Shown here piece after piece: positions 1-64,000 of a DNA stretch of 64,000 nt (positions within the stretch are counted from its first letter, which is position 1; each line of letters starts with the position of its first letter). The DNA is from an uncultured Gammaproteobacteria bacterium (lineage in GTDB: Bacteria; Pseudomonadota; Gammaproteobacteria; Steroidobacterales; Rariloculaceae), in assembly GCA_963805435.1 (NCBI GenBank), contig CAWDUG010000010.1, positions 111,176 through 175,175 of the forward strand, written 5' to 3'. Position numbers and translations under genes: made by a program. The notes beneath the pieces are model-generated. The model was not told where the DNA came from and did not search any database. It worked only from the letters and a program-made list of their open reading frames with translations.

Positions 1-466
<466 letters not shown>

Positions 467-514
467 TCACTCGCGGATCGGCGACGTCATTATGCAAGCT
501 CGCCGCACGCCGGG

Positions 515-3500
515 CTAGGCTCGGATTTTTCGGACGTTCGAGCGTACGGGCAGCTCGGAGACCGGCTGCGGCACCGCGATGAAGAAGCCCTGCGCGAATG
601 CGACCCCGAGCTCGCCGAGCCGCTTCATCACGTCGCGACTCTCGACTCGCTCCGCGATCGCCTCGATTTTGAACGCTTTCGCCATGCGCGCGATCGATTC
701 GACCACGCACTCGTCGGCGCCGTCGCGCAGCACGTTGCGGACGAACTGCCCGTCGATCTTCACGTAGTCGACCGGCAGGTTCTTGAGATACGTCAGCGAC
801 GACAGGCCGGTGCCGAAGTCGTCGAGCGAGAACCGGCAGCCGCGGGCCTTCAGCGCACGCATGAACGTGACGACCTGGCCCAGGTTCGCGATTGCCGCGG
901 TCTCCGTGATCTCGAAGCACAGAGCGCCGGGCGGGATGCCCGCGGCCGTCAGCTCGTCGAGCACGAAATCGAGGAACCGAGCATCGTTCAGCGTCGTCCC
1001 GGACAGGTTGATCGCCAGCGTGTACGGCGGCGTACCGGGCTCGCCACGGAACGCGAGCGTCTCGAGCGTGTGGCTGATGACCCAGCGATCGAGCATCGGC
1101 ATCAGGTTGTAGCGTTCGGCCGCGGGAATGAACGCCGTCGGCACGACGAGCTGGCCGCGCTCGTCCCGCATGCGTAACAGCAGCTCATAGTGGGGCCACG
1201 TGTCGCTGCCGGGCCCGATCGGCACGATCGGCTGGTAGTAGAGCTCGAAGCGCTCCTCCTCGAGCGCGCGATTGATCCGCGCGACCCACTGCATCTCCTG
1301 ATGGCGCTCCGCGGCGTCGCCCTCTTCGTAGACGTGGATACGGTTGCGACCGAGATCCTTCGCCACGTAGCACGCGACGTCTGCGGCGCTCATGAGCGCT
1401 CCAACGCTCTCGCTCGACGCTTGCACCGGCACGATGCCGATGCTGACACCGACCTGTAGCGCGTTGTCGCGCCAGGCGAAGCGGAAGGCGGAGATCGCCT
1501 CGCGCAGACCTTCGGCGATCTGCCCGGCGACGGCCATCGTGCAATCCGGCAGCAGTACCGCGAACTCGTCGCCACCGAGGCGAGCGAGCGCGCCGCTCTT
1601 CGGCACGCGTTGGCGCAGCACGTCGGCGAGCTGGCGCAACAGCAGGTCGCCGGCGCCGTGGCCGCACGTGTCGTTCACGACCTTGAACTGGTCGAGGTCC
1701 ATGTATAGCAACGCCCCGCTCCGCCCGGGCTCGTTGTGCACCGTGGCGAGGCCCGTGCCGAGCCGCTCCTCGAATTCGCGGCGGTTGATGAAGCCCGTCA
1801 ACGCGTCGTGGCTCGCAAAGTAGGCGAGCTTGCGATGCAGCTGGCGTTCCTGGCTCACGTCGTGGAATACCATGACCGCACCGACGATCTGGCCGCCGCG
1901 ATCCTGAATCGGCGCCGCGGAATCCTGGATCGCGACGCTCGAGCCGTCGCGAGCCGCGATCACGACGTTGCCGGCGAGCGCCACGACACGCCCTTCGTGC
2001 AGGCAACGCAATACGGGGTTCTGCACGGACTCGCCGGTGATCTCGTCCGTGAGCTTGATCAGTGTCTCGATCGGTAGGCCGCGCGCCTCGCGACTGTCCC
2101 AGCCGGTCAGCTGCTCCGCAACCGGGTTCAAATAGTCCACGTTACCCTGCGCGTCAGTCGTGACCACGGCGTCACCGATCGACTGCAGCGTAACCTGCGC
2201 GCGCTCCTTCTCGTTGAACAGGGCGCGCTCGGCCGCCTTCCGCTGTGTGATATCCGTGATCGTGCCTTCGAAGTACAGCGCGCGACCTTCGGCATCGACC
2301 ACGAGCCGCGAATTCTCCATCACCACGATGGCGCGCCCACTGCGAGTCCGCAGACGATACTCGTAGTTGCGCACACGACCGTAAGACTTCAACTCGGCAA
2401 TCAGTCGCTCCCGCTCCTTCGAATCGACGAAGAGCTCCGCCATGTTGAGGCGGCCGAGCTCATGCGCGTCCTCGTAGCCGAGCATCTGCACGAGCGCCGG
2501 ATTCACGGACAGCAGCTCTCCATCGGGTTTGGCCTGATAGACGCCGTCGACGACATTGTCGAACAACGCGCGAAACCGCGCTTCGCTGTCGCGCAGCGCG
2601 GTTTCGTCCTGCTTGCGTCGGATTGCGATACCGGCGAGCTGCGTGAGGCGCGTGATCAGATCGATCTCTTCCGTATTGGGGCCGCGCGCCGAATCGAAGT
2701 AGATCGCGAGCGTGCCGTGAATGCGGTCACCGGCCGTGACGATCGGCGTGGAGCAGCAGGCGCGGATGCCGGCGCCTAGCAGTTCGCCGCCGAGCACGCC
2801 GCACAACGAATCGACCGCGACGTCACGAACGACAACCTGCCTGCCCAGCGACGCGGCCGCGCCGCAGGATCCATGTCGCAGGCCGACCACCATTTTCGCC
2901 AACAGATCGGTGATGCCCTTGGGTAACCCCGTCGCGGCCGCGAGCCTGAGCTCTGCGCCACGATCGTCGAGCAACTGGACCGCCGCGCCCACCGCCGGAT
3001 GCAGTTGTTCCACGAGCCGCACGACCGCCTGCAACGTGCGCTCGAGCGGCGCATTCGCGGCGATCAGCTCGAGCACGCGGCGTTCGCCGTATGCGAGCGT
3101 GTCGGCGCGCCGTCGCGCTGCAATGTCGATGATGCTCGCGCGGATCAGGCGGTGCTTCGACGACGGCAGCCGGATGAACCGCACCTCGCACGGAATGTCC
3201 TGACCTGCAGCGTCGCGATGCAACCATTCGAAGACGGGGCGGCCGCCTTTCAATGCGCGCTCGATGTAACCCCTGTTGAGGCCTGCCGAAAGCAGCCCAT
3301 CGCTCTGGAACTCGGGGCTCAGTGTCTCCGGGCCGACGCTCAGCAATTCGTCGCGCGGCAAACCGAACAGTCGAACGGCATTGTCGTTGATGTCCACGAA
3401 ACGGTTGCGGTCGACGTCGAGCACGACGATGGCTTCGGGCGCGTTCTCGACCAGCGCACGGTAGCGTGCTTCGCTCTCGCGCAGTGCCTGTTCGTCCTGA

Positions 3501-3970
3501 AGTCGCTCCGTAACGTCGCGCATGCACACGACGAAATAGCTGTCGCGGGCCAAACCGGCGCGGCTCACGCTGACCTCCACCGTGAGCGACTGACCGTCGT
3601 TGCGCCGCGCCTCGATCAACGCCGGCGTGACATCGACGAACGTATCGCCCACACGATCGGCGAGCGCCTCGAGCGCTGGACCCGCCGGTGCAAGCTGCGG
3701 AATGAACTCGCTCAGCGCGCGCCCGACGACGGCATCGATCGTCACGGCGAGCACGCGTGCCGCCGCGGCATTCGCCCCGAGCACGACGCCGTCGCGGCTT
3801 ACGGTAACGATGGGGTCTTTGACGTTGTCGAGAATCGCGGGCAAGGGGTCGGCCGCACCGGGGCGGCCCGGTCGCGACGCGTCGTCCCGCAGAACTCGTT
3901 GCAGTTCGTCGCGAACGGACGGGCCGGCCAGCGCTTCGGCAATCCTGCGTCTCAGGCGTTCCTTCGCCAT
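515..3970 (-). CDS. PAS/GAF sensor diguanylate cyclase-phosphodiesterase (GGDEF-EAL)
   Basis: Several PAS/PAC segments, a GAF-like region, DLDQFKVVNDTCGH...ARLGGDEF, YELLLR (EAL variant), EITET, DDFGTG and VKIDG. Confidence 0.93.
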   Translation of the reverse strand: MAKERLRRRIAEALAGPSVRDELQRVLRDDASRPGRPGAADPLPAILDNVKDPIVTVSRDGVVLGANAAAARVLAVTIDAVVGRALSEFIPQLAPAGPALEALADRVGDTFVDVTPALIEARRNDGQSLTVEVSVSRAGLARDSYFVVCMRDVTERLQDEQALRESEARYRALVENAPEAIVVLDVDRNRFVDINDNAVRLFGLPRDELLSVGPETLSPEFQSDGLLSAGLNRGYIERALKGGRPVFEWLHRDAAGQDIPCEVRFIRLPSSKHRLIRASIIDIAARRRADTLAYGERRVLELIAANAPLERTLQAVVRLVEQLHPAVGAAVQLLDDRGAELRLAAATGLPKGITDLLAKMVVGLRHGSCGAAASLGRQVVVRDVAVDSLCGVLGGELLGAGIRACCSTPIVTAGDRIHGTLAIYFDSARGPNTEEIDLITRLTQLAGIAIRRKQDETALRDSEARFRALFDNVVDGVYQAKPDGELLSVNPALVQMLGYEDAHELGRLNMAELFVDSKERERLIAELKSYGRVRNYEYRLRTRSGRAIVVMENSRLVVDAEGRALYFEGTITDITQRKAAERALFNEKERAQVTLQSIGDAVVTTDAQGNVDYLNPVAEQLTGWDSREARGLPIETLIKLTDEITGESVQNPVLRCLHEGRVVALAGNVVIAARDGSSVAIQDSAAPIQDRGGQIVGAVMVFHDVSQERQLHRKLAYFASHDALTGFINRREFEERLGTGLATVHNEPGRSGALLYMDLDQFKVVNDTCGHGAGDLLLRQLADVLRQRVPKSGALARLGGDEFAVLLPDCTMAVAGQIAEGLREAISAFRFAWRDNALQVGVSIGIVPVQASSESVGALMSAADVACYVAKDLGRNRIHVYEEGDAAERHQEMQWVARINRALEEERFELYYQPIVPIGPGSDTWPHYELLLRMRDERGQLVVPTAFIPAAERYNLMPMLDRWVISHTLETLAFRGEPGTPPYTLAINLSGTTLNDARFLDFVLDELTAAGIPPGALCFEITETAAIANLGQVVTFMRALKARGCRFSLDDFGTGLSSLTYLKNLPVDYVKIDGQFVRNVLRDGADECVVESIARMAKAFKIEAIAERVESRDVMKRLGELGVAFAQGFFIAVPQPVSELPVRSNVRKIRA

Positions 3971-4056
3971 TCTGATCCCGACGTGCCGCCACGACTCGCG
4001 AATGCAACGCCTAATATGGAACGCGCGGAGCCTGCCCGCCGTGACTCAACTCTCGT

Positions 4057-4433
4057 TTATCCGCCCGCCAGCCGTGGCGGGGTATCCGGGATGTGGATCA
4101 CCTCGGCGCGCACGCGCAACGAGACGTCGGTGTTCGACGGGACGTCGAACGAGTAGCGTCCGGCCGAGTCCGTCGCGGTGCTCGCGAGCACGGCGCACAC
4201 GACCTCTATGGTTCCTCCGCGGGCGGGCCGCTCGACCGTCTGTGAGTAATCGAGCGTCGGCCGGCGACCGCGGGCACCCGGTCGAAGGTCACGCCCCCCT
4301 GCAGCGTGACGGTCGCGGACGCCGGTGGCGGCGCGTTGAATGCGTTGCTGCTGCCTCCGTCCCCACCGCCGCAGCCGTGCAGCCCGACCGCCAGAGCGCC
4401 GAACCGCGTGCCCCGCCCGGAAACCGTGTTCAA
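4057..4433 (-). pseudogene. Fragment of a lipoprotein gene, frameshifted and truncated
   Basis: One frame gives a lipobox-like LHGC followed by GGGDGGSS and VTLQGGVTFDRVP. Another frame continues LDYSQTVERPARG...STATDSAGRYSFDVPSNTDVSLRVRAE (beta-sandwich-like) and then stops. Confidence 0.45.
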
Positions 4434-4655
4434 TACGCTCCCACCGCAACCGAGCCGCTATCGGCCGGGTGCGATCCTAACCCGGCACGCCCGTGACTCC
4501 ACCGCTGCCTGGTTCACGGCACTCTCTTGCGGGCGCAGTGCTCAGGCGCGGCCAGGGTGTGTCCGATCAGCGACACAAACTGCGACCAGGCTCCCGGTCC
4601 GCCGCATCGGAACTGCTAAACTCCTGCAATTCGGTTATGTCACTTTGGCTTCGGA

Positions 4656-5654
4656 ATGGGCGACAAGACTATTCTCGTGACCGGCGGCGCGGGCTACATC
4701 GGCTCTCACGTCGTTCGCCAGCTCGGCGAGGCCGGCGAACGAATCGTCGTGCTGGATGACTTGTCCACCGGCTTTCGTCAGGCGGTGCTGCACGGCGAGC
4801 TCGTCGTCGGCAACACGGGCGACGCCAAGGTACTGGAGCAGGTCTTCAGCCGCTTTGACGTGGATACCGTGATGCACTTCGCCGCCCACACGATCGTGCC
4901 CGAATCTGTCGCGGACCCGTTGAAGTACTACCGCAACAACACGTGCGCCAGCCGGACGCTGCTCGAGCATTCGTTGCGCGCCGGAGTGAGGCACGTGGTG
5001 TTCTCGTCGACCGCCGCCGTGTACGGCATCCCCGCGAGCGGCGAGGCGGATGAGGACACGCCGACTGCGCCGATCAACGCGTACGGCACATCGAAGCTCA
5101 TGACGGAGTGGATGCTGCGCGATGTCGCCGCCGTCAACCCGCTTCGCTACGTCGCGTTACGCTACTTCAACGTAGCGGGCTCCGATCCTGGTGGACGCAT
5201 CGGCCAGGCCACTCCGCAAGCCACGCTGCTGACGAAGGTGGCGTGCGAAGTCGTCGTCGGCAAACGCGACCACGTCTCGATCTTCGGTACCGACTACGCG
5301 ACTCCCGATGGAACGGGCGTGCGGGACTACATCCACGTGGAAGACCTGGCCGACGCACATTTGAAGGCGCTCGCATACTTGCGCGGCGGCGGGAAATCCA
5401 CGACATTGAACTGCGGCTACGGGCGCGGCTACAGCGTCCGCGACGTCATCAGAATGGTCGAAACCGTGGCCGGGCACGAGATCGCCAAGCGTGAAGGCCC
5501 ACGCCGCGCCGGCGACCCGCCCACGTTGGTCGCGCGCGCGGCCAGAATTCGCGAGCGGCTCGGCTGGCAACCTCGTCACGACGACCTAAGAACCATTGTT
5601 TCGACGGCACTCGCATGGGAAAAAAAGCTCGCCAGCAATCCCTGGCGCCCATGA
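4656..5654 (+). CDS. galE: UDP-glucose 4-epimerase
   Basis: [31 protein letters not shown] (YxxxK), LRYFNVAG, DYATPDGTGVRDYIHVEDLA. Confidence 0.95.
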   Translation: MGDKTILVTGGAGYIGSHVVRQLGEAGERIVVLDDLSTGFRQAVLHGELVVGNTGDAKVLEQVFSRFDVDTVMHFAAHTIVPESVADPLKYYRNNTCASRTLLEHSLRAGVRHVVFSSTAAVYGIPASGEADEDTPTAPINAYGTSKLMTEWMLRDVAAVNPLRYVALRYFNVAGSDPGGRIGQATPQATLLTKVACEVVVGKRDHVSIFGTDYATPDGTGVRDYIHVEDLADAHLKALAYLRGGGKSTTLNCGYGRGYSVRDVIRMVETVAGHEIAKREGPRRAGDPPTLVARAARIRERLGWQPRHDDLRTIVSTALAWEKKLASNPWRP

Positions 5655-5673
5655 CCGCATTCGGTGACGCCCG

Positions 5674-7149
5674 ATGAAGATGCGGCGTCCGCGAACCCTG
5701 CTGGGCATGGTGCTCGTGGGGCTCGCGTTCGTGACCGTGCCGCTGCTGATCGCAGTCGGCAACGCCTTAGTAAAGCTCGGCCAGCTCGCCGCCGAGAGCG
5801 AAGTAGTGTTGAGCGACAGCGCTACGGCAACGACCGAGAACCAACGGATATCGAACCTGTTGATGAACATGGAGCGCAACGCCCGCCAATACGTCGCCCT
5901 GAAGGACGTCGCCTCGGCGTCGAACCTGCTGCCGTTGTACGACGACGACCAGGCCGACTTCGAGGCGCGCCTCGCCGCATTGCGCTCGTTGCCGAAGAAC
6001 GCCGACATCGCGGCCGCGCTCGAGCAACTGGCTGCCCAGTCGAAAGACGTGCATCGGACGCTGCGCGGCGGCCCGAACGAAGACGCCCAGGACATCATCG
6101 TCGAGCGATTCCGCACGATGAGCGCCGCGGCCCGCGATATCTCCCAGGGCATGCGAGTCCTGATCGACGCTCGCCTGAGCACGCTCCAGGAGAACACCAG
6201 CACCGCGCAACGCTCGATCGCCTGGCAGTCCGCGGCGTTGATCCCCGGCACCGTGATCCTGATCGTACTGTTCCTATTGCTCGTCGGTCGCCCCATGCGC
6301 CAGGTCGACCGCGCGATCCGCGAGCTCGGCGAGGGCGACTACAGCCGGCCGATCGCCGTGACGGGCCCTCACGACATCGAGACGCTCGGGCGGCAGCTCG
6401 AGTGGCTGCGCCACCGTCTGAAAGAATCCGCGGACGAGAAGAACAAGTTCCTGCGCCACATGTCACACGAGCTGAAGACCCCGCTCGCGAACATCCGCGA
6501 AGGCACGGAGCTCTTGCTCGACGGCGCGGTCGGTCCACTGGACATTCAGCAGCAGGAGGTCACGGGAATCCTTCGCGACAACGGCGTCAAGCTGCAGAAA
6601 CTCATCGAGAACCTGCTGACCTTCAGCGCGTGGCAGACCCATACGGCGTCACTCGAGCTGACGGAGTTCGAGCTGAAACCCATGGTCTTCAGCGTGCTCG
6701 GCCAACATCGCCTCGTGCTGTCGAACAAGAAGATCAAGCTGCAGCTGAAAGTGAGCCCCATCGCGGTTCGCGCCGACGAGGGCAAGCTGCGGCTCGTGCT
6801 CGAGAACCTGCTGTCGAATGCAATCAAATTCACGCCCTCGGGCGGCACGATCGGCGTCGGCGCAGCCATGCAGGATAACGAGCTCGTCATCGACGTCGAC
6901 GACACCGGCCCCGGCGTGCATCCCGACGACGGCCACCGGATCTTCGAGGCGTTCTACCAGGGGCGACGCCCGCAGGACGGTCCCGTCGGCGGCACGGGCA
7001 TCGGCCTTTCGGTGGTCCTCGAGTGCGCGCAGGCGCATGGCGGGTCGGTCCAGATCCTGCGTGACCGGGATACCGGCGCGCACTTCCAGGTACGCCTGCC
7101 CTTGCGCCGCGCGGCGGACAAGCACCTCTTGGCGGTGGTCAATGGTTAA
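5674..7149 (+). CDS. glrK: HAMP sensor histidine kinase, GlrK/QseE-like
   Basis: Two TM segments, periplasmic MERNARQY motif, HAMP, FLRHMSHELKTPL H-box, NLLSNAIKF, DTGPG, GTGIGL. Followed by QseG-like and GlrR-like genes. Confidence 0.85.
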   Translation: MKMRRPRTLLGMVLVGLAFVTVPLLIAVGNALVKLGQLAAESEVVLSDSATATTENQRISNLLMNMERNARQYVALKDVASASNLLPLYDDDQADFEARLAALRSLPKNADIAAALEQLAAQSKDVHRTLRGGPNEDAQDIIVERFRTMSAAARDISQGMRVLIDARLSTLQENTSTAQRSIAWQSAALIPGTVILIVLFLLLVGRPMRQVDRAIRELGEGDYSRPIAVTGPHDIETLGRQLEWLRHRLKESADEKNKFLRHMSHELKTPLANIREGTELLLDGAVGPLDIQQQEVTGILRDNGVKLQKLIENLLTFSAWQTHTASLELTEFELKPMVFSVLGQHRLVLSNKKIKLQLKVSPIAVRADEGKLRLVLENLLSNAIKFTPSGGTIGVGAAMQDNELVIDVDDTGPGVHPDDGHRIFEAFYQGRRPQDGPVGGTGIGLSVVLECAQAHGGSVQILRDRDTGAHFQVRLPLRRAADKHLLAVVNG

Positions 7150-7768
7150 GCACACGGCACTGCTGCTGGTGCTCGCAGTCACGGGCTGCAGCGCATTCGG
7201 TGGCGGCTCGGGCTCGGGCCAGCCCGCAAAGCCCGTTGGCCAGGCACCGCCGACCGCCGCGCACTCCCTCGGCGGCGAAGGGATGGCCCTGTACCTGAGC
7301 ACTCTGCGTGACCTGCTCGAAGGCGACGCCGTGCTGAAGGCCGATGTGTTCCGCAACGTAGCGGCCGCCGCGGACGCGGCACCGACTACGACGAATCGCC
7401 TGAACCTCGCGCTCGCGCTCGCGACGCCCGGCCACCCGTCGAACAACCCGCTCGAAGCCCAACGGCTGCTGAACGAGCTGCTCGCGAAAGACAACGCATT
7501 GCTACCCGACGAGCGCGTCCTCGCGCTCGTCGAGCTGAAGGATGTGGAACAAAGGTTGATTCTCGATGCCGAAGCAGCCAGGCTCCAAAGAGCCGCACAG
7601 GCCGCTGCGACGCAGCGTAACGACCAGAACGCGCAACGACTGCAGACCGCTCTCGACGAGAACCGGCAGTTGCGCCAGCAACTCGACGAAGCCCGCGCCA
7701 AATTGGACGCGATAACGAACATTGAACGATCAATCCGGGAACGTGAAAGTGGCGCCAATCCAAAGTAA
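7142..7768 (+). CDS. QseG/YfhG-like alpha-helical lipoprotein
   Basis: ATG at 7142 overlaps the kinase stop. Lipobox LAVTGC and a C-terminal coiled coil ending KLDAITNIERSI, located between kinase and regulator as in qseEGF. Confidence 0.75.
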   Translation: MVKHTALLLVLAVTGCSAFGGGSGSGQPAKPVGQAPPTAAHSLGGEGMALYLSTLRDLLEGDAVLKADVFRNVAAAADAAPTTTNRLNLALALATPGHPSNNPLEAQRLLNELLAKDNALLPDERVLALVELKDVEQRLILDAEAARLQRAAQAAATQRNDQNAQRLQTALDENRQLRQQLDEARAKLDAITNIERSIRERESGANPK

Positions 7769-7772
7769 TCCG

Positions 7773-9116
7773 ATGCTCCAGGAACACACTCGCGGACGAA
7801 TTTTGTTGGTCGACGACGACCCCGGACTGCTGCGCCTGCTCAGCATCCGCCTGCGCGCCGAGCAGTACGAGGTTGAAGCTGTCGAGAGCGCTGCCGAGGC
7901 GCTGGCTGCGCTGTCGCGGTTCCGCCCCGACCTCGTCGTGACGGACCTGCGCATGGAGAACATGGATGGCATCGCGCTGCTGAAGGAGATTCAGCGCCAA
8001 CGCCCCGGCCTACGCGTATTGCTGCTCACTGCCCATGGCACGATCCCCGATGCCGTCGAAGCGACACAGAGCGGGGCGTTCGGCTTCCTCACGAAACCCG
8101 TAGACAAGCAGCAGCTGCTCGATTACGTCGAGCGCGCGATGAAGGTGTCGGGTGTGGCCAGGAACGAGAGCGCGTGGAGCGCCGAGATCATCACGCGCAG
8201 CCCGGCCATGGAAGCGTGCCTGGAACAGGCCCGCATGGTCGCCGGCACCGACACGCGTGTGTTGATCACGGGCGAATCGGGCACCGGCAAGGAACTCCTG
8301 GGCCGCGCGATCCATCGAGCGAGCGTGCGCAAGGACCAGGCATTCGTCGCGATCAATTGCAGCGCCATGGCCGAGAACCTGCTCGAATCCGAGCTCTTCG
8401 GCCACGAGAAAGGTTCGTTCACGGGCGCGCACCGCACGCACAAAGGCCTGTTTCAGGCCGCTCACGACGGCACGCTCCTGCTCGACGAGATCGGCGACAT
8501 GCCGATGCGCCTGCAGGTGAAGCTGCTGCGTGTGCTGCAGGAGGAGCAGGTTCGGCCGGTGGGCGCCACCGAAGCCGTGAGGATCAATACGCGCGTGATC
8601 TCGGCCACGCATCAGGACCTGAAGGAGCTGATGGTCAAGGGTGCGTTCCGCGAGGATCTGTACTACCGGTTGAACGTCGTCAATATTCATCTGCCGGCAC
8701 TGCGCGAGCGGCGCGAAGACATTCCGCTTCTGGTCGATCACTTCCTCGTGCAGATCGCCGCGGAATCGAGCCAGGAACGCAAGGTGTATGCGCCGGAGGC
8801 CGTCGAGCTACTGGTCGCGAGCCATTGGCCGGGCAACGTCCGCCAGCTCTACAACGTCGTACGCCAGAACGTCGCGCTGTCGCCGACACGCGTGATCTCG
8901 ACGGAGCAGGTACGCAGTGCACTCGGCGAGCAGGCGAACGCGCTGCCGTCGTTCTCCGAGGCACGCGACGAGTTCACGCGCAATTATCTGTCGCAGCTGC
9001 TACAGATCACGGGCGGCAACGTAAGCCAGGCCGCCCGGCTAGCCAAGCGTAATCGGACGGATTTCTACAAGCTGCTCGGGCGGCATCAGCTGAATCCGGA
9101 GCAGTTCAAGGGCTGA
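7773..9116 (+). CDS. glrR: Sigma-54-dependent response regulator GlrR/QseF
   Basis: REC domain ([22 protein letters not shown]), [23 protein letters not shown], and an HTH ending [21 protein letters not shown]. The ORF track starts at 7722. Confidence 0.88.
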
Positions 9117-9226
9117 GCCAAAGAGCGCAACGCGACGCGCCGGCGGAATCTCGCTTCTGGCCTTCGGCACGGTCTGCAGCGTTGTCCGCTGCGGGTGCCT
9201 AGAGCGATCAGCCTTCGTCTTCGGAG

Positions 9227-9754
9227 CTACGCGCGCGCCAAGCGCTTCCGGCCAAGCCATCCCGCCAGCAGTCCCGCGCCCAACAGAGAGAGCGTACCGG
9301 GCTCGGGAACCGACTTGACGTCGGCCACCAGCGCGCCTTGGGAGACGATGACCGAGGACCTGCCCTTGATAAAGCTCAGGGTGTAATCAAGGAGGCCCGA
9401 TGTGTTCAACGAACTGACTACGGATCCGCTCAGGAGGCCGCCGAACAGGGAGAAGCCGATTGGGTTCGAGATGCCGGACAGGAGTTCATCACCAGCGAGC
9501 AATGCAGACACCTTGTCGGAATGCCCATCGAAATCCAACAGCGTGAACCCGACAACCGCCCAGTTGACCGTTGCCGAGTCCGGCACGCCGTCGCTTGTCA
9601 GATCGAACGTGCCGCTGTAGGTCGGCGAATCAGCACTCAGCACCGCGTTGATGTTTTGAACACTGCTGATCAGAGTGGCCTGAACCGGAGCGCTCCACAA
9701 CAATTGAGCTGCGACCAGCGCGATCGCTGCGGAGGTGAGTTTCTGAATTCGCAT
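9227..9754 (-). CDS. PEP-CTERM sorting domain protein
   Basis: N-terminal signal peptide (...SAPVQA) and C-terminal VPEPGTLSLLGAGLLAGWLGRKR. Confidence 0.93.
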   Translation of the reverse strand: MRIQKLTSAAIALVAAQLLWSAPVQATLISSVQNINAVLSADSPTYSGTFDLTSDGVPDSATVNWAVVGFTLLDFDGHSDKVSALLAGDELLSGISNPIGFSLFGGLLSGSVVSSLNTSGLLDYTLSFIKGRSSVIVSQGALVADVKSVPEPGTLSLLGAGLLAGWLGRKRLARA

Positions 9755-9793
9755 TGCTGAGATTTCCTATCCTGGTTGCTGGCGTCTGAACAA

Positions 9794-9810
9794 AGCAATA
9801 CGCGTGCCAG
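9794..9810 (-). promoter_or_regulatory. Sigma-54 promoter of the PEP-CTERM gene
   Basis: Minus strand CTGGCACGCGTATTGCT is a perfect TGGCAC-N5-TTGC match, about 40 bp upstream of the start. Confidence 0.9.
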
Positions 9811-9895
9811 CTGGCCAGCATTCCCATTAACTTACTGTTTTACGACGATTTTCGGAAGAGCCACGTCCGCCGCCCAGCACCGCAAACGGCGGACG

Positions 9896-9912
9896 TGTAA
9901 AGCCATTCGACA
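9896..9912 (-). promoter_or_regulatory. Putative PrsR enhancer (PEP-CTERM box)
   Basis: 17-bp TGTAAAGCCATTCGACA (TGT-N11-ACA), about 86 bp upstream of the sigma-54 site and directly downstream of prsR. Confidence 0.7.
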
Positions 9913-10003
9913 CTGGTGTCTGAAGCGCGCGGTTGAAACACCGGTCCGTCGGGGTAAGGGCTTGAGGCCTGCCCGGCGCCGAGCAGCGACTCTAGAACCG
10001 GTC

Positions 10004-11419
10004 TCAGCCTTGCTCCGCACCGGGGGCAGGCGCGTTGAGAACGTCGGCTTCGGCCCGGATGCTGTACTTGGCCATCAGGTCGTACAGCGTGGGCCGCGTG
10101 ATGCCGAGAATTTCGGCCGTTCGGGAAATGTTGCCGGAGGCGCGCACCAGCGCCTGTCGAATCGCCAGCGTCTCGGCATTCTGGCGCACGACCCGAAGAT
10201 TCAGGCTCGGTGGATTGGCTGAAACGCTCAAGCCCAGGTCCGCCGCCGTCACGAGCTTGCCGTCGGCCATGATCACGGCGCCCTTGATCTTGTTCTCCAT
10301 CTCGCGGACGTTGCCCGGCCACGCATACGCCTCGATCGCGTCGTGCGCGTCGTCGGTAAAGCCCTTGATGCCACTGCCCTGCTGCTTCGCGAACTTGTTC
10401 AGCAGGAACCGCGCGAGCAGCAACCGCCCGCCCTCGCGCTCACGGAGCGGCGGGATCTCGATCGTGATCTCGGCGATTCGGTAGTAGAGATCGTCGCGGA
10501 ACGCATTCGTGCTCATGGCCAGTTTCAGGTTCTTGTTCGTGGCGCAAATCACTCGAACGTCGACCGGAATCTCGGTTCGGCCGCCGATACGCTCCACCGT
10601 TCGCTCCTGCAGGAACCGCAGCAGCTTGGCCTGAAGTGAGAGAGGCATGTCGCCGATCTCATCGAGGAACAGCGTGCCGCCGTTCGCCACTTCGATCTTG
10701 CCGGGGGTCTGCTTCACAGCGCCCGTGAACGCGCCTTTCTCGAAGCCGAACAGCTCGGATTCGAGCAACGTCTCCGGGATCGCGGCGCAATTGATCGCGA
10801 CGAAAGGCTTGTCGGGACGCGAGCTCAGCTGATGGAGTGCGTGCGCGAGCACTTCCTTACCGGTGCCGCTCTCGCCTTGCAGCAGTGTGGTGGCGTTCGT
10901 CGGCGCCACCTTCTCGATCGTGCGGCAAACCTTCAGCATCGCTTCCGACGCGGCGATGACCCCATCGAGCGGGGAGGCGCCAAGCGCTTCGGCCAGGCGA
11001 CGGTTTTCCGCTTCCAGCGTGTGAATCTGGTACGCCCGCTGCACGATCAGCTGCAGCGTGTCGACGTCGACGGGCTTCTGATAGAAGTCGTAAGCGCCAA
11101 GGCCCACGGCCCTGAGTGCGTTGCTCTGATCGCCGTGGCCCGTGACGACGATTACCTTGGTAAACGGTGCGAGCTGCAGGATCTCGCGCAGTGTGGCGAA
11201 CCCCTCATCGACGCCTTCGTCGTCCGGCGGCAAACCCAAGTCCTGAAGCACGACCGGGGGTTCGTGACGCCGCAACTCGCTGATCGCGCTGTGGCGATCC
11301 GTGGCCGGGATGACGTCGTAATCCTCGAAGCACCAGCGCAGCTGGCTCTGAATGCCTGGATCGTCTTCGACGATCAGCAGCTTACGGGTGATATCCGGCA
11401 CGGAAGGATGCTGCCACAA
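10004..11419 (-). CDS. prsR: PEP-CTERM-box sigma-54 response regulator PrsR
   Basis: [63 protein letters not shown]. Adjacent to a PEP-CTERM gene. The start may be GTG at 11401. Confidence 0.88.
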   Translation of the reverse strand: MWQHPSVPDITRKLLIVEDDPGIQSQLRWCFEDYDVIPATDRHSAISELRRHEPPVVLQDLGLPPDDEGVDEGFATLREILQLAPFTKVIVVTGHGDQSNALRAVGLGAYDFYQKPVDVDTLQLIVQRAYQIHTLEAENRRLAEALGASPLDGVIAASEAMLKVCRTIEKVAPTNATTLLQGESGTGKEVLAHALHQLSSRPDKPFVAINCAAIPETLLESELFGFEKGAFTGAVKQTPGKIEVANGGTLFLDEIGDMPLSLQAKLLRFLQERTVERIGGRTEIPVDVRVICATNKNLKLAMSTNAFRDDLYYRIAEITIEIPPLREREGGRLLLARFLLNKFAKQQGSGIKGFTDDAHDAIEAYAWPGNVREMENKIKGAVIMADGKLVTAADLGLSVSANPPSLNLRVVRQNAETLAIRQALVRASGNISRTAEILGITRPTLYDLMAKYSIRAEADVLNAPAPGAEQG

Positions 11420-11457
11420 ACGGCTCGGGAATTGAAAAGGACCGATTCACAGAACAC

Positions 11458-12624
11458 TCAGGCGCGATAAAACGCTGCGATCTGCCGAACCACGTGCTCG
11501 CGTTGCTCGGCCGTAAGCTCCGGGTAGATCGGAAGCGCCAGAACCTCCGCCGCGGCCGCGAGCGAATGCGGAAAATCCTCGGGCGAGTGCTCGAGGTATG
11601 CGAAGCACTGCTGGGCGTGCAGCGGCACCGGGTAGTAGATCTCCGTGCCGACGCCGTTCGCCGCGAGATGGGTGCGGAGCTCGTCGCGCCGCTGCACGCG
11701 AATCATGTATTGATTGAAAATGTGTCGATAACCCGGAGCCCGGAACGGAATGCCCACGACGTCCGCAATGCCGGCGTCGCGGATGAGCTGGTCGTAATGA
11801 TCGGCGTTGCGTTGGCGCGCGCTCGTCCAGTCCTCGAGATGCTTGAGCTTGACGAGCAGCACCGCGGCCTGCAGCTCGTCGAGCCGGAAATTGCCGCCGA
11901 CGAACGAGTGGTAGTACTTCGGCTCGCCGCCATGCACGCGCAGGATCCGCATGCGCTCGGCGAGCGCGCCGTCGTTCGTCACGCACATGCCGGCGTCGCC
12001 GAACGCACCGAGGTTCTTGGTCGGAAAGAACGACAGGCAGCCGACGTCGCCCACACTGCCGGCACGCCTGCCGTCCGGCAGCGCCGCGCCGATGGCCTGC
12101 GCCGCGTCCTCGATGACGGCGAGCCGATGGCGCTTCGCGATCGCCATGAGCTCGTCCATGGGCGCCATCTGTCCGTACAGATGCACCGGCAGCAGCGCTC
12201 TCACGACGCCGCCCGTGGCGCGATTCACGAGCCGGTCGCCGCGCTGCTCGCAGTGCCGGGCGAGTGTGGCGCGAACGGCGGCGGGATCGAGGTTGTAGGT
12301 GCGCGGATCGATGTCGCAGAACAACGGTCGTGCGCCGAGACGCGCAACGACGCCTGCGGTGGCGAAGAACGTGAACGGCGAAGTGAGGACCTCGTCGCCG
12401 GGGCCGATCCCGAGCGCCATGAGCGCGACCAGCAGCGCGTCGGTTCCAGATGAAACGCCGAGTCCGTGCCGGGTGTGGGAGTACGCCGCGACTTTGGCCT
12501 CGAGCTCGCTGACGTTCGGGCCGAGCACGAAGCGCTGCTCGTTGCAGACCTGCGCGATCGCTTGTTCAATCTCTGCGCGCAGCGGCGCGTACTGACCCTT
12601 GAGGTCGAGTAACGGTACTTGCAT
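11458..12624 (-). CDS. DegT/DnrJ/EryC1/StrS family sugar aminotransferase
   Basis: MQVPLLDLK, SSGTDAL, PVHLYGQ, IEDAAQA, SFFPTKNLGAFGDAG, NFRLDELQAA. Confidence 0.93.
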   Translation of the reverse strand: MQVPLLDLKGQYAPLRAEIEQAIAQVCNEQRFVLGPNVSELEAKVAAYSHTRHGLGVSSGTDALLVALMALGIGPGDEVLTSPFTFFATAGVVARLGARPLFCDIDPRTYNLDPAAVRATLARHCEQRGDRLVNRATGGVVRALLPVHLYGQMAPMDELMAIAKRHRLAVIEDAAQAIGAALPDGRRAGSVGDVGCLSFFPTKNLGAFGDAGMCVTNDGALAERMRILRVHGGEPKYYHSFVGGNFRLDELQAAVLLVKLKHLEDWTSARQRNADHYDQLIRDAGIADVVGIPFRAPGYRHIFNQYMIRVQRRDELRTHLAANGVGTEIYYPVPLHAQQCFAYLEHSPEDFPHSLAAAAEVLALPIYPELTAEQREHVVRQIAAFYRA

Positions 12625-13105
12625 GAGTCCTTGCCTGATGTTCCGGCCAACCGCACCGCACCCGGGCACGGCGACGCGAAGCCGTGCCCACACGCGGTCG
12701 CGCTAGTTTTAAGAGGTGCAATCGAGAGAGAGGGCGACGCTGCCTTACTCAGCGCCCCAGGAAACCGCCGCCGACAGACGGGACTACCCATGGCTTCCAT
12801 CAGGCTCCGAGCCCGACAGCGCGCCCTCGAACCAACTGGTGGGAGTGCCCTGATGTTCTCGCAGTTTGCAGGATAACCGGGCCAAGGCCGCGCCGCCAAG
12901 ACCGATTGAATAGTCTTTTATTTTCATTGGGTTATCGGAGAGATCCTAGACGGGCCACAACCCGGCCCTGGGCGACTTCGGAGCAGCTCGCGCATACGCG
13001 GCCCGAGCGTCCGCAGGGGCCCGGACCGCCAACCAAAGCCCGTCAGTTCAGGGCAAACCGGACCCTCAATCGAACCCGCCGCTCGTAGCCAATTCGCCGC
13101 GGGCT

Positions 13106-13741
13106 TCATATAAGCCGTGAGTCGCGGGCACCCAGCCGAGCGCGAACCCAGGCATCGTCCGCCGCCGTGTTCACGCTGGTGAGCACTGCGTCGTCGGCGA
13201 GCGCCAGGAACCGCGCCGGGCCCTCCTGCAGCAGGCCACGCAGGGAAACGCCCTGCTCGCCGGTCCGAACCTCGCCGAGTCGCCCAGCGGCAGCAGGCTC
13301 CCAGATCGCGCACAGCGGCTCCGGCGTGCCGTCACCGTGCCGGTAGGCCGTCGCCAGGGCCGACGGATCGCGCTGCGCCACGAGCGTCGCGAGCACCGCA
13401 GGCGTCAGCAGCGGCATATCGGCCGCGATCACGAGCCACGCCGTGCCCGGGAAGCGCCGCAGAGCAGCGGCGACACCGCTGGCCGGGCCCGCGCTGGCGC
13501 CAGCGTCGACGATCATCGGCAGCCCGCGGTACGGCGCGGCGTCGGCCTGCTCCGGCCGCACCGAGACGAATGCCGCGGGGCAGCAGCGCTCGAGCAGCCG
13601 CAGACCCCAGGCCGCCTGGGGCAACCCGTGATAGTCGAGCTCACCCTTGTCGCGCCCGAGGCGGGTGCCACGCCCGCCGGCCAGAACCAGGCCATAGACC
13701 GGGCTGTGTGGATCGAGCGGCGGCAGAGCAGTTTCGGTCAT
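13106..13741 (-). CDS. mobA: Molybdenum cofactor guanylyltransferase MobA-like nucleotidyltransferase
   Basis: GLVLAGGRGTRLGRDKG, GPASG, AADMP, PEPLCAIWE, SVNT. Start set at ATG 13741 because the longer ORF-track N-terminus overlaps the HDOD gene. Confidence 0.8.
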   Translation of the reverse strand: MTETALPPLDPHSPVYGLVLAGGRGTRLGRDKGELDYHGLPQAAWGLRLLERCCPAAFVSVRPEQADAAPYRGLPMIVDAGASAGPASGVAAALRRFPGTAWLVIAADMPLLTPAVLATLVAQRDPSALATAYRHGDGTPEPLCAIWEPAAAGRLGEVRTGEQGVSLRGLLQEGPARFLALADDAVLTSVNTAADDAWVRARLGARDSRLI

Positions 13742-13811
13742 TCCAGCTTCAAGGTATCCGAACAGCGGTCGATACGGTAAGGCAGTGGCTTTGCCGGGGA
13801 GAGGATTTGTT

Positions 13812-14636
13812 ATGTCAAGTACGGCACAAGCCGTGGGTTTCAGCTTCGTCGAACGCCTCGCCCAGGATTTGCGCGACGAGCGACTCGAGTTACCCGCCTT
13901 TCCGGAAGCGGTGCTGCGCATCCAGCGTGCGCTGCAGTCGGCCGATACCAGCACCGACGACATCGTCCGTATCTTGAGCTCCGAGCCCGCGCTCGCCGCC
14001 CGCCTGCTGCGGATCGCGAACTCGGCGGAGTTCCGCCGGGCAGACGCGAACATCACGGATCTGCGCAAGGCCGTGAGCCGCATGGGCTTCAACATGGTGC
14101 GCAGCGTGGCCGTCGCGTTCGCGATGCGCCAACTGCGCACCAAGGACACGTACTCGCCGGCCGCGAAGGCCGAGCTCGAGCGTGCGTGGGCGGACAGCCT
14201 CGACACGTCGGCGATGTGCTTCGTGATCGCCAAGCGCTTCACGAAGGTGAGCCCGGACCAGGCGTTGTTGATCGGCCTGCTGCACGTGCTGGGACGCCTG
14301 TACATCATCATGCGCTCGAAGGATTCACCCGAGCTCAGCGACGCGGCACTGCGCGAGATCATCGACGGCTGGCACGCGAACATCGGCAAAGCGATCATCG
14401 AAACGTGGGGGCTGCCGGAGACGCTGCAAAACGCCGTGGAGCACCAGGACGCGTTCGAGACCGACTTCGAGGGCGACGTCTCACTCGCCGACGTGCTCGT
14501 GGCCGCGAAGCTCGTGCAACGCGGCGAGACGGAGCTCGCGCGCTACCCGTCGCTGCATCGCGTCGGCATCGCTCCGGGCGACATGGACAAGTACACGGAC
14601 GAGATCAAGGCCGTTCGCAGCTCGCTGAGCGAGTAG
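13812..14636 (+). CDS. HDOD domain signal-transduction protein
   Basis: LELPAFPEAVLRI, EPALAARLLRIANS, AVSRMG, GLLHVLGRL, WGLP. Confidence 0.88.
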   Translation: MSSTAQAVGFSFVERLAQDLRDERLELPAFPEAVLRIQRALQSADTSTDDIVRILSSEPALAARLLRIANSAEFRRADANITDLRKAVSRMGFNMVRSVAVAFAMRQLRTKDTYSPAAKAELERAWADSLDTSAMCFVIAKRFTKVSPDQALLIGLLHVLGRLYIIMRSKDSPELSDAALREIIDGWHANIGKAIIETWGLPETLQNAVEHQDAFETDFEGDVSLADVLVAAKLVQRGETELARYPSLHRVGIAPGDMDKYTDEIKAVRSSLSE

Positions 14637-14655
14637 GACGCGCGCCGCGGCGGGC

Positions 14656-16082
14656 TCAGCCGGCGGGCTGCGCGGCCGTCTGCTGAATGTAGTCGAGGGC
14701 GCGGTCGATTCGCGTCAACGTCCGCTGCCGGCCGAGCAGCTTCAGCGTCACGCCGATGCCGGGCGACGCCGTATCACCCGTCACCGCTACGCGTAACGGC
14801 TGGGCGACCTTGCCGAGCCCGACGCCAGCCGTGGCTGCAACGCTCTCGACTACCGCCTGCGTCGCACTCTCCGTCCAGTCCGGTAGCGCCTCGAGGCCGC
14901 CGCGGACACCCCGCAACAGGTCGGCGGCGGGTGCCTGCAGCTGCTTCGCGGCCGCCTTCGGCTCGTAGGCCAGGTCGTCGGCGAGATATACGTGCACGCG
15001 CTCGGCCATCTCGCGCAGCGTCTTCGCGCGCTCCCGAAACGCATCGACCAGAGGCACGAGCGTTTCAGCGTCGGCAGCGACGCCGGATCCGAGCAGCTGT
15101 TCGCGGACTCCCTCGGCGAGGCGTTCCGCCGGAGCGCTCTTCATATAGTGCTGATTCAGCCAATTCAGCTTTTCGACATCGAAGCGCGCCATCGAGCGCT
15201 GCACGCTCGACAGATCGAACAGCGCGATCATCTCGTCGCGGCTGAAGACCTCCTGGTCGCCGTGCGACCAGCCGAGGCGCACGAGATAGTTCAGCAGCGC
15301 CTCCGGCAAGTACCCCTGCTCGCGATACTCGAGCACGCTGACCGCGCCGTGCCGCTTCGACAGCTTCGCGCCATCGGGGCCCGCGATCATCGGAATGTGT
15401 GCGTAGTGCGGCGCCGGCAACTTCAGCGCGCGGAAGATGTTGATGTGCCGCGGCGTGTTGTTCAGGTGATCGTCGCCGCGGATGACGTGCGTCATCTGCA
15501 TGTCGGCGTCGTCCACGACCACGCCGAAGTGGTACGTCGGCGTGCCGTCGGAGCGCAGGATCACGAGATCGTCGAGCTCGCTGTTCTCGAACACGACCGG
15601 GCCGTGCACGAGGTCCTCGACGACGACCTGCCCTTCGCGTAGGCTGGCGGAAGCGCACGGCGTGCGGCACGCCCTCGGCGGCGCGGCGCGCGATCGCGGC
15701 AACGACCGTCGTAGCGCGGCTTCTCGCCGCGCGCGGTTTGCTCGGCGCGCATCTTCGCGAGCTCGTCGGGCGTGCAGTAGCAGCGGTACGCGAGGCCGCT
15801 CGCGATCATCTGCGCTGCGACTTCGCGATAGCGATCGAACCGGCGGCTCTGGAAGTACGGGCCCTCGTCGTCGTCGATGCCGAGCCAGGCGAAGCCGTCG
15901 AGGATGACCTGCACCGCTTCGTCGGTGGAACGCTCGCGGTCGGTGTCCTCGATGCGCAGCAGGTACTGGCCGCCGTGGCGGCGGGCGTAGAGCCAGGAGA
16001 ACAGCGCCGTGCGGACGCCGCCGATGTGCAGGGCGCCGGTGGGGCTCGGGGCGAAGCGGGTACGGACGAGAGAATGAGTCAT
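14656..16082 (-). CDS. gltX: Glutamate--tRNA ligase (two apparent frameshifts near 15640-15700)
   Basis: [16 protein letters not shown] (HIGH), [32 protein letters not shown]. The pieces lie in three frames (15561-16136, 15065-15670, 14656-15702). Confidence 0.93.
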
Positions 16083-16119
16083 GGCGTGCGGGATTTGAAA
16101 GTGATGGTCAGACAGGTGC

Positions 16120-17223
16120 TTGCACGATTTTCCCACAAAAACGGCTCGTACTGCGCTTGATCCCTTCCGTCACTTCCGCGAGAAACGCGGCATGGGCACG
16201 ACGAGGCTCCAAGGTCCGCACCCGCCCAAAGTCGGTCAGCCGCTGACCGTGCGAGCGGCAATCACGAGCTACCTGGCTGATCGTGCAGCCGAGGGCCAGA
16301 GCACGGCCCGCGCCGCCCAGCAGCTCAAAGCGCACGTGCTGCCGCGGTGGGGCGACTGGCCGATCGCAGCGCTGACCGCGGTGGAACTAAAGCGCTGGCG
16401 CGACGAGCTCGCCGCCACCGCACCGCGGCGGCGGCGGCCCGCAAACTCACCTCCGCGACAAGCCAAGCGGCTCGACACCGAAGACGCTGAGCGGCGCCGC
16501 CGCCGGCGTAGCACCGTGAACCGAATCACAACCACCTTCAAAGCCGTCCTTAACCACGCCGAGCGCATGTACCCGACAGAGTGGGCGAGCAACGCAGCCT
16601 GGCGCGTGGGTCTGCAAGCCTTTCGCCATGTCGACGCCGCGCGGGAGCGCTGGCTCAATCATGAAGAGGCCGTCCGGTTGCTTCGGGCCTGCGCCCCTGA
16701 CTTTCGCAGTCTCGTTCAGGCGGCGCTCTACACGGGGTGCCGCTACGGCGAACTTTGCCGCGCCGCGGTCGGCGATTTCAAAGCGGCACGAAAGACGCTA
16801 AGAATTGCAGTCACCAAAACCGGCCGCGGCCGTGACGTATTCCTAAATGAAGAAGCTGCTGGCTTCTTCGCCAGCCTCGTCAGGGACAAGATGCCTGCCG
16901 ACCGACTGCTTACGCGTGTCGACCGAGATCGCGGAATCGCCTGCCCATGGGGGACCTCCCACCAAGCGCGGCGCATCGCGCTCGCGTGCAAGCGCGCTGG
17001 AATCCACCCGCCGATTTCGTTTCATGGCTTGCGCCACACCTATGCAAGCCTAGCCGTGGAATCTGGCATGACGCTTCTCGCCCTCGCTCGCAACCTCGGG
17101 CATACCGACACGCGAATGGTCGAACGCCACTATGGGCACCTGTCGGATCGGTATCTGCGCGACCAGGTGGAGCGCTTTGCACCGAAGCTTGGAACCCGGT
17201 TGATACGAGAGCCGCCAGGTTGA
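16120..17223 (+). CDS. Tyrosine recombinase/phage-type integrase
   Basis: Catalytic residues present: TGCRYGEL (R), TKTG (K), FHGLRHT (HxxR), LGH, HYG (Y). Start uncertain (TTG 16120 or ATG 16192). Confidence 0.9.
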
Positions 17224-17226
17224 TTG

Positions 17227-17252
17227 GTATAGTTTTGGTATATTAACTATAC
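17227..17252 (+). promoter_or_regulatory. Palindromic operator/promoter of brnTA
   Basis: Perfect 8-bp inverted repeat GTATAGTT-N10-AACTATAC in an AT-rich patch 25 bp upstream of the toxin gene. Confidence 0.65.
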
Positions 17253-17277
17253 TTGAGGTCGCGACGCAGGACATACG

Positions 17278-17559
17278 GTGGACTTCGAATACGATCCCAA
17301 CAAGAGTGCCGAGAACAAGCGCAAGCACGACATTGATTTCGAAGACGCGCAGGCGCTGTGGCTCGATGCCGCGCGGGTTGAAATCCCGGCGCGGGTGACC
17401 GATGAGCCGCGGTGGGTCGTGATCGGACGAATCGCGGGTAAGCACTGGTCGGCCGTCATTACCCGCCGAAACGATGACATTCGCTTGATTTCGGTTCGAC
17501 GGTCGCGAGATGAAGAGGTGGCAATCTATGAAAGCACGAGTGAAAGCAGCGACCTTTGA
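17278..17559 (+). CDS. brnT: BrnT family ribonuclease toxin
   Basis: FEYDPNKSAENKRKHDIDFEDAQALW...EPRWVVIG...IRLISVRR. Confidence 0.9.
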   Translation: MDFEYDPNKSAENKRKHDIDFEDAQALWLDAARVEIPARVTDEPRWVVIGRIAGKHWSAVITRRNDDIRLISVRRSRDEEVAIYESTSESSDL

Positions 17560-17764
17560 TCGCAAATTCGACGCCGGCGAGCAGGTCACGGATCTGCTTG
17601 ATCTGAGTCAGGCACGGCGTCCGGGCGTGGCCGCTAAGCGCGTCAACGTGGATTTTCCAGAGTGGATGGTACAGTCAATCGACCGGGAGGCACGCCGCTT
17701 AGGCGTTACCCGGCAATCGCTGATCAAGATGTGGCTAGCGGATCGGCTGCAACAGGCGCACTGA
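17528..17764 (+). CDS. brnA: BrnA/CopG-type RHH antitoxin
   Basis: FDRKFDAGE...KRVNVDFPEWMVQSIDREARRLGVTRQSLIKMWLADRL. Overlaps the toxin 3' end. Confidence 0.88.
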   Translation: MKARVKAATFDRKFDAGEQVTDLLDLSQARRPGVAAKRVNVDFPEWMVQSIDREARRLGVTRQSLIKMWLADRLQQAH

Positions 17765-17775
17765 CCGAAAAAATG

Positions 17776-17851
17776 TGGCGTCCCCAGGGGGATTCGAACC
17801 CCCGTTACCGCCGTGAAAGGGCGATGTCCTAGGCCTCTAGACGATGGGGAC
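17776..17851 (-). tRNA. tRNA-Glu (TTC)
   Basis: Reverse complement GTCCCCATCGTCTAGAGGCCTAGGACATCGCCCTTTCACGGCGGTAACGGGGGTTCGAATCCCCCTGGGGACGCCA: 76 nt with CCA end. Confidence 0.97.
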
Positions 17852-17884
17852 GGGTTAGCGTCTCTTGCGACGATACGCGGGAGT

Positions 17885-17960
<76 letters not shown>

Positions 17961-17981
17961 ACGTACTTTCTCCGGCTGCGC

Positions 17982-18010
17982 AGTCTAGGGACCACGCGCA
18001 GGTCGGTCAA
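17982..18010 (-). promoter_or_regulatory. Sigma-70 promoter of the tRNA operon
   Basis: Minus strand TTGACC-17 bp-TAGACT followed by a GC-rich discriminator (gcgcagcc). Confidence 0.7.
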
Positions 18011-18731
18011 CAAATGCCGCTCCGCCGCCGCGCCTCGGCATGTCTAAGTCCTGAGTACTACCAGCGTTCGAACAGCCATCGTTGCCGCACCGACCAACGG
18101 CCGTCCCGGTTTTGCCAGGGCTGCCAGCTAGGCCCAATCTCCAATGCTCGGTCGGCCACGCTGGGGCTAATCGTGGGTCGCCCGACTGACGCCCCCAGTG
18201 TATCGCCTCATAGCCGTTGCGATGCTCGTGACGAAACCGACAGGCCAAATTCGCGACTTCGGCTATTCGCCAGCACGAGTCCACCTGTCTGTTAGGTCTA
18301 CAGAGGACGCCCTCTCGAACGGGAGCGCGCGCGCCTCATCATAAACGCACGTAAAGGGCCTAGGTTGGACGAAAGCAAACCGACGATTGGTCGGGTCGCT
18401 CGCATCCGAGTGACTCCGTCGTCATTCGGCGACAGTGCGCCAAAGCGTTGCCGGAGTCGTATCCTGCTTTGTGCGTCGTATCACAAAAGACGAGATTCGT
18501 CGTGTTTATGTGCGGTGTCGCACGGATGCTCGTGTTGACGCGCTGCAGATTGCCGTCGACGATTTTCAACGTCGAAGAAGGAATGGAAACGCGATGACCA
18601 ACATGGGGCAGGGTTCCGATTTGGCATCCGATCGCGGAAAAGCGCAAAGGTGTGAGAGACGCGAGGAATCCAGCGTCGTGATCACCCCATGCTCCCGAAA
18701 AGTATTCATCGCCGCGAGCAGTCCAGAAACC

Positions 18732-21700
18732 TTGGTCAAGGGCAAACGTGAGTTTGCGTTTGTCTCTGTAGCGATCGCTCTCGGGCTTTTTCTGGCGATG
18801 GGGCCCACGCGTGCGTTCGCAGCCGCGCCACCGATCGCCGCGTACGACTTCGAGGCCGGTTCCGGCAGCACGCTGACCGATCTATCTAATAACAGCCATC
18901 CGGGAACGTTGGTAAACGGACCCACCTGGACCAACGGGAAATACGCGGGCGGTCTTGCCTTCGATGGCGTCAACGACTACGTCTCGATGGGCGACGTCGC
19001 GCAAACGGACGGCCTGAACGCAATCACGGTCTCCTCTTGGGTTAAATTCGCCGTCAACGGTGGTGGAGCCGCCGAAACTCACTTGATCGATAAGTCGCAA
19101 TGCACCGGCAAGTCAGGCGGCGGACCGTGGGAGCTCGGCGTGAGCTTATTCGGTACGCACAAAGCCGAGTTCGTGGTCTATCCGCAGGGGGGCCGACCCT
19201 CGGCGTACGTGCCGTCCGGACCCGGTTTCACGTCAATCGACGATGGCGCGTGGCACTACGTCACCGGCCGTTACGACGGCACCAATCTCTCTATCTGGGT
19301 GGATGGCAACCTGGAAAATTCGCGCGCGGTTTCCGGGCTTACGCTGTCGAGCAGCAACTCCAGCGTAGAGCTAGGCGGTCATTGCAACGGCCACCCGTAT
19401 CCGTTCAAGGGCACGTTGGACGATGTCCGCATCTACGATCGCGCGCTAACGCCGGCCGAAATACTCGGTGACATGGCAACGCCGGTGGGCAACGGGACGG
19501 TTCCGCCGCCTGTCGATACGAGCGCGCCGTCGACCCCGGCGGGTCTTTCCGCTTCCGGGGTGACCACGTCTCAAGTCACGCTGGCGTGGCAAGCCTCGAC
19601 CGACAACGTCGGCGTGGCAGGGTATCGCGTCTATCGCGACGGATCCCTGGCCGGCACGGTTTCGTCAACCAGCTTCACCGCGAGTGGCCTCGCCTCCAAT
19701 ACGAGCTATGCCTTTACCGTGGCTGCGTTCGACGCCGCGGGTAATAGCTCCTCGCAATCCGCACCACTCTCGGTCACCACGACGCCCGCCGCTGATACGA
19801 CTGCGCCGTCCACCCCGGGGGGGCTTTCCGCCTCGGGGGTGACCACGTCTCAAGCCACGCTGGCGTGGCAAGCATCGACCGACAACGTCGGCGTTGCCGG
19901 GTATCGCATCTATCGCGACGGATCCCTGGCCGGTACGGTTTCGTCGACCAGCTTCATCGCGAGTGGCCTCACCGCCAACACGAGCTATGCCTTTGCCGTG
20001 GCTGCGTTCGACGTCGCGGGTAATAGCTCCTCGCAGTCCGCACTACTCTCGGTCACCACGGCGCCAGCCGCTGATACGACTGCGCCGTCGATGCCGGCCG
20101 GTCTTTCCGCTTCCGGGGTGACCACGTCTCAAGCCACGCTGGCGTGGCAAGCATCGACCGACAACGTCGGCGTTGCCGGGTATCGCATCTATCGCGACGG
20201 ATCCCTGGCCGGTACGGTTTCGTCGACCAGCTTCACCGTGACTGGCCTCATCTCCAATACGAGCTACGCCTTTACCGTGGCTGCGTTCGACGCCGCGGGT
20301 AATAGCTCCTCGCAGTCCGCACCACTCTCGGTCACCACGGCGCCCGCGTCATCGGGCAACCCATCACTGCTCGCCGCCTACGATTTCGATGCCGGTTCGG
20401 GCGGCGCACTGGCCGATCTATCTAATAACGGCCATCCGGGAACGTTGGTAAACGGACCCGCCTGGACGAGCGGGAAATACACGGGCGGTCTCGCCTTCGA
20501 CGGCGTCAACGACTACGTCTCGATGGGCGACGTCGCACAAACGGACGGCCTGAAGACAATCACCATCTCCTCATGGGTGAAATTCGCCGCTTCCGTTGGT
20601 GGAGAAACTCACCTCATCGATAAATCGCAGTGCACGGGGAAGTCAAACGGCGGGCCGTGGGAACTAGGCGTGGGCTTGAGCAGCGCGCACAAAGCCGAGT
20701 TCGTGGTCTATCCGCAGAGTGGTAGACCTTCGGCGTATGTACTTTCCGGCGCCAGCTCCACGTCGATCGACGACGGTACCTGGCACTACGTTGCGGGCCG
20801 CTACGACGGCACTACCCTTTCTGTCTGGGTTGATGGACAACTAGAAAACTCACGAGCGGTTTCCGGGCTCACGCTGTCGAGCAGCAACTCCAGCGTAGAG
20901 CTAGGCGGTCATTGCAACGGCCACCCGTATCCGTTCAAGGGCACGTTGGACGATGTCCGCATCTACGATCGCGCGCTAACACCGGCCGAAATACTCGGTG
21001 ACATGGCAACACCGGTGGGCAACGGGACGGCTCCGCCGCCTGTCGATACGAGTGCGCCATCGACGCCGGCGGGTCTTTCCGCCTCGGGGGTGACCACGTC
21101 TCAAGTCACGCTGGCGTGGCAAGCCTCGACCGACAACGTCGGCGTGGCAGGGTATCGCGTCTATCGCGACGGATCCCTGGCCGGTACGGTTTCGTCAACC
21201 AGCTTCACCGCGAGTGGCCTCGCCTCCAATACGAGCTATGCCTTTACCGTGGCTGCGTTCGACGCCGCGGGTAATAGCTCCTCGCAATCCGCACCACTCT
21301 CGGTTACCACGGCAGCAGTCTCGGCAACCGCGAGTTACTCCACCACCTTCGCTGCGAACGAAAATCCACTCTCGGAAGGCGGTGTCTGGACGACGGGCAA
21401 AACGCTAGGACTTGATTGGAACGACGTTCAGACCGGCGGCGGAAATGCATACGCTACTGCCTTCAACAATTTGGCCGTGGCTGCGGACGACAGTATCGCG
21501 CAACTGTCGTCAAACATTGGGATAGGCGTCGACCAGACAATCTCCGGCACTATCCACCGAGCTCCTGGATACAACAGCTCCGGCCAGCACGAAATCGAAC
21601 TGTTCGTCCGCATGAAGATCACGGCACACAATGCCCGTGGATACGAGGTCAACTGGAACGCACAGAACAATTATGCGCAGATCGTCCGATGGAACGGAGC

Positions 21701-21947
21701 TCTAAGCAACTACACGTACTTGAAGGAAATCGCCTTCCGTAAAGTGCCGGCGGACGGGGACGTAGTGAAGGTAACGGCAATCGGAACATCTCCGACGATC
21801 ATCTCCGTCTACTTGAACGGCTCCTTCGTCGATTCGGCTACGGATTCCACGTGGAGTGACGGGCAACCAGGAATCGGGTTTTGGGCCACATCGGGCGACA
21901 CGTTCGCGAGCTTTGGCTGGGCCAGCATCGAGGCGAGCGGGCTATGA
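18732..21947 (+). CDS. Large secreted LamG-(FN3)3-LamG-FN3 protein with an unassigned C-terminal beta-rich domain
   Basis: Signal peptide ending TRAFA, two LamG-like jelly rolls (GGLAFDGVNDYV...WHYV...LDDVRIYDRALT) and four FN3 units (DT..PS.P.GL...WQASTDNVGVAGY...AFDAAGN). The ORF is open from 18435; TTG 18732 was chosen from the signal peptide. Confidence 0.85.
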   Translation: MVKGKREFAFVSVAIALGLFLAMGPTRAFAAAPPIAAYDFEAGSGSTLTDLSNNSHPGTLVNGPTWTNGKYAGGLAFDGVNDYVSMGDVAQTDGLNAITVSSWVKFAVNGGGAAETHLIDKSQCTGKSGGGPWELGVSLFGTHKAEFVVYPQGGRPSAYVPSGPGFTSIDDGAWHYVTGRYDGTNLSIWVDGNLENSRAVSGLTLSSSNSSVELGGHCNGHPYPFKGTLDDVRIYDRALTPAEILGDMATPVGNGTVPPPVDTSAPSTPAGLSASGVTTSQVTLAWQASTDNVGVAGYRVYRDGSLAGTVSSTSFTASGLASNTSYAFTVAAFDAAGNSSSQSAPLSVTTTPAADTTAPSTPGGLSASGVTTSQATLAWQASTDNVGVAGYRIYRDGSLAGTVSSTSFIASGLTANTSYAFAVAAFDVAGNSSSQSALLSVTTAPAADTTAPSMPAGLSASGVTTSQATLAWQASTDNVGVAGYRIYRDGSLAGTVSSTSFTVTGLISNTSYAFTVAAFDAAGNSSSQSAPLSVTTAPASSGNPSLLAAYDFDAGSGGALADLSNNGHPGTLVNGPAWTSGKYTGGLAFDGVNDYVSMGDVAQTDGLKTITISSWVKFAASVGGETHLIDKSQCTGKSNGGPWELGVGLSSAHKAEFVVYPQSGRPSAYVLSGASSTSIDDGTWHYVAGRYDGTTLSVWVDGQLENSRAVSGLTLSSSNSSVELGGHCNGHPYPFKGTLDDVRIYDRALTPAEILGDMATPVGNGTAPPPVDTSAPSTPAGLSASGVTTSQVTLAWQASTDNVGVAGYRVYRDGSLAGTVSSTSFTASGLASNTSYAFTVAAFDAAGNSSSQSAPLSVTTAAVSATASYSTTFAANENPLSEGGVWTTGKTLGLDWNDVQTGGGNAYATAFNNLAVAADDSIAQLSSNIGIGVDQTISGTIHRAPGYNSSGQHEIELFVRMKITAHNARGYEVNWNAQNNYAQIVRWNGALSNYTYLKEIAFRKVPADGDVVKVTAIGTSPTIISVYLNGSFVDSATDSTWSDGQPGIGFWATSGDTFASFGWASIEASGL
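19515..20345 (+). repeat. Three tandem 279-bp FN3-coding repeats (fourth copy at 21045)
   Basis: Units start at 19515, 19794 and 20073. About 19340-19780 is nearly duplicated 1530 bp downstream. Confidence 0.9.
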
Positions 21948-21974
21948 CGGCCCCACCGACAGCGCAGGAATCGG

Positions 21975-22712
21975 CTACCGGGCCAACACCTGCAGGCTAT
22001 ACCCACCAAAGCAGCGTACCGCAAGTTCCGGATTCATACCGAAGAACGCTCGTCGGAGCGGGCGGGCGACTTTTGCCGCCCAACTGATGGACACATCTGG
22101 CAGGCTGTAGAAGTAGTCAACTATCTCGTAACCTGCATACTCCAACGTGCCCAACGCGGTCTGCGTGTTGAAGTGATGCAAATGGCTATGATTCTTGCGG
22201 CGCTGCGTGAATGCGTTACTGCGGAAAGCGCTCTGCACGGAAATATCGAGAGAGAAACTGAAATATTTCCACTCGGCACGATTCTTTATGGCCCGCACGA
22301 ACCCGATGTAGTCCTCCACGTGGTCAACCACTTCTAGGGCCAGCAGGAGATCAAGATAGGGCGTATCAATCGCACAAAAGTCGGCGAGGGAGAATTGCAG
22401 CCGGCTATTTTCGCGCGTTCTCGCCATCTCGATTGCGGGGGGCGCCACATCGTACCCCCAAAAACGGCACGCAGGGTCCAGCTTCTTTTGCAGCAACGCC
22501 AGAACTTCGCCGGCTCCGCAGCCGACATCGCCCACGGTTCTTGGATGCAGCTGACGGCGCTCCAGCGCGTCATAGATGACTTGCGCTTTCCTGGGAGAAT
22601 ATTCCACGTGCCACGACGGGTTCTGTCGAAAGTAGTCCCCGTTGATGTGGGCATCAGTGATCTCGTCCCGGACCGTCTTCATCTTTTGTAGCTGCAAGGC
22701 TGAGTTCGTCAC
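21975..22712 (-). CDS. Class I SAM-dependent methyltransferase
   Basis: VGDVGCGAGE motif I, GYDV, EVVDHVEDY, HLHHF. Confidence 0.85.
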   Translation of the reverse strand: MTNSALQLQKMKTVRDEITDAHINGDYFRQNPSWHVEYSPRKAQVIYDALERRQLHPRTVGDVGCGAGEVLALLQKKLDPACRFWGYDVAPPAIEMARTRENSRLQFSLADFCAIDTPYLDLLLALEVVDHVEDYIGFVRAIKNRAEWKYFSFSLDISVQSAFRSNAFTQRRKNHSHLHHFNTQTALGTLEYAGYEIVDYFYSLPDVSISWAAKVARPLRRAFFGMNPELAVRCFGGYSLQVLAR

Positions 22713-22769
22713 ATAATCCCCCGATTCTGAAGCGTAGCGGCAAGTCGACTGTATTCCGGAGCGGTGGAC

Positions 22770-23954
22770 CTACTGCCGGAACGTGATGCGATAGATCGCA
22801 CCCGCGTAATCGTCGGAAACGAGCAACGACCCATCCGGCAAAAGAAGTAGTTCCGCCGGTCGGCCCCACTTGTACCGCCACAGAAGCCATCCGGACACGA
22901 ACGTCTCGTACGAGACTGCGCGAGCCCCGTCCAATTTGACCAGCGTGATTCGATAGCCCACCGGAGTGTTCCGATTCCAGGACCCATGCTCAGCGATCAA
23001 TATCTGATCGCGATATGCGGTCGGAAACATCGAGCCCGTGTAGAAGAGCATCCCGAGGGCGGCGACGTGCGGCCCGAGCTCTGCAATCGGTGGAACGAAA
23101 TCGCGGCAGTCGCGCTCCTTTCCGAAATAGGGGTCGGCGATATCGCGCCCATGGCAATACGGAAACCCAAAGTGCATCCCCGAGTGGGGCGCGCTATTCA
23201 GCTCATCGGGCGGGAGATCATCTCCCAGTTCGTCACGACCATTCTCGGTGAACCAAAGCTCACGCGAGCGGGGGTGCCAATCGAACCCAAGCGTGTTGCG
23301 AATGCCCTGCGCATAGATCTCGAGGGCACTTCCGTCGGGTCGCAGCCTCATGATCGAACCGTAGCGTTGATCATCGCGCTCGCAGATATTGCAGGGCGCG
23401 CCCACGGGCACATACAACCAGCCATCGGGGCCGAACGCGATGAACTTCGGTGCGTGTTCCACGTCGGTGGGGAAGCCATCACTCACTACGACGGGAGCCG
23501 GTGGATCTCGAAGGCGCTCCTCGATGTTGTCGAAGCGAAGAATCCGGTGGGCTTCTGCCACGTATAAGGCCCCGCCTTGGAAAGCCACACCATTGGGCAT
23601 GTCCAAGCCTCGCAGGAGCGTAATGATCTCGTCCGCGCGGCCATCCCCATCGCGGTCGACGACCGCGTAGACTCTGCCGAGCACCCGCGTCCCCACAAAC
23701 AGTGTGCCCTTCGGGCCACGCACCATTGCACGAGCGTTCGGGATGCCGGCGGTAAAGAGCTCGATGTCAAATCCAGGTGGAACACGAAGGAACAACCTCA
23801 CGGCCGGGGCTAAGAGCCATCCGGGAATCTCCCGTTGCCACCACACGTAGCCTGCGAGTGAGGCGCACGAAACTACAACGCTCAATGCAACCGCGATCGA
23901 CCATCGCAGCAGCCTGTGCCGTGAAGAGTTCACCCGCCCCATCCTAGGGCGCAT
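22770..23954 (-). CDS. PQQ-dependent sugar/sorbosone dehydrogenase family beta-propeller
   Basis: N-terminal TM anchor, NARAM, FGPDGWLYVPVGAPCNIC, GIRNTLGFDWHP, PPDELN, HGSWNR, GRPA, SDDYAGAIYRI. Confidence 0.88.
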   Translation of the reverse strand: MRPRMGRVNSSRHRLLRWSIAVALSVVVSCASLAGYVWWQREIPGWLLAPAVRLFLRVPPGFDIELFTAGIPNARAMVRGPKGTLFVGTRVLGRVYAVVDRDGDGRADEIITLLRGLDMPNGVAFQGGALYVAEAHRILRFDNIEERLRDPPAPVVVSDGFPTDVEHAPKFIAFGPDGWLYVPVGAPCNICERDDQRYGSIMRLRPDGSALEIYAQGIRNTLGFDWHPRSRELWFTENGRDELGDDLPPDELNSAPHSGMHFGFPYCHGRDIADPYFGKERDCRDFVPPIAELGPHVAALGMLFYTGSMFPTAYRDQILIAEHGSWNRNTPVGYRITLVKLDGARAVSYETFVSGWLLWRYKWGRPAELLLLPDGSLLVSDDYAGAIYRITFRQ

Positions 23955-24021
23955 CTCGCTGTGTGTTTTCCGTACACACTTCCAACCAGAACCTCGATTT
24001 CGACATCGGGGAGTCGATGGG

Positions 24022-24678
24022 TCAAAAGAGCAGATTCACTTTGCGCATGTAAAAGGCTTCCGCGAACCCTTCAGGCGCGTTACATTCTATGCCGCGCAAC
24101 CGCGCAAGCGCCTCGAACGTTTCACGCGTAAACCACGATTTGGTGCGCTCAGTCTCGAAGCATTCGAGCAATACTTTGGTCTTGAAGTCCAGTTGCGCAC
24201 GTGTCAGCGCCGAGAAGCCGTTCGGGCTTCCTAGATCACCATCGAATTTCGGAATCTCGTACTCGAAGATCAGGTGGTTGCGATAGGTGTTCCACGTCAA
24301 CTCGTTCACCACCCGATGATCCTGGTGCAGGTCGTGACGATAATGCGTGAAAACAATGTCGGGGTTGAACTCTTGCTTGAGGCGCTCGAAGTAGGCCTTG
24401 ATGTCCGCGCCACAATACGGGAAGAAGCTATTGCGGAAAGACTCGATGCGCACATCCGTATGTTTCGCACCACTCAGAAACCTGCTTGCTGCCCGGCGTG
24501 TCTCCTCGGCGCGGACTACGTTCGAGCTCAGCGTCACCCAGCGTATGCGGACATTCGGCCGGGCGGCCACGAGGCTCTGAATCGTACCTCCGCAGCCGAT
24601 CTCGATGTCGTCGCAGTGGGCACCGAGAAACAGCACCGACTCGATACTCGCTCCGCTGCTCCAACTTAGATGTTGCAT
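24022..24678 (-). CDS. PIG-L family deacetylase
   Basis: GAHCDDIEIGCGG, DLHQDH, YEIPKFDGD, AEAF. Confidence 0.9.
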   Translation of the reverse strand: MQHLSWSSGASIESVLFLGAHCDDIEIGCGGTIQSLVAARPNVRIRWVTLSSNVVRAEETRRAASRFLSGAKHTDVRIESFRNSFFPYCGADIKAYFERLKQEFNPDIVFTHYRHDLHQDHRVVNELTWNTYRNHLIFEYEIPKFDGDLGSPNGFSALTRAQLDFKTKVLLECFETERTKSWFTRETFEALARLRGIECNAPEGFAEAFYMRKVNLLF

Positions 24679-24715
24679 CTCTAGTCCAGCCTAGTTGAAC
24701 TTCGCTTATCGAAGT

Positions 24716-26200
24716 CTACGCCGTCGGGGTCCGCCGGATGCGCTCTACTATGGCGCTCGTCGAGCGAGCGTCCAGCAACGGTACGAGCGCCACGCGGCCA
24801 CCGTCGGCTTCCACGAGATCGCGGCCCACGACCTCTGAGATGCCGTAGTCTTGACCCTTCACGAGCACGTGGGGACGCACCGCACGCAGCGTCTCCAGTG
24901 GAGTGTCTTCATCGAAGATAGCCACGACGTCCACACACGAAAGCGCGGCAAGCAGGGCCGCGCGATCATTCGCCGGAACGATCGGTCGTCCCTCGCCTTT
25001 GAGCCTGCGCACGGACGCGTCACTATTGATGGCCAGCACAAGCACATCACCTAGGCTGGCGGCCTCGTGAAGAAGCGAAAGGTGGCCCGCGTGCAGCAGA
25101 TCGAAGCAGCCGTTCGTGAAGACGATGCGCTTGCCGCTAGCCCGCCACGCCGCAGCGCGAGAGGCGAGCACCTGGCGCCCCAGCAGCTTGCCACCGGAGA
25201 GATCCCCCAGCGCCAGACTGATTTGGTCGGGTCCGATGGCCACAGCACCAACTTCAGCAACAGCCAGTCCGGCTGCGGTATTCGCCACGCTCATCGCCTG
25301 TTCGATGCTTGCGCCTGCAGCAAGCGCGGTCGCCAACACAGCCATGGCCGTATCGCCCGCACCCGTGACATCGGCCACCGCGCGCCGCACCGCGGGAATG
25401 TGATGAATCGCGCCGTCAGCCGCCACATACAGCATGCCCCGGTCGCTGAGTGTAACCACCATGCCGTCGAGCCGTGCCGCTTCGATGAACGGCCGTGCTG
25501 CAGCAGCGACGTCTTGATGATCGTCTGGGCTGAGGCGTCGCCCAGCGGCCTTGGCGAGCTCGCCAAGATTGGGAGTGAGGATGCTCGCACCGCGATAGGC
25601 GGTGAGATCCGCCCGCTTCGGGTCGACCAATGTGCGGCACCCCGCCTCTCGCGCGAATCGCGTGAACGAGGCGATCGCCGCATCTGTGAGAACGCCTTTT
25701 GCGTAATCACTGAGGATCACGACTTCCGGCGCCGGACCTCTCTGCATCCGCTCGTGAAGGTCTGACATCGTGGCCGAATCGCAGGGCGAGACATCTTCCC
25801 AATCGAGTCGAAGGAGCTGCTGGCCATGCCCGAGGACCCGAAGCTTGCGCGTGGTTCTCCTACGCGCATCGAAACAGACCCCCCGAGTATCTACGCCAGC
25901 CGACTCGCAGTCGGCCACGACCTGCCGTCCCGCTACGTCATCCCCAACCACTCCGCCAAGTACGGCACGCCCCCCCAACACTGCCACCTGCCTGGCCACG
26001 TTGGCAGCGCCGCCGAGGCGGTACTGGATGTCGCCGGCGCGGACCACAGGGACTGGGGCCTCGGGCGAAATTCGCTCGACCGCGCCGTGCGCGTACTCGT
26101 CGAGCATGATGTCCCCAATCACCCAAACCTCGCGGCCTCGACACCGCTCGATTATTTCGAGCAGCCGCGAATGGCCGGATTGCCATGCAGGAGCGCTCAA
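24716..26200 (-). CDS. hldE: Bifunctional heptose-7-phosphate kinase / heptose-1-phosphate adenylyltransferase
   Basis: GDIMLDEY, RISPEAPVPV, GGAANVA, SDYAKG, DVTGAGDT, FTNGCFDLLHAGH, LKGEGRP, STS. The TTG start overlaps the gmhA stop. Confidence 0.93.
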   Translation of the reverse strand: MSAPAWQSGHSRLLEIIERCRGREVWVIGDIMLDEYAHGAVERISPEAPVPVVRAGDIQYRLGGAANVARQVAVLGGRAVLGGVVGDDVAGRQVVADCESAGVDTRGVCFDARRRTTRKLRVLGHGQQLLRLDWEDVSPCDSATMSDLHERMQRGPAPEVVILSDYAKGVLTDAAIASFTRFAREAGCRTLVDPKRADLTAYRGASILTPNLGELAKAAGRRLSPDDHQDVAAAARPFIEAARLDGMVVTLSDRGMLYVAADGAIHHIPAVRRAVADVTGAGDTAMAVLATALAAGASIEQAMSVANTAAGLAVAEVGAVAIGPDQISLALGDLSGGKLLGRQVLASRAAAWRASGKRIVFTNGCFDLLHAGHLSLLHEAASLGDVLVLAINSDASVRRLKGEGRPIVPANDRAALLAALSCVDVVAIFDEDTPLETLRAVRPHVLVKGQDYGISEVVGRDLVEADGGRVALVPLLDARSTSAIVERIRRTPTA

Positions 26201-26772
26201 GACGTGCCCTCGGCAAGCAGTTTGGCATCCAGGAGCTCGCAGACGATGTGGATGCACAGAATGTGCACCTCCTGAATACGAGCGGTGACTTGCGAGGGCG
26301 CGGCGATCAGCATGTCGGCAACACTTGCGAGCTTACCGCCCGAGGCGCCCGTAAGGGCGACAACGCGGCAGTTACGCTCGTGGGCCGCCTTTACGGCCGC
26401 GAGCACATTGGGGGAGTTGCCGCTCGTACTGATTGCAAACAGCCAGTCTCCCGGACGCGCAATGGCTTCGATCTGTCGCGCGAAGATTGTTTCGTACCCA
26501 TAGTCGTTTGCCACGGCAGTAATGGTCGCCATACCGCCAGCGATTGCCACAGCCGGCAACGCGCGGCGTTCGTCTTTGTAGCGCCCGACGAGCTCGGCAA
26601 CCAGATGGTCCGCGTCTGAGGCACTGCCTCCGTTGCCGCACGCCAGCAGCTTGTTGCCGCGCGCGAAGCATGCGTGAAGCTCCGAGGCAACGCGCTCGAG
26701 TAGGGGCGGAAGCGTCGCCGCGGCTTCCGTCATCACTCGCGCATGGTCGGCGAAGGCGCTCTGGGGGATCAT
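26197..26772 (-). CDS. gmhA: Phosphoheptose isomerase
   Basis: CGNGGSASDADH, ANDYGY, FARQ, ISTSGNSPN, TARIQEVH. Confidence 0.94.
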   Translation of the reverse strand: MIPQSAFADHARVMTEAAATLPPLLERVASELHACFARGNKLLACGNGGSASDADHLVAELVGRYKDERRALPAVAIAGGMATITAVANDYGYETIFARQIEAIARPGDWLFAISTSGNSPNVLAAVKAAHERNCRVVALTGASGGKLASVADMLIAAPSQVTARIQEVHILCIHIVCELLDAKLLAEGTS

Positions 26773-26803
26773 GATGGATGCCTTCCTCTAAGTGAACCGA
26801 ATT

Positions 26804-27784
26804 TCATCTGTAATGGTCCGCCTTGGCCAAGTAGCTTTGCACATAGTCGCGTACACCCTCCTCGAGCGAGGTGAATGGCGCCGTATAGCCGGCCGCGCGC
26901 AACTTTCCCATTCTCGCCTGCGTGAAATACTGGTAGTTCGGGCGAATGGCCTCTGGCATCGGGACGTACTCGATGCTCGCGGGCACACCGGCGGCACCTG
27001 CTATGGCCTTAGCGAGGGCCGCGAAGCTGCCGGCCTGACCCGTGCCGAGGTTAAAGAGCCCGCTGATTTTGGGGTGTGCGAGGAGCCACACCACCACGTC
27101 GACGCAATCGCGCACGTAGATGAAGTCGCGCAACTGACCACCGTCCGGATAATCCGGATTGTGCGAAGTAAAAAGCGTCACAGGCTGGCCGCTCGATACG
27201 AGCGGGTATTTCTGAGCCACAACGCTCTGCATCGAGCCCTTGTGATACTCGTTGGGTCCGTAGACATTGAAGAACTTCAGGCCCACCCATTGCGGGGGAG
27301 ACGCTACCCCACGTAGCAGCCACTGAGCTACGCGGCGATCGAAGAAGTGTTTACTCCAGCCGTAGGCATTGAGTGGTTTTAATCGAGCAAGTGCCTCGGG
27401 GCCACCGTCGTCTTCAAAACCCTGCTCGCCGGCGCCGTACGTCGCCGCGGACGATGCGTAGATGAACGGCGTGTCGTGCTGGACGCACCAGTACCACAGC
27501 CGCGTGCTCAGCCCGACATTCACGTCGAAGACGAGGTCGGCGTCCCTGGCGGTGGTGGAAGAAATGGCTCCCATATGAACGATAGCATCGAGCCGCTCAT
27601 GCTGCGCCAGCCACTGGTCAAGCTGCTGGGGCTGGATGATGTCTGCGACGTCTGACTTCGCCACGTTGCGCCACTTGTCGCCGTCACGGAGGCGGTCGCA
27701 CACTGTCACGGCGCGACGGTGCTCACACAGGGCGGCCACTATGTTCGAGCCGATGAAGCCGGCGCCGCCGGTAACGAGAATCAC
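26804..27784 (-). CDS. hldD: ADP-glyceromanno-heptose 6-epimerase
   Basis: [66 protein letters not shown]. Confidence 0.93.
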   Translation of the reverse strand: MILVTGGAGFIGSNIVAALCEHRRAVTVCDRLRDGDKWRNVAKSDVADIIQPQQLDQWLAQHERLDAIVHMGAISSTTARDADLVFDVNVGLSTRLWYWCVQHDTPFIYASSAATYGAGEQGFEDDGGPEALARLKPLNAYGWSKHFFDRRVAQWLLRGVASPPQWVGLKFFNVYGPNEYHKGSMQSVVAQKYPLVSSGQPVTLFTSHNPDYPDGGQLRDFIYVRDCVDVVVWLLAHPKISGLFNLGTGQAGSFAALAKAIAGAAGVPASIEYVPMPEAIRPNYQYFTQARMGKLRAAGYTAPFTSLEEGVRDYVQSYLAKADHYR

Positions 27785-28021
27785 CGATGCACTCCTGATC
27801 TGGTCAGACTAACCCCGGTTCAGATCCCGGGCGGCGGTCAGTTGGCGCCAACGGAGTTAACGCACTGTCTTGCCTAGAATTCTCGCTGAACGGCATAGCG
27901 AACGCACTGACCCGGTTCCGGAAGTGGAACGCATGTCGCACTGTCGTCCCGTGTGAGGACCTGGACCGCAGGCCGCCTTGTCATCCGCTGGGCGCGCATC
28001 GCCGTGATATCTTCGGTTCGT

Positions 28022-29318
28022 CTATCGCGCCTCAAGACGCGACGAGCGCCCGATGCCGAAGTAAAGAATGCCCGCTGCTTCGACGTCGGCCCGTGACCAA
28101 AGATTGCGTCCGTCCAGAACTACCTCGACTCCCGCAGCGCGCCAGGCGACAAAGTCGGGCTTCGCAAATTCCTTGTGAGCAGTATTCAGAACGACGACCT
28201 GAGCGCCCTCTATACGACCCTCGATCGAACCCCAACGAGCGCAGCTCCCCATCGGTATAACACGGATCCTCCATCGTCACGATCGCTTCGAGTGTCCGTA
28301 GGTGATCGCGCAACGAGTAGGCGGGGCTAAACGTATCGACCTTCACGCCCGGACGAAACGCGAGACCGAGCAAATGCACTCTGGTACCGCGCAGCGAGCG
28401 CCATGTCGCCGCCACACGATCGAGCTGTCGAGCGGGTTGATAGTCGTTGATCTCACGCGCTGCCTCCGAGATACGTTGGTTCATCCCGAGACGCCGCGAC
28501 TCGCGGGTCAAAAAGTACGGATACACCGGTGTGCAGTGGCCGCCAACACCGATGCCGGGTAGCAGTAGGTTGGCCTCGCCATCGCTGTTCGCAGCCGAGC
28601 GGACGCGGTCGAAATCCACTCCCGCAAGTTCACAAAACGCAGCGAGCTCGTTCGCGAGTGCGATGTTGACATCGCGGTACAGCATGCCGAGCAGCTTGGC
28701 CGATTCGGCAGCTTCGATGCTGCCAACGTCATCGACCGGCGCACCGAGATAGGTTCCGTACAGCGCCATCGCCCGATCACGCGACGCGGCGTCGATGCCT
28801 CCTACGACCTTCGGTGTAGTTTCTAGGCGCGACAACACGAGATTCGCTTTTACCCGCTCGGGGCTGTAGGCCAGCATGAAGTGCTCGCCCGCACGCAGAC
28901 CGCTGTGCTCCTCGAGCACTGGGAGCAAATGGCGCCGCGTGCCGCCTACGCTAACAGTGGTCTCGTAAACAACGAGGGTTCCGGCGCGCAGGCCCTTGCC
29001 GACCGCGGCCGAGGCCGCACGCAGAATGGTAAAGTCAATCTCGCGCTCCGGTGTCAAGTGTGCGGGAACGATGATCACAACCGCATCGGATTCTGCAACC
29101 GCCTTCGCGGTGTCTGTCGTCGCAGTCAACCGACCAGCTTCGTGAAGCTGGCCCATCAGTTCGGCCAGGCCGGGCTCCTCGTAAGGAACCTCGCCCTGAC
29201 GGATACTCGCGACCAGCGCCGCATTGATATCAGCGACGGTAACGCTTGCTCCGTGTTTGGCGAAAACGCACGCTAAGGGAAGGCCCATGCGGCCCCCGCC
29301 AACCACCGTAATCTTCAT
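28022..29318 (-). CDS. Nucleotide-sugar (UDP-HexNAc/UDP-Glc) 6-dehydrogenase, frameshift near 28220
   Basis: VVGGGRMGLPLA, ETTV, YSPERV, YRDVNIALANE, GIGVGGHC. The C-terminus (LNTAHKEF...LDGRN) is in another frame. Confidence 0.87.
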
Positions 29319-29435
29319 ATCTCTGCTGGTTCCCTTCATCTTCAAGCCATGCCAAAGGGCGGCTCTAACCTAGTCGATGGGCAGACCCGTTGCGGTCGGG
29401 GTTGGCAAGCGCCGCATCGGTGAAACGAACGCCAT

Positions 29436-29452
29436 TGCATTGTATGCGCCAG
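29436..29452 (-). promoter_or_regulatory. Sigma-54 promoter upstream of the dehydrogenase/heptose genes
   Basis: Minus strand CTGGCGCATACAATGCA (GG-N10-GC), with a PrsR-box-like TGTAAAAGCAGCGACC at 29505-29520. Confidence 0.65.
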
Positions 29453-29541
29453 CAGCCCGCCGAACATCCCAAACTCCTCACACTTATGCCCGTTGCATTC
29501 CATATGTAAAAGCAGCGACCGGCACGGGCTCAGTCGACCGG

Positions 29542-30683
29542 TTATCTCGAATCGAGCCGTCGATCTCCGCGTCTATTGCATCCCCATCTCCAGAGGCATG
29601 CGCCGATTGCGGCGCTCGCTGTATTCAGCAGCAGGTCCTGGGCGCTGGATGACCGAGTCGGAATCCACGCCTGAACCGTTTCGATACCCAGACTGAAGAT
29701 GAACCCCCAGAGAGTCACCGCTGCAACGATGCTGCCGACGCTTCGGTGATGGCCCATCTGAATTGCTGCCAGAACGAGACCAAAGGGGATGAACCCGATG
29801 AGATTCACGGCGAGATCGCTCAGGCGTGACGCCTCGAGCCCCTCTCGTACCGGATCATCGGCTAGAAAGCTTCGCTCCACTGGCAAGGGCCACGCGGGAA
29901 GATCGCGTCTCCATCAGAATCCGAAGTGTCGCGGATCAGATTTGACGGTCCATTTGCAAAGCGTAGGAATGACAAGGCATTTCTCGTACGCAAGAGGGAG
30001 TATGTCGTTGGTCTTCAGCCACTCGTCTCGATAACGCTGCAGTTCAATTGACGTTAGCGCGCGCGGCATCAGGGCGAACCCGTAAAGCGTTCCGCTCCAG
30101 CCGTTGTCAGATGGACAGAATTTCCCAGCGTCAAACGACTGCCATGCTCGCTAACCGGCATGAGGAGCTGAAGGCTCTGGTCGTGCGCAACCGATTCTCC
30201 GTCCATTATCAGCTCCGTCCCCGACGCGCTTGTGACAATGGCAAGCAAGATCGGGCGGCTCAGGAAGGGCTTCAAATCCGCTGACACGCGCGGCAGGCGT
30301 CGATCGAGCTGTAATCGTCGACCATTCATGACGACCAACTCATCGCGCCACTGCGCTACCACCAACTGCGTCGTATCGTCACCGTTGCTGAACGACGCGA
30401 TGAATTGGAAACCCGGTGCCTGTGGCACCGCAGGGATGAGCCCTAGCAGTATCGTCAGCCCCGACTCGTTGAGACGGTTGGCCACACCTGCGCGCACGAA
30501 GCGTGCGGTATACGCGATTCCAAACTGTCCGAACCGAACGCCCTTCCCACCCTCGAGCCATTTCGCGTCGTTGTGAAACCGGTAACCGTAAGGCGCCAGT
30601 CCCACGAGCAACATCACCACCACGATAACCGCGAAGAGCACCCGCAGACCGCGGCTTGTGCGATCTACCTGCCGGCGCATCAA
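29542..30683 (-). CDS. VanZ-family membrane protein with an extracytoplasmic LamG-like domain (frameshifted)
   Basis: N-terminal TM plus beta-rich region (30069-30683). VanZ motifs DLAVNLIGFIPFG and LGIETVQAWIPTRSSSAQDLLLN (29542-29886). Confidence 0.7.
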
Positions 30684-30883
30684 TGCATTCGCGCAGCTGG
30701 GATGGGGGCTTGATGCATGTGCCGGAATTCGGCAACCGGCCTAAACTCCACACGGCCGACATCGACGCACAGATGCGATAGTCCAGACCTCATGGATCTC
30801 AGGCGAATGTTCTTCTGAGGCCAGCGCCCGCTAGCCCTAATATCCGCGGTGCAGGCCCAGCACCGCGTTGCGATCGACAACGG

Positions 30884-31931
30884 TTACCGCCCAACGCTTG
30901 TATCGACCCTTTCAAGCCAAATTTCGCGCCAGTAAGGGTACATGGCTCTAGGACAAAGCATCCTGCATTGACTGTAGCGGGCTTGGCAAACAACTGAGTC
31001 GAGGATGATGCAGGGCGTCTTCATCTCCATCATCTTGCCGGTCTGCTCGCTAATCAGTTTGGTGACCCTCCTGGCACCTTGTACGTTCCACCGCAATAGG
31101 GCACCAGCTCTGCATCCCAAAACATGCCGCGATTGCGATTTCCGTCGTGACTGTCCCCAAGATGTCTTCGTGCGGTCTCACCCTGACCAGCTCGCCGGGC
31201 TGGAGATTCAAAGTCACGGCGCGAGTCGGCTGTCCCTCAGGGATCCGCCCGGGGGTTCGGGGCCAGTTGCTGCCCCCCCAAAACCAACAAAGCCTATTGT
31301 ATAGCCACCTCATGGCAGGACCAATTCCAATTCCGGCTTGCTTAAATGGTAGTAGGACGAGTAGGCCAAACCGGCGCAAAGTTGCTTCACCGTGACGTTG
31401 CCGGACGTGAAGTCTTCGACATACTGGCGAAGGTCCCACCACTTTAGCGGAGCGCTGCCCTTTTGAATCTCCGTAGCCTGACAGAAATAGCGCGGGCTGC
31501 CGCCTGCAGCGTCGGTTCCATGAGTCCGCCCCAGCAAGACGTCTTCGGTGCAATTCCGCGGACGCATATCGATCTCTGGAGTTCACTTGTGGGGCCAAGT
31601 GATTGCCTGGATGCTCGGTCGCGACTGGCTTTAGCCACGCTTCTTCCAGATAACCGTGCACCCGGCTTGGCACCCGCCGTGGGCCGAACCGTCGCACCGC
31701 GTCTGAAGAAGAACTGCATCCTGATCCTGCGGCTCAGATAAGGGTACTTCGTCGTGTAGTCACAGCTCTTGTGTGCGCTCTTATAAGACACGAAATCGCT
31801 GTCCACAAAACCGAAACATCTCGGGCATGAAGAGCATGCCCTCCAAACACCCGTCGGATCGAGCGTTCGAAGGATTTCGTTCTTTGCTTCTGACCTCGAC
31901 CCAACTGCCCGGTCGAAAACCTGGCGCTCAT
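30884..31931 (-). CDS. Cys-rich protein with two tandem homologous domains (multiple frameshifts)
   Basis: Fragments read across frames: ...GMLFMPEM...CG...AHKSCD...RCDGSAHGGCQAGC...W...WLKPV and LQPGELVRVR...PYCGG...CIIL...VC...C...CPRAMYPYWREIWLERV. Confidence 0.6.
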
Positions 31932-31945
31932 GTTTCGTCCCCAGT

Positions 31946-33395
31946 TCAGCTGCGCAGAAGGCCCAACGCGCGAAATACGTCCAAAAAGAACTGTCGCTGG
32001 CGCTGCCTCAAAAGAAGCATTCCACCGTAGGCGAACATCAGAACAGTCGCCTGGACTGGTAAGCGGACTGTCGGCGAAAGATGCTGCAACCTGTACCGAC
32101 GACATAGGCGAGCGCCACGGACACGATTCCAGCGACAACGGGAGGCGCAAAGCTGTTCGGAACAGCTCGGCTGGAGAAATCACTGTACCCCTTACAGCCC
32201 ACCATACCGCCGGACCGATCCAGGCCAACATCACAAGTGAATACGCACGCGCAATCCAAACGGGCCCAAAGGGCAAGGCGAGGCCATAGGCCAGGATTGT
32301 TACAGGGGCAATGACTATGGACATCCAAAGAGCGCGTCGAGCCATCCCCAATGAGTAGAGGAACCATCCCAGCGGGTTGACGATGGCAAAGGCGAGAATG
32401 GTCGGCGCAAGCCAGCGGAATATGGGGACGGTTGCCTCCCACTTTTGGCCTAGGAGTACTGCGATCAGATCAGTGGCCAGGAGCCCGCAAGCAATTGTGA
32501 TCGGGACAGTGACCGCCAGGACAAGGGCATAGCCCTTGAGAAAATAACTCTTCAGCCGATTCGGATCGTTTTGAACTCTCGACAGCCCGGAGAAAGCGAC
32601 CTCACCAGCGGCCGAATTGAGGTTGTCTATTGGGATACTTACCAGCTGATACGCGCGACCATAGATGCCCAGCGCTTCAACCCCCCAATACCGTCCGATC
32701 AACATTTTGTCGACGTTGTTGGTCAGGTATACGAAGAGGCTGTTCATTGTTAATAGTCCACCGAACTTCAGGAGCGAACGCACATCCGAGCCCCGTTGAG
32801 GTTTGCCCGGAATCCAACGAGAAGCAATCCAGCAGCCAACCGTTGTACCCACAGGTAGTACGAGCGTCATCGCGACCAGTGACCAATATCTTGCGCCGGC
32901 CAGAGCGGTAACGATTGCTGCAAGACCCGCAGCGACCAACGAAACCGTGTTGATCATCGCGAGCGCAGTGAACCTCATTTCCCGCTGTAAGAGAGCACCG
33001 TGTTGAATGCCCGCAGAGTTCAGAACGAAGCCCAACGAGAGTGCCGCTGTCAGTTCGAAAAGCTTTGGCTCTCGGTACCAGGCAGCAATGGCCGGCGCCG
33101 CTATCAGTCCGACGATCGCCAACCCGCACCCGACAAGAACATTGATCCAGAAGAGTGTCGAGGATTGAGCCTCGGTGATGGTTTCCTTCTGAACCGCCGC
33201 AGCCGAAAGGCCGAAGTCGCGAAAGAGGGCGAGCACGCCCGTAAAAGCGGTCACCATGCCGACCAAACCGAAGTCGTCGGGGCTCAACAGTCGCGCAAGG
33301 ATGATGAGCGTCACAATGCGGACCGCGAAATTCGCCCCCTGAGCGGCGATCCGGGCTACACCGCCGCGAAGAGCCTTATCTCTCAGACCCTCCAT
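31946..33395 (-). CDS. wzx: Wzx/WzxC-like polysaccharide flippase (frameshifts in the 3' end)
   Basis: ILARLLSPDDFGLVGM, DFGLSAAAVQ, STLFWIN, DKMLIGR..G...LGIYGRAY, FSGLSRVQ, VLLGQKW. A plausible C-terminus FFLDVFRALG ends at TGA 31946. Confidence 0.85.
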
Positions 33396-33930
33396 TTGCC
33401 GTCTGTATCGCGTAGAGCTCTCTCTAGCATTGACGTGATAGAACGGCCTGCTCGAAGAGGACCCATCGATCGTACGGTTACGCCCTCGCCGTGCTCGCAC
33501 AAGACAGCATCCTGATTCCGATCAGCGGCGGTGCCGGCCTCCTCCACCCCAGCATCCTTCATTCGCAAGTTCGTGATGGCTATCACCGTCTGTGTTATCT
33601 CAGCTGCGGTCAGTCTGGCCCCGAAAAGATTTCATGCCGCGTACTGTAGATTCTCCTTGAGCCAGGCGGCGGGCGCACTAACCCTATCCCAGAAATGGAA
33701 TCCCAGTCGCAGTTTCCATCCAAGCACAGGCGATACCAGACCGAGTGTCGTGAGCGTGTGAATGCCGATCGCCTTTATCTCCCCTATCCCTCCGTTTTGA
33801 GTGCGAACAGTGCCAGCTCGTCGGTGAGTCTTCGATCGCTTCGTCGCTGCCGCCCCCCAGGCGTGCGAGAAACGCCGGAGCACCAACTGCAGTTCTACCG
33901 GCCACCAACGCTCGGGATGACGGGAGTGGA

Positions 33931-34014
33931 AGTCGATTTCTTTTACAGATGCTGCGATCGCGGGATCACTTTATTCATTAAATCAATCGATTATAGATTG
34001 GCGCATTTATTGCT
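33931..34014 (+). promoter_or_regulatory. PrsR-box + IHF site + sigma-54 promoter
   Basis: AGTCGATTTCTTTTACA (33931-33947), a perfect IHF consensus AATCAA-TCGA-TTA (33981-33993), and TTGGCGCATTTATTGCT (33998-34014). Confidence 0.8.
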
Positions 34015-34278
34015 TGAAACCAACTTTGTCGAACGTCTCGGTGAATTCGTGGCCGAGGACTGCCGGCGCTCCTGCCGTCAATTGTCAGGCCAATTGCGGG
34101 CGGTCGTGGTGACAGTGTTAACGCGCTGGGCAATAGAGGACGTCATGTCTGTTGCGACGACGACTCAGCACCGGGCAACGCGTGCTCATGAAGGGTCACG
34201 GCGCTGCACGGCGTTGATCTACGTTTCCGAATCCAGAGCGTCATTTGAGCGGCGAGTATCGTCGATGCGGGAGAGCCC

Positions 34279-37200
34279 TTGATGCTACTGAAGGCGCAAC
34301 GATGGCAGCGATTGGGTTTGCCATACGCCGTGCTAGTAGGAGTACTTCTGCTCCCTCCCGCCGGGGCAGCCGCTGACACGGCCCTAGTCGCGGCATACGG
34401 GTTCAACGAAGCCAGCGGCGCCACTGTGAGCGACGCCTCTGGAAACGGAAACACGGGGACGATCATGGGGGCGACGTGGTCGACCCAGGGTCGGGCTGGC
34501 GGTGCGCTGCAATTCGACGGCGTGAGCAGCAAGGTGTGGGTGGCTGCGGCGACGTCACTGAACCTTTCCTCAGCGTTTACGTTGGAAGCGTGGACTCTTC
34601 CGACGGCCGCACAAAGCGGGTGGCGGACGATCATGCTGCGGGAGGGGGATGGATACTTCCTCCAGGCCAGCACCCAGCAAGGCCCGTTGTGGCCGGGGGG
34701 TGGCGGGACGTTCAACGGGACGTTCAAATTCCTGGGCGGAACGTCTGCGAGCCCGGTGAATACCTGGACACACCTGGCGTTGACCTACGATGGGACAACG
34801 CTACGGCTATACGTGAACGGCGTCCTTTCCTCGAGTGCGGCGCGGACAGGGGCCGTAGCGGCGACGACGAACCCCCTCTGGATCGGCGGCAACAGTCCCT
34901 GGGGTGAATACTTCCAGGGCTTGATTGACGAAGTGCGGGTCTACAACCGTGCGCTGACCGCGGCGGAACTCCAGACCGACATGAGTACGCCGGTAACCCC
35001 GGCCGGTCCCGACACGACGGCGCCAACGGCGCCAGCACAACGGCGTTGCGGCAAGCGCGACGCAGATCAACTTGAGCTGGCGGCCTCGACCGATAACGTC
35101 GGCGTGACGGGCTACCGGGTCGAGCGCTGCCAAGGCGTCGCGTGCAGCAGTTTCGTGCAGGTGCTGACGCCGACCGGCACGAGCGTGAGTGACACGGGGC
35201 TGACTGCCTCGAGCAGCTACAGCTACCGGATCCGTGCCGTCGACGCCGCCGGCAATCTCGGTGGCTACTCGCCGGTGGCCACGGCCACTACGCAGGCGGC
35301 GCCCGACACGACGGCGCCAACGGCGCCGGCCAGCGCCTCGGCAACCGCCACGAGCGACACGCAGATCAACCTGAGCTGGGCCGCCTCGACCGATAACGTC
35401 GGCGTGACGGGCTACCGGGTCGAGCGCTGCCAAGGCGTCGCGTGCAGCAGTTTCGTGCAGGTGCTGACGCCGACCGGCACGAGCGTGAGTGACACGGGGC
35501 TGAGTGCCTCGAGCAGCTACAGCTACCGGATCCGTGCCGTCGACGCCGCCGGCAATCTCGGTGGCTACTCGCCGGTGGCCACGGCCACTACGCAGGCGGC
35601 GCCCGACACGACGGCGCCAACGGCGCCGGCCAGCGCCTCGGCAACCGCCACGAGCGACACGCAGATCAACCTGAGCTGGGCCGCCTCGACCGATAACGTC
35701 GGCGTGACGGGCTACCGGGTCGAGCGCTGCCAAGGCGTCGCGTGCAGCAGTTTCGTGCAGGTGCTGACGCCGACCGGCACGAGCGTGAGTGACACGGGGC
35801 TGACTGCCTCGAGCAGCTACAGCTACCGGATCCGTGCCGTCGACGCCGCCGGCAATCTCGGTGGCTACTCGCCGGTGGCCACGGCCACTACGCAGGCGGC
35901 GCCCGACACGACGGCGCCAACGGCGCCGGCCAGCGCCTCGGCAACCGCCACGAGCGACACGCAGATCAACCTGAGCTGGGCCGCCTCGACCGATAACGTC
36001 GGCGTGACGGGCTACCGGGTCGAGCGCTGCCAAGGCGTCGCGTGCAGCAGTTTCGTGCAGGTGCTGACGCCGACCGGCACGAGCGTGAGTGACACGGGCC
36101 TGAGTGCCTCGAGCAGCTACAGCTACCGGATCCGTGCCGTCGACGCCGCCGGCAATCTCGGTGGCTACTCGCCGGTGGCCACGGCCACTACGCAGGCGGC
36201 GCCCGACACGACGGCGCCAACGGCGCCGGCCAGCGCCTCGGCAACCGCCACGAGCGACACGCAGATCAACCTGAGCTGGGCCGCCTCGACCGATAACGTC
36301 GGCGTGACGGGCTACCGGGTCGAGCGCTGCCAAGGCGTCGCGTGCAGCAGTTTCGTGCAGGTGCTGACGCCGACCGGCACGAGCGTGAGTGACACGGGCC
36401 TGAGTGCCTCGAGCAGCTACAGCTACCGGATCCGTGCCGTCGACGCCGCCGGCAATCTCGGTGGCTACTCGCCGGTGGCCACGGCCACTACGCAGGCGGC
36501 GCCCGACACGACGGCGCCAACGGCGCCGGCCAGCGCCTCGGCAACCGCCACGAGCGACACGCAGATCAACCTGAGCTGGGCCGCCTCGACCGATAACGTC
36601 GGCGTGACGGGCTACCGGGTCGAGCGCTGCCAAGGCGTCGCGTGCAGCAGTTTCGTGCAGGTGCTGACGCCGACCGGCACGAGCGTGAGTGACACGGGCC
36701 TGAGTGCCTCGAGCAGCTACAGCTACCGGATCCGTGCCGTCGACGCCGCCGGCAATCTCGGTGGCTACTCGCCGGTGGCCACGGCCACTACGCAGGCGGC
36801 GCCCGACACGACGGCGCCAACGGCGCCGGCCAGCGCCTCGGCAACCGCCACGAGCGACACGCAGATCAACCTGAGCTGGGCCGCCTCGACCGATAACGTC
36901 GGCGTGACGGGCTACCGGGTCGAGCGCTGCCAAGGCGTCGCGTGCAGCAGTTTCGTGCAGGTGCTGACGCCGACCGGCACGAGCGTGAGTGACACGGGCC
37001 TGAGTGCCTCGAGCAGCTACAGCTACCGGATCCGTGCCGTCGACGCCGCCGGCAATCTCGGTGGCTACTCGCCGGTGGCCACGGCCACTACGCAGGCGGC
37101 GCCCGACACGACGGCGCCAACGGCGCCGGCCAGCGCCTCGGCAACCGCCACGAGCGACACGCAGATCAACCTGAGCTGGGCCGCCTCGACCGATAACGTC

Positions 37201-40200
37201 GGCGTGACGGGCTACCGGGTCGAGCGCTGCCAAGGCGTCGCGTGCAGCAGTTTCGTGCAGGTGCTGACGCCGACCGGCACGAGCGTGAGTGACACGGGCC
37301 TGAGTGCCTCGAGCAGCTACAGCTACCGGATCCGTGCCGTCGACGCCGCCGGCAATCTCGGTGGCTACTCGCCGGTGGCCACGGCCACTACTACCACTAC
37401 CATCTCTTCCAATCTGGTCGCGGCATACGGGTTCAACGAAGCCAGCGGCGCTACTGTGAGCGACGCATCTGGAAACGGAAACACGGGGACGATCATGGGG
37501 GCGACGTGGTCGACCCAGGGTCGGGCTGGCGGTGCGCTGCAATTCGATGGCGTGAGCAGCAAGGTGTGGGTGGCTGCGGCGACGTCACTGAACCTTTCCT
37601 CAGCGTTTACGTTGGAAGCGTGGACTCTTCCGACGGCCGCACAAAGCGGGTGGCGGACGATCATGCTGCGGGAGGGGGATGGATACTTCCTCCAGGCCAG
37701 TACCCAGCAAGGCCCGTTGTGGCCGGGGGGTGGCGGGACGTTCAACGGCACATTCGCATTCGCGGGTGGAACGTCTGCGAGCCCGGTGAATACCTGGACA
37801 CACCTGGCGTTGACCTACGATGGGACAACGCTACGGCTATACGTGAACGGCGTCCTTTCCTCGAGTGCGGCGCGGACAGGGGCCGTAGCGGCGACGACGA
37901 ACCCCCTCTGGATCGGCGGCAACAGTCCCTGGGGTGAATACTTCCAGGGCTTGATTGACGAAGTGCGGGTCTACAACCGTGCGCTGACCGCGGCGGAACT
38001 CCAGACCGACATGAGTACGCCGGTAACCCCGGCCGGTCCCGACACGACGGCGCCAACGGCGCCAGCGAACGCAACGGCGTTGGCGGCAAGCGCGACGCAG
38101 ATCAACTTGAGCTGGACGGCCTCGACCGATAACGTCGGCGTGACGGGCTACCGGGTCGAGCGCTGCCAAGGCGTCGCGTGCAGCAGTTTCGTGCAGGTGC
38201 TGACGCCGACCGGCACGAGCGTGAGTGACACGGGGCTCACTGCCTCGAGCAGCTACAGCTACCGGATCCGTGCCGTCGACGCCGCCGGCAATCTGGGCGC
38301 CTACTCCAACACGGCTAGTGCCACGACGCTGGTTCCCGATACGGCGCCGCCAACGGCGCCAGCGAACGCAACGGCGTTGGCGGCAAGCGCGACGCAGATC
38401 AACTTGAGCTGGACGGCCTCGACCGATAACGTCGGCGTGACGGGCTACCGGGTCGAGCGCTGCCAAGGCGTCGCGTGCAGCAGTTTCGTGCAGGTGCTGA
38501 CGCCGACCGGCACGAGCGTGAGTGACACGGGCCTGACTGCCTCGAGCAGCTACAGCTACCGGATCCGTGCCGTCGACGCCGCCGGCAATCTGGGCGCCTA
38601 CTCCAACACGGCTAGTGCCACGACGCTGGTTCCCGATACGGCGCCGCCAACGGCGCCAGCGAACGCAACGGCGTTGGCGGCAAGCGCGACGCAGATCAAC
38701 TTGAGCTGGACGGCCTCGACCGATAACGTCGGCGTGACGGGCTACCGGGTCGAGCGCTGCCAAGGCGTCGCGTGCAGCAGTTTCGTGCAGGTGCTGACGC
38801 CGACCGGCACGAGCGTGAGTGACACGGGCCTGAGTGCCTCGAGCAGCTACAGCTACCGGATCCGTGCCGTCGACGCCGCCGGCAATCTCAGCGCCTATTC
38901 GGGCGTCGCGACCGCAACAACGATGACGGCGCAGTTCAACCCCGTGGTCATCGAGAACCAACAGCCCGGATCCAGCGCGTGGCAGCTCGGCGACCTCTAT
39001 GGGCGGCCATACGCGACGGATGCCGCGGGCCAAATCAAAGGGTACGCATCCGCGGTCAGCGTCAACAAGGGCGAAAGCATCAATGTCCACGTGAGTGTGA
39101 ATCCAGCACAAACGTATACGATCGACGTATATCGAATGGGTTGGTACCAGGGGCTGGGTGGACGCCTCATGCAACACGTCGGCCCGCTCAGCGGAATCAC
39201 TCAACCTACCTGTCCGACGAACGCATCCACGGGAATGATCGAGTGCAACTGGTCGACTGGTCTTACTCTAGCGACGCAGACCTCATGGACCAGCGGAATC
39301 TATCTGGCTGTCCTGAAGAACGCGCAGGGGTTCTACAATTACATTACCTTCACAGTGCGCGACGACGGCCGGTCAGCTGATTTCCTATTTCAGCAATCCG
39401 TGACGACCTATCAGGCCTACAACAGCTATCCCGACAACGGTGCCACCGGAAAAAGTCTCTACGAACACAACAGCGCGGGGGCAAACACGCTTGCAGGAAC
39501 GGTTAGGGCGGTGAAAGTCTCTTTCGATCGGCCCTACGCCAATGACGGCGCAGGTCTTTTCTTGCAACTCTCGGAAATCAATACGCTTCGGTGGTTGGAA
39601 AAGTCAGGTTACGACGTAGCGTATTCGACCGATCTGGAAACACACACGGACGGCATCCGACTACTGAACTATCGAGGTTTTCTCTCACTCCCGCATGACG
39701 AGTACTGGTCGAAGCCGATGTATGACGCCGCCGTTTCAGCACGCGATGCAGGGGTCAACCTGGCGTTCCTCGGCGCCAACTCGATCTTTTGGCAGGTTCG
39801 TTTCGAGCCCTCGAGCACTGGTGTGGCGAATCGGGTGATGGTTTGCTACAAGGAAGCGTCGCTCGATCCAATTGCTGTCACGAGTCTGAAGACAATCAGA
39901 TGGCGCGATGCAGGTGTCGCTCGCCCCGAGCAGGCGTTCGTCGGCGTCGAGTTTACGAATGGCCCAAACAGCGGCTGGGCTCCGTACGTGGTTACGAACA
40001 GCGGAAACTGGGTGTATGCCGGAACCGGCTTTAAGGATGGCGACGCTGTGCCCGGGCTCGTCGGGTATGAAGCCGATCGCGTTGTCAGTGGGGATGGCGC
40101 GCCAGCTGCGGTGAACGGCACTTACGTGCTGTTGTCACACTCGCCATATGCTGGATCTCAGGGTGCAGACTATTCGAATTCATCGATTTACCAGGCACCC

Positions 40201-40345
40201 AGCGGAGCGTGGGTGTTCGCGATCCGGCACGATGGCCTGGGGCTGGGGGCTTGATGATTGGTATCCCGAGGGAGCCGTGGATAAGGTTGATTCTCGAATC
40301 CAGAAGACCACGGCAAACATTCTATCTAGGTTCCTCGGCCCCTAA
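34279..40345 (+). CDS. Giant secreted LamG-(FN3)8-LamG-(FN3)3 protein with a C-terminal N,N-dimethylformamidase beta-subunit-like domain
   Basis: Signal peptide, two LamG, 11 FN3 with a CQGVAC loop, and a C-terminal domain with ENQQPG, IKGYAS, YRMGWY, TYQAYN, VSFDRP, HDEYWS, GYEAD. A frameshift near 40220 places the true end (GTMAWGWGLD...TANIL) at 40345. Local indels also occur at about 35035-35080. Confidence 0.85.
35011..37390 (+). repeat. Eight tandem near-identical 300-bp FN3 repeats
   Basis: Units start at 35011, 35305, 35605, 35905, 36205, 36505, 36805 and 37105. Units 2-8 differ at only about two visible positions. Confidence 0.95.
38041..38925 (+). repeat. Three tandem 297-bp FN3 repeats
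   Basis: Units start at about 38041, 38338 and 38635 and share the core of the 300-bp units. Confidence 0.9.
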
Positions 40346-40550
40346 GGCTCGAGTGGGCCCGTACCTTTCTCGACGTGCTGGGCGAGCCAGAAAAGTAGAG
40401 GGTTAGAAATTCGAACGGGATAGCGTTTTGAGCAGCCGTCGGCGGCGGCTCGATGACCTCTTGCGTGGGACGACGTCGACGCTCGGCGTGTCCACCAACG
40501 CCTGATCCGGCATGCGACCCTTCCGAACTCGAAATATTACCCGGAGCACG

Positions 40551-41828
40551 ATGTACCAGGCGGAGACGTCGGCTGATCTGCTGAAGAAGAAGCACCTCTT
40601 GCCGAGGTCCCCTCTGGAGTGGACACGTGTCGGCACCACGGTGCTGCTTCTCGGCGCCACTAGCCTCTTCGCCGACGTCTCGGCGGAGATGGTTAGTACC
40701 ACGTTGCCCATCTACTTACTGGTCACGCTGCAGCTTTCGCCATTTCAGATTGGCTTGACCGACGGCATCTATCAGGGCGCCGCCATATTGGTTCGCGTGA
40801 TCAGCGGCATGATTGCCGATCGTTGGCGCAAGCCCAAGCACGTGGCGGCCGCCGGCTATGCCATGTCGGCCGCGTGCAGGTTAGGGTTGCTGATCGCAGG
40901 CAGTAGCTGGATCGCGATATCCAGCGTCACCATGCTCGACCGCATCGGCAAAGGCATTCGCACAGCGCCGCGCGATGCCATGATTGCGGCCAGCAATCGC
41001 AGTGATCGACTGGCCACGGCATTCGGCGTGCATCGAGCCATGGACACGGCCGGTGCCATGCTCGGGCCGCTGCTGGCTGTCGTGGTGCTGGCTGCCGCGC
41101 CGCAAGGCTACGATGCGGTTTTTGTCGTCAGCTTCTGTGTCGCTCTGATTGGTGTCGCCATCATCGTACTGTTCGTCAAGAACCCGGCGCATGGAAGCGG
41201 CGAAGTGTCAGCGGACGACCGCAGCACGACTCCAGCCTCGGTCTCCTCGACGCGAATTCGCGCGCTGCTACGGCAAAAGGAATTCCGCGTCTTGATCGCA
41301 GTGGGCAGCGCACTGTCATTGGTTACGGTGAGCGACAGCTTGCTGTACCTTGCGTTGCAGCAACGCATGACTTTCGCCGTCGGCGTGTTCCCGTTGCTCT
41401 ATGTTGTCACGGCACTGTCGTTCATGGTCCTGGCCATTCCTATGGGCCGCCTCGCAGATCGCATCGGGCATCGGCGCGTCTTCCTACTCGGCTACGGCCT
41501 ACTCTTCGCCGCTTATGCGTTGTTATTGTCGCCGATCATGAACGGTGTCGTGGTGGTTCTCATGCTCGCGACGCTCGGCGCCTACTATGCGGCTACCGAT
41601 GGCGTATTGATGGCGCTAGCTAGTCGTCTTCTGCCGCCCGATATGCTCGCTACGGGGTTGGCTCTGGTGACGACCGGCACCGGGGTTGCGCGGCTGTTGG
41701 CGTCTATGTTGTATGGCGTGTTTTGGGAGCGGTCGGGGGCCGACGTGACGCTCATCTTTTTTGCATTAGCGTTGATCGGGATACTCTGCGCTGTTAGCCG
41801 CACTATCCTACGGACAGCCGTTAACTGA
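40551..41828 (+). CDS. MFS transporter
   Basis: About 12 hydrophobic segments; GMIADRWRK and GRLADRIGHRR motif A; DRIGKGIRTAPRDA; AFGVHRAMDTAGA. Confidence 0.9.
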   Translation: MYQAETSADLLKKKHLLPRSPLEWTRVGTTVLLLGATSLFADVSAEMVSTTLPIYLLVTLQLSPFQIGLTDGIYQGAAILVRVISGMIADRWRKPKHVAAAGYAMSAACRLGLLIAGSSWIAISSVTMLDRIGKGIRTAPRDAMIAASNRSDRLATAFGVHRAMDTAGAMLGPLLAVVVLAAAPQGYDAVFVVSFCVALIGVAIIVLFVKNPAHGSGEVSADDRSTTPASVSSTRIRALLRQKEFRVLIAVGSALSLVTVSDSLLYLALQQRMTFAVGVFPLLYVVTALSFMVLAIPMGRLADRIGHRRVFLLGYGLLFAAYALLLSPIMNGVVVVLMLATLGAYYAATDGVLMALASRLLPPDMLATGLALVTTGTGVARLLASMLYGVFWERSGADVTLIFFALALIGILCAVSRTILRTAVN

Positions 41829-41835
41829 TCGATCG

Positions 41836-42861
41836 ATGCAACAGCCCTCTAGAAACGTGTGGGTTTTCGCGTTAGTGGTGCTCTTGTGTGTCGGCACCGC
41901 CTTGGGCTACACGTTGTATTCCGGCCGAGGGCTTCGGGAGGCCAGCAACAAGGTGCCAACCACTCGCCACGGATCGCTGACGCTCGACGACCAGACAGGC
42001 GCAGAGCCGTATTTGCTCGCGATCAATATGCGCGACTCTCCGAACCTCGGCAGCGTGGAATATGCTTCGCTGGCGCGAATAGACGACCGCGTGGCGACGA
42101 GCCTGCGCTGCGAGCGAATCCATTTTGCGGCAAGCCGTGGAATCTGTCTCAGCCGTAAGGCCAGCATGCTGAGCGCAGAGACCACAGCCACCATTGTCGA
42201 CGAACGTTTCGCGCCGTTGTTCCAAGTACGTGCCGACGGTATCCCGTCCAGGGCGCGCATCTCGCCCGACGGGCGTTATGCGGCTTTCACGGTATTCGTC
42301 ACCGGCCATTCCTACGGTGACACGCAGTTGTCGACCGCGACGCTCTTGATCGATCTTGTCGAGCGCGCAAGCATTGGCAATCTGGAGGAGTTCGTCGTGG
42401 AGCGGGACGGTCGGCCGATCACTTCGCCGAACGCGAACTATTGGGGTGTAACGTTCGAGCGGGACGGCAACTATTTTTACGCGACGCTGCGAACGGGCGA
42501 TATGGAGTACCTTGTTCGTGGCGATATCGGCGGCCGCCGTTTGACCGTGCTGCGCGCAGGCGTTGAGTGCCCGTCGCTGTCACCCGATGGTACGCGTATC
42601 GCGTTCAAGAAGCGCGTGTCTCGCAATGCTTGGCGCCTGTCCGTACTCGATATCGCGACGTTGAGCGATTATCCGCTCGCGGAGCTACGCAGCGTAGACG
42701 ATCAAGCCGAATGGCTCGATGACGAGCGGGTGTTGTATGCGATCCCCGATCCTGTGCCATGGATGACGGTCATGGCCGTGCGAGCTGACGGCGCAGGCTC
42801 ACCGTCGGTCTTCGCAAAAGGGGCTGCGTCGCCGGCGGTGGTGACGTCGTTCTCTCGCTAA
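41836..42861 (+). CDS. Membrane-anchored TolB-like beta-propeller protein
   Basis: N-terminal TM, CERIHF, PSRARISPDG, FVTGHSY, NYWGVTF, VECPSLSPDGTRIAFKKR, SVDDQAEWLDD. Confidence 0.75.
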   Translation: MQQPSRNVWVFALVVLLCVGTALGYTLYSGRGLREASNKVPTTRHGSLTLDDQTGAEPYLLAINMRDSPNLGSVEYASLARIDDRVATSLRCERIHFAASRGICLSRKASMLSAETTATIVDERFAPLFQVRADGIPSRARISPDGRYAAFTVFVTGHSYGDTQLSTATLLIDLVERASIGNLEEFVVERDGRPITSPNANYWGVTFERDGNYFYATLRTGDMEYLVRGDIGGRRLTVLRAGVECPSLSPDGTRIAFKKRVSRNAWRLSVLDIATLSDYPLAELRSVDDQAEWLDDERVLYAIPDPVPWMTVMAVRADGAGSPSVFAKGAASPAVVTSFSR

Positions 42862-43012
42862 CCGGAGGAACGTCCGGACACGCGGCCTGAACTCGTCGCG
42901 GGCCGTGCGTGCGCTGCATGCGCTGGGCACAACGGCCACTCGAGAGGAGCATCTTCGTTGCGGAAACGGCACGGTCTCGAGATCACACTGCCCAAATCGC
43001 GCGTGATGTTGC

Positions 43013-44218
43013 CTACTGGGCATTGAGGGCGGACGGCGGAGAAGGGCGCAACGCGTCTGTCCGCAACGGGTGCGGATAAGTGTAAGGCGTGTATCCGGGA
43101 CGCGGTGCCGCCATCACATAGTCACGGCCGCTCTGCATGAACTTACTTGCAGCCCCGCCACAGGTTCCCCACTCTTGGTCGGGCGTTACAGCATACCCTC
43201 CTGTGTTGTTCCAGATGTAGATAGGGTCCGTGAACTGGGACGATGCGCTGTAGTTTTGTCCAAGCTGGCGGATGCAAGGATAGGTAGTGCAACATCCGCC
43301 GGGGTACTGTCCACCTCCGTCAGAGGCGGCACGTACCGAAAGTTGAATTTCGGGCTTGTTTCCCCACATTACACCGTTCAAGTCCTGAATGTAGTTATTG
43401 AAAATGACGCCCGTGCCACCCCTGATCCAGATTTGCCAGTTCTGGTTGACACTCGGGTCTTGCTGGTTGAACTGATTGCCATAAATTTCAAAATGGCGAT
43501 TGCCGATGGGCGAGGTAGCAAAACCGTGGCTGTTCCAGCTTGAATTGTTGAATACGTTATATCGCACTACCGAGCGCGAAGAATCGTCGAAGTCCATCCC
43601 CTGATTTGTGCAATTGTTCCAAGTGTTGTCCTCGACGTAGAGGTTCTTATCGCCGTTGGTGTCGCGCGACCCGAGCGTGTCCACCGTTGTCCACGACAAC
43701 GTGTCCGCGTCGTTCTTGTGCTGCAGCACCGACTCATCCCACGTGCACGTGAACGTGTTCTTGAAAATCACTCCGTTATTGACTTCCCACCGGAAGAATT
43801 CACCGTTGTTGGTCACGCGCACATCGTTGTCGTGGAACAGCACTGGTTTGTTCGTCACCGACCCGTGCACGGTCCATGCCCGGGACGCCTGCGTACGGAG
43901 GAACCGGAACCCGCTTATCTCAATGGATACTGTCGCCACCGGCGAAAGAGTTCCCGACCCCGTCAGGGTGATAATGGACTGACTTGCACCGGCACCGCTC
44001 ACGTGGATGCCCTTAGAGATTGATAGCGAATTCCAGGTGCAGCTGCCGGAAGGCACTGTGACAAGGTCACCGTTGGCGGCTGAGTTGATGGCCGATTGCA
44101 CGTCCGTCTGCGAGCAGCTTGCGGCATTGCGCGTTGCCGCCATCGCAGCATGGCTCTGCGCGAACGCGGCGAACAGAACAACTGCGAACGAGAGGGATCT
44201 AGATACGATTGGGTTCAT
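43013..44218 (-). CDS. Secreted right-handed beta-helix (pectin-lyase-like) protein
   Basis: Signal peptide, SCSQTDVQSAINSAANGDLVTVPSG cap, Asn-ladder repeats (YVEDNTW, VVRYNVF, EIYGNQF, VIFNNYI), and a YTPYTYPHPL end. Confidence 0.7.
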   Translation of the reverse strand: MNPIVSRSLSFAVVLFAAFAQSHAAMAATRNAASCSQTDVQSAINSAANGDLVTVPSGSCTWNSLSISKGIHVSGAGASQSIITLTGSGTLSPVATVSIEISGFRFLRTQASRAWTVHGSVTNKPVLFHDNDVRVTNNGEFFRWEVNNGVIFKNTFTCTWDESVLQHKNDADTLSWTTVDTLGSRDTNGDKNLYVEDNTWNNCTNQGMDFDDSSRSVVRYNVFNNSSWNSHGFATSPIGNRHFEIYGNQFNQQDPSVNQNWQIWIRGGTGVIFNNYIQDLNGVMWGNKPEIQLSVRAASDGGGQYPGGCCTTYPCIRQLGQNYSASSQFTDPIYIWNNTGGYAVTPDQEWGTCGGAASKFMQSGRDYVMAAPRPGYTPYTYPHPLRTDALRPSPPSALNAQ

Positions 44219-44804
44219 GGATGAAATTCTCCGCGGGTTGACCAACAGCTTGCTACTGCAACGACTGCAGCATGAGTCGAGCCCGTACCGGTCAAAGTTT
44301 CGATAAGCGTGACGGGCTGCAGATGCGCGACACGGCGTGTGTTTGTCATGAAATGTTCTTTAGAAAGACCTGCATCTATTCGGGCGAAATATTCCTAACA
44401 TTCACCCCGATAGATTCGTTATGGGATTAATTGCTGTCGTGGCACGCTCGCGGCAGCGCTCCGAACTGCTGTCCTCGCTCGCAACAGTCTCACAAATGTA
44501 GGCGTTCATCTTCTGGGGTCATCAAAGTCCGGCTACGCCATTTAACGACTTAGGTTGATGGGTGTCCAGATGCTGAGCTGTCCGCATTTTGCGACAGCGT
44601 GACTCGCTTCGTGAGCTGCGTCACAACTAGTACAAATGTCACCGTGACTGGATCGGTGTGAGAGTGAGCTGAGTGGCAAGTCGCAGTTGAAGCTCACGGT
44701 AAGGGCGCGTAGGGTCTCTTATCGAGAAGGATCACTCAATATGGGATCGATGGCATTCGTTGGTAACGCACTTGTCATCGCTTCACAAAACGGAGGTCGG
44801 AGAA

Positions 44805-45776
44805 ATGGAGAAGCGCTGCTTACACCTCGGATACGTTGGCTTGCTGTTCGGCGCGTTTACTAGTCTCGGCGCGTATTCTGCGGCCCCGCCTCCGCTGCCG
44901 GAAGGCAATAGTGGCGTTGCTGCGTCGTATCCTAACGACAGTGGGATTGCCGCCGACGCGCGCGTCCTATTTGCAGATGGGTTCGAAAGCTATACATCGG
45001 CGACTCAGCTGACAAGTTCAGGTCACTACGACAACTACTACCAAGGCTCGAACATCGCATTCGATACATCGACATTCTTCGGTGGGGCGAAAGCGCTAAG
45101 GCTCAGAATGCCGACCAGCGGTAGCGAGGTGTCGAATGCGATCGTCAAGAACATCGCGCCGACTCGAGATCTGCTGTTCATGCGTGTCTACGCGCGTTAC
45201 CAGCCTAACTATGCGGGAATCAATTCTGCGCATAACGGATTGCGAATCACGGGAAACTACACCGGACCAGGCAGCAGACCCAACGGCACAGACTTCTTTC
45301 TTGTGAACATCGAAAACTCGAAGTGGGGTTCCGAAGCGGAGCCGGGGTACACACACGCGTATGTCTATCATCCGGAGCAGGATGACGTGTATGGAGAGCA
45401 TTGGTTCTCTGACGGATCGACAAGCAATGGGTCCCAGTCTTTCGGACAATTCTTCGTCGCTCGGCCGAAAGTGATTCCGGCGAGAGGCGTATGGATCTGC
45501 TATGAGATGCTGGTTCAGATGAATACGCCAGGGAGCAGAGATGGTCGCGTAGCGGTCTGGCAGGACGGAATGCTTATCGCCGATTGGCAGGACGTGCGTT
45601 TCAGGGATGTGAGTACGGTAAAGATCGATCAGATACAGCTAGAAAACGGCGGGCAGGGATCGACGCAACAAAATGATAAGTGGTATGACAACCTGGTAAT
45701 CGCCACTTCGTACATTGGGCCGATGTCTACCGGGGTCGTTCCCAACGCGCCAACTAACCTTCAAATCAATCCGTGA
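44805..45776 (+). CDS. Secreted concanavalin/polysaccharide-lyase-like jelly-roll protein
   Basis: Signal peptide, VLFADGFESY, LFMRVYARY, GVWICYEMLVQMNTPG..DG...W.DG, WYDNLVIATSYIGP. GGAGG/GGAG RBS-like sequence upstream. Confidence 0.65.
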   Translation: MEKRCLHLGYVGLLFGAFTSLGAYSAAPPPLPEGNSGVAASYPNDSGIAADARVLFADGFESYTSATQLTSSGHYDNYYQGSNIAFDTSTFFGGAKALRLRMPTSGSEVSNAIVKNIAPTRDLLFMRVYARYQPNYAGINSAHNGLRITGNYTGPGSRPNGTDFFLVNIENSKWGSEAEPGYTHAYVYHPEQDDVYGEHWFSDGSTSNGSQSFGQFFVARPKVIPARGVWICYEMLVQMNTPGSRDGRVAVWQDGMLIADWQDVRFRDVSTVKIDQIQLENGGQGSTQQNDKWYDNLVIATSYIGPMSTGVVPNAPTNLQINP

Positions 45777-45861
45777 CAGCGGCGCAGGCGCTCTCCCGGT
45801 CGAACGACGCTCGCTTCAAGAGTTGGTGTAGGGATCCGCAGACGTGTCGTTCCGCGGGTTG

Positions 45862-47306
45862 TCAGTTGAAACTTGCGTAGGCACTCGCTCGTTCCCGCCA
45901 GTATGCATTGATCGTTCTCCCATCCGTGGCAACGCCGTTTGTGAGCCCTATTTCCCTCACCATATCCCAAAACAGTTGGCCATCTCCTGGATCCCGTGCG
46001 CCGCCAAAGACAATGGGATGCCAGACAACCGAGACACACCCGCGCTTGTGTCTTAGCGCGCTGAGTTCGGACTCGATGACGCGCCACGCCTTAGGACCCT
46101 TCAATCTGAGATAGCTACGAAGCGTCACATCCATGACAAACAAACTAATCTCCAATACGCGATAGGGGCGATCCTCATCCAGGCAGTATGGGAAGTAGGG
46201 ATATGAGAAACCCGCCCGCGCGCCCGTTTGATCGGGATATCCCAGGGACATGTCGTACTGAATCCCAGCTCGTTCCTGCGCCTTGAATAGCGAGTCGTAA
46301 TTGAACGAAAGGAAGTGTTGACGCGACCCCACCGGTCTAGATAAACAGCGCGTCAAAAGGGCCGCCTCGTCTACGTACCAGTCCCCGTTCTCTGTGGAGA
46401 GGTAACTCCCATGCAAACAAATCTCAAACCCTTCCTCGAGTATCGTGCCGAGATAGGCACGTATACGAGTGTCTTCTACGTAGTAGTTCACGTCATTCGG
46501 GTGGCGGTGCCCGACCGCGACCTGAAATGAAGCGCGAACCCCAAGCTCTTGTTCACGTTTAATGATATCCGGTACGCACCCGTAGGGATCCCGTCCGCTC
46601 AGAACGGCTTTGGCGAGACCCGTAGCGGCGCGCAGGGCATCGGCCGGATCGCGCTGACGCCACAGATGACGTAGAACGGTCTTCGCACCCTGTAAGACGA
46701 TGTCGACAAAACCAGCTGGCAGAAAATCAACGTCATGAGAAAGTAGCACGGCGTAGCTCGCACCAGTCGGCCACTCCCGCGGCCGCCACGGCGCCGCTTT
46801 TAGTCGTCCACACAACGCATCTAGACCGGCAACGATGCGTTCTAGATACCGATCTACGACGTCTTGTGCTATTCCGAGTCGGAGGAAGACACTGTCACTA
46901 TATAGGCCCCGTTTCGGGGAGCTGTCCACCCATTCGCTCGGACCAAGATGACAGGAAGTAGAAGGCGTTCGCTACGATGTCGAAACGGACATCCCACTGG
47001 CCTTCGGTAACCTGAGAGTTGGGCAGGACTACCACTAGGCCGCCCGGACGTCTCCGACCCATCGACGTCGGTTCGCCCCCTAAATAGATCCCACGCCGAG
47101 GCAACATGCGGCAGGGACACGCAGCGCTCTTGCCCGATTAGTCCGGCTAAGCTCTCACCATAAAACAGCCACGGCCCCTCAGCGGGAGGATGTCGCCCGT
47201 AAACGACTGGTATCCCCCACGCGCACGTCGGTGTGTCGAGCGCATAACGCGCTCTGGGTGCGAATTCTTCAGCGCAGCGCAGTACGATTTGAAGTGGTGC
47301 GTCCAT
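45862..47306 (-). CDS. Polysaccharide deacetylase-like protein (NodB-type C-terminal domain), frameshifted
   Basis: LSHDVD, FEICLHGSY, GSRQHFL, YDMSLGY, MDVTL, VVWHP. N-terminal parts (FDIVANAFYFLS) lie in other frames. Confidence 0.75.
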
Positions 47307-48711
47307 GCGCCCCGTCAGCCAGCCCTTTGCGCCTCACCAGCGAGGAAACTGCATTTCCACCGAAAGCCCGTATCACCGAGCCGCTCTGCTCCCCGAGCTG
47401 CTTCGCGCTCGGATACTCCATCGCCACTATATAGAATAGGGTCCATATGAGATGCACCCCCTTGAAACCAGCCTCCGTGTAGTTGAACGCGAGAATCGCG
47501 AACAAGAATGCGAGCTTCAATCGCGCAAACTCGACGTCTGAGCTCACCAACTGACGAGCGATCTTCCGGAAGACAGACACAATAACACCCAAGAGCAGGA
47601 CAACCCCCAACACTCCCAAGTTCAGGTACGTCTCCAGATAACCGTTGTGAGCCTGCGGCTTCGGGAGCCACCACCACTTGGCCCACAGCGTGTCGAGTCT
47701 CCTTCCGAGCCAGAAGCTCTCGAATCCCGCGCCGACTATCACGTTTGGTTGCAGCGCGATTGCATCAGCCCAAACCTCGGGTACGATCCGTGAGACTGGG
47801 ATTCGCCGACATCGCCCACCACATGGCTATAGACGTCAAACGTAGCCTGCGCTATGACTGCCAGCACGAGACCGATGAGTATCGTCGTTCCGATATAGCG
47901 CTTATCGACGACGCGCAGTCCGAGAATCAGCACCATGGCCATACCGAGCAACATCGTGACGAGGGACGTTGCACTGGCAGATCGCAACAAGAGCCAGCAA
48001 ATCAATCCAAAGAAAGCCATGCCCATTAGGTTTTCGGAGCCCCGCTTACTCGGCGGTTCGAGGCGACTTGCAGTCAGCACACTCCAAAAAAAGAACACGC
48101 CAAACACCATACAAACGTACCCGAGATCGTTCTTCGTCAACCCAACCCCACGATCGTATGCGGCTCCCGTATACAGGTCGAAACCGCGACCGTACTCAGG
48201 AAGGTACTTGATGAACAAGATCGAGAACGGCACCAGTACGTACGCGCAGCGCTTCAGCACTGTGCGGCACGCACGCACCGGATCGGTGTCGGTGAGGATA
48301 ATGAGCGCTATCACCGGATGCCCAAGCGTCTTCACCCATCTCTTGAACGCGATAAACGGAAAGTCCGACCACAGAATGGACAGCAACCCGAAAAGGCAAA
48401 AAGCGAACAGCCACGGATTGCGGCGGATTACTCTACTAATGCCACCTTGCGTCGCGCGAGAACGACGACTCCCGCGAGATTAGGGTCAAGAAAACGATAG
48501 CATCTATCGCACTGCCGTCGGTGTAGTTCACCGGCAATGTCTGCCCCAGAGTAATCCACTGGGAAACGAACCGCGAACCCGTGATCGTTAGCCATAGGAC
48601 GGGGATCCACAGCGCTGCTACTCGCCTAAACTGTCTACGAACATCCACGAACATGAGTGTCGTGACGAACAAAACCTGGGGCAGAAGGACGGGACCCAAG
48701 TGAACAGGCAT
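47269..48711 (-). CDS. O-antigen ligase/Wzy polymerase-like membrane protein, frameshifted
   Basis: Multi-TM fragments: SILWSDFPFIAFKRW, KNDLG, SASATS, GAGFESFW, QAHNGYLETYLNLG. Confidence 0.8.
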
Positions 48712-48725
48712 TCGACTAATTCTCC

Positions 48726-49989
48726 TCAGCAAAGAGGCAGCACGTTTCTGATATGCCACGCGTGCAATTTGGCAACGCGATTCCACGAGTAGCGTTCGTT
48801 CGCGTAGCGCATGATCGTGGCGCGCCGCTCATGCAGATTCTTCCAGAGGTCGCTTGCGAAGTACGACGTGATTGCGTCGTACAGCGCATCGGAATCGTGT
48901 CCCCGGCGCGACAAAGCCCGTCTCTCCTTCGACGACATCTTCCCTTAGCGACCCGACGTCCGTCGCTACTACGGGTAGACCGAAGCTATAGGACAGAAAA
49001 GGCACGCCACTCTGAAATATCTCCGTATAAGGGAGCACTAGCACATCCGCGGCTTTGAAATACACTTCTACGCTCGTGTCCGCTATGTGTTCGATGTGTC
49101 CGGATAACGCCCCCGTTTATCGTAGACAGTGCTGCCTCGATTCGATTCCAGTAGCCCTCAGCCCCTTTCTTCACTTTTCCAGCAATCAACAGGACGAACT
49201 CCGGATCCGTGGCTAACCGCTTAGCCGCGGCCGCGACAAGAGATTCCAGTCCTTTATACGGAGCGATCTGCCCGAAAAACAGCGCGACTCTGTTCGATTG
49301 TGACAAACCAAGTCGCTGTCGCGCCTCCGTCGAAGTGAGGGCGGTGTTGGGGAGTGTATTGTTGATACCGAACGGTATCACGCCGACTTATCGCCCGAAA
49401 CGGAGAAGCTCGCGCACAGCTCTGCCTTCATTTTCTCCGTGTGCACGAATATATGATCCGACAGCCGATACTGGATCGTGAGTGAAAAGCGGTTCAACCA
49501 GTTGTCGCGTCCGTCGCGAGCCGCGGCGTTGACGTTGTGAGCAGTAAATACGATCCGGCGACCACACAACCGGTAATAGGCCATGAGCAAAGTTCGATCG
49601 AAAATCTCGAACTTGTTGTTCCAAAGGATGTGGAACAAACGCGGTCGCGCCCTTACCGAGTAGAGCATCAGACGCGCGTAGTAGCGGGACAGGCGCATGA
49701 CTTTTTCGAACGCCCCCGCACTCTCGGTTTGATCCCCGCGCAAGTTCAGGAATCGAATTAATGGGTTAGTACGAAACTCCGGGGCATCAAGCTTATCGCT
49801 GCCGATGAACTCCACGCAGATTCCACTGCCCGCAAGTGCAGTCGCCAGACCCAGAGCATACGAGCGGTCGTCCCCACCCGTTAGCAGGGCCACAGTGAAA
49901 TCGGCAGTAGGCGCGCGCGCGCCGTCGCCAGCGACAGCGCCCTCCAAACGGGGTATAGCTCGTGGACGTCGGCCTAACGCGAGTGTCAT
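48726..49989 (-). CDS. GT4 family glycosyltransferase, multiple frameshifts
   Basis: LLTGGDDRSY, FTAHNVN, FFGQIAPYKGLE, ADVLVLPY..IFQSGV, GLPVVATDVGSL, YSW. Confidence 0.8.
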
Positions 49990-50889
49990 CTGGTCCCGCT
50001 CGACCTATCGCCTTGTGCGAGGCGATGAAGGATAGCACTCGCGACCTGCTTGAGCGTGATCACCGTTGTCGCTCTAGGATCGAGCTCGCGACTATAGAAG
50101 TGTTCGCCCAGAAGTGGCGACACAAGCTTGGTCATCAACCCGTAGTCGTAGATTTCCCAGGGGCTTGTGCAATTGAAAATTGTGACGCACTGAACTCCTG
50201 CAGCTAACGCCAGATGCATTGGCAAGCTGTCACCGCCTACCACGCATCGGTGCTGACTGACGTCACCGAAATGCTCGAGAAGGGACGCCCTACGGGGCAA
50301 CACGTTCACTACAAGCCCTTCTGCACAAGCGCCGTCTTCAGTTCCCCGTAGTGCGCCCAGTTCTTCATTGGCCAGACCGGCCCCGCGACGGCGCGATGGC
50401 GACATCGCCGGAAAGATCGGTCCGGCTAGGCATTGGCAACAGATTATTTTTCTCCCGAAAAACGCCAACCCAGACCCGCGTATATCAATTCCTGGTACGA
50501 GGCACGGTTCTCATATTTCAACGCGTCCGCCTTTCGTCGCCCATATGTGCTAATCAGACTCAGGTCGAACCACCGCTTCGCATTCCCGTGTAAGCCATGC
50601 CGCCATCAGGAGTCATGTACGCACCGAACAATTGACGATGCTGTACACGACGCGCGAAGTCAGCAACGGCAGCGTCGTCTTCTAGATTGATAAGAAGATC
50701 GTAGTGGTCGTCCGTTACGGACGCGCGATCGTCCCAGGCGACGCAGTGCACGTCTCGGTCGAGACCCTTCAGTAGCACCGTATTCGTGGACGCGGTTACC
50801 CACGTGATACTGCCCGCGAGGTGATGGAGCAGGGTTGTCGTTCGAACCACATCTCCTGTCGCGTTCAGCTTGAGAATAAGCGTCTTCAC
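49986..50889 (-). CDS. GT9 (ADP-heptose heptosyltransferase-like) glycosyltransferase, frameshifted
   Basis: LILKLNATGDVVRTT, ITWVT, YDLLINLE, and a C-terminal GDSLPMHLALA...TIF (GT9 DS..MHLA motif). Confidence 0.75.
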
Positions 50890-52717
50890 CTGCCAACCTC
50901 CTTCTGAGGGGGATTCGCGTCAAAGACCCGACTCCAACCGCCCACAAGCATGCGATCCACTGCTTCCAGACTCAGTACGGAACTGATCTCCTGAACGTAG
51001 TTGCGACGGCCTCGTCGGTGTTCTTGCGCAACGGTGTCCAGAAATGGTCTGTTCCAATACGGCTGCGCTCGGACTCTTGCGCTGCCCAGTACATCGGCGA
51101 CGTATTCAGCAAGTTCGCCGCGAAACCAGTTGCGATACGGCAAAAACTTGTGCAAACCCAGCAAACCCGTCTTCGACAGTGCGCCAAACAATGGAGCAAA
51201 CGGTGCACCGATGCCAGACAGCCCTTCCTTGTCTAAGTAGTCGAGCTTGAACGTGACTTCACAAAACACTCGTCGCGCGGCCGTAGCGAGCGATGACGCT
51301 CCGAGACTAATCCCCCGATCGGTTGGAATGCGCGCGAGCTCAGGATTGCAGGCCGCAATCAGCCGCAGGGCGGCATTCGGTGAGGTCCGCGCCGCCAGCG
51401 GCGCCCGATAGGCGAGTTTTACAATTGTATTGTCGAGATACGGAGTCCGAAACACTACCATCGAGCGCCCCGCCGCCAGGGATCCGAACAGATGTAGAGG
51501 AACCTCACGAAACGCCGCCTGCGTCAGAGGATGTGGCTCGACATCGCGAACCAGAGCGCGATCTAGCAAAGGGCGAAACACGGGCTCGATTAGCTCCGAT
51601 GCAAATTGTCTGGGCTTGAGCGTCGACATGCTACGGAGGATTTCGCTACCGAAGTTTCCCGTCAGCCGAATCGGCGCCAGCGTCCTCCCGAGAGCGGTTA
51701 GGAAGATCTCATGAGCAGTCAAAGCACCCGCACAGCCGTCGGTCACGAAAACTGTACGATCCACGTAGGTGTCGAAGCTTTTCGTGAACTCTCCGCTCAA
51801 GCGCAACGTATGATGATTCAGCCCAATCGTCTGCGCGACGCGCCTTCCCACGCGAACGTCGAGCGTCTCTCCTGTAGCGCCCGCAAACGTATAACAAACG
51901 GGTCTTGGCCCTTCCGAAGGAAGACACGACACGACCATTCGCGTATCTAGGCCACCCGTGATCGACACGCCGACGGGCTGTACGGCTTGTGCGTACACGG
52001 GAAGCACGGACCGCGCAGCGTCTACAAACTGCGCCTCGAATTCTGGCTCGCCCAAGGCGGTTAGTTCTTCCCACCTCTCGGCTGGAAATATAGCTTCTTG
52101 ACGAGCGGCCGATCGCGCTCCATGAACCACACGGAGCCGCCCGGCACGAGCCGTATATCGCGGAACAGACTACGCCCGTCGCAGATAGAACCGTAGGCGA
52201 GGTATTGGGCGACGCCCTGCTCGTCCAGATGTCTAGTCGCTGGGATTGTCGCAAGCAGCGCTTTGGCCTCGCTTGCGAAGCAGACAGCGTTCACATGCTT
52301 AGAAAAATAGAGCCTTTCTGCCGCGTAACGATCATTAAAGACGAGAGCGCTCTTGCGCCTTCGATCGATGAGGACGCCGCTGAACAGCCCGTTCAACTCT
52401 GAAACAAAGCCCTCGCCTCGCGCGGCATACTTCGCTACGACATCCACTTCCGCGCCAACGACTCCGCGGTCACTCGCGCCAGGAAAACATTCCCCCGAAA
52501 GCGCCAGCGATATCTCACTATCTCCAGTAGACTCTGATTGGCGCGATGCGTAGGAGCCCTCGTGTGCCACCCAACCCACGTATATGCCGAGATCAGAATC
52601 GAAGTGCACGCCCGAGACATAGTCTGGCCTATGCATCATGGTCCCGATCATGGTTCTGATCAGATCCAGATACTCGTCTGGTGGCCCGCGGCCGATGATT
52701 CCCACAATTCCGGGCAT
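50886..52717 (-). CDS. Asparagine synthetase-like protein lacking the catalytic Cys1 (frameshift near 52090)
   Basis: Starts MPGIVGII; LNGLF, FNDRY, FASEAKALL; synthetase half SITGGLDTR, TGNFGSE, RTPYLDN. Confidence 0.8.
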
Positions 52718-52795
52718 GCTAAAGAGTGAACTGCTCGTGGGCTGTGCGGAGCTGGCAGCACGGGGATCCACGGCCGCGCCGCGGCGATCCCTCTG

Positions 52796-53755
52796 TCATT
52801 CCGATCCCGCCCTGTGCCAAGCCGCGCGCCAACTCTTCAATTTGCGTTTGATCCCAGCGGGAAGCATGGCAGCCAACCCGCGGTACGCTCCCGTACGCAG
52901 AGCAATCCGGCCTTTCAACGTGAGTGGTACGTAGTAACGCGGCAGAACAACTCGCTCAAACCCGCAGCGCCGTTTGAACTCTGCCAACGAGTCGTCGCCC
53001 CAGTACCAGTAAACGAGGTACTCGAATCCGTTCTTCGCACATACCTCGACAGCCTTCGCGATGAGCGCGTTGTTCGGCGCCTTGTCCCGATGATGTAGGC
53101 TCGACAGTATCTGACCGAGAAGCGCGAACCGGCCCGCGTCCCCCAGCATGACGAGGCCGACCATCTCTTCACCGATGTACGCACCGATCATGCGCTCGCG
53201 ATGCACGTAACGCGCAAACTGGCGTTTTACGGTTGCGAAGTCTTTACCGTAGTGCCAAAACTTGCGGCCCTGGCGGATTGGAGCTTCGTTGAAGATCGCC
53301 GTCATACCGCGGATGAACTCATCATCGTAGGCGGTTTCCTTGATCGATAGACCCGCCTTTTCAGACTTTCGGATCGTCGTTCGGATCCGGGACTTGATCT
53401 GTTGATTCCACCAATCCTCATACGAGGTAATCTTCAGCGCCGCGATCTCCTCCCAGTCTTGGTGGTACGCATACTTGGGCTGCGTATCGGGCAGTCGCTG
53501 CCAAAAGGTAAACAGATCTACGCCGAGACCCCGACTCGCCCGCAGAGCTTCGATCACCGCCTCGGGGTCGTTGACATCTTCGTACCACTCGTCCTCTAGA
53601 CGAGCCACATTGAGGACTCCGCCACTCAGTGCGAATGACTGCCCGCCTATCTCCACGCAGCGAACCTGAGCAGGCTGACCCTGGATGAGGGTATCCCGCA
53701 TGACGACCGATCCGGCCGCGATACTCTGCTCCACGCTACTGGACATCTGCTTCAT
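52796..53755 (-). CDS. GNAT/FemAB-like protein
   Basis: YEDWW...IRTTIRKSEKAGL, FNEAPIRQG..FWHY, NNALIAKAVE, LAEFKRRCGF, PRYY. Confidence 0.7.
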   Translation of the reverse strand: MKQMSSSVEQSIAAGSVVMRDTLIQGQPAQVRCVEIGGQSFALSGGVLNVARLEDEWYEDVNDPEAVIEALRASRGLGVDLFTFWQRLPDTQPKYAYHQDWEEIAALKITSYEDWWNQQIKSRIRTTIRKSEKAGLSIKETAYDDEFIRGMTAIFNEAPIRQGRKFWHYGKDFATVKRQFARYVHRERMIGAYIGEEMVGLVMLGDAGRFALLGQILSSLHHRDKAPNNALIAKAVEVCAKNGFEYLVYWYWGDDSLAEFKRRCGFERVVLPRYYVPLTLKGRIALRTGAYRGLAAMLPAGIKRKLKSWRAAWHRAGSE

Positions 53756-54641
53756 CCCGCCGCATCGCCTTGGATCGGCCACCAATCAGTTGCTTGAGGC
53801 GCGCCATCTGTTCTCCTCGATGGAAGCGCATGAGCTCCGCCGACACGGGGCGTTCCACACGCTGCAGCCAACACCAAAGATAGCCGGCGAGCAGCGCGAG
53901 TCCACCCACCACATATGGTCTCTGCGCCATCTGAAAGGCGCTCCTGAATAGCTGCCATAGCGGGTGACCGCCCAAGAAGTAGTCTTTCTTGCCGTAGTGA
54001 AACCGCGCGCCCAGCTCGGTCGTGCCGGCAGTACCCATCTTGCGGTGATGATTAAACTCCCGCTCGGAAAAAGAAAGCGTGATCCAACCCTTCATCCGTG
54101 CCGTGGTTACGGCAACCCAGTCGATGCCCCCGCCCTTGATCGGCACGTAGCCACCGATGTCGGCGAAGCACTCGCGGCGGAACATCTGGCATTGGCCGTT
54201 CACGTGCTGCACATTGATATAGCTGTCCTTGAAAGAGTGAAAGTCGCCCTCGACGTAGTGCGTCCCGGCCACGCCAAGCTTCGGCATCGAGGCGAACTTG
54301 CCTAGCAGATACTCGAAATAGTCTGGCCCGAAAGACACGTCACCATCGATGTTGCCAATCACGTCGAACTTAAGTTCCTTAACACGCGCGTACCCGGCAT
54401 TGAATGCATTGACCTTGGCTGCGAAATGACGCTCCTTGCGCGGAGGCAAGCGCACGAGTTCGAGCCAAGGGTGCGCCGGGAGATACTTCTCGACGATGGC
54501 GTCGGTGTCGTCCGTAGAGCCGTCGCTGACGATAATCCAACGTTTTGGCGGCACCGTCTGCGCAATCACAGATTTGATTGTCAGCTCGAGGTAATCCGCT
54601 TCGTTCCGTGCCGGCGTTATCAACACGTATTCCAGTGTCAT
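53736..54641 (-). CDS. GT2 family glycosyltransferase
   Basis: YVLITPARNEA, WIIVSDGSTDDT, NIDGD. Confidence 0.9.
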   Translation of the reverse strand: MTLEYVLITPARNEADYLELTIKSVIAQTVPPKRWIIVSDGSTDDTDAIVEKYLPAHPWLELVRLPPRKERHFAAKVNAFNAGYARVKELKFDVIGNIDGDVSFGPDYFEYLLGKFASMPKLGVAGTHYVEGDFHSFKDSYINVQHVNGQCQMFRRECFADIGGYVPIKGGGIDWVAVTTARMKGWITLSFSEREFNHHRKMGTAGTTELGARFHYGKKDYFLGGHPLWQLFRSAFQMAQRPYVVGGLALLAGYLWCWLQRVERPVSAELMRFHRGEQMARLKQLIGGRSKAMRRDEADVQ

Positions 54642-54651
54642 ATCTTTTGAC

Positions 54652-56547
54652 CTACGCCGCCGCGCGACCGCTGACATCTTGGTTCGAGCGTAGCCACTGC
54701 TCGAACACAATGAGACTGAAGAGCATTTTGTGATTATCGTGCCGGCCTGCGCGGTGCTCCTCGAGCATGCGCTGAACTACACGCGGCTCCAGGTACTGAT
54801 ACATCAGCGAGCCACCATCCACCAAGCACGCACCGAGGCCCTCGGTGAGGGACTCGTGGAACCATTGATCAACCACGTTCACTGCGAAACCTCGCTTCTT
54901 GCGTCGCAGGATCTCCGGCGGTAGGAACTTCTCGCATACCTTCCGATGCAACCACTTCCGTTGGCCGAAACGCACCTTGAAGTGAGCAGGCAAGCGTTGG
55001 GCGTACTCAATAACTTCCTTGTCGAGATACGGCACGCGCACTTCAAGACCATGAGCCATCGAGAGCTTATCCGAGAACATGAGGAGTTCGTCGGGCAGCG
55101 ACGAACGAACCTCCAGCACCTGGAAGCCGCCGAGTTCGTCGGTGTCCTGCATTTCGTACTCGAGGTCGCCCCACAGATCGACGATGACGTCGCCTGCGCC
55201 CTCGGGCAATAGGCTGCGCTTAAATAGGCTGTCCACGACGTCGCCAGGCATGATCGAGAACACGTTCTGGTAACGCTGCATTCGATCGTCGACGTTGAGC
55301 GAGTACACTCCGCGCTTGAGTGCCTCATTCCGAGATAGGCGTCCGATTCCGCTCGCGAGGCTTTGCCTGAGCCAGCCGGGCATGCCGCGCCAGAGAGCCC
55401 CGTACTGCACGCCGAGATGCCGAGTGTAGCCGCCAAAGAGCTCGTCGGGTCCCTGGCCGACCAGAGCGACCTTCACGTCCTGCCGGGCTCGTTGGCAAAC
55501 AAAATACATAGGTACGATGGAAGAGGATGCGATCGGCTCCTCGAGCGTCGCCACTATGCCGGGCAGCGCGCGCTCGAACATTGCTTTGTCGAGGTGCACG
55601 GACTCATTGCTAGCGCCGAAGATACGAGCACTGGCGGCAGCGTCGGCGAGTTCGTCGTCGTCGTACGCGGACTTTCCGTAGCCGACAGTGTAGGTGGGCC
55701 ACTTATCACCGTTGAGACCCATGAGCCCGAGGAGGAGCCCAGAATCCACGCCGCCACTCAGTAGAAGACCGACCGGCACATCGCTTAGCAAGTGGCGTTT
55801 CAGCGCGCGTTTGTAGATGTCGAGCAGTTCCTCGATCGCCTCGGCATCGGATTTCGGCGGCGTGAAAGGACGCGGCTGAAAACGATGCCAGCGTTCCACG
55901 CGAAAATCGCCATTCTCGAACACTGCCATGGTTCCAGGCGCGAGCTTGCGTACGCCTTCATACAGCGTAAGGGGCGATGGCGTGTACCGATACCGCAAGA
56001 ACAGATTGAGCGCGGTCATGTCCACGTTCGGGCGTCCTTGCGACGCCGCAAGCACAGCGCGCAGCTCCGACCCGAAAACGACCGTACCGTCGTCTACCTT
56101 ATAGTAGACGAGCTTTATACCCGCCGAATCGCGCGCGAGTGTCAGCCGTTTGCTCCGCTCGTCCCAGAGCGCGACGCCGAACATGCCGTTCAGGTGATTG
56201 AAAACGTCGAGCCCCCACTGCTTGTAGCCGTGGATGATGACTTCAGTGTCGGAGCGGGTCCGAAACACGTGACCGAAGCCCTCGAGCTCGCGGCGCAGTT
56301 CAGGAAAATTGTAGATCTCGCCGTTGAAGGCGACCCAGACCGTTTCCTCGACATCGGACATTGGCTGATGGCCGCCGGAGAGATCGATAATGGATAGGCG
56401 CCGAAAACCAAGCCCCAATCCGCCAGACAGGTAATACCCCTCGTCATCCGGACCACGATGGGCGATTGCATCCGCCATGGCCTTGATGCGCTCTCTGGAG
56501 ACGGGCGCGTAATCCCGGAAGTTGTACTGACCGCAAATGCCGCACAT
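54652..56547 (-). CDS. asnB: Asparagine synthase (glutamine-hydrolysing)-like amidotransferase
   Basis: MCGICG, HRGPDD, RRLSIID, FNGEIYN, SDTEV, LSGGVDS, GQGPDELFGGY, EVRVPYLD, KKRGF. Confidence 0.9.
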   Translation of the reverse strand: MCGICGQYNFRDYAPVSRERIKAMADAIAHRGPDDEGYYLSGGLGLGFRRLSIIDLSGGHQPMSDVEETVWVAFNGEIYNFPELRRELEGFGHVFRTRSDTEVIIHGYKQWGLDVFNHLNGMFGVALWDERSKRLTLARDSAGIKLVYYKVDDGTVVFGSELRAVLAASQGRPNVDMTALNLFLRYRYTPSPLTLYEGVRKLAPGTMAVFENGDFRVERWHRFQPRPFTPPKSDAEAIEELLDIYKRALKRHLLSDVPVGLLLSGGVDSGLLLGLMGLNGDKWPTYTVGYGKSAYDDDELADAAASARIFGASNESVHLDKAMFERALPGIVATLEEPIASSSIVPMYFVCQRARQDVKVALVGQGPDELFGGYTRHLGVQYGALWRGMPGWLRQSLASGIGRLSRNEALKRGVYSLNVDDRMQRYQNVFSIMPGDVVDSLFKRSLLPEGAGDVIVDLWGDLEYEMQDTDELGGFQVLEVRSSLPDELLMFSDKLSMAHGLEVRVPYLDKEVIEYAQRLPAHFKVRFGQRKWLHRKVCEKFLPPEILRRKKRGFAVNVVDQWFHESLTEGLGACLVDGGSLMYQYLEPRVVQRMLEEHRAGRHDNHKMLFSLIVFEQWLRSNQDVSGRAAA

Positions 56548-56567
56548 TTCTAGCAACGTCTCCCGGA

Positions 56568-57914
56568 TCAGTGGACAGGGCTGCGTTCGGCGGTTTCGGG
56601 GTTCGCGGGCAATGACAGGCAGAGGCTGCGAAACAGCTGCGCCTGCGCCCAGCGATGCATCGGAACGTTATCCCAGCTGAATATAAGCTGCCTCGATCTG
56701 AACGAGCCGTCCCGCTTCTGCCAATTCTCGATAACGTCGCTAAGAGTCGATTCGAGACGCTGATCCAGCATGGGGAACCTACCCCGCAACAAGCCGCCGA
56801 TATTGATGCATTCGGCGTAATCGTAGAGTTCTCGACGATACACGGTGAGACGAGGAGCGCTGGCGAACGGCTTCGGCAGCCCAGTCTCGTCGAACAGGTT
56901 ATGCACGTAGTATTCGACTCCAGCGCCGATGGCTCGCGTGCAACCCGTGTGAGGCGTCAGCTGTTCGATTTTCGACAACGCCTTGAGCACAAAGCAGGTG
57001 TGGAAGTGGTCGACGAAGTCTCTTACGCCGTCAGCGGCGTAGAACCAGGAGCCATTGGGCTGCTGGCAGCCAAGTACAAAGTTCAAATTGCGTACCGCTA
57101 CGGAACGATAGTCTTCGCGACGGAACTGCTGTGAAGCGGCCATGAGAAGGAACGCGCGGTAAGCGCTGGCATTGACTACCACACCCTGCGCATCGAAAGG
57201 GTTGTAGCCCGCCGCAGCAGAATCTGCCGAGACTTCGCGATCCTTGATGTCGAGAAACGCGTGCTCGGCGATCGACTGCATGATTTCGAGCCAGCGCGGA
57301 TCTCCATCGATCTGATACACCGCCAAGAATGCCTCGTAGACGTACGGAGTCGTGGTGATGAGGGGCGTATCCTTCGCCATCACGCCGGTACGCGTCACCC
57401 AGTCGAATGGGTAACCCCAGCAGTAGCGTTCATATCCGGGACAACGCGACTGCACCAGGGCTTCGAGAAATTCCACGGCCTTATCGTGGTAGCGCGTCTC
57501 ACCCGTCACCATCGCCAGCCGCGCAAACCCCATCGCGTAGTGCGCATCAGCGATTGGAAATCTCAATTTCGAGCCGAAAAGACGACGCGCCGATGGCAAA
57601 AATGCCTCGCTAAGGATCATCGGCGCCACGGCGAGCGTGCCAAGGGCGCGATGGCGGTAGTAAAGCGATTTGGCCCGTCCGCCTAGGGGGCCAGAAAAAT
57701 AGCTCTGGTGGTCGTACGAGGTACTCCCGTAAGACTCCAGCCAATCAACGAATCGGTCGATGGCTGCAGGCAGCCTGGCGAGGTATCGATCGTCCAACTC
57801 TTTGTTCCGTCTGTCAGTAGCGCTGACCGATGCTATCAGGAGAAGGCAGTCACTCGCCGTGACAGCGGCCACAGACGTAGTTTCCCGTATCCGGGCATGA
57901 CAACGAGAGCGCAC
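56568..57914 (-). CDS. Conserved EPS-locus protein, probable (alpha/alpha)6-barrel fold
   Basis: WGYPFDW, P.ITTT, V.NASA, QQPNGSW.Y, VDHFHTCF, QKRDGSF and RWAQAQ repeats resemble prenyltransferase/six-hairpin repeats. Start uncertain. Confidence 0.6.
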   Translation of the reverse strand: MRSRCHARIRETTSVAAVTASDCLLLIASVSATDRRNKELDDRYLARLPAAIDRFVDWLESYGSTSYDHQSYFSGPLGGRAKSLYYRHRALGTLAVAPMILSEAFLPSARRLFGSKLRFPIADAHYAMGFARLAMVTGETRYHDKAVEFLEALVQSRCPGYERYCWGYPFDWVTRTGVMAKDTPLITTTPYVYEAFLAVYQIDGDPRWLEIMQSIAEHAFLDIKDREVSADSAAAGYNPFDAQGVVVNASAYRAFLLMAASQQFRREDYRSVAVRNLNFVLGCQQPNGSWFYAADGVRDFVDHFHTCFVLKALSKIEQLTPHTGCTRAIGAGVEYYVHNLFDETGLPKPFASAPRLTVYRRELYDYAECINIGGLLRGRFPMLDQRLESTLSDVIENWQKRDGSFRSRQLIFSWDNVPMHRWAQAQLFRSLCLSLPANPETAERSPVH

Positions 57915-57956
57915 GCGATCTCAAGAACCCGCGCCAACAGTCGCGCGGACGCCGTA

Positions 57957-59132
57957 TCAGGTCGCCCCATCGCGCCGCAGCACGACTTTCACCGTCTTCA
58001 GCAGGATCTTGATGTCGAGCCACAAAGAGCAGTTACGGATATAGCGCAGGTCCAAACGCACCATTTCGTCGAAGGAAGTGGCGCTTCGGCCTTCCACCTG
58101 CCACAGCCCCGTAATCCCGGGCCGGATCTGTAGCATGCGTCGCAAATGCCACGACTGATACTTCTCGGCTTCGTAAGGCAGCGGTGGCCGCGGTCCGACG
58201 AGGCTCATGTCGCCCTTCAGCACATTGAACAGCTGCGGCAGTTCATCGAGGCTAGTCTTGCGAATGATTCGCCCAACGCCGGTGACACGCGGGTCCGCCG
58301 TCATCTTGTAGAGCGGGCGATCCTGGTCGCCCTGATTGACTTGATCCAATTTCCCCTCGATGAGGTTGGCGACGTATTCGCGGTGTATGCGGTCGTCCGC
58401 ATCGGTTCTCATGGAGCGAAACTTATAGAAAACGAAAGGCACGCTACCCTTGCCAAGGCGCCTCTGCTTGAAGATCACCGATCCCGGTGAGGACAGCGCG
58501 ATTGCGATGACAATCGCAATCATGATGGGCGAGAACACCAGGATCGCGGTGAGCGAGCCCAAAATATCCAAGCCCCGTTTGACGCACGCGCCCGTCCGAC
58601 TAAGCTCCGTCTTCTCATCGAACAGGTACGCTAAGGTGTCAGACACGTCGCGCGAGTCGCTCAACAGACTGTCGAAAAGGTGATCCGGGTACGTAGCGGA
58701 CGCGATCGAGATAGGCAGATGCGCCGTCCGCTTGACGACACTATTGATGAACGCCTCGACACCTTTCTCGTTTGTATGCGGGAGCAGTAACCCGAGACGG
58801 TCTTTGCCGACGTGGCCGAGCATATCCGTCTCGCGTTTGCCCTTGGCCAGCAGGCCTAGTATCTCGTCCAGCGACGCTACCCCGCCGCCGCGGTCAGTGT
58901 CTAGACGAACCAGAACGAGTGAGAGGGGAGACTTAGTGCGGTCCGTACGCCGCTTCTCGATCTGCAGCTGCTTCTCAAACTGCCGCAGCGAGAGTATTTC
59001 TGACTGGGGCTCGTCGTCTGCGGGCTGGGAGCTATTTGATCTGGAAGAACCAGGGCTTAGATCTCTCGTGCGACTCGGAACCTCGCGCAATCGCCCGGCC
59101 CCGGCCACTGGCTCGTTTGTTGCCTTCACCAT
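57957..59132 (-). CDS. Priming phosphoglycosyltransferase (sugar transferase) with an N-terminal degenerate GGDEF-like domain
   Basis: C-terminal [51 protein letters not shown]-terminal [19 protein letters not shown]...[22 protein letters not shown]...SIASATYP. Confidence 0.88.
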
Positions 59133-59291
59133 GGCGCAGAACTCATGCTTTGCCCGGAATCTCGAACGAGCTTGACCGATACACTTTCGGTTCGCACTCA
59201 CGCCGTCGTGGGCTAACCCTGTCGCAGTAATTTCTGGGACGCATTCCCCCGGGTCTGCATCCAATATTAGAAGTATACCCCGACTGAACAA

Positions 59292-59308
59292 AGCAACACC
59301 GGGACCTA
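59292..59308 (-). promoter_or_regulatory. Candidate sigma-54 promoter of the sugar-transferase operon
   Basis: Minus strand TAGGTCCCGGTGTTGCT (GG-N10-GC) followed by TTGTTCAG, the same downstream context as the PEP-CTERM promoter. Confidence 0.5.
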
Positions 59309-59570
59309 GCGCCCATTCTTAGAGCCTTACTGTTACAGGCCCTGGGGAAGTGAGGATCCGTACGCATGGCTGAAATCACGATCACGCCAGTGGCTTCGCC
59401 GGGCTCGCGTGTCCCAACTGCGCCCCAAAATCGCCCGCGACGTCTATAGCTGCTGCCTTATGTGACATCGACCAGAGAACCAAGCGACGTCTACTTAAGC
59501 ACACCGCAACGAGATTGCGATTCGACTGGTCGAACCAGGCAAGTCGAATCAGAACGCCTACCGCATGTCG

Positions 59571-60536
59571 TTAGGCGGTAGCCACGTGTTCGCGCAGGTG
59601 TGCGTCAAAGTACGCTATCGTCCTGGCTAAACCCTCCTCCACCTCGACTGTTGGCTTCCAGCCGAGTCGTTCGCGGGCCATCGTAATGTCCGGCCGACGG
59701 CGTTTTGGATCATCCGCTGGAAGGTTCTTGTACACGAGCTTCGATTTCGAGTTGGCGAGACGCATGACGCGCTCCGCCAATTCCAACATCGTGAACTCAA
59801 CAGGGTTACCAAGATTTATCGGGCCGGTGACGTCGTCTGAAGTGTTCATCAACCGAATAAGACCGTCCACCAGATCGTCGACGTAGCAGAACGACCGGGT
59901 TTGCGAGCCATCGCCATAAATGGTGATGGGCTCACCCTTGAGCGCCTGAACAATGAAGTTCGAGACCACCCGACCGTCATTTGGATGCATGCGTGGGCCG
60001 TAAGTGTTGAAGATCCGTGCAACTTTTATCCGTAACCGCGCTTGACGATGGTAATCGAAGAAAAGCGTCTCTGCGCAACGCTTACCCTCATCGTAGCAAG
60101 CCCGCGGACCGAGTGGATTGACGTTTCCCCAATAACTCTCAACCTGAGGGTGAATTTCCGGATCACCATACACTTCGGACGTGGATGCTTGAAGAATGCG
60201 TGCCTTGACCCTCTTGGCCAGACCGAGCATGTTGATCGCACCATGTACGTTGACTTTCGTCGTCTGAATCGGATCGTTTTGATAGTGGATCGGCGACGCT
60301 GGGCACGCAAGGTTATAGATTTCATCCACCTCCACGTAGAGCGGAAAACACACGTCGTGCCGCATCGTCTCGAAGTTCGGGTTGTCGAGCAGGTGGGCAA
60401 TGTTTCGCTTGGAGCCGGTGTAGTAGTTGTCCACCAGCAAAACTTCGTGTTGCTCGGCAAGCAATCGCTCACATAGGTGTGAGCCGATGAAGCCAGCGCC
60501 GCCGGTGACTAAGATCCGGCGCCGATCGTTTTGCAT
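59571..60536 (-). CDS. UDP-glucuronate decarboxylase (UDP-xylose synthase)
   Basis: [75 protein letters not shown]. Confidence 0.94.
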
Positions 60537-60608
60537 ATCTGTACTCCCGTCATGTTTGTGTTCTCCAGGCCACCAAGGACCAGCCCAATCCACGGCGCGC
60601 GAAGCGCC

Positions 60609-61667
60609 CTAACCATCCACCGCCGATAAGTGCGGGGATATAGATCCAGGGGCGATGTGCCAGGAAAGCTTGTCCAAAGCGCTGCTCACGCGAGACCTGT
60701 AGTAAGGCAAAGCAAGCTGGCACCTCCAGGCACGGGCAGGTCCGACAAGCGGGCCGAGCCAGCGGTATTTCCACCGCAACCGAGGAGGCTCGAACTCCCC
60801 TCCAAGCGATCGCGACATGGCGGCCAAATCATCGAAGATATCCTTCCGTCCCGGATGAAAGGCCTTCGACCAGGTGTGGATGTACCGCAGTAGCGCCGCG
60901 CGAACGCGCGCACTGTCCTCAAGGGACAACAAGTACCCCACATGCAGCTTCATCGACAGCAGCATGGCATCCATCTTACGGTCCGAGCCGCCGATGTAAC
61001 TCAGCCGGCGCGATGGTACCACTCGATAGTAAACGCGTGACTCCGGCACGAACCGCGTGCCATGGCTGTTCATGAGCACGCGAGAGAAGTACTCCCCGTC
61101 GTCATCGCTCAACATCCGCGTATCCCAAGCGCCAGCGGCCTGTGCGAGCTCGCGACTCGTCAACCAAGTAGCTGTCTGCTGATGTAGGTTCTCGGTGAAT
61201 TTGTGAACCATCCAGTCCACAGGGCTCAAGTCGCGCCACAATGAAGTCGGCACGAAACGCGCCGTCTGCGGGCGGAACGAAAAATACGCCCAAGGGCACG
61301 AAAGCAACGTCCGCCTGTCGTGGGGATCCGCAAGAGCTCGTAACTGCCGCTCGACCTTTCCCGGTGAAAGCAGATCGTCCGCGTCCAGCCACTGAATAAA
61401 GTCACCCTGCGAGAGCTCCATTGCTCGATTTCGAGTGGCAGCAGCGCCCTCGTTGTCTTTAGTGATGACTTTGAGCTCTGCGGACTCGAATTGCCGCACG
61501 ATAGCAACGGTATCATCCGTCGACCCGTCGTCGACCACCAAAATCTCTTTCCGCTTCCACGTCTGGGCGAGAGCGGAACGAACGGTATCTGCTATCCAAG
61601 GACCTGCATTGAACGCCGGTATCAAGATCGATACCAGGGGGGCTGCGGCTGAGCTATTCGCGTTCAT
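60609..61667 (-). CDS. GT2 family glycosyltransferase
   Basis: VSILIPAFN, VVDDGSTDDT, RNRA, WLDADD. Confidence 0.9.
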   Translation of the reverse strand: MNANSSAAAPLVSILIPAFNAGPWIADTVRSALAQTWKRKEILVVDDGSTDDTVAIVRQFESAELKVITKDNEGAAATRNRAMELSQGDFIQWLDADDLLSPGKVERQLRALADPHDRRTLLSCPWAYFSFRPQTARFVPTSLWRDLSPVDWMVHKFTENLHQQTATWLTSRELAQAAGAWDTRMLSDDDGEYFSRVLMNSHGTRFVPESRVYYRVVPSRRLSYIGGSDRKMDAMLLSMKLHVGYLLSLEDSARVRAALLRYIHTWSKAFHPGRKDIFDDLAAMSRSLGGEFEPPRLRWKYRWLGPLVGPARAWRCQLALPYYRSRVSSALDKLSWHIAPGSISPHLSAVDG

Positions 61668-61827
61668 GGCACCACATCACTAGCGGAAGGGAAGGAAGCG
61701 GCGCAAACCAGCGCGTGCGGCTGTTGCACTTTGGATTCGCACGCAATCTCCGTCAGTGGAACCTTGAGCGCCTCTCGTTGTGCGCACGGTTTGCCTCGCT
61801 GTGTAAGAACCATGAGCATCTCTACAC

Positions 61828-62808
61828 TCATGAGCGGCGGAGAACTTTCTTCAGCGCCTGTTCCGGGCTCTTAAGCTCCCTAAAGCCCTTTGTCATCAAC
61901 GCCGCTGCAAGTCTCGGAACGGTAATCGGATAACCCAGTTCATCGAGCCTGCTTCTATGATAATCCCAGAATTTGTCCCCTCGTGCTCTGAAGAGATTAA
62001 CGGCCAGAAACTCGTAGTAGCTCTTCACCGTCTCTCTTAGTTTGACGTCGAATTCTGGTTTGCTGAGATAGAGAGGTCCATACGTTATGACGTCATCCAA
62101 ATATGCAGACGAATAGCGATTAAGATCTCCCGAAGCCGAGCTCTGGGTACCGCCATGAATTCGCTCGTACGAAAGCACGTCGTACACGAAGCCGAAATCA
62201 CTTCTCTGCAACTGCTCGAAACACGCGCTCGTATCGGCGTGCGGAGAGGGGTTCGGATAGAACGCCGCACTATTTCTGATGATATCTGCTCGATATAGAA
62301 GCGACGTTGGAGTCCCAAACCCGAATGTCGGGTCGTTCTCTAAGAATATTCTTCGACAGATCTCCTGGCCGGAGAAGACTGCCTTGGGGTACGGGAAGCC
62401 TTGCCACTTGATGTAGCTCCCCGAAAGTTGATACGCGCCGATGATGCCGACAGAAGGATTGGCCTCGCCAAACTCAACCATTCGCGTTAAGCAATCCGGG
62501 AAGATGTGATCGTCGGCCGACACGACTTTGCAGTATTTCGCGCGCGCAGAAATCTGTTTGAACGCCGAATTGTGGTTCTCGATCACTCCAACGAACGTTG
62601 CGTTGTTATGCACTCGGATCCGCGCGTCTTGTTGCGCGTACTGCTGAGCTATCTCCAGCGATTGGTCAGTGCTGCAGTTGTTGACGATAATGTATTCGAA
62701 GTTTTCGTACGTTTGTCTCAGAACGCTCTCGATGCAATCCGCCAGAAATGCGCCCATGTTGTACACGGGAGTAACGACACTGACCAAAGGTTTCGAGGCA
62801 ATATCCAT
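61828..62808 (-). CDS. GT2 family glycosyltransferase
   Basis: VSVVTPVYN, SVLRQTY, VNNCSTD, SADD. Confidence 0.9.
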   Translation of the reverse strand: MDIASKPLVSVVTPVYNMGAFLADCIESVLRQTYENFEYIIVNNCSTDQSLEIAQQYAQQDARIRVHNNATFVGVIENHNSAFKQISARAKYCKVVSADDHIFPDCLTRMVEFGEANPSVGIIGAYQLSGSYIKWQGFPYPKAVFSGQEICRRIFLENDPTFGFGTPTSLLYRADIIRNSAAFYPNPSPHADTSACFEQLQRSDFGFVYDVLSYERIHGGTQSSASGDLNRYSSAYLDDVITYGPLYLSKPEFDVKLRETVKSYYEFLAVNLFRARGDKFWDYHRSRLDELGYPITVPRLAAALMTKGFRELKSPEQALKKVLRRS

Positions 62809-62867
62809 GTCTCTTCGTCCCTATCGAAACTCGCGATCACGCCGTCGACTCAGGAGACCCGCCGCAC

Positions 62868-64000
62868 TCATGCTCTTTTTAGAACCTTCTCCGCGGCATT
62901 CTCACCACTCTTGAATGCCTCGTCGGTCCAGAGGTACCCCCAATCGCCGAATCGGCCACAATATTGGATGCCGATGTCGTCGAGGTACCCATGAACTGTC
63001 TTCAGCGCCGCTGTACGTTCGAGGTCGAAAATGATGTTGGCGTATTTGACGAGCATCGCAGACTTGAAGACAACGCGATCACTCTCCTTCAACAAGCCGC
63101 AGCGGCGAAGATCCCTTATGACCGGCTCAATGAGATCGTCGGGCGAACCGGTCATTGGCCGATACTTATCCGAAAAGTAGACTTCCGCCTGAATGCTCCC
63201 CTTCCCTGCCGGGACATTTGTCGGCGAGAGCATGTGAGGAAAGCTCAACCGTGTAAAACAAATATCGTCGTCGTAGAAATACGAAATATGCGCGTTCGAT
63301 ATGTCGGCACGATCGACACCTACATTGACCAACACGCAAGTGGAACAGGCCAATCGACCGACAGCGTCAATCACATCCTTGGGTGCTCCCTGAATCATGC
63401 GAACGAGGTCCGGCAGCGGGACGGACGAAACCAACGCGTCGTACTGGGCCACTAGGCCATTCGAGAAGCGAAGCTGTCGAGCGCGCGGATCTATCGAGCT
63501 CACTTCGTGTTTGAGCTTCAAGCCGCCCATCGGAAGAAACTTCTTGAGGTAGGAGACGAATCCACCCTCGGTCGGATACCGGAAGCCCGTAATGTAGTGA
63601 ATTTGAGGAGCTGACGCGGAGAGAGCCCCACGCAAGACCTCTTCAAGACTCGGTTTGTAGATTCTGGGGCCAAGCCAATCCGTGCTCATGTTGTCCGCAG
63701 AAGTAAGGTGATACTTCTTCGCGTACTGCATGGGGAAAGTCTCGGAAAACGTCTTGCCGAAACTCGCGAGAAGCCAATCGGCATAGGTCTTGATCGGTCG
63801 TTCCGGCGCGTTACGCTCTTCCACGAATTCCGCAATGATTTTTATGATGAGGTCTTCTGGAAGACCGTGCATGTGGAGTTGTACCGGATGCTGGGGCCAA
63901 TAGCCTCGCCAGTAGTTATTCAAGTTGACCTGAACAGCTTCGTACTTTCCGTTGACGCTCTCAGCGAAAAGCTCCTGGATTCTGGGGTCCTTCGTAAATG
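62868..64000 (-). CDS. FAD-dependent oxidoreductase (UDP-galactopyranose mutase/HemY-like), 5' end beyond window
   Basis: Frame stays open to the window end (FTKDPRIQELF...); FRYPTEGGF, LVSSVPL, CGRFGDWGY.W.DEA. Confidence 0.75.
   Translation of the reverse strand, partial: FTKDPRIQELFAESVNGKYEAVQVNLNNYWRGYWPQHPVQLHMHGLPEDLIIKIIAEFVEERNAPERPIKTYADWLLASFGKTFSETFPMQYAKKYHLTSADNMSTDWLGPRIYKPSLEEVLRGALSASAPQIHYITGFRYPTEGGFVSYLKKFLPMGGLKLKHEVSSIDPRARQLRFSNGLVAQYDALVSSVPLPDLVRMIQGAPKDVIDAVGRLACSTCVLVNVGVDRADISNAHISYFYDDDICFTRLSFPHMLSPTNVPAGKGSIQAEVYFSDKYRPMTGSPDDLIEPVIRDLRRCGLLKESDRVVFKSAMLVKYANIIFDLERTAALKTVHGYLDDIGIQYCGRFGDWGYLWTDEAFKSGENAAEKVLKRA

Follow-up and report, generated by a model that had tools for sequence, protein, structure and literature searches.

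A shortened, degenerate GGDEF-fold domain on a small phosphoglycosyl transferase as a candidate c-di-GMP receptor at the first step of polysaccharide synthesis

The stretch of DNA analyzed here (64,000 nucleotides; the window) contains a gene whose 391-amino-acid product is, as judged from its sequence and from a structural model, a small monotopic phosphoglycosyl transferase (PGT) with intact catalytic motifs; by sequence, it belongs to the enzyme class that places the first sugar-phosphate on undecaprenyl phosphate. The same two lines of evidence indicate that about 110 cytoplasmic residues ahead of its membrane helix adopt a shortened GGDEF fold, which has lost the cyclase active site and retained an RxxD-type I-site motif. 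We consider it somewhat better than an even bet that this N-terminal domain is a c-di-GMP receptor controlling the fused transferase. These sequence features raise the possibility that c-di-GMP turns on polysaccharide synthesis right at the start of the pathway. The relevant features of the gene are as follows.

57957-59132, minus strand: PGT gene, encoding a small monotopic phosphoglycosyl transferase of 391 amino acids whose N-terminal domain has a degenerate GGDEF fold
59004-59132, minus strand: residues 1-43, a variable and probably disordered leader (pLDDT 24-29), poorly conserved and of varying length among homologues
58662-59000, minus strand: residues 45-157, the predicted shortened GGDEF fold (alpha0-beta1-alpha-beta2-beta3-alpha3-beta4-alpha4), from the secondary structure of an AF2 model, Foldseek and profile matches
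58938-58958, minus strand: EKRRTDR, helix alpha0 with the near-invariant E59, R62 and R65; R65 is aligned to R198 of WspR, the I-site arginine supplied in trans
58824-58835, minus strand: RETD, the RxxD I-site motif (R100/D103), aligned with WspR R242/D245
58794-58808, minus strand: GKDRL, where the alignment to WspR places the GG[DE]EF active-site hairpin, here degenerate
58683-58694, minus strand: TYPD, an invariant family-specific motif at the end of beta4, recognized by its conservation; not a general GGDEF feature
58491-58598, minus strand: residues 179-214, a long hydrophobic helix in the model with a Ser-Pro break (VFSPIM), likely a re-entrant membrane helix
57978-58580, minus strand: residues 185-385, the Bac_transf catalytic domain (matches to PF02397, TIGR03025 and PglC 8e37)
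58242-58247, minus strand: the Asp-Glu pair D296-E297 of LDELPQ, presumably the catalytic dyad, invariant in 36/36 close homologues

Translation of the open reading frame on the minus strand yields 391 amino acids, and its coordinates and the amino acid strings quoted in the preliminary description of this DNA, including ISIASATYP, were all recovered. The ATG at position 59132 is preferred as the start codon over an upstream TTG at 59291, because the N-termini of homologues agree with the ATG; the longer, TTG-started reading frame of 444 amino acids is ruled out on the same ground. The host is an uncultured organism represented by a draft genome.

The transferase part of the protein is readily recognized. 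It matches PF02397 (Bac_transf) over profile positions 1-178 of 179 with 227.4 bits against a cut-off of 27 (E 1.2e-67), and TIGR03025 with 300.9 bits against a cut-off of 295.55. In a Foldseek search with the AF2 model, the catalytic domain has a PglC-like fold (8e37; E 1.9e-11, target TM-score 0.77), and WbaP (8t53) is matched as well (E 6.5e-9). The equivalog models for WbaP, WcaJ and EpsZ all score below their cut-offs and so do not assign a sugar. P202 of the VFSPIM helix is invariant in 36/36 close homologues; we take the role of the Ser-Pro break in a re-entrant helix, and that of D296-E297 as the Asp-Glu dyad, from what is known of PglC.

The domain in front of it is far less conspicuous. 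Pfam GGDEF (PF00990) covers it over profile positions 13-117 of 161 with 21.3 bits (E 2.4e-4), below the gathering score of 23.8, and this sub-threshold score counts against the receptor reading. A profile built from 36 homologues finds WspR among PDB sequences (E 2.1e-7) along with about 20 other diguanylate cyclases, and a profile restricted to the N-terminal domain finds the GGDEF domain of GcbC (E 2.4e-7). The listed Foldseek matches to residues of about 45-160 are all GGDEF-containing structures (WspR, E 1.3e-6; 3ign, rmsd 2.1 Å over 121 columns), with the AF2 model being of moderate confidence (pLDDT about 80 for the N-terminal domain and 64 for the whole protein; pTM 0.43). Sequence profiles and model together thus point to a GGDEF likeness that exceeds chance, and the GGDEF topology previously noticed in this region was borne out. 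The nearest clusters of the domain in the ESM Atlas, at 0.89-0.91, are either hypothetical or GGDEF-like and hence uninformative. The PelD_GGDEF Pfam model has no match in the 391-residue protein and weak ones in a few relatives (P0096, E 2.7e-5).

The notion of a degenerate GGDEF domain proved to be well founded, since the cyclase site is gone in all homologues and PGT-fused representatives examined. GKDRL occupies the place of GGEEF in WspR, R76 stands where the metal-binding Asp would be, and the guanine-binding loop is deleted, the loop following beta1 being shorter by 5+3 residues; beta5 is missing. The roles given to these residues (the metal-binding Asp and the guanine-binding Asn/Asp loop) are those known from PleD. 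A canonical GG[DE]EF motif is present in none of the 36 close homologues and in none of 50 representative PGT-fused domains, and the four commonest residues at the metal-Asp position of the latter are R, E, H and Q rather than Asp. With the motif, the metal-binding Asp and the guanine-binding loop all gone, the domain cannot make c-di-GMP, and an active cyclase is ruled out. The shortening of the domain, in the loop after beta1 and through the lack of beta5, also means that the geometry of the pocket may differ, which argues against the receptor reading.

The I-site residues present a different picture. RETD matches the RSSD motif of WspR residue for residue and lies five residues upstream of GKDRL, the canonical spacing; this register, already remarked upon in the preliminary description, was confirmed by the alignment to WspR (3bre, in which the chain index equals the residue number). 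A further conserved I-site arginine, missing from the earlier account, is R65, which corresponds to R198 of WspR. WspR variants with R242A or R198A substitutions purify nucleotide-free, and R198 is contributed by a neighboring GGDEF domain, according to the relevant part of the WspR study (PMC2270323). E59, R62, R65, R100 and D103 are kept in all 36 close homologues. Among the representatives, defined as the 50%-identity set carrying Bac_transf (44 proteins with 50 domains), R100 is found in 47/50, D103 in 48/50, R65 in 48/49, R62 in 47/49 and E59 in 46/49 domains, counts that are partly circular because the relatives were retrieved with a query bearing these very residues. The proposed check on conservation of RxxD among homologous fusions therefore came out in favor of the motif, and its invariance and exact register rule out a chance occurrence. 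Ordinary GGDEF domains of the same genome served as a control: RxxD is present in 16/26 of them (16 of the 21 with GG[DE]EF, none of the five degenerate ones), and the R198-equivalent position is Arg in 11/26. The conservation counts are also weakened by thirteen ordinary cyclases from the weak end of the homology search, which show the same I-site residues in 13 of their 14 domains. A third I-site arginine is R402 in PelD (PMC8461298); its counterpart here, R135 in alpha3, is Arg in 29/36 close homologues and in 17/49 representative domains. This partial conservation counts against the receptor reading.

With 206 representatives at E <= 0.001 among 1.84 billion proteins, the family is small, and most of it is environmental. 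Pfam was run on 149 new representatives, of which 13 proved to be the ordinary cyclases mentioned above. Precomputed domain annotation lists PF02397 only for 35 of 36 family members, so the N-terminal module is invisible to routine annotation. Tandem N-terminal domains occur in P0037, P0038, P0042 and P0113, with relatives carrying two to three copies, and in P0106 the same module sits on a WecG-type (WecG/TagA) transferase; both arrangements agree with a regulatory module that is portable and acts in pairs. A single N-terminal domain used as query against genome contigs gave no relative among 307 pattern matches, P0025 used as a locus query recovered itself and one ordinary PGT, and a narrower alignment (A3) retrieved five loci from metagenome contigs. 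In a phylum-wide search at E <= 1e-8, 52 of 401 genomes gave matches, the genome under study with 151.7 bits and all others with at most 51.5 bits; the latter were presumed to be ordinary GGDEF proteins, so that this search carries no information on the range of the family.

The surroundings of the gene are those of a polysaccharide cluster, as seen from the following genes of the window.

515-3970, minus strand: PAS/GAF/PAS-GGDEF-EAL protein with a GGDEF motif and DDFGTG; ELL replaces EAL
31734-33500, minus strand: Wzx-type flippase (Polysacc_synt_3, E 2e-81), 24 kb from the PGT gene
47269-48386, minus strand: two adjacent short reading frames that weakly resemble Wzy_C (O-antigen ligase/polymerase), with matches below the cut-off (E 0.002 and 0.015)
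53736-54710, minus strand: GT2 glycosyltransferase, syntenic in locus L051
54652-56556, minus strand: asparagine synthase-like gene that has a syntenic copy in L051 and also occurs in locus G454
56568-57914, minus strand: alpha/alpha-toroid-like protein weakly resembling GlcNAc 2-epimerase, downstream of the PGT gene, which it also follows in L051
59571-60593, minus strand: enzyme of the NAD-dependent sugar-nucleotide epimerase/dehydratase family, matching Epimerase and GDP_Man_Dehyd; the upstream gene

Just beyond the window, 30-33 kb from the PGT gene (L002, positions 14168-17243), lie genes for a Poly_export protein (E 2e-24), a GNVR protein (E 7.5e-6; 26.2 bits, just under the cut-off of 27.7) and a P-loop protein. 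In G454, Wzx directly follows the fusion gene; in L050, Poly_export and P-loop proteins are encoded next to the fusion, on its upstream side, and Wzx starts 4.5 kb past its end; the gene order in L051 is that of the window. Each of the four examined loci is a polysaccharide cluster, and Wzx is found near the fusion in all three loci of relatives, export genes in one. The Wzx/Wzy setting first suggested for this gene is therefore plausible from gene content, with Wzx as well as OPX- and PCP-type genes present in this locus or in those of relatives; it is the Wzy component for which the evidence is weak, the reading frames at 47269-48386 being possibly a split Wzy. The GGDEF-EAL gene reported at the start of the window is real, with ELL in place of EAL. 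Its position, 54 kb from the PGT gene, says little on a functional link, and it adds little to the argument because the genome holds at least 32 PF00990 matches, so that a c-di-GMP network is present in any case. An Rfam search of the whole window returned two tRNAs only and no c-di-GMP riboswitch, and a scan for the sigma-54 consensus gave 28 matches where 28.3 were expected, none of them upstream of the PGT gene.

Beyond the sequence and the fold, what we propose for the function of the protein we infer. The I-site of the N-terminal domain would sense high c-di-GMP and relay the signal to the adjoining catalytic domain; the most likely outcome would be activation, such that the entry of undecaprenyl phosphate into the pathway is controlled after translation. 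In the most likely mode, a c-di-GMP dimer would bridge the RxxD motif of one N-terminal domain to R65 of a second one, as in WspR and PleD, and would thereby pair either two enzymes or, in the relatives with two or three copies, two tandem domains; alternatively, an intramolecular block might be released. The direction of the effect is a guess, and so is the mode of action. Small monoPGTs act as monomers, as noted in PMC12802240, which does not speak for a dimerization switch. Prediction of a homodimer of residues 44-165 in complex with two c-di-GMP molecules gave scores of 0.31, 0.28 and 0.26 (against a mark of 0.42) and speaks neither for nor against the bridged arrangement. The full proposal, that an intercalated c-di-GMP dimer spanning dead GGDEF modules from RxxD to the alpha0 arginine turns the small monoPGT on, and that the module is portable and also serves a WecG/TagA-type transferase of the second step, is offered tentatively and with clearly less confidence than the receptor assignment as such.

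The conserved residues might serve a purpose unrelated to nucleotides. A relic GGDEF fold that binds none could be a scaffold for enzyme dimerization or for the docking of a pathway protein (a tyrosine kinase/co-polymerase or a glycosyltransferase, for instance), with the conserved Arg, Asp and Glu residues forming salt bridges or a protein interface. The loss of the catalytic site, the poor conservation of the third I-site Arg and the strong family-specific motifs TYPD, S71 and T120, which have no known role in c-di-GMP binding, would all suit such a scaffold, as would the placement of E59, R62 and R65 one turn apart on a single helix, where pairing among themselves or with D103 is conceivable. 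However, the retained residues are exactly those with which WspR binds c-di-GMP, and the fold does not need RxxD, as the degenerate GGDEF domains of the same genome lose it; we therefore regard the scaffold as unlikely, while giving it serious weight.

A ligand other than c-di-GMP is improbable. GTP might be bound at the remnant of the active site, as in some GGDEF-EAL proteins, but the guanine-binding loop and the metal-binding Asp are gone and the hairpin is unconserved, which makes this unlikely. I-site-like pockets can in principle accept other dinucleotides, so that a different cyclic dinucleotide might be bound there. Feedback by UMP or a UDP-sugar has a precedent in the cytoplasmic DUF of WbaP, for which allosteric UMP binding is proposed in the corresponding section of PMC10942596; nothing in our data points to another ligand. 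We attach a similarly low probability to the idea that c-di-GMP is bound but inhibits the enzyme, or merely localizes or stabilizes it, such that high c-di-GMP would shut this polysaccharide off in favor of another. In the polysaccharide systems covered by the pertinent parts of PMC8461298 and PMC12802240, c-di-GMP receptors activate synthesis, which speaks against inhibition as a precedent and not as a test. What favors inhibition is that the I-site of cyclases is inhibitory, and that the genome contains at least two other Bac_transf genes competing for the same lipid carrier.

Post-translational control by c-di-GMP is well worked out for the synthase-dependent production of cellulose, alginate, Pel and Pss. 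The fusion differs from each of the known systems to which it can be likened. PelD of the Pel system of Pseudomonas aeruginosa is also a dead GGDEF fold with RxxD that acts as a cytoplasmic receptor on polysaccharide membrane machinery; however, it stands alone as a TM-GAF-GGDEF protein, works in a synthase-dependent pathway and requires R402 (PMC8461298), whereas here the domain is fused to the enzyme of a lipid-carrier/Wzx pathway and the R402-like Arg is partly conserved. BcsE (cellulose), through the I-site of a dead GGDEF-like domain (PMC8461298), and Listeria PssE, an I-site receptor with a degenerate GGDEF fold (PMC4125290), activate polysaccharide synthesis post-translationally according to the portions of these papers dealing with them, but each is a protein of its own that acts on a processive synthase, and neither is fused to a PGT. 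WspR, PleD and GcbC provide the best sequence and fold matches, with R65, R100 and D103 corresponding to R198, R242 and D245 of WspR; they are active enzymes with domains of about 160 residues and product inhibition at the I-site, whereas the domain described here has about 110 residues, has no active site and has the fused transferase as its output.

For Wzx/Wzy pathways, post-translational control is incompletely understood, as stated in the introductory part of a 2025 mBio paper (PMC12802240). In the EpsW-EpsZ pair of Myxococcus xanthus treated there, a signaling domain likewise acts post-translationally on the first Wzx/Wzy enzyme, but EpsW is a separate phosphorylated receiver domain that promotes dimer formation of a large monoPGT (PMC12802240), in contrast to the fused GGDEF-type sensor on a small monoPGT found here. 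Another regulatory domain proposed to sense a nucleotide while attached to a monotopic PGT, with a possible saving of undecaprenyl phosphate, is the cytoplasmic DUF of WbaP (PMC10942596). Its fold and its ligand are different, the latter giving feedback as the product of the reaction, and its architecture is that of the large monoPGTs. Fusions of small monoPGTs to sugar-modifying or regulatory domains, receiver domains included, have been described (O'Toole, Imperiali and Allen, 2021, PNAS 118:e2018289118, as cited in PMC12802240). Our literature search, whose scope did not include the 2021 census, found no description of a GGDEF-PGT fusion.

A c-di-GMP receptor fused to the priming enzyme would bring the signal to the very point at which the scarce lipid carrier becomes committed. 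The fact that the module was missed by annotation suggests that similar hidden sensors on glycan enzymes may be under-counted. If the proposal holds true, the module would represent a general and so far unannotated route by which a second messenger rations undecaprenyl phosphate among glycan pathways.

The fusion gene (57957–59132, minus strand) comprises 391 codons from its ATG, as read from the open frame and its translation. A longer, TTG-started frame (444 aa) was discarded in favor of the ATG, because the ATG is where the homologues start, with [15 protein letters not shown]. Residues 185–385 match Pfam Bac_transf from end to end (E 1.2e-67), and among the NCBIfam models the protein passes narrowly the cut-off of TIGR03025 (exopolysaccharide biosynthesis polyprenyl glycosylphosphotransferase; 300.9 vs. 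295.55) and scores far under those of the sugar-specific equivalogs WbaP, WcaJ, and EpsZ. In the AF2 model, for which 36 homologues were used (mean pLDDT 64, pTM 0.43; N-domain pLDDT about 80), the C-terminal half matches PglC (8e37, E 1.9e-11) and WbaP by Foldseek, VFSPIM sits in a long helix (residues 179–214), and P202, D296, and E297 (the last two in LDELPQ) are invariant in 36/36 homologues. We take this helix and D296/E297 to represent the re-entrant helix and the Asp-Glu dyad of monotopic phosphoglycosyl transferases (PGTs). Given these domain and structure matches, the helix and the three conserved residues, the protein is a small monoPGT that carries 180 extra residues at its N-terminus; these lie in the cytoplasm, as does the catalytic domain.

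Residues 1–43 of this extension vary among the homologues and are modeled without confidence. The N-domain that follows (residues 45–157) is predicted to consist of a helix (49–66), a strand (70–77), a helix (85–98), two strands (104–109 and 112–118), a helix (122–135), a strand (141–147), and a final helix (151–157). The GGDEF fold that had been proposed for this region is borne out by three kinds of comparison. Pfam GGDEF covers it below threshold (E 2.4e-4; 21.3 bits vs. a gathering score of 23.8; profile positions 13–117 of 161). A profile of the 36 homologues, compared with PDB sequences, matches WspR (E 2.1e-7), GcbC, and about 20 further diguanylate cyclases, and one restricted to the N-domain (19 sequences, residues 51–150) matches GcbC (E 2.4e-7) and WspR (E 8e-7). 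Among the Foldseek matches listed for the N-domain, all are GGDEF-containing structures, with WspR 9t28 at E 1.3e-6 and a target TM score of 0.61, and 3ign at an rmsd of 2.1 Å over 121 columns. We regard the fusion of a degenerate GGDEF domain to a PGT as highly probable.

The exact five-residue distance of RxxD from a degenerate GKDRL, claimed in the preliminary description, was recovered in HMMER alignments to WspR: GKDRL falls on GGEEF and RETD on RSSD with the canonical spacer between them, and GLLLPHT aligns on AMVLPGT. The loop after the first strand (DxFKxxND..GH..GD in cyclases) is shortened by 5 + 3 residues, and R76 occupies the position of the first Asp of DxD, which we take from PleD to be a metal ligand. 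These features show a dead, shortened GGDEF fold on the cytoplasmic N-terminus of an intact-looking small monoPGT. R100, D103, and R65 correspond to WspR R242, D245, and R198 in the alignment with 3bre, whose chain index equals the WspR numbering. According to PMC2270323, c-di-GMP at the WspR I-site is held by R242 and by R198 of a neighboring GGDEF domain, the R242A and R198A proteins are nucleotide-free on purification, and this alpha0 arginine works in trans in WspR and PleD.

A word-indexed search with residues 40–175 yielded 36 proteins of 336–420 aa, the query included, all of which carry Bac_transf and only one a precomputed PF00990 label; E59, R62, R65, S71, R100, D103, T120, T147, Y148, P149, and F153 are invariant in their alignment. 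An exhaustive phmmer search with the N-domain against 1.84 billion representatives returned 206 proteins at E ≤ 0.001 (59 at E ≤ 1e-10), of which the best 150 were taken and the 149 new ones scanned with Pfam. Bac_transf was present in 44 of them (once weakly), 13 were ordinary full-length GGDEF proteins, all at the weak end, and 91 had no partner domain; most of the latter are shorter than 250 aa and may therefore be fragments or stand-alone forms. One representative, P0066 (386 aa), joins the N-module and the first 48 Bac_transf positions to a full ubiquitin-family domain (E 5.5e-21) and probably reflects a chimera or a metagenomic misassembly.

An HMM of the N-domain alignment placed 197 domains from 185 proteins. 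In the 50 domains of the 44 Bac_transf representatives, R100 is kept in 47/50, D103 in 48/50, R65 in 48/49, R62 in 47/49, and E59 in 46/49, so that the conservation of RxxD among homologous fusions, complete in the 36 close homologues, holds well beyond them. None of the 50 has GG[DE]EF, and Asp is not among the four commonest residues at the metal position (R in 12 domains, E in 9, H in 5, and Q in 5). Over all 197 domains, F52, E59, R62, R65, S71, R100, D103, T120, Y148, and P149 are at least 90% conserved; the six domains missing R or D of RxxD are three extra tandem copies, one true-cyclase copy, and two single-domain proteins. As judged from the aligned residues, these data show that, family-wide, the module retains the three residues (two Arg, one Asp) with which the I-site of WspR binds c-di-GMP. 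PelD, according to a review (PMC8461298), requires R402, an arginine on helix alpha3; its counterpart R135 is found in 29/36 close homologues, yet in only 17/49 representative domains.

As a control, we took 26 of the 32 PF00990 matches of the own genome, leaving out four split or partial ones (L043, L046–L048) and two without loci. Of the 21 domains that have [GA]G[DE]EF, 16 carry an in-register RxxD, as against 0/5 degenerate ones; the R198-equivalent arginine is present in 11/26, the R62 equivalent in 5/26, and the E59 equivalent in 4/26, one row being mis-registered. Because these domains often lack them, the GGDEF fold by itself makes no demand for the RxxD, R65, R62, and E59 residues. 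The conservation counts are partly circular, since the query has these residues and the 13 weak-end ordinary cyclases show its I-site residues as well (13/14 domains).

The fusion gene belongs to a long minus-strand run, and its surroundings in and beyond the window are as follows.

Genes around the fusion gene
Upstream of the fusion: two GT2 genes and an amine-oxidase-like gene
59571–60593, minus: NAD-dependent sugar-nucleotide epimerase/dehydratase-family gene, upstream
56568–57914, minus: alpha/alpha-toroid-like gene, downstream
54652–56556, minus: asparagine synthase homologue, downstream
53736–54710, minus: GT2, downstream
Downstream of the fusion: additional transferases, and another asparagine synthase-like gene, apparently split
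47269–48386, minus: weak Wzy_C likeness
31734–33500, minus: Wzx-type flippase (Polysacc_synt_3, E 2e-81), 24 kb from the fusion
L002 (beyond the window's end) 14168–18446: Poly_export, GNVR, P-loop protein, and TPR protein, 14–18 kb past the end

The export genes, found in the 20 kb examined past the window's end, lie about 30 kb from the fusion gene. In a genome of the same order (G454), Wzx directly follows the fusion, then GT4, GT2, and asparagine synthases. At locus L050, Poly_export and a P-loop protein precede the fusion, a histidine kinase and a sigma-54 regulator lie upstream, and Wzx starts 4.5 kb past its end. Locus L051 repeats the window's order (PGT, toroid-like, asparagine synthase, GT2, GT9-like, GT4). 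At each of the four loci examined, the fusion sits in a polysaccharide cluster; Wzx is near the fusion in 3/3 relatives' loci, with export genes too in L050. The apparently split cluster genes of the window (asparagine synthase, 414 + 236 aa, 50886–52771; Wzy_C-like, 215 + 157 aa, 47269–48386; GT4-like and GT9-like pieces, 203 + 160 aa, 49378–50468) could be draft-assembly indel errors or real pseudogenes.

No riboswitch was found in the window, and a consensus scan found no sigma-54 promoter upstream of the fusion gene. The sole exact TGGCAC-N5-TTGCW match in the window (9794–9809, minus) immediately precedes a 175-aa ORF (9227–9754) and sits between two sigma-54 activator genes (7722–9116 and 10004–11419) and a histidine kinase gene (5674–7149); L050 likewise has a kinase and a sigma-54 regulator beside its cluster. 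The PAS/GAF/PAS-GGDEF-EAL protein encoded at 515–3970 (minus) keeps GGDEF, has PKSG in place of RxxD and ELL for EAL, and retains DDFGTG. Two very large proteins rich in fn3 and Laminin_G_3 domains, of 1170 aa (18435–21947, plus) and 1991 aa (34279–40254, plus; ending in DMFA2_C), are embedded among the polysaccharide genes. The own genome (72% complete, 14 contigs) carries two more Bac_transf genes (G000:C13:346845–347399 and G000:C10:226965–227485, the second with an in-frame TGA); therefore, several pathways compete for the lipid carrier.

The distribution of the PGT fusion is patchy: at E ≤ 1e-14 a family member was found in 2/201 sampled genomes of the order, the own genome included, and in 0/21 further genomes from its taxonomic family, a set that includes three from its genus. 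G+C is 0.53–0.60 across the cluster vs. 0.63–0.68 at the window's left. A phage-type integrase gene (16120–17223, plus) adjoins two tRNA genes (17779–17960, minus), to the right of which G+C drops from about 0.68 to 0.53–0.62; together with the patchy distribution, this hints at horizontal acquisition of the polysaccharide region.

The fusion with a degenerate GGDEF domain and I-site is confirmed, and its interpretation as c-di-GMP control of the priming step partly supported: fold, I-site residues, and Wzx-type setting speak for it, and from them we infer binding and gating. On balance, we lean toward the module being a c-di-GMP receptor that controls the fused enzyme. It would bind c-di-GMP and pass this on to the enzyme, most plausibly by the ligand bridging two modules into a pair. 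We favor this mode because the alpha0 arginine acts in trans in WspR and PleD and because tandem modules occur in P0037, P0038, P0042, and P0113. These four and P0175 carry two or three dead GGDEF modules before one Bac_transf; the enzyme-nearest copy keeps RxxD in 4/5, the exception being P0042, whose membrane-distal copy keeps it, and the outer copy of P0038 is without it. Pairing is weakened by the description of small monoPGTs as functional monomers in PMC12802240, and the alternative is that c-di-GMP releases an intramolecular block. The effect on the enzyme may, at a guess by analogy with PelD, BcsE, and PssE, be activation.

These three are known degenerate-GGDEF I-site receptors (PelD and BcsE, PMC8461298; PssE, PMC4125290), but they are separate proteins of synthase-dependent systems, whereas the module studied here is fused to a PGT. 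Signals that act on the priming PGT are known as well: for EpsW-EpsZ, where a receiver domain acts on a large monoPGT (PMC12802240), for CapM through tyrosine phosphorylation (PMC12802240; PMC10942596), and perhaps for WbaP, through UMP sensing by its DUF (PMC10942596). According to PMC12802240, O'Toole et al. (2021) compiled a catalogue of regulatory-domain fusions to small monoPGTs, receiver domains included; in full-text searches of the literature, the contents of that catalogue aside, we found no description of a GGDEF-PGT fusion. One of the 149 scanned representatives, P0106 (532 aa), carries two modules on a Glyco_tran_WecG (WecG/TagA/CpsF) transferase, not a PGT, which suggests that the module is a portable regulatory unit for early lipid-linked glycan steps.
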